DNA from: Perkinsus olseni
Lineage: Eukaryota
Reading direction: 5' to 3'
Assembly: GCA_013115125.1 (NCBI GenBank)
Contig: JABANN010000038.1
Coordinates: 62,001-111,242 of the forward strand
DNA length: 49,242 nt
This document shows positions 1-49,242 of this stretch, piece after piece. The translations under genes were made by a program, and so were the position numbers. The notes under the pieces were generated by a model. It was not told the DNA's origin. It ran no database searches and saw only the letters and a program-made list of their open reading frames with translations. The first letter of the stretch is position 1. Each line of letters begins with the position of its first letter.

Positions 1-3000
1 TTACTTTGCTCTCTTCTTCCCACCGCACTTGAGATTAAGGTAAGTCGTGAACCTCGCCGCGAAGGGCTTGCTGAATCTCTCCGGAAGATTCTCCCAAGCA
101 ACGCCCGTTGTCGGCTCGAAATCCAGTTGTTTCTCAACGCGGACAACATCAGGGGACTTGGCTTCTGGAATTCTCCCTCCGAGATCTTCCGAAAAATATT
201 CTCCCAGAAGCCCTGGTTTGCGGACCACCTGAACAGACCAGTGAGATCGACACCCAAGACAGCTACTTCCACCCTGGGCGGATGCGGAGGTGGGGAAGTA
301 CAGGTAGTGGTTCACAAGGGCTCTTGCTACATAAATCCGACCATAGAAGAGCACAATCTCATAATACACCCTCCCAAACGTGACTAAATCTCAGAACGAC
401 AGACGCTAGCTCCTGCGGGCACAAAGTGCCGCGCACCATCGTCCCGAAGGCGCAACCGATCGGCTATAGTCGTGATGAGGTGTGCCCGTAGCGGCGACAC
501 ACCAAATGAGGTTAGCCGAGCGATTCCATGACGGGCAGTGAGGTACGTATCCGCCTGACGTCGTATCCTCGCTATTCGGCAGACATCGAGAGTAGCAAGG
601 AACATGAGCCCTCATAAGAGCTTTGTTAGGATATCAAGAACTCGACGCTCACCTCCGATTGCTCCACTGAGTGCTGGAGAACGGCTGCCGGAACCTTCAT
701 TTGCTCATCCCCTGTATCCGGGCCAGAGTAAAGGAGATTAAGGTACCCCTGTGGGCCCTCCGACGCCGAAAAGAATCTGCATAGTTGAGCAGAGTGGACG
801 GCCTCCATTCGGCAACTCGCCCTATTCCCGAAGCAACTTTGGCATCCGACAATCAGACCGCGGCTCGTGAGCCAGCCAATGACCCCTCACGTCACTAACG
901 TCTACGTTTTACTGCCACACTTACTTTAACGCTAGCCAAGGCATGAGAAGACTGCTACAGCAAGCAGCAGTCGAGAGCCGTATAGCCATTCCAAGAGGAG
1001 ATTCCACTCCGATCGAGGAGCGCGGCGCGGGAAAACCAGTTCGAGCCTCGAGGCGAGTACACTAGAGCACCGTCCACTCGCGGTTGAAGTACTTGTGAGT
1101 TCTAACACCTAATCCCGCCCGGTCCCTGCCTACTGAACAGTAACTCTGTGATTCCCAGGCATCAGCTGCGTCGCTCCGCTCGGACTCTCACTCTTATTAT
1201 CGACCACTAGTTTATCGTTCACATACATAAGAGATGGTCCGCCGCTGTCAAGGGTAAACGTGTACTCTCCCATCTTCGCAATGACCAAAAATGCCGACCA
1301 TCTGACTGCCACGTTTTGGCGCAGTTTTTCGGGCAAATGCCCCCAGCTGTCAGGGCCCTTGCAGATCTCCTGTTCAACGCAAGCATGGTCCGGCCGCAAT
1401 CCCATCAGACTCGGCACTCGATCGCCAACAGACATCTCGCCAAAACCAAAGTACTCGGTGAAAACACATTCAGGGAAATCTTTCTTCAGCAGAGCTCGTT
1501 CGCCCGTAGCCGTACTAGCGAGAGTCGTCAAAGATATCCTCTCCATGTCTATCATATTCTTGCCAAGATTTAGTTTGATAGCCGTCCTCGTGCGCCCTTC
1601 TTTCGGCTGCGCTATGTTCCACATCCCAACAGCACCCGAGCGGAGACTGCACATCTGGTCCGCTTTCAACACGAGCTCGTCCTCAGTGACCTTCCCAGTC
1701 GGTTTCCATTCCCACACGCCACAAAACTCCATCACAGCATCATTTTCATCCTTCGGACGAACCCAATGAGCGGGAACCTTCTTGTCCATCCCACCGTGGG
1801 AGTACACGATATCATACGTCCCATTGGCGTAACTCTCCTCCACCTTCCCGCTGCACCATCGGCCTTTCCCCTGGTAATTGACCATAACAACGTCCTCAGC
1901 CCCCAGTCGTTTCATCGCGAATCTGAATAAGCGGAGCGAAGCTACTGTAGTAAGAATCACCCATTCTGACACCACCACTGGTGAAGCCCTCACCTGCCAT
2001 TCCAGAAGGCTTGGTCGTATTCGAATTTTTTCCGGCTTTGGAGGACCACTTGAAAGCCCGACATCTCGTTGATCCGCTGCTTGGCCAAGTCATCTTGTGC
2101 GAGATTACTCACAGCCCGAGACGCCTCTCCCTGAGTCAAAACTTAGCCTTAGCAGTCGTCAGAAAGGCACGAACTGCACCCCTAACCCTTGATAGGAAGC
2201 GGCGTATCGAACACCCGAATATCGAGGAGGAACCCACATTTTTCGTGCGGGGAATGAGGAGAATCCCTTCAGCATCATGGAAGTGTCGAAAGAAGCGGGA
2301 CCTCGAGTCCCAGCTACCTGCAGGAGCGCTGAATCTGTGTGGTTGTTCATAACCTCGACGACCATCTTAACCACCCCCGCCTCTGTAAGCTTCCGGCACA
2401 GATCCACGTCCTGGGCCAGATTGGCCACTGCTCGGCAGGCGTTTTCTGCGACCGTTGGGACGCTCATGAATTGTTGCAGCCGTTCCGCCAAGATTTCGAT
2501 GCCCCCCTCCCGAGCGAAGGCAGAGCGAGCGCGGCCGCCATTCAGCGTTGACGGGCTGGTGCAGTTGGCGAGACACTGGAAGGCTGTTGCTGCCTGAAAA
2601 AATAGAGCATCAAGCGTCATGGCAACCAATCCTGAGATGCGCACCTCCTCATCCTCGTCACAGTGGTGGAAAAGGTATCTTACTAAGGGGTCGACACTTT
2701 GCACCGCCATAATGGTAGAACGAGCCGCCTGCGGTCGCCAGTCTGGGAAGCTCAGGAGGACCAGTAAGTCAACAGAGCAGGCGGCATCGCAATGCTTCCA
2801 ATAACCGGCACAGTTAGGCCTGACAAGAGAACAGACGATTAGACACGGCTGAGTTCCAAAAACCCAACTATCGATGGCTTCAATGACCAAGACAGATAAG
2901 AAACCTACTGAGAGTGTCAACTCAGCGTACGAGGAAGTTACCAGTGGACGCAACGACTTAGCCAATCTCAAGTTGCGCAGTACCACCCGAGCAGCCATCT

Positions 3001-4065
3001 ACCTCGATAGTGCCGGCCGAATGCTCTCCGGTGCTTTCATAATCTCCGCTAACATATCCGCAGTACTCGTGACGTCACTCAGAATGACCACATTGCTGCC
3101 GGCTTCGCTGGCCTCCTTCAAATCCTTCTGGACTTGAGGATTTTCGAAAACGCCAGGCCGCAGGATGACAACAACATTCAGGCTTTCCGCGCTCTTGCTA
3201 GGAACTGAGGGGAGAAAACTTGCATGAGCGGGAGCTCGACGAGGCAGTCCCATTCACCGCGAATAAACTACTGCCCTAGCTACCGCTGACCTCCGCCAGA
3301 CCGAACCACAACACTCGAAAAGAAAAAGGCTTCCAACCTGTCATGGGATCCTCTTGCGGCGCTGCTTCCTTTTTGTTATCCTCCTTTTTAGTATCCTTCT
3401 CTTTCTCAGCCAAGGCATTGCGACACAGCATCGTTCGGACCTAAGGTTCTCATCTATGAAAACCCAAACTAACAAAAAAAATTATGAAAGAAGCAAAACT
3501 TTATGAAAATTATTTATGAAAACCCGGGTTCTTTTTTTCTTTTTGGAGAGAAGAATCCCGAACCCGCAGAGTGCAGAGTAAGCGGTTTAGCTTGCAACTT
3601 CGTCGAGCCGCACCGCCAGGGCCGAATGATCGGGATGATCAACCCACTCTTCCCACTCACATTAGGTGTGTGATCTCTGATGCTCTTGAGCAAATCCAGA
3701 GCCATAGATGTGCCCTCCTTAGATCGATCGTGGCAAATGAACAGGTCATACCTGATTCCATAGAAAAAACTTCCGAACCGTTCCAGTTGAGGTAAACACC
3801 GTAGCCGCCCAAAGTGGCAGAACGGGAGCTCGTCGAGTTCAGTTGAGCCGTTGCAGACCACGAGCTCCGTGTTCCAAGGTCCGGCCAGATCTACAGCTTA
3901 TTGAAGCCTCATAAAATAGCTATTCTCAGCTACAGCGACGGATTACTGGACAAGTTCAATCATCTGAATGATTCACGAGAATGCAAATGCGCTCACTATC
4001 GTCGTAAAATTCCACAAACTTAAGGTTACGACGCCTTTTCGACACACAGTAAGATCCTGTCACCG

Positions 4066-4103
<38 letters not shown>

Positions 4104-6852
4104 GTCACGGCCCAGCCTCACGCTTTCTGGAACCTCTTTCCCTTCATCATGTGCTTGGCCTTATCCACTAAATACTTATAATGGATGCCCACATCTCTGT
4201 CGCCTTCAAGTATACCTGTCGTTAAAACAAGGTCGCCCAAATCGCCTTATTTCAAAAGCGTGGAAGTGACAAGAAAGAAATCAGCCGTAGCCCGATCTAC
4301 CCATTTTCTTGGAGACATAGGCATGGTAATTGTGGAAGGTCGTGAATGATATCTCGCTGTCAAGCGACATGCCGGGATACCTGAGCACCACACCTGCCTC
4401 GAGCTACTCTAACCACCTCAACGTTTTCTACAGCATGAGCGAGAATATCCTCCTGCTGATCATCTCACTGTACTGACCTCCGAGCGTTTCAGTGATGACC
4501 TACGGTGACATCTCATGCGCGGCGGGGTAGTACGAGGCCCTCACTCTATCAACTTTGACAAATTGGTTCCAATCGACGACGCCCTTGCTCTCGGTGTCGT
4601 AAAGTTCGAATAAGCTTTTGATGTTAGTGTCGATGTCAGAGGGCACCCTCACGTTCCTCTTAGAATCTGCTTTGGCCACCTTGTAACTGCGAAAGCCAAG
4701 AGAGTAGCCGAGCCACTCAAGTTCGCTCCCGGCACCCTACATCTCCATGCGGCCATCGATCGGAAGGTCCATTGCTTTACTATTCTTATACTGCAAGCGA
4801 AAGGACGGTACTCCAGCCGCGCGAGACCTGAACCGGGAAGCGATCAGACCGAAACAACGAATGCTCTCAAAATCCACTCCAACCACCACCATGGCCCCGT
4901 CCACCTCAAGGTAGTCCTGACCTACCTCGGTGACTTATTGTCGTCCATCTTCACGACTCCTGGTAGCAACAGCCTCCTCACGGCCGCTGCTGAGTGCTCC
5001 TGCATATACGAGTACGTCGGGACTCTGACAATAAAATGGTGAGAAGCGGGTTGAGCGCGCCTTGTGTCCACCTTTGAAGGCAGTCCCTGTGGACAAGATC
5101 TTCATATCGCAAGAGCTCAGCCTCAACCCCTTCTATAGCGTCCGTTACGACATGTAGTAGAGTGATATGAACCTGATGTGCGGTCGGACGCGGAATATCG
5201 TACGCGATAAGATCATAAATGCGACAGGCAAAGTCGCGCGCCACGAAATTACCTCCTGCTCCAGTGCAACTCTAACCTCTTCGCAAAGCTGCTCATCAGT
5301 GAAGCAGTTGGACGTTACCAGTATGACCAGATTGAAAGATTCTCTCACGTTAGATACCTGCTATCACGTCCATCTCGTCATGAAGTAAAGCCCGCCACTA
5401 CCTTAGCGTTCTCTGACATGCTATTGTATCCCGAAGAGACGCCGTTGTTAAGTGCCACAGATAGTGCCGGTGCCAGTATTTTAAGTTGCCTGAAAAATTA
5501 AAGATTCCTTCGCATTCGACTCTCCTGCTGAACGAATATAATTAGAATTCACAGATTTGTCGTCAACAGAACTGATCACTTGAGATCGAGAAAGCAATCG
5601 AAGGCTGGCGTGAGGGCTCTGCCCCCCTCCCCTTTCATCGGCTTTTTCCTGGGTTCTAATTCACAGGCATGGCTCTATTCCATCTCACCGTGAGGACACA
5701 CGAAAACTTTTCGCTGTTCTTTGAATTTTCGACTCATCACACGAAGATGACGTTTCCCATGGCCCATCAAGGTTGCCCGCTTACTTATGCAAGTACTCCG
5801 CGGTGGATGGGGCCTTCTCAGACACGATATGCTTAGCACAAGTTATACAAAAATCATAACGCTTCCGCACTGAGGAGCGCATCCTAGCCTTCGATACCTG
5901 CTCAAAAGAGGCGTTCGCATGGTTGCAGCTATCACTTAGAAGCTTTCTCGGAGCAGACAGGGATAGTCGAATATCGAGGGCTGATGATTCCTCGGAGCAA
6001 CGGCCCCTTATGGGAAGCCTCCAAGCAAGATGCCGGTGGTTGGTGGAACAAGAGAAAGCAAACGGACGCCCCCCTAGCCTATCCCTCCAGGGATACTAGG
6101 GGATGTAGCATTACCTTGGCGCCAAAGCGGAGGATATCGTCCATGACTTTTCGAGACTTGGCCTCGCGTATCTGATCTACCTTTTCTTGGTCGCTAAGTT
6201 TGAGGCAAGTCAATAAGAGGTCATTGCATTGGTCGAGCAGATCAGATACCTGCCGGGGAAAGGCATCGCGATTGCGGCTACAGTGGAGCAAGGGTGGAAA
6301 CCACGGGCCCGGCATCCCCGGCCGCGAGTGAACTCGTGAACTGCGCAAACGAACGACAGTGTTCGGTCCTACATATACGACGTTCTTCTTCCCCGTCAGA
6401 GTTTCCCTATGAGCCTCAGGGGCACCGTCGAAAGCCTCGGTGAGCGTGGGGCACGTGGCGATCCACTGCAGTAGCACCTGCTCATGAAGGAGTACCAACA
6501 GCGAGGGAATATCATCTTTACTATGTTCTTCTTTCCCGTAATAGCCTGCTCTAGTGCATCGCACACGATCTTGTTCTTGAAAGTCTCGGGACCACCTAAA
6601 CGCATCTTTCACCAGCTGCACGACCAGAGTAACCCACATATCAGGAAGGCGACATTCTGCGCTTTGATTGCGTAGCTGTTGTTATCCGACTTCGGCTCCT
6701 GGACCTGCGATCAGGCCCACTTCTATCTGTGAAGGGAAGGCCTTCCTTACTGTAAATCCCAGTATGGTGAGCATGCTCCTGTAAATGGTTTTCACATTAT
6801 GAGCTGCCTCCAGGCACTCTGTGTCGTGGACGATTATCAAGTCGTCCGACAT
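1..6852 (-). CDS. Multi-exon multidomain protein: TIR-like x3, EF-hand pair, ARM repeats, Tudor/Agenet-like, PA14 x2 or more (3' end beyond window)
   Basis: Manual splicing from ATG 6852: MSDDLIIVHDTECLEAAHNVK...LGFT|VQEP...VAFLIC|GPETFKNKIVCDALEQAITGKKNI|VLLQW (TIR1); RYDFCITCAKH...ESFNLVILVTSNCFTDEQLCEEVRVALEQE|VHITLLH (TIR2); IKSLFELYDTESKGVVDWNQFVKV (EF-hand); RYDLFICHDRSKEG...ESLNVVVILRPGVFENPQVQKDLKEASEAGSNVVIL (TIR3); AREGGIEILAERL...NACRAVANLAQ...TEAGVVKMVVEVM (ARM); VMVNYQGKGRWCSGKV...GTYDIVYSHG (Tudor-like); VAVRWSAFL...GEYTFTLDSGGPSLMYVNDKLVVDN...LLYSGPDT and PGLLGEYF...FAARFTTYL (PA14). Most junctions are GT..AG and keep frame; a few (about 3750-4050, about 4860-4990) are uncertain. 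Confidence 0.75.
4066..4101. repeat. (CAT)12 trinucleotide microsatellite, intronic in the TIR/PA14 gene
   Basis: 12 perfect CAT units, directly visible. Confidence 0.95.
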
Positions 6853-6999
6853 ACTCTACGAAGGAAAATCTGAGACACTTTTCAAGCACGGGAGTACAGG
6901 GCCGTGCCGTGCAGTACTTTCTACCGAACGAAGACGGCTAAGTAAGTCTGAGAGCGCAAACTCCAACCGACAGACTAGCAGCCCCTCAGTGCCATGGCA

Positions 7000-9366
7000 C
7001 TCCTACTCTTTAGTCCAGTGCAACTTTTGCTTTGCATGAGGAACGGTAATCTAGTTGACGCAGAGTACGGATGCCCCGGAAATGCTCAGCGGTGCAACTT
7101 CGACTCCGTAAACGCTCAGCAGCTAGCACTGCCGACCTATGTTCTACCCCCCATGCATGATACGAGGCGATCGCTGTGTGTTTAAGGGCGAGCGAGATTA
7201 AGAAATGCGCCGGCGTTAAGGAAGTCTAAGATTGCAAGATTTCCGTCGGGGCCTTGCATCCGTAATCCCTAGATGGCGGCGGCGCCACGAAAGCTTTCCT
7301 CGCCTTCATAGCAGACGAAGCGATGACGCTCTCCAGTGGGTCCGCAATCTTCCCGTTGCGAGGTTCCGCCCCTGTCCCTGTTCAATACCCAACATACCCA
7401 ATTGCGGGATCTTATCCACTCCTTACTAACTCAACGGCGCGACCAGCAACAGACAACTGCACAACACTTGTACACCATTTCACACACCAATCGTAAGTTC
7501 ATGCCAGACTTTAAGCTTTTTGCAGAAGAACTCGTGCATCAGCTCGAAGGTACCCCTTGCTGACGAGTGTGCGCTCACGAATTCTCTGAATCCTCTCACG
7601 TCGGCAGAGTACAGGCCGCCAAACAATCGATCAGCAGCTTCTCCACAGTTCCTCACTTCGCGTGTATTGACCTCGTCAGGCAGAAGCGTCGCGAGCTGGA
7701 TGTTTGTACTGAAATGATGACCGGCCTGTAGAGTAGACGACCCAGCGAGGCAGCCAACGGCATCAAATGCGACGAAACGCAACGATAGCAAACGAGATTT
7801 GAGGGACGACCGCGACCACGAGAGATAACAAAGAGGTTGCCAGAGATTCGACGGCGTCACTTACAATGCGCGAGCTTCACCGTTGCATTCAACCCTGTCC
7901 CACTCATAGTGCGTAGGGGTCTTTTGGAACGCGAAGGCTTTGCCGGGCTGATCCTGGACCTCCACAATGCAGAACAGAGAAGGCAGGCCATCTGGGACGT
8001 CCGCCCTACTGTGCTCCTCCATAACCACGAATTCCTGGAAAAGTACGAGTGCCAGTTACGGACCTGTAGTGGGTTAGAAAGCCCCGACTTACTGTTAGCA
8101 TCGGGCGATTGGCCACACCTCCCCTGCCACCCCGCGGATGCTTCGTCAAGGCTCTTGCCGTCTTGCAGAAGTAAGCATGACTGATACGTGCTGTATCAGT
8201 GATGGGGTTCGTAGCCAGGAGCTCAGGTTTGAGGAAGTTCGCATACCCGTACACGTTTCGGTCGTAGAGATCGCGGAATATTCGTTGGGTTAACGGGCCG
8301 CAGAGCTCCCTCGAAAGCATCTTCAAGTCCACGTGCCACCAACTACGAAAGGCGACAAATCACAATTACGAAAGAAATCCATGAGCGTTTTCACGTTTCA
8401 TGATCTCACGGTTCCCTTGCCATTCGCAATGGCATTCGACGCCTCTACGGCCGAGCGGAGCGTGTCAATCCCAGACTTACAACATCCATCCCTCATTCCC
8501 GCAAGGCCCGAAACCAATGTCATACCCTCCTGGGGATGCCTCGACGAGGAAAACTTTCGTTGGATTGGCGGCAAGGGAAAGCACGCAAACTGTCGTCTCC
8601 GCCTTTATGCCAAGCTCCATAGCTGAGCTCACGATCGAATAACCCTAAGAGTGAAATTGTGAGGCGGAACAGTGCGCGCCGTGTAGTCGCTCACTTGCAA
8701 ATTGTATGCACAGGGCTCAGGCTCGCCGTAAGGACCAAACTCCATCATGACCCGCACAAACCACTCGCCGGTCGACAGCCCTGTTCTCTTCACGCTACTC
8801 CAGGCTTCTCTGTTGACTGGGTTCGCCAAAAGGGCATCGTACAGAAGGGTGACGGCTTCTTCACAGCTCTGGACGGGAGCGTGGTTCGCCGATTGGCTGA
8901 CTCTAAATCGAAGGGTCGTGTCGCGCGCGCACCTAAGAGAGCTGGAAGATCAGGGAACCCACGATTCCGTTAAGAACCGATAATAGGTGGGTGATCTCGC
9001 CCGAGCGACGTACATCAATAAGGTCGAACGACCGGCAACTTCTACACGATCCAGAGCGAATTTCGTCGGGGATTTAGAAAACTGGAAAGAGTCTGCCGAT
9101 TTGTCTGCCTTGAACACACATTGGAGAGTGTCCTCTAGCTGGGGCGACGAGATCGCCTCGACGGAATACCCCTGAAAAGACAGTGCCAGCTTCCACAAGA
9201 GAATGCTGAATATACGCACTTCGAGCTTAGGAGGGCCAATTTGTGTTCTCTCTCTTTTGGCTTCTTTAAGCTCTTTGCCCCATCGCCTTTTTATCATCTC
9301 GCTCAGTCCAGGAGAATAAACACAGGGTAACATCCCCACCGCAAAAAGAAGGTGGAACGAGAACAT
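7000..9366 (-). CDS. Hypothetical multi-exon secreted protein (lineage-specific); 3' end uncertain
   Basis: Hydrophobic N-terminus MFSFHLLFAVGMLPCVYS. Series of minus-strand ORF pieces (8950-9366, 8629-8829, 8006-8332, 7480-7860) separated by short GT..AG segments. No family recognised. Confidence 0.5.
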
Positions 9367-9905
9367 ATTTCACTTCAGAACTGAGTAGAGAGATATGCGC
9401 CGAGAATCCCTATGTGGCAGCAAACAACAGCGCAGGCAAGCGCTAGGAAGGCGATGGTATCATGAAACACCGTATTCGGGTTCCGAATTTGATGGAGAAT
9501 GCATCGAAGGCATATCCACATTCATAAAACCCATGATTATCTGTTCGAGAGGACAGCTCGAACCCAAAGGACGAGGAGACGTTAGGGCGAGAGGAGGAAA
9601 TGCAACACGTGCATGGACATCCATAAGATATTCCCACTACAGCCGCTGTAGTACAGCGCGCTGCAATGAAAAATCGTTGAAATTCCTTCGGCGGATGCGT
9701 TTAACGGCTTCGAAGGCTTAGTTACGACGCAGACGTCCTAATGAGATGAGCGAGACGCAGGGTGTTACCGGAGACGCGCGCCCCGGATTTGGGCGCGCGA
9801 AAGCTTCCGTCTGAGCTGAAGCTCATGCCTGTTACCTTTCCCACCAGCATCATTACATCGAGACGAGGAGCTTCTGAGTGGAATTCCGAGTATTCTGCAT
9901 CTACC

Positions 9906-10655
9906 ATGCGCTGTAAGCATCCCATCGACTCCGTTGAGTTTGAGCACAATACTGCCTGCCACGTCTGCACCGCGTGCGGCGAAGTCATATCGGACATCTC
10001 GACTTGCGAGGGTTTCGTCGCCGGCCGCGACAATGGCGACGATGAGTTCCAGAAAGAGGGCACCGACTTCATCAACCTCTCGCCCAGTCCTTCCGGGAAC
10101 GAGCCTTTACGCGGCTCGAAGGTCGTCCGAGGTTTGACAACCACTTTCGCGCCGTGCGAGACGCTCGGAACCGCGCCGCAAGGGCCCGGTGAGGCTTTCA
10201 TTGAGCGATACGAGCGAGATCTGCAGCAGGCTGCAACGGAACACGGCATTGATGTTGAAATGGGTGAGCAATGGCAGAGGCTTCTGGACGTTGCGAAGTT
10301 CTTTGGCGATAAAAGATACTCTTACAGCGAGAGGGGTCACAGATATTACTTCGGGAATCCCCCGAATATAAAAATTAGCATACACGGTATATGCAGTTTT
10401 GTGGCGCGTGAATTCGGCTGCGAGTCTCCGTCTCATCGAGAGCGGCATATAGAAGGTGTCGACATGAGCTCGAGGAAGCTGGCCATGGCCGTACGGCGGA
10501 TATGCTGGGATATTCGCGAGTACGCCCGGAAGTCCGGTGGTCTGGCCGTCGGCCCGTCGTTGGCTGAGCGAAAATTGGCGGCTGATGAATCGCCCACGGT
10601 CAAACGACTGGCAGAGGCTCTTGATCGGGTACAAAAGCGGCAGAAGACTGACTGA
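9906..10655 (+). CDS. Divergent TFIIB/BRF-like protein (Zn ribbon plus a single cyclin-fold repeat), intronless, 249 aa
   Basis: MRCKHPIDSVEFEHNTACHVCTACGEVI resembles the TFIIB zinc ribbon (human [27 protein letters not shown]). HGICSFVAREFG...VDMSSRKLAMAVRRI resembles cyclin repeat 1 (ACLYIACRQEG...SKKEIGRCFKLI). Confidence 0.6.
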   Translation: MRCKHPIDSVEFEHNTACHVCTACGEVISDISTCEGFVAGRDNGDDEFQKEGTDFINLSPSPSGNEPLRGSKVVRGLTTTFAPCETLGTAPQGPGEAFIERYERDLQQAATEHGIDVEMGEQWQRLLDVAKFFGDKRYSYSERGHRYYFGNPPNIKISIHGICSFVAREFGCESPSHRERHIEGVDMSSRKLAMAVRRICWDIREYARKSGGLAVGPSLAERKLAADESPTVKRLAEALDRVQKRQKTD

Positions 10656-10763
10656 TACTCGTAGTATACTGCATTTCGCTATCATTTTTCACACTCCGTA
10701 CTTGTTGTGTCTGTGTGCGGCTCCATACCAACTTTTCTCGGATTCTCAAGTATCTGTTACTCC

Positions 10764-11221
10764 ATGCCGGGTGACCAAACTCACGTCGCTTGGGGCTACA
10801 GGTTCCTTAATAGAGGAGTCTGCTTCACTTCTGGATACTTCCTTGCCTACGCATTTTGCAACCCGGACGTTGATAATGTGTAAGAGTAGTTTTATCGGCA
10901 CGTTGCCTTACTCTATCCCGCAGGTACGACGTCTTCCCTCTGCAGCGTTCGCGATATGCGTTCATAAACGCCTATGAAGTGAAGCCTGAGGATCAATACA
11001 CTTTCGAGTGTCGATGGAAGGACTTAGCTCGCTTCTACCAAATGCAACCCGGTACGTGAGGAACTGAAGTCTACAGTACATCTTTGACTGCCGCAGGTTA
11101 CTTGTTCAACAAGTTAGAGAAGCTTCAGAATATGCATGTTGATGCCACCTATCAGTACTATGATGTTATGCAATGGTCGACTGGTGAGGCTTATCGACGG
11201 GCCACCATGAAGGCAATGTAA
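10764..11221 (+). CDS. Small 3-exon hypothetical protein (122 aa), absent from the ORF track
   Basis: Exons 10764-10879, 10924-11051 and 11097-11221 with GTAAG..CAG and GTACG..CAG introns give an open 369-nt CDS: MPGDQTHVAWGYRFLNRGVCFTSGYFLAYAFCNPDVDNVYDVFPLQRSRYAF...RRATMKAM*. Confidence 0.7.
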
Positions 11222-11752
11222 TAATAATAGCTGCTCAACGATACTGTAGGCTCGGTGATGGTGATAGTTGGGGGAGTTCACGCTCTTTGCTCGGCTAGCG
11301 GGCTTGGGCTCGACCCAGTGAGTTGTTGTAGCTTCTCCGTCGTTTCAGACACAAGGAGCTCGTCCATGAACTACCATGCGACAAGTACCGACCTATAATG
11401 TGAGTGCGGGGCAATGGAGACTGTAGATCGACGGATGTCGGCCCGACATCCCGACACAACCCGACATTGTCGGGTGCCTTTTCATGACCGTTGGTCGTCA
11501 TGTTTTTGAGAACGCGGGGGTGGCTTGTGTATACCTCTACGGTTTGGTTTGCCGCTTGGTCATACAGGTATAAGCTGGTGGTGGACGACACTGAGTTTAG
11601 CCCTACGGAGTCCGTAGCAGCCCGGGGAGGCGGCATGGCGCCCAGTTGACCGTGTCGCTCCGTACGACTCATGAAACGTGTTTCTGTTCCTAGATGGATT
11701 GTGTTGATCGCAGTTGGAATCTTCCGTGGCAGGTTTTACTACCGCATCATCA

Positions 11753-13148
11753 ATGTCTAGCAAAGTTCTCGGACTGGTTTCCCAGGAGTGCCTCGACAAG
11801 TTTATGGCCTTCGACCTTGAGAAGTCGTGCGTGACTGAGTTCATGGTCAACGGCCTCAACATGGTAATCGTCGCTTTGAAGCTATAACCGTATCGATAAT
11901 CTCAGGGCGTTATGGCCGGGGCTCTCGCTGTCAAGCTACCGCAAATCATCAAGATCCTTGCTAATAAATCTGTTAAGGGTGAGCCCACTTCTCAGTATCG
12001 CTTCCGTACTTTCTGCGAGGACTAACTCGGTAGCCTAATATAGGGTATCACCCAATCGTGAGACCTGATTGGCCGTCCCTCGGCGGAGCTTTCATGCGTC
12101 TCCGAGAGCCACCCTTTCGCGGGTCCCATTTTCGCGCGCGTAGCCGACTCGCTTGCGCCCAGAGAGTGTCCGACATGCAATTTGGTAGCGACGCGCGTAT
12201 GTTCGTGCACTTACCTGAGATGATATTTCTGCGGATAGTATCAACATGTCCTACATGCGGTTTGTGACTATAGCCGCGACGACATTGGAGTTCAATTGAA
12301 TGACTTCAATCAAAGGAATACGCTGTATCGCGTGACCCGATCGTATCCTTCTTCAGGCATCTCGGAAGCTTCTTTCGCTCTCGAGTTCATCGCCAGCTCT
12401 CTCTTCTGCATCTATAACATGCTGATGCGACACCCCTTTGCCGCCTGGGGAGAGATGTTTTTCATCTCCGTGCAGTGCATGATCCAACTGATCCTCTTTT
12501 GGTGAGCCGGCACCACCTATACAAGACACATCAGGCAGAGTTCCTTTGTTAGGTGGTATGCGCCGCAGATAGACATCCTACCGAGAGTGCTGCTCATGAA
12601 TCTGGGTTCCTTCGGTTTCATGTGGGCGATGAGTGGACAGATGCCTCAGCAGGTCAGTGTCGCTGCTCTCTCTCTGATTCACCTAGACCCTTCCTTCTTC
12701 AGCTTCTGCCCTTCTTGGGTATGGCACCAGCGATTCTCGGAATCGCAGCAAGGCTCCCTCAGATCGTCCTCAACTTCAAGCAAGGAAGCACCGGTAAAAC
12801 TTGCGAATTCAACTGGCTCGCTGGTTCACCCATATATCGGAATCGTCTCCGCGTTGTGATGCGTTCCATCGCAGGACACCTGGCCTTCCTCACATTCTTC
12901 CTCTCCTTCATGGGAAATCTTGCCAGGATCTTCACAACTTTGAAACAACTCAGCGATCCTGTCACTCTGTAAGCGCCTGCTCCTGCCCCGATGCTCGTCA
13001 TAGGAATCCCCTCTTCTTCAGGGCTTCTCATGGCTGCGCTGCCATCTGCAACGGCACAATAGTGGCCCAGATATTGTATTACTGGAACGCCACCAAGGCT
13101 GCTAACGCGCAAGAGGAGAAATCGAAGAAGGCAAAGAAGGAGGAATGA
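11753..13148 (+). CDS. MPDU1: Mannose-P-dolichol utilization defect 1 (PQ-loop) protein, multi-exon
   Basis: MSSKVLGLVSQECLDKF...GALAVKLPQIIKILANKSVKGISEASFALE...HPFAAWGE...[37 protein letters not shown]...CNGTIVAQILYYWN...KKAKKEE. Two PQ loops and a C-terminal KKxx ER-retrieval motif. Confidence 0.9.
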
Positions 13149-13239
13149 GTGTATTAATTGCTGCGCTTCCCCGTTTCTATGTTGTTGGATAGCTTGAGTA
13201 CACAGTTCCCTCAACGGTCCGCAACCTCTGCACTGGGGG

Positions 13240-14211
13240 TTATTCGAACGACTTGAGCTCGCTCCCTATATAACATTCGTCGCGATGGCTTGCTTCTTGG
13301 CTTGCTTTCGGGGACCTGTGCATTTATTTGAAGAATGCTTGGACGAAAGCTCAGACAGCGCACAGGGGTCCTGCAAGGAGCTCATCCTTGCAGCGTGCTG
13401 AGTCTGACAGAGTTGTGTGCCAAACGCACTTTAGGGGACGAGCAACGAGAGGTAATGACTCCGGTTCAAACTGTACCTCCAAGCACACGTGCTTTCCAAA
13501 TTGTGGCTGGGCTTTTCTGCAACGTTGCTGTCTAATCACTCGCTATATTTCTTATCGCTCGAAGCTGCCTGCAGAGCGATAACGTCCTTGTTCTACCGTT
13601 CAAGCTCGAAGTACGCTAGATGACGAAGCCATGTGACTGATAACCCAACAGTGTGCATCAGGATAACTCTCGCAAGTAGTCCCGAGGCCAGCTCGAGTCG
13701 CCATGGTAAGGCCACTGCACTGGGAGCCAAGCGCTGTCGTTCTCGTCCTCGTCAACTTTCGCCTTTGGTGCGGCCTGAGAAGGTTGAACCCAGCTCGATG
13801 GCAGGAGAAAAGGAAGTTCGTTGGTGAAACCAGTCGATGAGGCCGCAGGTCTCTCTCGTGAGAAGAGGCTCCTTTTACCTTTTGCAGTGCCTTCTCCACT
13901 TTTTTCTCCAAACTAGAGAAGATGCTGCGTTCTTCGCCAGCCGCATCAATCTGACCCGAGATGTCCTCCAGCAAGGCCTTCGACCTCTTCGGTGAATTGT
14001 TACGCAACCTATTACATTAAGTTGTCACACTCACACACACACGCTCGACCGATATGAGTAGTTCCACCGCCTTCATCATTGTATCCTCGACGGCCTACCA
14101 GAATGTCGCCCAAAAGAGGCTGCAAAGCACCTCCTCCTTCATAACGAGGGCTTGCGGAGCACCCTTTTTCTTCTTCCCCTTGCCTTTGCCGATTTTCTTC
14201 TTGCCCTTCAT
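13240..14211 (-). CDS. Hypothetical multi-exon protein with Lys-rich N-terminus; 3' end uncertain
   Basis: MKGKKKIGKGKGKKKKGAPQALVMKEE|...RNNSPKRSKALLEDISGQIDAAGEERSIFSSLEKKVEKALQK|...DEDENDSAWLPVQWPYHG, with short GT..AG introns. Confidence 0.45.
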
Positions 14212-14339
14212 TAGTAGCCGGCTGCGTCTCAACCTTCGTGTAAGATGCCAATACTCACCGCCCGTATCGCCTACCCCGTACACAAGGAGAGATTGACCCG
14301 AATGAAACCAGTTTATTTCCTATCCAGCATGCTTTGTAC

Positions 14340-15802
14340 TCAGCCGAGCTTGCCGAGGGTCGCCTTCCTCATCATGTGAGCAATTGAGCGATCAACAAGA
14401 GCATCGACTAAGCCAGCGACGGTGAAAACACCGCCAACAATAGCACAGACTTGGACCAAAAAATGCGCAAACGACTTGCGCGTTTCAACAAATTCGACAC
14501 TGACGGTGGAAAGATCGTACCGGAGGTAGAGTGACGGTAGCAAAGGATTAGGTACGACGTTGCTGTTAGCCGTGAATTGATTTACTCTCTGGACTCCGGA
14601 GGCCGATATAAAAGTGGTCGGCACGACTTTGGTATAGTATTCGAAAACAACAGGCTCAAGTTTTCCTAGTTGATTCCGCTTGACATCCTTCGCCAGGCCG
14701 TCCAAGGGAGCGAGGATGTCAGCGTGCGGCCAGGCGACGAGAGCTGACCTGGTCAGAAAGTTGACCGCGACAACAGCTCGAAGGCTCGTCTCACCGTATC
14801 TCATCTTCGTCTCCAAATGACAAGTGATTAACTCTGTGAGACATATCAATTTCATAGCGCTTCTTATCATCATCGCTGTTTGCTCTCGGATGATACAACC
14901 CAGATCCCCCCAAGTAGCTGCCATACCCACCAAGAAGGAAGGAGACAGAATGAGACGACAGGTGGATATGCCCAGGGACCTGCCAGGCACCAGCCTCAAC
15001 CAGAGGCCGGTGTCTCACGGATAACGCTCACTCGATTGACTTTGACGAAACCGACAAGGCGGCATCCTTCCCTGTCATCCAGCATCTTCCGAACTCGCTG
15101 AGCGCTCTCGCCTGCGACACCGCTCCCACCAAACTAACGAATGCGATTCCAACGGCGCCAAGTTTGATACGAGAGCCTCACCAGCCCCTGGCTCCACAGG
15201 CCTTGGCCGAGCATACCACTGCTGCGACTCGCCTTCACTTCGTCTTTCGCGATCACTTCGCCCGACTCCGTTAGTCTACGTGCACTATCCATGCGCTTCT
15301 ACCGTATCCAGCCGCCTCACCTCTCGGCGAAGAAGTGGCCGCTGACTTCAACTGAATGGCTGCCCATCACATCCTGGGCGTCGAAAGAAAGCAAGTCACA
15401 CGGCAATCGAGGGAAGGAAATGTCGAGGTTAATCTGAGCAACGCTAAGTACCGAACGATCCGGTGGGGTGAAGGGACACTCTACCTGTAACTGGGAGTCA
15501 TAATCTTCCTTATTGTGTTCTATGAGCATTCTGGAGGTCCTTTGGGGCGTGAGGTAGTCTATCAGCTCGCTGATGAATAGATATCTGCGGAGTCCGATGT
15601 CCTCGAGCCGCCCTCTCCGAAAGATGAAGCTCAGTCGCAGAGTTCCGATAGTGCTCACATTGCAACAACCAAGGTGATGACGCTGATTGTGGCTCCTGTA
15701 GTGGTCCCCTCAGTGAGATCTGATGGCGGACGCGGTCCAACGCGGGAGAGGCGATATGATCTCACCTCGCGGGAGTTTCCGGTACATGTCGAACGACTTC
15801 AT
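14340..15802 (-). CDS. ER-Golgi intermediate compartment protein (Erv41/Erv46/ERGIC family), multi-exon
   Basis: MKSFDMYRKLPR|DLTEGTTTGATIS...LFISELIDYL...INLDISFPRLPCDLLSFDAQDVMG...GCRLVGFVKVNR|VPGHIHLS...DMSHRVNHLSFG...FEYYTKVVPT...LRYDLSTVSV...FAHFLVQVCAIVGGVFTVAGLVD...LGKLG*. Confidence 0.93.
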
Positions 15803-16103
15803 CGTACGGCCGTTTCGTAGGAGGCGAGGGAAAGTTGAGGGACCCGCGGACAACGGAAGGTCACACAGAAAGAAGAAAGACCGTCTTTCAACGATACCGT
15901 GTCGCCCAGCGCTGCTGTCTCTAGCTAGACACAGGTGACACAGGCAACTATCGTCCCGGTGTGACAACCAGAACACGTTCGTGAGTCAGAGAAAACGACT
16001 ATTCCTGAAAACTGAGCATGGGAAGATCAATCAGGCGCATGCAGCTCTTCTCCATCATCGTCCGCTATGATCCCTGAAAGTTTCGAGAATTTTCACATGC
16101 GTT

Positions 16104-17529
16104 TCAGGCTGGAACGCCCCGGCACAGCAGAGGATTACCGAAGTGCCGGTCTAGCTCGGTGAGGTCCATGTCTTCGGCGACCGCGCTCACGACACTTTTG
16201 TCCCCAATAACCCAACGACAAGATGGATTCGCTTCATGTGGAGGGCCGCACTGAGCTGCCTTGGGAGGGGCCTCGATTCTCGCTATTATGGCCGCCCAAC
16301 GTTCCAGCCTGCCAACTGATCGAGATTGCATCCTATCGGTATGACCTGCCAGAAGAGATGGGAGATGTTGACGAGTAGGCAGGAAAAGTTCCACCAATGA
16401 CGGACATCAATATTCATGGACCTAGAGCGGCAGACGTACCAGTTGTTTTTGGTCGCACACTATTCGCAGTGGCTGGTCGAAGCCTTCGAAATGCCGAGCC
16501 CTCACCGGTCCTCCCGTCATTGAGACTGTCTGCTGCACAATATGAGTATCATCTAGGGCTCAGAATGGAGCCTTCTAGTACGTTTGGGAGCGGTCTGGCG
16601 CGGGTTAGGCCCCTTGGCGGCAAACTGTGAAATATAACCACCGCTGCTAGGGCGAGCGCGACTCGAGACGGCACTTCCTGGCCGGGAGAGAGATCCGGAA
16701 TCTGCCACACGATCAGTACTCACGGAATACTATTTAGATTGTTATATCGCCGATTAGACGCGGCGGAAAACGAGTGGCCGCGCCACCTCTCGCCCGGAGC
16801 CCCCGACGCCGTTCAGAGTGAGTACTATGCTAACCGACGCGAATGTATTTGTGGGGAGGACTCTTGGTAGGACATGCCTGCTAGGCCCTTCAAGGACAGG
16901 CTGGTTATGATGAGAGGGTTTGTCGTTGGTTCCTCTCGCAGTTCTTCAAGCATGTCACCTGAAAAACCAGAAGCTGGAGCAACCCAGACTCTGGAGCCTT
17001 CAGAAGAACGTATAGCGGGCCCCGCGAGTCGCTGGATTTGCCGTCGAGATTGACGTACCGGTAGGGAAGTGAGCGGTTCTGGGCCGAGGAACGTTAGACA
17101 CCGGCAATGGCTCCTCAGCGAGGGAATCCTGATGTCGATAATGGCTGTGAACACCGATCTGCGCTCCAACACCTTCGATCTATGCTTCACCGGAAGGCCT
17201 CGCAGAGTTGACGAATCTCGACCATCTCGACTCGGGGAGGCAGATCCTATTATACGGAGCTCATTACTGGCGCCGTCAGGAGAACTTTCGCGGTCGTATT
17301 CAACCAGTGGGGCCGGGACGGATGGCACATTGATCAAGCGTCGACAGATTGGCCGTCTTCGCCCTGAACAGAGATCACAGAATATCCGTACAGATATTCC
17401 TGACGTCTGGGAGACGTTGCTCCGGCTGAGTACCACCTCCAACCGAGGAGCCGAAGGAGGGCGATTAAGCAATCCGCCCAGCGAGCCCCACCCGAGGAGA
17501 CCAAACGATAGTGACAACGTAACTCGCAT
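16104..17529 (-). CDS. Hypothetical signal-peptide protein, multi-exon
   Basis: MRVTLSLSFGLLGWGSLG hydrophobic N-terminus. Minus-strand ORF segments 16825-17532 and 16104-16397. No family recognised. Confidence 0.4.
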
Positions 17530-17543
17530 CAAAGCGGATTACT

Positions 17544-18844
17544 TCAAACTTTGAAGGCGTCAAGGAGTCGCTCAGCACGCGGGAGACTTCAGATCCCTCG
17601 ACGTGTGATATTCACCTGTCGAACTCGGTCTCGGTTCTTCATTATTGTAGAGCTTCATTGGGTTGCCAGTCAAGGCCAGCCTCTCTCCTTCAAGGGCATC
17701 CCGTTGCACGCGACATCGAGATGTGGGTGGGCCGAGTGCTGCCTCGGCGGGCTGAGAACGAAGCCCGGCTTTTCATGGACTGACTAACTGACCTATAGTC
17801 TCCGCGATGCAATTTCCGGCCGAAAAAATTCACAGATTGATCACCGATTACGCGAGCGTCTTCTTTCCCCAGGCTATACCTTCATAGGCTATCAAATAAT
17901 GCAAAGTTTTGCGCTAAATTTCCGGACGCAACAGCCCGCAGAGCGATGTCTTCGTTCTGAGCTGTTCCACTTCCAACCCCATCTTCCCACTCGGGCCTCG
18001 ATCCTTCCAGTGACAGCTCGGCGCTCGAAGTTTCTCTCGTTGGCCATCAGTGTTGGTCGACGCTGTGAGGCGCACCGTGATCGAGAGATCGCAGACATCG
18101 GCCTCGCTGACAGGGTTCGCTATACCACTGCGTTTGGCATCAAGCGGGCTGCACCATTGTAGCTCCTTTGCCGTACTGACCGTGTTGGAAAGGCACCACT
18201 ATACGACTTGGCCCCCTCCAAAGCTCCACCTAGCTGCATTCATGGGCCCGAAGTTAATGACGACCAACTACCATGAACAGGGTTGGGAGAAGTAGGCATT
18301 CCGGCGTTCGGGGTGATCGCCTTGCAATCGGGATGGGTCATGGAAATGCTGACATGATACAGGCCCTGAAAAGGCCGGTTGCGCCCAAGAAGGGACCCTC
18401 TTGGAGTCCGCTAAATTTTCAAACAGCTCCGGTGGATGGAGTACTTTTGACCGAAATCGGCCAGATGCAGCGCCCTGGGGAGGGTCCCTTGGGTTCGGTC
18501 AAGGACCGCTGCCATGCTTGACAAATTCGAACCCTGAAGCAACTGAGTGGCACTTCAGACCGAGGCTGACGGGTAGCTGATCTTTGCCTGTTGGCAACAT
18601 CACCCTCGATTCAGTGACTGCCCCTTCCCACGACCTTCCAAGTCACTTCTGGGGCAGCCAAGTATCCTTTCTTTATTCGAGGGACTGTACTTAAAGCGTG
18701 CCTAATGTTGACGTGCCCGGGCGGACGAGGGTCAACAGTTTCTTGTCCCGCATATAACCAGGCCCTCGACCCTTGACAACTCAAGATAGGACTCGAGTAA
18801 AAATAGTATTACTTATAGCCACATATGGTTACTGCAACCCGACA
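17544..18844 (-). CDS. Possible hypothetical spliced gene
   Basis: Pyrimidine tract before ATG at about 18844 and several short GT/GC..AG-bounded coding-like segments (e.g. EAALGPPTSRCRVQRDALEGERLALTGNPMKLYNNEE). Frame could not be fully resolved. Confidence 0.25.
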
Positions 18845-19003
18845 TAGACGCAGAACAGAACAGACGACAAATCACGGGAAAGAAGAAGTGCGGCAGAACT
18901 CCTCACCACGAGTTCACTCTGACACTGAAGGTGATATGAAATACCTATTCATGATACAAGAGGCAGATGGTATGAGATAGAAGGGCCCTGTGATGAGGAT
19001 GTG

Positions 19004-20428
19004 TCAAACCAGTTCATGCTTCGCTCCGCCGTCCAAGACGAGACCGTTCTCCGACCTTCTTGTCTCTGAACCAAACTCATGTCGACTCTGCGTTCCCCCC
19101 TCCCTTCCCCTACTTCTCCTCAGCAGCCTCTCTTGCTTCGGATCTCAATAGCTTCTGATGAGCCTGCGCAGACCGCTGAGCTTCCCTTTGATTGTTTCGT
19201 TTCTCAACACGGAATCTGATCCACCAGCACATTGATCGACCACAGTGAGGGAAACCCCCTACTGTTGTTCCCGCTGTTTCCTAGCGCTCCACTCCTGCTT
19301 CTGCTCCTTAGTGTGAGCATGTCGCCCTCCTTTCCGCATGTAATACGCACCATCAATGTACCTGCAGGAAACTAGTGTGCACTAGTCATCAGCCTTAGTC
19401 ATCAGAATGGCTGTTGGCGAATCCTTCGGCACAGAGTTCGGGTCACGCTGGGTATTAAATCGACGGTCGATTCATCGAAACGGGAGTCTCTCAAATTTCA
19501 AACTCATCAGGGACATTCATGCGGCCCAGTATCTTCCCAGAGCACAGGAAGCATCCTTACTCTTCGGGAGCGAAGTTGGGTAAGGATGTCTCGTCGGGGG
19601 CAAAAAGCTCTTTAGTGGACTTGAATAGAGAGTTCTGAATACCGTCGCTGCTGGTCATGTTGAACTCAACAGACGGAGCAGCGGACTCCATACTCGCGTT
19701 GTTCGAGGAGCCTGCGGATAAGCGAGATTTCGCGTCATCGATGTGGGCTCCGCTTTCTTACTCGTGCCGGAGGACTTGACAGACCCTGAGGACTCTTCGG
19801 GTGTTGAACTAACCACAGACTCAACGGACCTAAAATAGAAAGCAGTGCGGATGACATAGATAATTCAACAAAGGAGTGGTATGACAGTCCCAGCACATTG
19901 TTTACTCTAAGTCACGTCGTTCCTTCCTCTGCTTCCTCTTCTCACGATTTTTCCGCTTGCCTTCAGACCCCGCCACTGCCCAACCCTCCTCCTCGTGTGC
20001 TATCTTGTCCATTGAAAACTTATCAAGTATCTGGTAAACCACAGAATCTACGCCCTATTTTACAAGGCGAAAAAGTAATCTTCGCTACATGCTGAAGCAT
20101 AGAGAGAAACCAATCTATTGTATTCATTCGACTCGACGCAACTCAGAACTAGCAAAATCATGCTCAGTTCAAGTCTCGCGCTCATCGACGGTCGAAACTG
20201 ACCCAATACGTTTTCTACCAAAAGGACCTCACGGGCAGGTCAGTTTCCGGGAACTCTAAGCGGCCTACCCGCTCGGCACGGAGTTCGTTCGCGTAGATCC
20301 AACAAGCCGAGTTTCTCACGCTCACACGAAGTCTTGAAAATTCCGCACCGTCATACTACCAGGGAACGTTCTCTTTCCGTTGCGATTTTCTTAGGGCTCT
20401 TATCTCCGCTCTCCTCATCGTGCTCCAT
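19004..20428 (-). CDS. Hypothetical charged/coiled-coil protein, multi-exon
   Basis: MEHDEESGDKSPKKIATERERSL|...GKRKNREKRKQRKERRDLE|...YIDGAYYMRKGGRHAHTKEQKQEWSARKQREQQ|...QREAQRSAQAHQKLLRSEAREAAEEK|...GGAKHELV*. Confidence 0.5.
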
Positions 20429-20949
20429 ATGAAAACTTTCCGACCTCTTCCTCACTGCTTTGGGTGACGTCTTCGGGGAATGCCCCGAGCTATCGAAGCT
20501 CGATGGCAACCGAGAGAACCGAACCCTGAGAACCCGAAAATAACATCGAACTCGAGGGCCTTTCCTAATGAGCCATCCAGAGATAGGCATCATGCGCCTT
20601 CTGGGCACCTAGGACCACCCTTCGGTCGCACGAATAAAGCTTGCGAGAGGGGTTTCTACTAAAACGGAGTTGCAGAATTTCCCACACCCTTCGAAGCGCT
20701 CTCGAAAGCGATCGCAAACCGAAGCCTGCCTAGAACGACGGTCAATCTAGTATTTCAACAATTACTACAATGATATTTGAAAGCAAGAAGTCATTTCCCC
20801 ATTACTACCATCGATTCCCATCTGACATGTCGGTGAAAGATAAGAAAATGCGTTGGTTAAAAAGCTGACAACATGAACTGCTTCGCTCCGCTGTCAACAA
20901 CGCGTTTGCGTGCGCGCTCGTTCTTCAACGCAGTTAAGTTGGCACGTCC

Positions 20950-23615
<2,666 letters not shown>

Positions 23616-24376
23616 CGGCACCTAGCTGGGCATGGCGGTAAGGGGCTGGTCTTGACTCTCTTTATTAACTAGAGCTATTTGACACTACAGACTATGCTTT
23701 TTCCCTATTTCGATAGCTTTCCAATAGTATTGAGGCCGATGGTTCGCTTCACGCTGCGCACTTGTTCTTATTCAAGCAAATGATGTGGTTGTGGTTCCTA
23801 GGAGCACTCGGTCAAGGGGAATTCATTCGGGTGCCGAAAATGCAGCAGTTGATTTCCGGCACCCGGAATTATTATGGAGGAACTATGCGTGTTATTTTTT
23901 TGCGGTTGTATCAGGTCCAAGAAATTGCCCTGGAGGCCCACCGACCAAAAAATTGAGGAAAATCAGGAGATGTTGGACGTCCTCCCTTGCGAAGGTTACT
24001 GCAACACAGAAGTATGTTGCAAAACTTTAATGATCTCGTTTGGCAGCCCCTGAGGAGGCCGGCCGGCGCATTGGACGCCGAGGCTCAGAGACGAATCTGG
24101 CGGAAGCCGACAAGGCTAAGCTGCGGGTCAGGAAGTGTTCGAGATGCTGCGTCTCAATCACGTGGAAGTGAATGCACTAGTCGCTTAGAGAACTTACTAG
24201 GATGCGGATGTACGCGGGCGACGCGCATAAGTTGTAGACTGCGAGGCAATCCGTCATTTCCAAGGTGCTTCGCTCCGCTGACGATCATTACGTGCTTCAG
24301 GAAATGTTCGAGGAGTTCAAGCAGCAGCGTGATAGTCTAAAGTCTAGCAGGAGTATTACCGAGGATCTCCCCTCCT

Positions 24377-25871
24377 TTAGTGAATCTCCGTGAGACATGC
24401 TGGATGAATGTATGTGGGAAAGTCTCTATCACCACTGAAGCCGGTCCGAGTTACGAAATTCATTTCGGGGGTTTTGTTGGTTGTCTCTACGAAGGTTATC
24501 CTACCCAGTGTCTTGCCGATTGGTAAATTGGCGTCTGTCAGGGTATTGTTACTTCTGCTGGCCTTTTCGTGAAGTCGATCAGCATGCTCGTCACCCACAG
24601 GCAGACCCAGCCCCACGTGCTCCTCGATGCGAATCCGAGAGCCGAGAAGCTCCATTTTAGGACCGACTCCACCGTTCGAGAGGATAGTGAGGGAAGTAGG
24701 AGGGCCTCGCTGCGTAGCTCCATTGGCGTACGTCGTGAGGTTGACATAATCCAACGCTTTTCTAGTGTGGATTTGCTGGAACTGGGCGAGGTTCCTGTTT
24801 GGACGCAACTTTCGGCTGATGCATGGTACTCTTGCCCTTCGCGTTGATGTCTGTTCTTGTAGACTACAAGTTGTAGTCTGTAGGTTGCATGTGAGCTATG
24901 AAGCCCGCAGGTACCACTACAAGCGCTGGATCTTGGCCCGGGCGCATCGAGGGCTTCGGACTCCCGCCTCGCTCGAGCTTCGATCAGCTGCAATGCGATG
25001 GACTAGACACGGTTTACGGTGAGGTGTATCAGGAGTAAGATGTGAGGACGCCTTTCCTCACAGGGGCGGTCGCTCCTTTAAGCACCTCCGATGCAATCGG
25101 CTCGAGTGCGACCCCACCAGCAGTTGAATTCGCCGAAACCACCAGGGCCAGCGCTACTTCGGTAAGAAACGATTTCAATCGATGAGCGGAATTGTCTGGG
25201 CAGATGTCGCTTGAAGATCTTCGCGCCGCACTTCAAGCCTCTCACAAGCGCATGATGGCCATAGTTGACGAGGAGAACGGTCCTACTGTGGACGGGGAGG
25301 CATCAGCGCAGCCGCCTCCGAGCAAAGCCCGTTGTCAAGAACTTATTAGGGGCTCCGAAGGGGACGCCCGCCTGAGACAGTGGGCGGAGCGAAGCGGATT
25401 TTGAACAGCCAGAAATTAAAACTACGATGTTCGATTTGATTATCAGTCACTGCACGTTGGTGTTATCATGAGGGAGTAATTAGTAAGTCATGAACAAGCT
25501 TAGTCAGCGTCGTCAACATTATCGTTATCGGGGGCAAATGCCTATCAGTAGTAGAATAGGTATTATTACGGTAGTAATCACTTATGTCATTTCTGTTGAG
25601 TCTTGCAGCGTTGTGTTAGTCAGTTTGCACGTCTTTGGTGTAGCAATACGATGGTTCTTACCTGCCTCGTGATGAGGCCCTCAGCTGACCTTTTGTCGTC
25701 TCGAGAAAGCTCCCCTTTTGTCGAATTGCTAGAGAATATGGGCGTCCTAGCACTAGACTGGGCGACTCGCTCGCAGCGAGTTCTTCGGTAGAAACCCGAA
25801 CTCCACTGTTCTCGAAACAGGGCGAAAAGTTGGGGCAAACTTTTCGAGCCAGAAATGTAGCGCTCAGACAT
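24377..25871 (-). CDS. Hypothetical multi-exon protein
   Basis: First exon MSERYISGSKSLPQLF...GLITRQ ends at a CAG|GTAAG donor. Last segment ...EMNFVTRTGFSGDRDFPTYIHPACLTEIH*. Internal phasing unresolved. Confidence 0.35.
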
Positions 25872-25925
25872 GAGAGTGGGACCCTAGGAGTCCTAGGCTA
25901 GGACACTTTCATCACCGTTGCAGTT

Positions 25926-27287
25926 ATGATAATGAGATGGGGGTTGCTCATCCTAGCCGCGTGCATCTATCCGGTTGGGGCTTTCGAGTTGGATGCGCAC
26001 TGGAATGATATTCCGGCAATGCTTCTGCCGGTTTTGGACGAGCAACTCGGTACTCCAACCAGTGCAGTGCCTGTAGGCAACGCGACGTCTCAGGAAGCTC
26101 GAACTTCACGACTGTTGAAGAATACTTGAGGAAGAACATAGAGTCGCCTGAACGACGGGTTTATACCGTCCCGCAAGCGAAGACTTTTCTGGCGGCCTTA
26201 TTGTAGCGTCATGCATCGAATGAGCTTATCACAGTCGTACAGGCACTTCCGTGGGAACACTGTAGCTCATATGCAAGAAGCGGATGAGCTGCTGTTGGAG
26301 CTTTTGCAAAGACCACCGGAGGAGATACCGATACTCGAGACAGGTGCTGTGGATCCACTGGAAAAGCTCGATAGTGGTTATGGACAGGGGCATGGACTGG
26401 CAAGGACGCCGCGGACTTCCACGTTCATGACAACAGCCTCGCAGCAACGCTCGCGTCTGTGATGTTCAACGAGACAGACCCTGCATATGTTGCATGCGAG
26501 TCAGTTATCGACTTGGGTTGCGGATTGGGCCTCTACGCGAGGGACTTCGAGGTGACGAGGTTCGACTATTTGACGAGAGCAGCCAGCTCTGGTTGGGCTT
26601 CATATCGACTAACAATGCGATTTTGAACCTGCCATACGTCCGTCGAGGTCCGCTCTCGTCCAGCGGCTTCGGGATAACCGTGCTGTAGACGACACGAGTA
26701 TTGGAGAGTCAAGCTCTCAGGCAGTGGCAGCGATCTTCGGGGAGCATCCGCGTATCGTTTGCGTCGATGGCAATCCTCACACTAAGACTCTTTCGGGCGG
26801 GCGCTGCGACAGTGTCGACCTCACAGATGACGCTGAGATGATGTACAATTGCCTAATGAAATCGCTTCACTCACCTCTCGCGACGCCTCAGGAAACTTGG
26901 TCGTTTTGACTGCGCCATTTCTCTGGAGGTGGCCGAGCATATCAAACGCCCGTTAGAACGGCGATACATAAGAAATATGGTATGGAAGGCCCTTCAATCG
27001 AATCGATTGCGATGTACTTTAATCAGGTTCGGTCAACGGCAAGGGTATTGTTCCTCAGTTGGGCCCGGCCAGGTCAGGGAGGAGTAGGCCATTTCAACGA
27101 GAGACCGCAGTCCCACATCGAACACCTGCTGACGAGAGCGTTCAACTTCGTGCGAGACACGGCCCTCGAGGAGCGGCTCAGAGCATCCGCCCTGATGCTG
27201 CACTTCACTGATCCCCGTTCGGGTGTTATGGTCTTCAAAAGGCGTGCATGGGACAGCGACAAACGAATTATGGTCAATCCTGAGTAA
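25926..27287 (+). CDS. Class I SAM-dependent methyltransferase with N-terminal signal peptide, multi-exon
   Basis: MIMRWGLLILAACIYPVGA signal; VIDLGCGLGLYARDFE (motif I, about 26503-26550); IVCVDGNP; FDCAISLEVAEHI; VLFLSWARPGQGGVGHFNER. Confidence 0.82.
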
Positions 27288-27677
27288 TCAGTATGCTGTT
27301 GCGTTCCGTCCGTAGTGAACCTTCGTGGCAGAAGATTTTCTGCGTACTTCCGTCATGTTTTAACTACGAGAGGCACGTATCGATCTATGGCATCTTTCTC
27401 AATTGGTATTCCTGACAAGTCTCTTGTCAGGAAGCTGGGGAGAAGTTTGATCATCGATTGCCTGGTGTTGCTCCGCTTTGCCGAGTGAGAATACTGCGTG
27501 AGGTCTCGTCGCAGGCATGTGGACTTTTCCAAGGTTGCTTGAACTCCATTTTAGAAGCACATTACACACTCGCGCCATCAACTAGTACGCAGCACAACCC
27601 AGCAATGAAACAATAGTTAAGAGTAACACTAGTAACGTACGTTGGTAAGGGCCTTGGCAGCCACTATGAGGCCAATA

Positions 27678-30600
27678 CTACCTCGTAGCAGTGGCTTCGA
27701 TCCATTGCTTGATAACATCACTAAGGACATTAGGCAGCTGTGAGACGTCTTGTATGACCGCATAGAAGGGGAATGGGAAATCCTTGTTGGAGAGGAAAGG
27801 AGCCATCCTACTGCGGCCGGTAGGATCTCGAACAACTTCCTTCAAATTGTAGATAGATCGGCCAGACTCCGCTGCTTCATCGACTATGATGAGAACCGGT
27901 AAACGGTTCTTGCTGAGCATGTTCTGCACCGACTGTCGTACAGCCTCCTTGTTGAAGCGGCCATCTGTCACGATAACAGCTAGACAGGCTTGTTTGAAGT
28001 CACGACCTGCGACTTGACTGAACTGCTCATCACAGTCGTCCAGAACGGCGGGTAAAGAACGAGACATTGAACCAGCGCTCTCCTCGTCAAAGTTGAAATG
28101 TTGTAACAGCTCGGGCAGATTCAGCGGCGCAGGCGAGGCAAGTGTCCTCAACGGCCGGACTGAGCTGCCGAACGAGCTGACTCCGACCGTACCGATTTCG
28201 AGACGGGACATAGCTTGAGTGATGGCATGAACAGCACACAAGGATAGCTCGCCAGACTGGTTAGACCGCATCGACTTCGTATTATCCAAGCAAACAATGA
28301 CGTTATGCTCTCTCTTGCTTGGCTTGTTTCTTCGAAGCCATATTCTGTCTTTCCTGTAGTCACTGGCCACCCATGCGAGAACTTTACGCATGTTGAGTCT
28401 TTTGCCCGTCTTATAGTCGCCTTGCATACCACCACGCTTGGTGGGCTCGAGGACCATACGCAACCGTTCTGTGAGCTCACTGCACACGCTCGAGGATAAA
28501 CGGTCGATATGCTGCAGTCGGTCGTTGCTAACATCGCCCTCTCCGCCAGCGTTGTAGATGGTATCCTCGCCCTCACCACTCATTTTGACATCGCCGTCTT
28601 CATCAATGGATGCCGTTAGAGCCTGCGGGTTTCGGGAGACTTCGGAACGCAAGGGTGCCTCGGATTTCTTCTCAGCCGCACCCTGCTCTTCGCTCGAGGC
28701 CTCCGCTTCTTCCTCGTCCTTCTTCTCCTCAGCCTTCTGCTTATCCTTGAAGGTCTTGTCCTCGGCAGACTTTGGCGGGGCAGGACCTACAGCTGTGGGG
28801 TCGAAGTTTTTCTCACATGAGCGTCTGCGCCTACCAAGTCCCTCTTTTTCTTCTTCCCTTTGATCCTCTTCGTCAACATCCATTGCATCAGCTTCAGAGG
28901 CTGCCTCATCTTCGTCTTGCTCGAGCTCTCCAGCATGCTCAGCGCTCTCGCCTGTGGCCTGCGCTACCCCTTCTAGCTTCGAAGATTCGTCCTGGGCCTG
29001 AATTGAGCACGTGGTTTCACATTCGAGATCCGACCCAGCTCCCTACGGCATCTCTGTTCAGGCCCTGTTCATCCTTGTTCTCATCATTTTCTCCGCCAGC
29101 CTGCTCCTCACTATCCTCGGCAGACTCATCCTCGTCCATCAATTGAATGCGCTTGAGCCACTTCTCCACCTCTTCAACGGAATCCTCAAGAGGGTTGGGC
29201 GGGGCTGATGGTGCCTGGCAAAGCAGCGAGACATAAGCCAGGCTCGGCTATCCACCTCCTCGATGTCGGATCGTCCAGAACACTGTAACAGTCTCACTGC
29301 CCCAACAACCATAGTACTGGCAACATCAAGTGGCATCCCATAGCAATTGGGCGGGAATAACAGTGAGAATAGCAACCCCAATATCACCCTGCTCTTCTCT
29401 TGCTTGCTGGACTGCCCCTGAGGCCCACTCTCCCGGATCGCCGCACCTTCCTGATCTCTACCGGCATCCTAACAATCAAGCGATAGTCCTCGTACCATAA
29501 CGATATATTCTCTCACCTCAGCACCCTGGGGCTGGTCTCTCGTAGATTCTTCCTCATTATGAGCATCATTATCTCTACCTCCCGTGAGCTCCTCGCCCTG
29601 GGTACCTGCATCCCGAGCTCGCTCACTACGACTGTCTCATGGTAACTACCTTCATCGTCTTCAGGATTTCCCGCGTTCTTCTGCGGTTGTGGCGCAGCTT
29701 CCGCGGCATTCTCCATGAGAGTGTCCTGATCCTCAGCAGCTTCTGCCGAGTTTAACTTGTCAGTCTCATCTTCTGGAGCCGTCTCAGCCTACGACGAATG
29801 CGTTGTGGCAGTACCGGGGGTGTTCTCCCTACTACCTCCTCCTCTCCTTCGTTCTCCTTATCCTCGTCATGCACTGACTTGGCGTCCTCGTCGTCCAAGT
29901 CAGCATCCTCCTCATCATCAGTAACAGCATCGTCGGAGTCGCCCCCAACATCGCCATCGAGAGCCTGTCGGTGAAACAATCCCCGACCAGCGGCTTCGCT
30001 CGGCCCTCTACCATATCATCATCAAGGTCCATTTCGTCCTCATCTGCCTCACCATCCTGTCGAGCGTTCTCTCCATTCTCATCACCCTCCTCGCCAGAAT
30101 CTGGAGGTTCACGGAGTCTCACGCGTTGAATCGATCATATATTTACCTTGATCTTCCTTAGCCTTGGCTAACGACGCTTCGAAGGCTTCATCGTCCTCAT
30201 CGCCGCTTTCCTCGTTGATACTCCCTAACATCAATCGAACCCGCTTATTCAGACAAGCCTAGCGACGTAAACTAGCTTGTTGCAGTCTTAGAGCTGCCAA
30301 CCACGAATGACATATCAAACGAAGACAAATTTCCCTCGGAGGACACAACGGTATTACCTTCGCCTTCATCTTCCTTTCCGTTCTCATCGCTTTGTTTTTC
30401 ATTATCCTCGCTTTCTTCAGACTCCTTCTCATTCTCACCGTCTGAGCAGACCATACCACCTCAACCCCCCAGCAGAGCGAAACGATCTTTTTACCATTTT
30501 TCTCATCTGCTTCTCCCTCTTGATCTTCAGCAGCAACAACATCGGTCTCAGACTGCTTCTCTCCTCCTTTAGTCTCTATATTCTCCTCCTGTTGGTTTCC

Positions 30601-33600
30601 ATCACCATCTTCGTTCTCTGAGTCAGATCCCTACACAGGAGACAGGTCGTCACGCAAGTCATGGCGAATACGGGATACATGAAGCACTCGAACAAGCGAT
30701 TTTCGAACGGGATTTCCACCGCGTTGAATCAGTATTACCTCCTCGTCCTTATCCTTCTCCTCCGGACCCTTCTGCTTTTCCTCTATCTCGCCCCCCTCCT
30801 TCAGGTCGACATCGCCCATCTCTCTATCCATGTTATCTTCCTTATCTTCATTCTCATCCTCCTCGTTGGGTTCTCCTGACACTCACGTCATCAAAATATT
30901 CCCGTCTGGCCCGATCATCGTTATATTCTGTAACCCCCTCAGCAGTCCGGTAAACACACTCTTCTCTGTTTCAGTCGACACGCTAGTATTTTGGGCACCC
31001 GTCATCGAAATCATTCGGACCGTCATCGACGTAAACACGCTCGTAGGGGCAACCCACCCGAAATATTACTTTGAACGTTCTCCTCAGGGCCTTCAACATC
31101 CATGATATCTCCGACCTCAACTCCCTCATTCTTATCCTGCTCCGTATCCTGCAATATTCACATCAATCACCGGCCGACCACCCGGCCTACCTGAGGTTCC
31201 TGCTGTGACTGCTCCTCCTTCTTCTCTTCCTGTACCGTGTCGAACATATTCTTGTCTTCAATCTCATCACTGACATCCCTAGCCCCAGAGCCTTCTCCCA
31301 AGCCCGTGCCCTGTTGCCAGTCGGTCGTGCCTGATGAGAAACCAATCACGTGCTGAGTCCTCCACGATAGGTGCCTCCAGTTGCTCTCATAGTATCACTG
31401 GGCGAAGGGGCAAGAAGTACCGCAAAATCGGTTGGAAATTCATGAACGACCTCGGGCCTCATAGAAGTTCTTGGCACGCTAGCTGGGTATTATCAGGACG
31501 AGTGGTACGCCAAATCGCCGGAACCACTACCTTCTCGTCCCTCGCCTCCCTCGGCATCTTCTCCTTCAGCTAAGCTGAGACCTTCCTGATGCAGATGGGT
31601 GACGAATTTGAGCATGGAGTGCAGCGCCATCAACGAGGCATCCAACTTTTCCTCGACAGAAGTCACGGAAGTGGCGAGGAGACTGGTCGGGGCACTCGCC
31701 GGGCTGAGGAGAAAGAATATTTAGCACGGATGGCCTTTGTTGAAAACTTCTACATCTTGCCCTCCTTGAGATTCCTCAACGCTTCAGCAGCATCATCACC
31801 ATCACATGGCAACTCCCCACTGACGATCTTGGCCAGACACTCAGCCAAATCTACCGCTCCAGGGGCGGCCTCTACCGGCGCGAGCTCAACGGAGAGACCA
31901 GCAGCCGCCGAGGAGAGCTCAGATGCCACTTCTTCAAGTCTCGGCACCAGAGACAGACATGACGATGAGCTGAGGTACTCCGCCATCGCTCTGAACACAG
32001 CCGAACATACTAACTGTCGAATCGATAGAAACGACACTGTGAAGCTCTGCCGAGTCCATCAGAGGGGATTGTGATAAGAATCCCTAGCAGGAGCTTACCC
32101 CGAGGCTTCCTTCAGTGTTCCGATCCACTCCTTCCTGACCAGCAAGGGCTGCGTGTCCCCTTCGGATGGTCTGTGCAGCAGAGACTCGATTTCGGCGACC
32201 TCCGGCGCGTGAGCGTCGAGACAGGCTCTCACAACAGCGGGAATCGGCGGAAGGGTGTCTGAGGCTATCGCGGACGCCTGTGCCTGGAACCACGGACAAC
32301 GGGCATGTCACCACTAACCGAAGAAACGTCGAGAGGGTCCCACCGCTGATTCGTGGACCGCCGAGTCCAAAAGCTGGACCAATGATACGATGCCCTCCTG
32401 GCCGTTGGTCACAATAGAGTCCACCTTCGAGAGTACGACGCTCGCCTCCTCCATACGTTGAAGATAATGGCGACGAGCCACTGTATCAAGCAGGCGATGG
32501 AACACTTGAGCGACGTCTGAAGAGATCAGTATACCATTCTCAGTGGGAGGTAGGGGCACCGAGGTGAGCGTGTAACACTCGCCCTGTCCACACACAATTG
32601 TCCACTTACGTTGCATCCACCACTTCAACTGGTCCATAGTGAGATCCAGATTCGGCGGAGTCTTGTGGAGCGACGATAACTTCAACCATTCGTGAAGACA
32701 TATCTACACAATTCGTAAGAGTCTTCCGATCCATCATTCGAAAATGGATACACGTTGAGTCGTACATTGAAGGTTCGGCTTCGTTTAGAGTCATCTCCCC
32801 CTTCGCTCATCAGAGGCTTCATTGCCATCACTTCTCTGGAGAGATCGATGTTGGCCGGGCTGCCCGGCGCGAGGGGCATCTGATACATCACGACATCTCC
32901 GACTGCAGATGGTCGCTATAGACAGCCCCGGGCGGCTGAGCGATACCTCCTCGTCTATGAAGTCCTTGAGTTGCATCATCTGCCTCTTCTTAGCCTGCAC
33001 CGGATTGGGCGGTTGAGCCGTCAAGAAGGCCTTAGTGTCCGCTAGGGCCTCGCACAATTCCGTGCATTCCATCTCGGAGCCCAGCTTCAAGGGCGGTGTC
33101 AGTGTGATTGTGGCCAGCACAGGATCAGTAGGGGCTAATACCGCTGAGTCAAACCTGACGACAGGCATCAACTTCCTTCGCCCTGGGCGGCCGGTAACTT
33201 ACACTCTGGCTGCCTTCGCTAGCTGCTTGTGGGAACGTTTCGTCATATCACGGAAGGCTGCATGATTGGCAGATGGTCCGAGGTCCCAGCGCGCGCACTG
33301 GATGAGCTCTCGCACTTCCTTCTCCAATGCCTGCAATGAGAAGCGCAATGAGACACCTCCATCAATAGGGAAGCAGGAATACAGTAAGGCAACTAGAAAT
33401 CGAGAACGACGCGAAATAGAGTTAGTATGTGGCGCACCTCACGGTAACACCATGTACGCGTAGAATAGCGGTCCGATCAAGTAGCTCCACTCTCGCTATA
33501 GTATGCAGCTCCTGCCCACTGCCCACCTTTCTGTGTATCTCCATCTGCTTGTCTACGTACGGCAGCCACACCATAGCCATGCCGTGCAGGTGTTGAAGAA

Positions 33601-36600
33601 CAGGTACATGCAGCATATCGCCGACAGTCTTGATGATTGCAACACGTTCGGAGAACTGCACCAACGGGGAGGTGCGAAGGAACCTGGGCAGACACTACCG
33701 TTACTTTAGGCACCGAGATACGACAAATCACCTCATGCCGGTGTCAAAGAGCTCGGCCTTAAGCTTATCGTCAGAGCCTTCAATTTTAGTGCTCTTCGCT
33801 GCCGACCAGAGACGAGCAAACCATCGGCCGCGAGCCTTGGAGCGCCAGTAGGCCTCTCGAGAGGCTCGAAGGTCTCGCCAGGAAGCAATCTACGATAACA
33901 AGAAAAACACATAAAGCAAATAGAAATTCCTCCCACAGGAACGCCATCAGCGATGAAGAAGAAAACTGACACAATTTCCGGAGAAACCAGCATCGCGCCG
34001 AATGAGGATCTCCGATAAGCATGCTGCCATGGTACGAAGGCCAGGTGACCTCCGAGCCCGAAAGTCGTTTCAGTCACGCCCGAGCATACCTGCATGGCTC
34101 TGAAGGTTGCCACCGAGCGCCTAACACTGGTCACAGCGCCAGCACCAGCCTTGAGCAAGTGCGACGGAACAGCCCGGACCAGGGCGTCATAGCGATCCAA
34201 ACACTCTTCCAGCATCAGCAGGGCGGACATGGGACTGGTCGATCCAAGAGTGCAAGACTCTAGGAACTTCTTCACTGCCCGCAAACAGGCATCAACGGCG
34301 GGATGACCTTCCGGAATAGCCCGGTTGATCGCTTCCAGGTGGTTGAGGAGCAGGGTGAGCGGGTGGACGAAGTGGCAGTTGAGGAGATCGAGAGCTCTAC
34401 CGTCAGCGGACTCCAAATAGAAAGACAACTTCTCAGTCGCTCGAGCACCTTTGCGGTTAATAACGTCCCGAAGGCGCACCTGAAGAGAACTACAGTGAAC
34501 GGGGAGGAAGCGACGGCGGTGATTTCGCAAACCGGACTTAACGAGGGAAGAGTTCAACTCTGAGCCAATGCAGACGGACGACAGTGCGAGCCGTGATGGC
34601 AGGTAGAGCCTCACCTTGAGTTCACTCTCCCTCTTCAGCCGTCTTCTCTCCAGCTGCTCAAGCTCATCGAGGGTCATCTCGCTTTCATCCTTTTCTATGC
34701 CCTCGTCAGCCTCTTCGACCTCCTTCTCTTCTTTCTCAACAGACGGCATCAACTCCTCTCCCAGAACCTTTCTGTCGAGATCTCTCGTGAGACGCCTCAG
34801 CCTGCCCAAAACCAACGGTAAGCCATCTCCATTGATCCATGGTCCAATGATGGCATCCGCCGGGGCAGAGTCCCTGCCCGTCACCAGCTCATCATCCTTT
34901 ATGCTCTTGAGCAAATCTCCCCAGGCTTCGCCAAGAAGCTCGTCCATGAGGCCCTGCGCATCAGCTGCATCATCCTCATCCGTCACAGCATGGACCAGCA
35001 GCCCGGACAGGTTGTCAAGCGTGCGGAGCGCCTCCGCACTAGAGCCTAGCTTAGCCCGGGAGAGCCCCATCTCATCATCATCGTCGTCGAGCACCTCGCT
35101 CGAGTCCTCATCTGCCCCGCCGATATCAGCAATGACATCATCACTCTCCAGCTGGCGTATGACTCTGCTATGAGATGCATCCTCGAACAGCTTCACGTTG
35201 TACTCCTGCTGCAACTTCTCGAGGTCATTATCATCCTCATTCGTGAGCTCTCTCATCCGCTCAATGAAGGTGACCTCGTTCTGTCTGATCATACCCTCGT
35301 TCTTAGCGCTCGCTTCTTCTTCCTCCAGCCGCTCAAACTCCGATACCAGCGCATCCACATGCTCCAAGGCGGCATCCCGGCCATCGTCAACTCGGTCCGC
35401 TTGAGAGCGGGCAACGCCGAACGAGCGCAGGGCGAGTGAAGCCACAGTGGGATCGTAGTCCCGGCCATCATCCGAGCCTTGTGCGGTGAGGGAACTAGTT
35501 CGCAGGGGAAGATGGACCCTGAAAAGCACGTCCATAAGGATATACACAGGATAGAACTTCATGCTTGAACAAGGCTCCCGGCCCGAGCTCCAAATAGAGA
35601 GGGCCGCTTCTGGAAGTTAACTCAGGTAAGTCTGTGGTGTGGAGTGGATATGTTATGAACACTATACGGAGCTCACAGGAACAGATACTATCAAGATAGA
35701 CGACTCACCTTTTAAGTGTGTCTTTGACGTGTGGAGCCCTCTTGCCCTTCTCCTGCTTGATGGCGATAGCGGCGACTCCCGACGCCACTGCGAGACAATC
35801 TAGTGCTAAGGGGCGGGTGATGTCGGCGTGCGCCGGGAAGGAGGTCCTGTGAGATGAAATCACAGGGTGCCATCGAAGCGGGTGCATCCTCACGTCAACG
35901 TCTCAGCTACGCTAGCAGCGCTCTGTGCCAAAACCATGGCCTCGTCAAGCTGCAATCCCTCTTTCCGCCACCGACCGCTGCCGTCAGACATTAATGGCGC
36001 CACCACTGACTGGACGAACCCGTGAACGATGGTCCTCAACTCCTGACAGGCAATCAGGTGATTGCAACATGACAAGTGAGTTCCAATCTCACTCTGTAGT
36101 TGGCTTCCTCTCTATTGATATCAGCAAGCCCGCTGCTTTCCCAGACAGCCTCATCCACAGCCTCAGGGCGACCGGCCGGGATCTCCCGCACGCACAGAGT
36201 GTTCTCCACTTCCGATACGCTTCTCGTCAAGCTGCCAAGTGCGCGGCGTAGCGAAGCGATGCCTGGGAGAATAGGAGACCGTTTTCGAGAAGTGCGACGC
36301 CTAAATTTCCGGCCAACGACGCCACCAAAAGCGACTCGTTATTGCAACTGCCAAAATTTTGATAGATACGTAACTTACCACCAGCTCCCACAGCAGCCAA
36401 ATCAAGGCAACGTTGCCTTATGTCGAGCTCATTCTCGAGATCTGTGGTGAATCGATGAGCGTGGATGCACCAGGCCGAGCGAGACTCGGTAGGGTCCGTC
36501 TCCAGGTGAAGAATCTGACGAGGAAAGCGTTAAATACATACTCTCACAAAGGACGGCTTACTCCTGCTCCCAGAATGAGGTGCCACGACGCGGCCAGCGC

Positions 36601-39600
36601 TAATCTTGCATAGGGATCAGCCTCCTCATCCAAAGCTCGGCTACACACTTCTGCGATCGGCTCCGAAGCGTCTATGAAGGTCGGTAGGCCCACGGCTTTT
36701 CGACCGCATCTCTCAATCACGTTGGCGCAGCTGAGACTAGCAGCTTTCTCCGCCTTCGCCGCATAAGGGGTCACTTCTCTCATGTACGAAGCCAGCTTCG
36801 CCGCTTCCGGCACCTCACTTATCGGCCACCGGAGTACCGCCTCGGCGACGGAAGTTCCAAGGACCGTAGCCCAGCCACCATGTGCCCGGAGGAGAGCTTC
36901 GGGACCTCTCCTCCTGAGCTTAGAGTAAAGGCTCTCCACAGACGCTAGGTCCGACGATATCGATCCGGTGCTCCAAGCCGCTTCGGTCCGCAAGGCCAGA
37001 CCGTCGACCACCGGCCAAGGGCAGGCCAAAGCCAGTTGGTCGTAACGCTGAGCGCTGAGTTCGCCAGAGCATTTCAGAAGCTCAGCAGGCCACTTCGGCG
37101 TCGAATCGGAATCGTCAGCGGCGGTCTTCTCATGCCGCTCACGGGTTGTGGTGATAATTCTAGTTACAGTTTCAGTCAAAGCGGTCTCCAACTTGATCAA
37201 CTTCTCCTTAGCGTCCTCGTCGCCGGCTCTCGCTCGTCTAGCCAGGACTCCTAGGCTCCGTATCTGCGCCAGAAGGTCTCCAAGGGTCTGAGCATGCTGG
37301 TCGCGCGAGAACGATTGATAGAGGGTGCTGATGTTTCTGATAGCGGCTTCCAGGATAAGCTCGAGCTCAGATTCGCTAGCGCTTGCGTACATGGGCAAGT
37401 GAGCCGGGCAGGCCACAGCGGCAGCAGGCGGCCGAGTGGTTCGCGCTGACTGGACCTTCCTGGCCTCCATGAACTCCCGCAGGAATATGAGAATGCTGGT
37501 CTCCGCCTGGGCGCTCAGCTGGTCGTAGGAGTCCAACACCACCAATAGTCGACAGAAGTGCGGCATAACTCGCGGGTCTCTCGGGAGCTCTCCGATGCTT
37601 TCTCGCACAGCCTTGATCAACTCCAACCGCCTTCCGCTCAGCAGTGCCAGTCCATCGGCTTCTTCAGGATGACCGAGTTGATAGAGCAGTGTGCCCTCCT
37701 TAGGAGGCAAACACAAATAAGTCTTGGCTACCCATCGCCTATCAGTAGCCGACAGCTTGGACATGTCTCTGACAATCTCGGGGACCACATTCAGACTCGG
37801 AGGCAAGCTCCTCACCCTCGCCTCTACGTCCCAGGGCGTGCCGACCGTCCCCTCGAGCATCCATTGATACGCATAGGACTGACCCACCGGGTCATTCGGA
37901 ATTGTCCCTGCCACCACGCCAGCGGCGCTGACAGCCTTGGTCACAACAGAGTCACAGCAAAACAATGGCTGTAGCGAACGCAGGTCAGATTCCCTTTCCC
38001 GCAGGTGCTTCCCAACGGCAGCAGCCCTACTTGCTTCACGAGCAACCCCTTGAAACTTGCTATCTTGCATTTCTTCAACATTGACTCGCTCGACCAGGCC
38101 CCCAGATGCAGCCATACAGATCTTCTCCAAGTCGCCGCCCTGGGCAGTGCTGTCGACGAAGATTTCCACGCATCTGTTTCGCAAGGGGTTTGATACCATG
38201 TGAACGTGGCGAGCGTCAGCCGTGAAGAAAAGGCGACAGGCAGGATTGGGAGTGACCGTCAAATCCTCAGGATTCGCCCGGCCTCGCTCGGGTACTTGCA
38301 GCTTCCCGCCGACCTCCAGCAGGGCGTTGAGACGATCGACAACTGCTGAAGGGCACTGCTCCACAGAGTTGAACAGAACCCAGTCGCCTGACTTGAGCGC
38401 ACAAACCAGAGGCGAATCTACCCACTGGAACCCTCCACCGGGCTTCTGTACGAACTGCCCGACAAGATCGTTCGCGTCCATCTGCGCGTGCATGCGGATA
38501 CTCACGAGCTTTACCCCAGCCACAGCGGCGAGAATCTCGACCATCCGTCTTCTTCCGCTGCCGCCATCACCGATCAGAAGAGAAGGCCAACCGCTCAGGA
38601 CAGCAGCACAGCCAGCACTCAGTCCAAACGACTGATTCTGTAGAATGTCAGCATCGCCCGACCGGAAATTAGCTCCCTTAGAGTTAGCAAAAGCCTCAGC
38701 CACCCTCATGAGCATCAGACCCCCATCGATATCTTCAACGTCGCAATCCCTGGCCCACTCTTGGTTCGACGAGGCCTCCCAGACGACGGGACGCAAAGCC
38801 TCACGGTCTTCTAGGGTTTGCAGCCTTGATGCTAGTAGAAGGTAGCACTGCGATGCTGGAGAGAGATGGTCGATTGCTCGTCGTTGCACTGAGGACGATA
38901 CCCGAAGTACCTAACCAAGGGGCATGCCATCGCAGGTGAGGACAGACTTGCGGCTCACATCTCTGAGATTCCACTCCCATCCGCTCCCGCCTCTAAAGCG
39001 CATATCGCCGGTGACCCGGACAGACTCCACCACTCCTCCGCAAACGAAGTTCCACATGTCCTCACCGAATAGCCTTTTGCAGATCGACTCCGAGTCCTTC
39101 GACGATAGCTCGGACACTGCGATTTTCACAAAGCGGTTCAGGAAGGACTTCGGCAGACCTTTGCGTCCGCCGCCGTCGACCATGCGGTTCTGTGTGGCGA
39201 AGAGTTGGAAGCTGCCAGCCTTAGCTCGCACCCTCTCGCCAGTCTCAGGGACAACGAGCTCTCGACGGTGGTCCAGCAAGGAGTTGAGGCCCTCCAATAC
39301 AGGCTGGGGAGCCAAGTTAAGCTCGTCCAGCAGAACCCAGCAATTGTCTCTCCTCAGTGCCGACAGCAGTACGCCATCGGACCACGTGAACGACACCTGA
39401 GAGCAAAGATTACACATGAACGGACAGGAGTCGATGTCCACCTCATGGCTCCCTTGGCCGGCCGCGGGGAGGAACTGACCAACTAGATCAGCGATCTCAG
39501 TCTGTTCAGAGATATTGATTCTGACGAGCTCTCGGCCACAGCGGGCTGCCAGTGCGGCGATAATCGAGGACTTGCCGGTGCCCGGAGGTCCCTCAAGCAG

Positions 39601-42600
39601 CACCGCCATCCCCTTGCCAACCGTCAAGCCTCGTAGAATACGGCCCAAATTGAGGGCGGTTGTCGGGGCGGCGAAGTCGAAGGCAATCGGCGCTATACTC
39701 ACGCCTGCTGCGGGTGTCGGTACAGAGAAAGGACCAAGGCCGTCTGATCACAAGAACAATACTGAGAACAAAAGCCAGGGGGAGCTTACCGGTATCGCCA
39801 CGTTGTACGGCATCTCTGACCCACTGGTAGCCGTCCGGACCGAACTTCGTCAACTCGGTGCCTTGCGGAGCTTGAGTCTCCAGCACCTTCATTGCCTCCA
39901 TCTGCAGCTCAGGAGCGTCCACCAAGGCATCAACGATAGTCATAGTGCCACCGTGCAAGTAGCGCTCGCCCAGGCTCATGCCAGTGAGCTCGTTGCAGGC
40001 ACTCACCCACAGTCCCACATTACGAATGGACATCGGTAGCACCTGTGCAGGGATATTCTCGACCACCCAGGCAACAGCTCGGCGAATGGACGGCATCAAC
40101 GTCTTCGCCTCGTCACTGAGAAGTTTCCGTATGAGCCTGCTGGCCTCGGAGTCCTCATCCTCGTCAGCATAGTCGAGGGCCTTGACCCAAATCTCAGTCA
40201 TACGTGATCGCAGAGCCGGGCTGAGTTCTCTCTTGCCAAAGTCGCCACCAGGGTTCATAGTCATCATCAGGCTGAACTTCTCCCCACCGATGACCACCTC
40301 TCCCCCGGGCTTTTCAGCGAGCATAACGCTTCTCTCGCCCGCCTCCAGTACAGAGTTGAGTCTTTCCAATACAGCATCCGTAGCTAAAGAAGCTTCATCG
40401 AGCAGTACCCAATGACCCTCGCGTCGCATAGCCCTGGTGACAGGGCCGTCTTGCCAGGCGAAGAGGTCGTGGTCCATGCTCTGATCGTGATTGGCATCAG
40501 CGCGTAGGTCTGCTATTTCCCTCCAAAGGGCTCTCAGCTCGGACCTCACCCGAGCTCTCTTCGGACTGGGCGGATCCTCGCTGACTTCCTCATTCTCGAG
40601 CTCATATTCCCTCACTATTTCCCGCACTACAACAACCGACTGCTCCTCATCGACGTCTCTGCCGACCAGTTCACACATGCGCTTGGCCTTGGCCTTAATC
40701 AGCCCTCTGACATCCTTCTTGCCGGCCGTCGGCCTCATCGCACCGAGGAAGTCCGCGGGCTCCGTGTGCTGATGACAGTTCACGATCTCCAACTTGATTT
40801 GCCGGAAGTCCGCAACCGTCTGCACAACCGTTGTCTTCCCCGTACCAGTCTCGCCAACCAAAAGCGCCGACTCGCCGTTTTTAGCGCAGCGACTGACCAG
40901 AGCAACCATTCGGCACATCGTCTCTGTCCACACCAAGCCCGAACCAGCGTCAGTCTCTTGGATCTCCAGCACGTACGGGTCTTCCCTATAGTTCATCTCC
41001 AGGTAGGACTCAGCCGTAACACCATAACTCTTACAGTGCTTCGCGATAGCTTTGGCCACCTCAGCGCGCTGATCTTCATGACGCAATCTCTCACCCAACA
41101 GACACCAGCCTTCCAGGCCGCACTCTACCATCGTCCCAGGCCTCCTGTGTGCCCACCGCAGTATGTCCCTGATCGTGATCAAATCTGAGCCGCCGCCAGC
41201 AAGAAGGGCATCAACGTTTCGATGGGCTCTAAGGTCTTCGTAGACCTTCACCATCGCTGCTGCGATCGAAGGTGCCAGCTGGCATTTGTGCTGCAGTATC
41301 GCTCGGAGCTCCTCAGAAGACAAAGAGTCTATCCACATTGTCGTGAAACGATTCCTGAGGGCTCTCGATAGCTGCTTTCGCCCACCGTAGTCCCCTCCGG
41401 CGGGATTCTGCGTCGCAAATACGACGAAGTCAGCGTCGGGGACAACAGTCGTATTGGTCTCGGCAATGTGAATCTCGCGATTATCATCGAGCAGCCTGTT
41501 GATACCCTCCAGCACTTCACTAGGAGCAAGATTGAGCTCGTCCAGAACGACCCACGCTCCCGCACCTGAGGCATCACACTGAGACAAATTCTGAAAGGGA
41601 CGGCTGGACTTACGGCACGCCTTCACGAGGGGCCCCTCCTCAAACTTCAGCACCCCGTGGTCGTAAACGTGCTGGCCGATGTATTCCTGTAGATCAGTGT
41701 GTTCGTGATTGTTTATCCTCACGCAGTCGTGACCGGTCATGGCGGCAACGAATTTCACCAGAGACGTCTTGCCCGCGCCGGTAGGACCCTCTAGCAAGAT
41801 GGGGGGTCGGACAACTTTGCCTGAGCAAATCGCAACCCTGATTCAAGTCCCACCCCCGGCATTGTAACCCACCTCCAGAGACGCACCGCAGTATCTTCCT
41901 CAAATTGCGACGTGCCGACTCGGTCACACAGAAGTCCCCCAGGAGACGCTGGACGTCGATATCCTTAGGACCTCTCGCGATCCAGTAACCCTCGATACAC
42001 ACAGCCTCCTTCTCGACGACCACATCCAGTGTCCCGGCAGCCTGGCCGATTCTGCGCGGAGCCTTGGAAGGTCCCGGCAAGAATCGCCTGATCTCCTCCA
42101 TGACTTTTGCCTCAGAGGACTCGGACAGCACTCCCGCGAACGTAACCGCTAGACCTTCCCGAACCTGCAATAACCATCCCTTAACGATCGCCAGAGCCAG
42201 GAAGCCGATTCGGGAGCATCAGACAACGATTCCAAGCGAATCACCGTACGAAAGGACTATACAGCTGTGCCACTCGCCAAAGCTCCATTATAGCCCGAAC
42301 ATAACACGTATGCAATTATAACGACTCGACCCGCCGTGTCCTCCCCGCTACTACCGCTTCCAACCCTCCATCGTGGTGGCGATACCGGGGGCTTTTCACG
42401 AAGGTTCTGGCAAATTTGAGCGCTCTCGACAACGACCTCAGTGAGAATACTGGCTTGCCGCCCTGACCGTCACTCAGCTGGCCATCACGAGCCATCTCTC
42501 GAACCTTCTTATAGACGTTAACCACCGCCTCACTTGGCGGGTTGGGCAGATGCTTTGACAGGCCATCTGTGACCAGCTGGATGAGATCCGCATCTTCCAC

Positions 42601-45600
42601 TACTTCATCGACGTAGTACTCGCAGAACCGTGCTCGTATGCCAGCTGGGAGCGGTTTCTTAGCAGGCCCAAGGTGACTCGGGTTCATGCAGGCGAATAGG
42701 CGGAAGTCCGGATGAATGGGAATCTTCACGCCGGCTCCGCCGGCCTCATGCACTTCGAAGTACTTGGGGCTCTCCTCCGTGCTCGCGCCCTGCTCCAAGA
42801 GGCCCGCTATACGCTGGAGGACATCTCCCGGAGCCAGGTTTATTTCATCCAGGACCAGCCAGGCGCCAGTTCGTAAAGCCGTGAGTAGCTGACCCTCGAC
42901 GAACTCGAATCTCAAGGATACCTGTGACAAGCAGTGCTGCTATCCGGAACTCCTACTACGAACCAGCGTTCACCAGCACCTTCCTGCATTACTTTAGTCT
43001 CCGTCGCCGCCTTACACTCCTGTGCAAGCTTCTTCCATTCCTCTTCCTCTCTACCAGCTGCCAGCGCCTTCTTGCACGTTTGCGTTATTATCGCGAGCGC
43101 CTTCGCTCCGCCTTTTTTCTGTGCTACTTTGTCAACATGCGCCGCCAATGCCGCATTGGACTTCTTCGAAAATGTCTTGTCCATAAGAATGTGCCAACGC
43201 TTGATCAAGTCACCCGCGTCGATCGGCAAGGGCTTGAGGCCTCCGATGAGCTCTTGTGCCTCGCTCTGGTCGGAAAAGTTGTACACCATCAGCTCTCGAT
43301 TGAGCATGCGTGCAAGGCACTGGACCGTAGTAGTTTTACCACACCCAGTATCACCAACCAACAAAGCTGGCTCGTTATATACGACGCACTTGGCCAGGAA
43401 CTCTAGCAACCTCCTATGAACCTGTTACAACGAGTTCCTCTAGATTTTGATAAGCTCGCTGACCGCTTACGCTCGTGAGGGAGTATTCTTCCAAAACTGA
43501 GCTCCCTCTGTCCTCGTTCTCTGACACCTTCCTTACCAACGGCTCTACGTCAGTACCGATGGACACATTCGAGCGATCCAGAGACACCTCAGGGGCGCTA
43601 TCCGATGCAGCGGAGCCGGAGGGAAGCGAGAGAGACTGAGAAGCGTAACCACTCACACAGAGAGCTTGGTTGAACAGGATCGAAAACGTCATCACGACGA
43701 CGAAGACACGGTGAGTGATATCGGCATGAACAGTATTCAACATCGATACCGCTGCATATCACAGTACTTCACAAGTATATCGCGCTAGCCAAACAAAGGA
43801 ATGCCGATCCTTGCCTATTACCTCCCTCAGAGCATTATACACTTCTTCTCGAGCCTCCTGGTCGAACACGTGTGCTACCCACACAGCATAGAGCTCCCTG
43901 GCAATACGCAACCTCGTATTCTCCGCTAATGGCCAGCGATGAGGCCACTTTTTCGACAGCGGCCCCAGGCGTTCTATAGCTCGACTGAAATCTTTCGGCG
44001 TCAGCCTCCTCGTCACGCCTTGTTCTTCCATAGCTGCATTAACTCTTCGATATGCCTCAGCTATCGCCTCGCCCCAGGCCGGAAAGACCAGCGTTCTAAT
44101 ATCCAATCGATGGGCTACCCACGAGGACCATCACGAGTACTACTTAGCGGCAATATACGTCTCCATCTCTTCTCCAGTCATCGGCGGCATCATCACATGA
44201 GTCCATGCTTGCAGCGAAGTCGCAGAAGCTAGTAACAAGTCAAGAGACGAGCCAATACCCGCCTGGCTGGAAGCCACCGATGATACAGTTCCTACACAAG
44301 GACAGTGGCTTGTACCACTAGATCAGAACACCAGTAAACTCGTTACACTGGAACCACTCTAAGACAGAGGAGTGAGTTCGACTTAACGACGAAGAACAAG
44401 AGGCGTTCATGAGCGTATTTGATGAACCGGAGTCGGTTGTGATGTGCGAACAGTCAGGAATGAATCTCCGATCCAACGGGACAAAATTATAACTAATCCT
44501 ATGATAACGCACAGCACTTCCTCATCATGGTTTATGAAGAACCCTTACTCGCTACTACCAATAAGGACAAAGTCCGGGTGGATCCTCAGAGTCCGATTCT
44601 GCTCGAGCACAAGATAGCCGGTGTCATCATCACTGGGGCTCGGTAAGATAGCGAGGACATCACTCGACACCTTATCGATGTCTTCTATCACCACCCATGA
44701 CCCTTCAACCTGACCACACGTATGCTAACCCATCCTCTTTCATGCGCCAATACTACCATAGCCTTAGCTAGCACTCCCATCTGCCACTCGAACCTCCCAG
44801 GTTTGTTAGGGACTTGTTGAAAGCCCCCAATAAGGGACTTGGGATCGGTAGAATCATCGATGTGAAGTGTCTAAACGCCACGAGCACATTCCGAGCTCTC
44901 CTCCGCTCAGAAAATACATCAGCCTAGTACGGGTTATCCCTCACTACCACAATGTCCTTCCCTGCCGCTGCCACCTCGTGAGCTCGGTGAATGACGGTCG
45001 TTTTACCACAGCCCGAAGGACCGTGCAAGCAGAGGCACGACATCGTGGGAAGAACGTTCACCCACGTATACCTGCCACGCTACAGTACAGGCTAGATAGC
45101 GATTGCAGAATCGTTACAGATCGTTCACGGCTTTGCGCTGCCCTTTGGTCAAGTCAGCGGCTTCCACTGGCTGTTCGTCACATCCGCTGTCCATGCCGCC
45201 CATAGGACACTCATCGAGCGTTCGGACTAGTGGCTTACGGCCGAGGCCGGCGGTACCTGGAAGAGTATCGCTACTGGCGGGCGCTGCCAGACACCAGCCC
45301 TCAGCAGTCCACAAATTTTCTGGCACATGGCTGAACCTCTTTCCCCATTCAGTTTTCCCGCCCCTCATAATACCTCTAACGGTCTCCAACGCCTGCTCCG
45401 CGACGATGCTACTCTCAGCCAGGTTTTGGAGTATAGCTTGCCAGTCCCAACGACCGGCCAGCTCTCCATAAGCTGGAGAGTGAACCAGTCTCCAAAGCGT
45501 TTCGCAGAGAACAACTCTCGCAGTGCCGTCTTCAACATCAACCCCCTCCCATGGTGACTCTTCCATCTCGTTCAGTGCCCACATGGCCCGCCTTCTGGCG

Positions 45601-45815
45601 AAAGGCAATCCCAATAATACACTCAGCAACCAGATATACGTTAGGCGATTCTCGCCCGAAGCACCAGACGGGCTCTCGAACAACCTTCGTCGGCACTCGA
45701 AGGGAAGACGTGTGAAACCTTTCATGGCAAATTCGACGATTTCGTTCGTGATCGTCGCGGAGGCTCCAATGGACGACAATCGTCCATGAAGTGACGCAAG
45801 GAAGCTCCCTTCCAT
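27678..45815 (-). CDS. MDN1: Midasin (dynein-related AAA+ ATPase for 60S maturation), multi-exon
   Basis: Six AAA modules (GPSGCGKT; LVGDTGCGKTT; LEGPTGAGKTS...RINNHEHTDLQEYIG; LVGETGTGKTT...NCHQHTEPADFLG; LEGPPGTGKSS...RINISEQTEIADLVG; degenerate sixth module IGDGGSGRR), long linker, GTGLGEGSGARDVSDEIE, D/E-rich region (about 28550-31300), C-terminal MIDAS/vWA (LEPTKRGGMQGDYKTGKRLNMRKV...CLDNTKSM...VTDGRF...FPFPFY). Confidence 0.96.
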
Positions 45816-46252
45816 CTCCAAGCAGCCGGTGGAACGGAGCAGTGGAAAAGGACAAGACGGAACTACGTGAGGAGGAATCCCGAATACAGTAACGAACATA
45901 GTGCGACGACAGCAAAATCGGAATGCCAGGTATTCAATATCAAGGCATTCAATGCCGTGATATTCAGTTGTTCAGGCTTCACGGTGACGAGGTGGACTAC
46001 GATTCACAGATGTATACAGCAAAACAGAAGCCCTGTCCTTCTTTGTGTTACGCCCGATTGCCACGTCTGAATCGACTCAACGGTACGCGAAGAACACTCG
46101 GCAATCGCAGCTCCAGCCCAGGCGCAGACTCGAACTCAAGCCACTTCACTTATTAGTAGAAGTACGACGATACTCTAAGGTCCCAACACTCTTTCGCTCA
46201 TTAGCCATGAGGCACGAGTAATATCGGGTGCTAATATCGTAAAACTACGTAC

Positions 46253-46300
46253 AAAAAAAACTCCGTTCCTGGGGATCGAACCCGCGTAGAATCCCAGCCC
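46253..46300 (-). ncRNA. tRNA 3'-half-like / Pol III B-box element with T8 terminator (tRNA fragment or tRNA-derived element)
   Basis: Minus strand reads GCGGGTTCGATCCCCAGGAACGGAG-TTTTTTTT: B-box GGTTCGANNCC, an acceptor-like 3' strand and oligo-T. No complementary 5' acceptor strand was found upstream. Confidence 0.45.
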
Positions 46301-46571
46301 CATACTCCTGAATAGCGATGAAACTTCCGATTGCCCAAATTAAAGTCATCAATTTTAACTAAATAACGCAACAGCAATGGAATTGCATACTGGTGATCGA
46401 GAAACAGGGCAGCAAGAAGGCTAACTGGATTGATAGCCAGTGAAACACAAGTTCAGAATGAGAATCCCCACGGATCTCTTCCCTACAGAACAGTTCCATC
46501 AGAGTTGCGATCTGAAAGTGCATATTCCGAACTTTGAGCCAGAAGGGAGCGATTTTTTCAGTTTAACGAGA

Positions 46572-49242
46572 TCACATATCACACGAGCATGGAAGGTTAG
46601 TACTGGAACATATGCTAGGTAGCTTCCAATACTTGCAGTAGCTTCCGGGATATGCCCTATCACAATACGCATCACAAGTCAATGAAGAGGCAGGGACTGT
46701 GGTGGTGCTGGGAAGTGGTGTTGTAGTGAATTGAGACCGTGCTTTGGTAGTCGGAGTCGGATTGGTCATATTGTCACACGAGCAGGCGATATTCGTACCA
46801 GAGCAGACGGCAGGCACCTCCCAGTATTTACAGTAGCTACCACTGTGCATGGCACAGCAGAACTCATTGCCATCATTACACTGAATTGGACCACAGGTTG
46901 GCGTAGTCCTACTTTTAGTAGGATGGGCCGTAGTACTGAGGGAGCTAGTCGTCGTAGTAGTGGTTGTAGTTGTAGGAGTCGTTGTAGTGGTAGTGGTAGT
47001 GGTTGTAGGAGTCGTTGTAGTGGTAGTGGTAGTGGTTGTAGGAGTCGTCGTAGTTGTAGTCGTAGTAGGTGTCGTTGTAGTGGTAGTAGGAGTGGTCGTA
47101 GTTGTAGTCGTTGTAGTGGTAGTAGGTGTCGTTGTAGTGGTAGTAGGAGTGGTCGTACTTGTAGTAGTGGTAGTGGTTGTAGTAGTGGTAGTGGTCGTAG
47201 TAGTGGTTGTGGTTGTAGTAGTGGTAGTGGTTGTAGTAGTGGTAGTGGTGGTAGTGGTACTAGTGGTAGTGCACCCCGGACAAGGTAGGAACCGATTGGC
47301 CCACCTCACAAATCGGTCGTTTCCGAAATCGTAAATGATGAGCAAACCTTGCTGGTTCATCCTTAAAGCCCCTGAGCCCTTGTTGGTGACTTGATTGGAC
47401 TTCTTGCCTTCTCCGCAGCCGCCAGCGATGAGAAGAGGCTCGTTACACAATTCTTCAAGGCAGTGCTTGTAAACAGCATCGTCACTGTTTCTATAGTATA
47501 TATATCCCTCGGTAACCTTCGAAACCTCGAAACCAAGACGTCCAGTAGGAGTGAAGTCTTCGTAAGCCCACAGGCGCTGCGAGTGACCAACGGGCCATCT
47601 AACCACACGGGCATCTTCACCAGAACTTGGAGAATGAATAAATCATTGTTGTAGAACTTCACGCCCTTGGGTCCATCAAGATGAGTCGCGTCGTTGACAG
47701 CCTTTCCATCAGAATTGCCAGCAACACTTGTTCTTGCATATCCAGAGGCCTTGAGATCAAACCGATAAACCTGATTGGTCTTGAGATCAGAGGCATAGAA
47801 CACCGAGTCGGAGTCGTGGTCTATAACGAGATCGTTCCACTGGAAGTCGTCACTAGCAGCCTGGATAGTCTTGAACTCTCCCAGAAGCGGGGGCTGAGTG
47901 TTCCCAACCGCACCGTACATACGAATCTCGTTGTTCACAATTGCCAGAACGTACCGCGAACCAGAAGCGGCATCAGCGAAGGCGTCGATAGCAGAAGCTG
48001 TCTCTTGGAAGAGAATTTCACGGTCATCACCAGACCAGTCCATTGCCCAAACCATATCCGTGTGGGTAATATTATCAGTTCCCGAGAGGTACCAGTTATC
48101 CTTATCATCGAAGGCATAGTCGTACAGGATGATACTCTGGGGGGCAAGATAATCATAGATTATAATAGCCTCGTTTTCCTGGCACCATACTGAGGGGGGC
48201 ATAGTGGTGGAGGGGGTAGTAGTTGGGGTGAACGGTGAGCTGGTTGTACTCGGACAATGGCTGCAGTCGAGAGAAACATCTTCCCAACGCACAAATCGGT
48301 CACCACCGAAATCCCAAATGATAAGGTCGCCACTCTGATCCATCCTCAAAGCTCCTGAGCCGGCGTTAGTGAGTTGGTTCGAAGAATGTCCAGCTCCACA
48401 GCCACCAGCAAAGAGGACGACGTTAGTACACTGAGCTTCGAGACAATGCTTGTAAATAGAACCATCACCTTCCCTGTAGTAGATGAATCCGTCAGTGAAC
48501 TGTGAGATTTCGAATCCTAGGCGGCCTTCGGGTGCGAAGTCATCGTACACCAGGCGTCGGTAAGATTGACCAACGGGCCACCTCACAACATGAGCATCAT
48601 CACCAGAACCTTGGAGAACGAATAAATCATGATTGTAGAACTTCACGGCTTGGGGCCCGTCAAGATGAGTATTGTCGTCGATGGATTGGCCATCAGCGTT
48701 ACCGGCAACACTGGTCCTCTCATACCCGGGCCTAATCAGATCGAACTGGTAGACCTGGTTAGTCTTGAGATCGGAGGCGTACAAATGTGTGGACTCATGG
48801 TCAACAACGACATCAGACCATTGATAGTTATCGCTCGCGGGCTGGATCGTAGCGTACATGGCCACACCAAACTCCTCTTCCGGAGGAACCGGATTACCAG
48901 GGACGCCGTACTTCCGGATCTCGTTCTTAACAATAGCCAGAACATACTTAGAACCAGAGAAATGGTCCTTATATGCATCGATGGATTTAGCGGTACCCTC
49001 GATAACGACTTGACGGTTCTTGCCAGAAGCATCCATCGTCCACACCATGTCATCCTTGGTAGCGGAGTCGGTGCCAGACACATACCAATTGTTCTCGAAA
49101 TCGAACGCATAGTCATAGAGAGTGATACCCTCAGGAGGGAGGAAGTCGTCACCCAGTGAACTGTCACTGTACAGCCCTCCAAATAAATTTGGAATATCGT
49201 GTTTTTCTCGCCGCCAGCTCCAACTGGGACGAGTTACGAAAC
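46572..49242 (-). CDS. Tandem NHL/beta-propeller-like repeat protein with Thr-rich mucin stalk and two Cys-rich C-terminal repeats; 1-nt frameshift at about 47626; 5' end beyond window
   Basis: Two ~290-aa repeats (YDYAFD..NWY.SGTD...LYASDLKTNQVY...SVAGN...HLDGP...AGGCG.G..SNQ.TN.GSGALRM.Q.G.LII.DFG.DRFVRW), poly-Thr/Pro tract, then C...GSYCKYW..P..CS.TN..CSCD x2. Confidence 0.8.
46945..47270 (-). repeat. ACN-codon low-complexity tandem repeat encoding Thr(Pro) mucin tract
   Basis: GTA/GTG/GTT/GTC triplet array on + strand, with internal near-identical units such as GTTGTAGGAGTCGTTGTAGTGGTAGTGGTAGTG. Confidence 0.95.

Follow-up and report, generated by a model that had tools for sequence, protein, structure and literature searches.

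On its minus strand, positions 1-6852 of the window (the whole 49,242-nucleotide stretch of Perkinsus olseni DNA analysed here) most probably encode the N-terminal ~1,195 residues of a dynein heavy chain of ~4,700 amino acids whose tail has been replaced. We put this at roughly 85%, a figure that covers the whole best explanation, namely the dynein identity, the replaced tail, and the working proposed below. Because the remainder of the protein consists of a WD40 propeller and a full dynein motor, the TIR, ARM, and PA14 modules were assigned to the tail of a microtubule motor, and the gene product is a dynein heavy chain with a swapped modular tail rather than a stand-alone TIR immune receptor. 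The first-pass annotation had proposed a self-contained glycan-sensing TIR signalling/immune receptor, a claim that was not borne out, as the window covers only the first quarter or so of the chain. Judging from the sequences, the architecture is common to Perkinsus and dinoflagellates and, as far as sampled, the family is limited to them. No published description of a TIR-tailed dynein was found in the searchable literature, in keeping with the earlier remark that the architecture was undescribed.

Gene and exon structure

Exact mapping and tblastn showed that positions 6855 to 4 (minus strand) correspond to residues 257-1451 of P0013, a 4,950-aa gene model from the P. olseni cluster, with 100% identity over 24 exons. 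In addition, a 319-aa exon matched the protein P0001 with 98% identity; the 90% cluster of P0001 comprises 14 members, including two gene models of 4,950 and 4,888 aa, and all ten named members are from P. olseni. The exons, whose borders are approximate (±2 nt at split codons), are as follows.

4..6852, minus: dynein heavy-chain gene, first 24 coding exons (P0013 mapping, tblastn, RNA joints)
6852-6850, minus: start codon; the gene leaves the window at position 1
6852-6748, 6701-6633, 6590-6519, 6474-6370, 6246-6112, 5894-5784, minus: exons 1-6
5488-5399, 5354-5250, 5169-5071, 5023-4925, 4826-4743, 4685-4542, minus: exons 7-12
4496-4431, 4379-4299, 4213-4121, 3750-3658, 3437-3339, 3205-3002, minus: exons 13-18
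2818-2645, 2593-2318, 2130-1993, 1921-1133, 775-650, 225-4, minus: exons 19-24

The RNA contigs of run X1 displayed at least 15 GT..AG joints on the minus strand, 14 of which corresponded to the introns between exons 1 and 15 and lay within a single 1,509-nt contig. The manual splicing of one minus-strand gene in the first-pass annotation was largely upheld, with the exons falling where its units had been placed. The same MSDD start is found in P0001, in P0106, the orthologue from P. chesapeaki, and in four full-length dinoflagellate ORFs. Since an RNA contig crossed 6987-7708 unspliced and the orthologues begin at the MSDD methionine, five upstream exons (8748-7579) appear to have been wrongly merged into P0013. 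At the other end, an RNA contig extended beyond window position 2; none of the RNA contigs shown bridged the whole gene, and the linkage to the motor in the window's own genome is predicted from gene models of the same or sister assemblies.

Class and probable site of the motor

Beyond the window, P0013 encodes first a WD40 propeller and then the parts of a dynein motor, namely the linker, six AAA+ modules, a stalk, and a C-terminal domain. Pfam searches of P0013 and P0010 detected DHC_N2 (8e-125), AAA_7, AAA_8, AAA_9, the microtubule-binding stalk, Dynein_heavy, and Dynein_C. Both P. olseni models lacked the first 181 AAA_6 positions, including the AAA1 P-loop, whereas in P0106 AAA_6 was complete (profile positions 1-327 of 327, E 1.6e-141). 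As the region is present in P. chesapeaki, which is 87% identical, the gap was read as an annotation or assembly fault; a genuine AAA1 lesion in P. olseni may alternatively be present. AAA1 Walker A (GPAGTGKT) and Walker B (DEFNR) were found in all five full-length members checked.

In the PDB, the motor matched DNAH7 (1,700.6 bits), DNAH12, and DNAH3 best, in the range of 1,650-1,700 bits, followed by DNAH1 with 1,560 bits, while outer-arm chains reached at most 933 bits among the matches listed. In a tree built by a quick method from 37 rows hand-picked among the 120 matches listed, the 13 family rows formed one clade (SH-aLRT 100), which nested in an alveolate clade (100) as sister to an Amoebophrya-containing clade (99). 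On these grounds, the motor is placed among the single-headed inner-arm dyneins of DNAH7/DNAH12/DNAH3-like type, in a branch made up of alveolates. Its motor domain resembles those of human DNAH7, DNAH12, and DNAH3 and of the Chlamydomonas DHC2-type (entry 8glv); it is about 45% identical to animal DNAH7 from the linker to AAA2, has all the motor Pfam modules, and keeps both Walker motifs of AAA1 intact. The whole tail, in contrast, differs: its place is taken by TIR, ARM, Tudor-like, PA14, and WD40 modules, about 1,700 residues in all. When the tail protein P0001 was compared by BLASTP with a Vitrella inner-arm dynein and with lemur DNAH7, the lowest E values were 1.7 and 1.5, that is, no detectable similarity; at the level of sequence, the tail is new relative to canonical inner-arm tails.

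A precedent for an axonemal dynein in which unrelated globular repeats have supplanted the N-terminal tail is the outer-arm DHC4-alpha (Chlamydomonas alpha type), which carries a Kelch/IPT/filamin tail (Kollmar, 2016; PMC5100056) but differs in class and in tail domains. In the available parts of the same source, every new class and every orphan bar one from a diplomonad is reported to have a tail that aligns to canonical tails, and those parts make no mention of a TIR or PA14 tail. Class-10 heavy chains are described there as carrying seven WD40 repeats in a C-terminal region and an altered AAA5, whereas the propeller here lies just N-terminal to the linker of a canonical motor.

The C-terminal ~3,000 residues most probably form a standard ATP-driven motor, built of the linker, AAA1-6, a stalk that binds microtubules, and the C-terminal domain. 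On this reading, the ordinary helical anchoring tail has been exchanged for a globular chain of three TIR units, a helical EF-like segment, ARM repeats, a Tudor-like barrel, a small domain of beta structure, two PA14 domains, and a WD40 propeller abutting the linker. We propose that the motor would pull on a microtubule via its stalk, and the new tail, as the fixed end, would set the anchoring site and the regulation. The propeller might substitute for an intermediate-chain-like platform; the ARM repeats, Tudor-like barrel, and PA14 domains could offer binding surfaces for a lineage-specific docking partner, and the TIR units would serve mainly as assembly or scaffold modules. The subfamily would have arisen by duplication of an inner-arm dynein gene and subsequent tail replacement, predating the perkinsid/dinoflagellate split.

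As to where this motor works, we lean, by a little over even odds, toward a flagellum-associated, lineage-specific site. A cytoplasmic, non-flagellar motor that lost the axonemal docking tail and was recruited to move or hold cargo is possible but the more doubtful placement: its tail is unrelated to inner-arm tails and is assembled from adaptor-type modules, and spliced RNA was present in the single run found, but all near relatives in the tree are of the axonemal inner-arm type, and perkinsids and dinoflagellates both have flagellated stages. One conceivable cargo of such a cytoplasmic motor is a carbohydrate-bearing structure bound by PA14.

Modules of the replaced tail

The modules encoded within the window are listed below; what follows them, namely the remainder of PA14 domain 2, the WD40 propeller, and the dynein motor, is encoded outside it.

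6193..6852, minus: TIR unit 1, exons 1-5, model residues 1-135 (AF2, fold search, hhalign)
4937..5885, minus: TIR unit 2, exons 6-10, model residues about 166-326 (fold, hhalign, weak Pfam)
4148..4634, minus: helical region with one EF-hand-like loop at about 4598-4560 (sub-threshold EF-hand_6)
2741..3750, minus: TIR unit 3, exons 16-19, model residues 486-645 (fold, hhalign)
1993..2593, minus: Armadillo repeats, exons 20-21 (Pfam and fold)
1748..1921, minus: Tudor/Agenet-like small beta-barrel, start of exon 22 (sub-threshold Agenet)
1475..1747, minus: conserved beta-rich stretch between the Tudor-like barrel and PA14 domain 1 (alignment A7)
650..1474, minus: PA14 domain 1, end of exon 22 and exon 23, with intron 776-1132 inside
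4..225, minus: PA14 domain 2, N-terminal half, exon 24, P0013 residues 1378-1451

None of the ten window ORF pieces gave a Pfam TIR match at E≤1, and weak TIR_2/ThsB_TIR matches to unit 2 were obtained in three of seven family members. The predicted structures nevertheless bore out the three TIR-like units of the first-pass annotation (Z 12.8-15.4 against SARM1 and plant/animal TIRs). Unit 1 (AF2 pLDDT 67-87), in a search of 48,161 chains, matched the SARM1 TIR with Z 14.9 and rmsd 2.4 Å over 123 residues; unit 2 matched the TIRs of RUN1 (Z 12.8 over 136 residues), L6 (Z 11.2), and MAL (Z 10.7); and unit 3, by its model the most SARM1-like, matched the SARM1 TIR with Z 15.4 and rmsd 2.6 Å over 124 residues at 20-22% identity. 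Likewise, hhalign against the SARM1-like SAM-TIR protein P0097 gave probabilities of 88.6% (E 2.7e-6), 69.8% (E 4.1e-5), and 93.1% (E 3.2e-7) for units 1, 2, and 3, respectively.

In alignments of 11 members, the position aligned to the catalytic SARM1 E642 was Ala in ten and Gly in one for unit 1 (Ala here), Glu in ten and Asp in one for unit 2 (Glu here, E255 of the modelled fragment), and Asp in seven, Glu in three, and Asn in one for unit 3 (Asp in P. olseni). The TIR output proposed in the first-pass annotation is therefore conceivable for unit 2 alone and not for units 1 and 3. Cleavage of NAD+ by at least unit 2, perhaps yielding ADPR- or cADPR-type signals, was considered unlikely. It is consistent with the Glu of unit 2, with an acidic residue in unit 3 of 10/11 members, with the closeness of unit 3 to SARM1 in fold, and with the EF-like loop and ARM repeats adjoining the TIR units, but it sits poorly with the residues at the catalytic position of units 1 and 3 and with the loss from unit 3, as read from the alignments, of the equivalents of SARM1 W638 and Y568/R569, which we take to be functionally relevant positions. 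Moreover, many TIR domains are pure scaffolds. Such an activity would be compatible with the dynein identity: the motor could carry or regulate an NADase, or tail-bound NAD+/NMN could gate the motor as in SARM1. SARM1 and C. elegans TIR-1, NAD+ hydrolases of ARM-SAM-SAM-TIR order, share with the Perkinsus tail the TIR fold and ARM repeats in the same polypeptide. Unlike in SARM1, no SAM domains were found in the Perkinsus tail, and its TIR units are three in number, N-terminal rather than C-terminal to the ARM repeats, and fused to a motor, with the catalytic Glu in unit 2 alone and a putative NADase activity.

The ARM repeats were recovered as first annotated: Pfam gave ARM_ARMC5 with E 3.9e-10 and Arm with E 3.4e-5 (24.2 bits, cut-off 20.6), and a homologue model matched a designed ARM protein with Z 13.4 and rmsd 2.2 Å over 124 residues. 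The EF-hand pair, on the other hand, was reduced to one EF-like loop, whose position 12 reads Gln, not Glu; EF-hand_6 stayed sub-threshold (E 0.0029 and 0.025), a PDB profile search gave E 0.03-0.04 for centrin and calmodulin, and AF2 pLDDT was 26-56, mostly under 50. A Tudor/Agenet barrel is suggested by a predicted five-stranded barrel and by Agenet matches in 4/4 sequences, but all of these were sub-threshold (best E 0.001), pLDDT was about 60, and the best PDB match, the SPF30 Tudor, had E 0.078 over 51 residues. The adjoining beta-rich stretch (model pLDDT 44-60) was assigned to no family.

Both PA14 domains were corroborated by Pfam (36.9-48.4 bits, cut-off 24; E 3.9e-9 and 36.9 bits for domain 1), the second leaving the window. 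Homologue models matched the Marinomonas PA14 sugar-binding domain (Z 14.4, rmsd 2.6 Å, 138 residues) for domain 1 and the K. marxianus beta-glucosidase PA14 (Z 12.4) for domain 2. Both folds resemble those of the Marinomonas RTX adhesin, yeast Flo/Epa adhesins, and clostridial RsgI (Z 12-14.4). The tandem arrangement, which also occurs in clostridial RsgI anti-sigma factors, matched 6qe7 with Z 16.3 over 251 residues and rmsd 13 Å. Whereas those PA14 proteins are secreted or surface proteins, these domains would belong to a cytoskeletal motor for which the first-pass annotation saw no signal peptide, with sugar binding putative.

Continuity of tail and motor

Orthologues of 4,850-5,044 aa were found in P. 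chesapeaki and dinoflagellates. Those of 5,027-5,044 aa lie on 15.2-15.5 kb contigs, one of which, from the Polarella glacialis MMETSP transcriptome, holds a continuous ORF. The inference of one intracellular polypeptide in the first-pass annotation was correct, with one-frame ORFs running on into the dynein motor. A cytosolic receptor lacking the motor, in which TIR signalling is driven by PA14, EF-hand, or Tudor sensing in the manner of SARM1 or a plant TIR-NLR, would account for the real, SARM1-like TIR folds, the ARM repeats after the TIR units, and the catalytic Glu retained in unit 2. It is nevertheless highly improbable, as the same frame runs into WD40 and the dynein motor in two Perkinsus species and four full-length dinoflagellate ORFs, as all sufficiently long proteins among the nine with the N-terminal region extend to DHC_N2, and as no complete protein ending after PA14 was present among the matches listed.

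Scarcely any weight can be given to a gene-prediction fusion of a TIR/ARM/PA14/WD40 gene with a neighbouring tail-less dynein gene, for, even though P0013 apparently took in the upstream exons by mistake and is also faulty in AAA1, the ORFs on the 15-kb contigs, including that of Polarella, cover everything, P0003 and P0020 each read through from WD40 into DHC_N2 without a change of frame, and a tail-less dynein beginning at the linker, a form of which we know no example, would be needed. P0020 (1,871 aa) spans TIR unit 1 through DHC_N2, and in P0106 the gap from the WD40 propeller to DHC_N2 is only about 75 residues.

Identity, extent, and expression of the gene

The window was found to be eukaryotic DNA with a GC content of about 0.52, in which long genes are divided into many short exons. 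The parts that concern the gene studied here are as follows.

6852 to 4, minus strand: front end of the gene, 24 exons, continuing past window position 1
Exons 1–5, 6–10, and 16–19 of this gene: TIR units 1, 2, and 3, respectively
4057–4110, intron between exons 15 and 16: trinucleotide repeat (ATC/GAT type), whose open frames translate as poly-Asp, poly-His, or poly-Ile
8748–7579, minus strand: five extra upstream exons (256 aa) carried by the public gene model P0013

In a protein search, the 319-aa exon at 1130–2089 retrieved P0001 (1,591 aa), marked in that search as the protein encoded by the window itself, with 98% identity, along with five JGI relatives with 44–47% identity. The 90%-identity cluster of P0001 comprised 14 members, the 10 named ones all being from Perkinsus olseni, and included the two further gene models P0013 (4,950 aa) and P0010 (4,888 aa). 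The 24 exons from window position 6855 down to 4 corresponded to residues 257–1451 of P0013 with 100% identity, and the window therefore contains just the first quarter of the gene.

In both P0013 and P0010, the Pfam matches were arranged in the order of the PA14 region, a WD40 propeller, DHC_N2 (E 8e-125), AAA_6 (partial), AAA_7, AAA_8, the MT stalk, AAA_9, Dynein_heavy, AAA_lid_11, and Dynein_C, and the set following the WD40 propeller constitutes a complete dynein heavy-chain motor. Linker, six AAA+ modules, stalk, and C-terminal domain were found on one polypeptide in these two models and in the orthologue P0106 from P. chesapeaki (4,850 aa, 87% identical, retrieved by a search with the linker-AAA region), with E values of 1e-46 to 1e-141 for the motor matches, which lie in parts outside the window. 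The gene is thus a dynein heavy chain that bears a TIR-bearing modular tail in place of the usual one, and it is real, conserved, and expressed. The first-pass annotation, made from the sequence alone, had proposed it as a candidate glycan-sensing TIR signalling or immune receptor; its observations were largely right, and this interpretation has been superseded by the dynein assignment.

Relatives found via the N-terminal 640 residues included proteins of Symbiodinium necroappetens (recorded as 'DNAH7') and Cladocopium goreaui ('Dynein heavy chain 7, axonemal'), as well as P0020 (1,871 aa), which extends from the first TIR unit through into DHC_N2. Four full-length dinoflagellate relatives, namely P0109 (5,036 aa), P0110 (5,044 aa), P0112 (5,027 aa), and P0114 (5,029 aa), were each found on a contig of 15.2–15.5 kb, and P0112 also occurs as an MMETSP transcriptome peptide (taxon id 89957, Polarella glacialis). 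Since these open reading frames fill the 15-kb contigs and one of them comes from a transcriptome, the tail and the motor lie on a single mRNA in dinoflagellates. The family spans two Perkinsus species and several dinoflagellates, and a scan of metagenome contigs with the Tudor-PA14 alignment yielded a single 2.7-kb locus (L001).

To the start of the gene, P0001, P0106, and the four dinoflagellate open reading frames all assigned the methionine at window position 6852, while P0013 adds the five upstream exons, the single piece of which that was tested gave no Pfam match. RNA evidence was drawn from contigs of one public run (X1, labelled 'RNA?'), in which half of the sampled words of window 1–9000 were present. 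A contig of this run was unspliced across 6987–7708 and did not use the junction from 7579 to 6855 predicted in P0013. Based on this contig and on the start of the orthologues at 6852, the stretch at 7579–8748 probably belongs to a small gene of its own, upstream of the dynein, that the public model joined to it in error. At least 15 joints were found in the X1 contigs, each reading CT..AC on the plus strand and hence GT..AG on the minus strand, and 14 of the 15 listed corresponded to introns between exons 1 and 15, all within one contig of 1,509 nt spanning the first two TIR units and the EF-like region. The run contained six more joints and 27 more pieces beyond these; among the contigs listed, none joined the TIR part to the PA14 part or bridged the whole window portion of the gene.

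Motor and tail compared with inner-arm dyneins

When the C-terminal 1,783 residues (P0012) were matched against the PDB, the highest score was obtained with DNAH7 (1,700.6 bits), followed by DNAH12 (1,676.9 bits), the top three Chlamydomonas inner-arm chains of entry 8glv (1,650–1,668 bits), DNAH3 (1,656 bits), DNAH1 (about 1,560 bits), and DNAH6 and DNAH2 (about 1,280 bits), and outer-arm chains among the matches listed scored 933 bits or less. A maximum-likelihood tree was built by a quick method from approximately 1,600 residues around AAA1, with 37 rows hand-picked from the 120 linker-AAA matches listed. The 13 family rows formed one clade (SH-aLRT 100, stem length 0.34) within an alveolate clade (support 100), its sister being a group with an Amoebophrya protein (support 99). 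Canonical chromerid and Symbiodiniaceae chains adjoined the family clade, and the animal, fungal, and stramenopile DNAH7/12/3-like chains lay outside. Both the best PDB matches and the nesting in the tree (support 99–100, with the quick method and hand-picked rows) placed the family among the single-headed inner-arm (DNAH7/12/3) dyneins. A JGI protein of 6,406 aa (P0132), which occupied a long branch within the family clade and in which about 3,300 tail residues precede AAA1, showed WD40 matches and no PA14 in its precomputed Pfam list and may represent a second tail variant.

The AAA1 Walker A (GPAGTGKT) and Walker B (DEFNR) motifs were present in all five full-length relatives, including that of P. 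chesapeaki, in which the whole AAA_6 profile was matched (E 1.6e-141). Judging from these motifs, the inner-arm DNAH7-type motor looks catalytically competent in the close relatives. P0013 and P0010 lacked the first 181 positions of the AAA_6 profile, P-loop included, the match beginning at position 182; the gap falls at residues about 2500–2570, outside the window, in a region present in P. chesapeaki and the dinoflagellates. A gap of this kind in P. olseni models would reflect either a lesion specific to this species or a fault of annotation or assembly, and the presence of the region in P. chesapeaki, whose gene is 87% identical, leads us to the latter reading. With a simple Walker A pattern, P-loops were detected at AAA1 and AAA2 and none at AAA3 in the dinoflagellate P0109, P0110, P0112, and P0114, and the same pattern detected an AAA3 P-loop in Perkinsus, Vitrella, and animal chains.

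The tail of a canonical single-headed inner-arm chain is helical and attaches to the A-tubule together with actin and either p28 or centrin. In BLASTP comparisons of the tail protein P0001, the best E values were 1.7 against a full-length Vitrella inner-arm chain and 1.5 against lemur DNAH7. The interval in P0106 between the end of the last WD40 match, near residue 1640, and the beginning of DHC_N2 at 1717 leaves no space for a canonical tail. Thus a canonical inner-arm tail was detected neither by BLASTP similarity nor by position, the stretch before DHC_N2 being occupied by other domains, a conserved series of three TIR units, ARM repeats, a Tudor-like barrel, two PA14 domains, and the WD40 propeller. 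The absence of DHC_N1 proved uninformative as a test of tail loss, as canonical DNAH7-type chains also lack DHC_N1 in the precomputed Pfam lists.

TIR units and accompanying modules of the tail

No Pfam TIR family matched at E ≤ 1 on the ten minus-strand ORF pieces of window 1–6855, and sequence membership in TIR, TIR_2, or ThsB_TIR was not found above the cut-offs; the best matches below them, each in three of the seven members of alignment A4, were ThsB_TIR (3.6e-4) and TIR_2 (4.8e-4). A sequence-profile search of the PDB with the N-terminal 646 residues gave nothing significant (best, a de novo designed protein, E 0.0059; TIRAP, E 2.9), and the ESM Atlas returned no usable match for the N-terminal 660 residues.

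The N-terminal 646 residues encoded in the window, a stretch of P0013, were modelled with an alignment of six relatives (mean pLDDT 64.2). The model comprised three alpha/beta units with pLDDT of about 70–90, and the values between units 2 and 3 were below 50. Against the PDB, Foldseek ranked C. elegans TIR-1 (E 8.5e-6) and human SARM1 (9e-6) at the top of 40 matches with E ≤ 1e-3, some of which were SIS-domain isomerases. As summarized in the following table, the top structural matches of all three units were TIR structures, which shows the flavodoxin-like TIR fold, five parallel strands flanked by helices, in each. For unit 1 these top matches came from a search of 48,161 chains that was independent of Foldseek. 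The first GTPase-like folds appeared for unit 1 at Z 11.4 in that search, and unit 2 had EF-G as its best non-TIR fold, at Z 10.6 versus 12.8 for TIR, a small margin.

Table. Structural matches of the three TIR units (VIA-align)
Unit (model residues); match; Z; aligned residues; comparison
Unit 1 (1–135); Hydra TRR-2 TIR; 12.2; 114; VIA-align second look
Unit 1; SARM1 TIR; 14.9; 123; search of 48,161 chains
Unit 1; TIR-1; 14.7; 128; search of 48,161 chains
Unit 1; IL-1RAcPb TIR; 13.2; 124; search of 48,161 chains
Unit 2 (166–325); RUN1 TIR; 12.8; 136; VIA-align second look
Unit 2; L6 TIR; 11.2; 135; VIA-align second look
Unit 3 (486–645); SARM1 TIR; 15.4; 124 (rmsd 2.6 Å); VIA-align second look

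Remote homology was detected with an N-terminal profile run against 1.84 billion proteins, which gave 80 matches at E ≤ 1e-3, mostly short family fragments. Among them was P0097 (E 1.6e-4), a SARM1-like protein that has a SAM domain and a TIR_2 match of 26.1 bits (cut-off 28) and resembles human SARM1 with E 1.7e-12. Alignment of family profiles to P0097 with hhalign was significant, giving probabilities of 88.6% (E 2.7e-6), 69.8% (E 4.1e-5), and 93.1% (E 3.2e-7) for units 1, 2, and 3, respectively. Fold and remote homology agree, and the three TIR domains proposed earlier are therefore supported, with fold matches of Z 12.8–15.4 and the hhalign results. A complex prediction for two copies of unit 3 scored 0.01 and was uninformative either way. 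The same profile also matched a unit-3-like stretch (residues about 440–600) in P0089 (2,541 aa) and P0098 (2,561 aa), giant proteins with LRRK2-type ARM repeats and a RING finger, which are another undescribed setting of the unit-3 TIR type.

The position of the SARM1 catalytic residue E642 was located in 'vhkEivtal' by chain numbering, using the alignment of P0097 with full-length SARM1, and was carried over via the hhalign alignments and an 11-member family alignment. At this position, unit 1 has Ala in 10 of the 11 members and Gly in one (Ala in the window protein), and the residue directly before it is acidic in every member; in unit 2, Glu occurs in 10 members and Asp in one (window protein, Glu); and unit 3 has Asp in seven, Glu in three, and Asn in one (window protein, Asp). 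Based on these residue counts, which come from sequence alignment rather than superposition, unit 2 would be the only plausible canonical NADase among the three. The tail also differs from SARM1, whose order is ARM, tandem SAM, and TIR, in that three TIR units precede the ARM repeats, and no SAM domain was found among the Pfam matches of P0001, P0004, P0006, or the seven A4 members.

For the remainder of the tail, the homologue P0005 (584 aa) was modelled with a 16-row alignment (mean pLDDT 73.2), as detailed below.

Table. Modules in the model of P0005
Module; residues; pLDDT; structural match
ARM solenoid; 1–131; mostly 82–92; designed ARM protein, Z 13.4
Five-stranded barrel; 145–191; about 60; barely covered by the fold search
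Beta-rich stretch; 205–285; low; none assigned
PA14-1; 286–430; 61–87; Marinomonas PA14 sugar-binding domain, Z 14.4, rmsd 2.6 Å over 138
PA14-2; 442–576; mostly 82–91; K. marxianus beta-glucosidase PA14, Z 12.4

The ARM repeats and the PA14 pair of the first-pass annotation were both recovered by Pfam as well as by fold. On the window ORF, Arm (E 3.4e-5) and ARM_ARMC5 (E 3.9e-10) were matched, the Arm score reaching 24.2 bits against a cut-off of 20.6, and the match to the designed ARM protein showed 24% identity. PA14 was matched on the window ORF with E 3.9e-9 (36.9 bits), and its scores ranged over 36.9–48.4 bits against a cut-off of 24, in addition to the beta-sandwich folds. Pfam, model, and fold match all counted two PA14 domains, and an early guess of three was dropped. 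The pair resembled the tandem PA14 of a clostridial anti-sigma factor at Z 16.3, but the rmsd was 13 Å.

The matches for the remaining two proposals stayed below threshold. The Tudor/Agenet barrel received Agenet matches in four of four sequences, all below the cut-off (best E 0.001, 18 bits against 27; E 0.056 on the window ORF), and the SPF30 Tudor domain matched the barrel region with E 0.078 over 51 residues; the barrel is accordingly described as Tudor/Agenet-like at a sub-threshold level. Where an EF-hand pair had been proposed, a single EF-like loop was found, with EF-hand E values of 0.003–0.025, below the cut-offs (0.0029 on the window ORF). Its position 12 is Gln in Perkinsus and dinoflagellates, and the model of this region is unreliable (pLDDT below 50).

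Putative role, significance, and other genes of the window

Few large proteins are as conserved as dynein heavy chains, and their tails are thought to be nearly fixed per class, as the tail sets the motor at a defined site. We infer that the family motor would work as dyneins do, with the new tail as its fixed end, which would give it an anchoring site specific to the lineage and, perhaps, regulation. The WD40 propeller beside the linker might act as an intermediate chain, and the TIR units could serve mainly as assembly modules.

As for the site of action, all near relatives are axonemal, and perkinsids and dinoflagellates both have flagellated stages; we therefore favour a flagellum-associated site, with a probability of about 55%. 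A cytoplasmic role would fit the absence of the axonemal docking tail, but the axonemal nature of every near relative and the flagellated stages of both lineages speak against it, and we regard it as a less likely yet serious alternative. A further and unlikely reading is a motor that carries its own active NAD+-cleaving TIR (unit 2, and unit 3 in some species), gated in the manner of SARM1 by the adjacent ARM and EF-like region. In it, the PA14 or Tudor modules would capture a ligand, and this capture would be coupled to local NAD+/cADPR-type signalling and to dynein force; the ligand might be a glycan carried by a flagellar or vacuolar structure or by an intracellular invader. If true, it would mark the first time that an immune-type nucleotide-signal generator is found directly fused to a cytoskeletal motor.

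A whole clade of perkinsid parasites and dinoflagellates has long retained an inner-arm-type motor with its tail replaced wholesale by modules familiar from other settings, namely innate immunity for TIR, adhesion for PA14, and the reading of chromatin or RNPs for the Tudor-like barrel. For the dynein field, the family is a natural experiment on tail-specified docking and regulation; for the TIR field, it is a new eukaryotic setting with three tandem TIRs, the catalytic glutamate being kept in one. It is moreover a lineage-specific protein of coral symbionts and of an important parasite of molluscs.

In the public records examined, those family members for which a name was given appear as DNAH7, as dynein heavy chain 1 or 7, axonemal, or as a hypothetical or unnamed protein. 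As these names, some marked UniRef, are only hypothetical or of the dynein/DNAH7 type, the tail has escaped notice. Full-text literature searches yielded no account of a dynein carrying TIR or PA14 domains, 'PA14' in one dynein-matching paper being the Pseudomonas strain, and a dynein heavy chain with a TIR-bearing modular tail is apparently undescribed; the supplements of the survey by Kollmar (2016) could list family genes as 'orphans'. According to the text of that survey, the tails of all new dynein classes and orphans, one diplomonad orphan excepted, align to canonical tails, the outer-arm DHC4-alpha has a Kelch/IPT/filamin tail, and class 10 dynein has a WD40 region at its C-terminus; its main text makes no mention of Perkinsus (Kollmar, PMC5100056). 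DNAHX, as presented in the text of PMC11785096, is an animal outer-arm derivative unrelated to the family.

Elsewhere in the window, the following genes were observed.

46572–49240, minus strand: beta-rich domain of unknown family, present twice in tandem with long Thr/Pro-rich mucin-like runs between the copies, then Cys-rich repeats; no Pfam match
About 27678–45000, minus strand: giant midasin-like AAA+ gene with several AAA_5 (dynein-related) modules, a Midasin AAA lid domain (E 5.6e-15), and then an acidic region; its last ORF (27678–29042) resembles the C-terminal MIDAS/VWA part, with no Pfam match at E ≤ 0.001
14340–15014, minus strand: exon of an ERV/COPII-coated vesicle transporter gene (COPIIcoated_ERV, E 4.2e-19)
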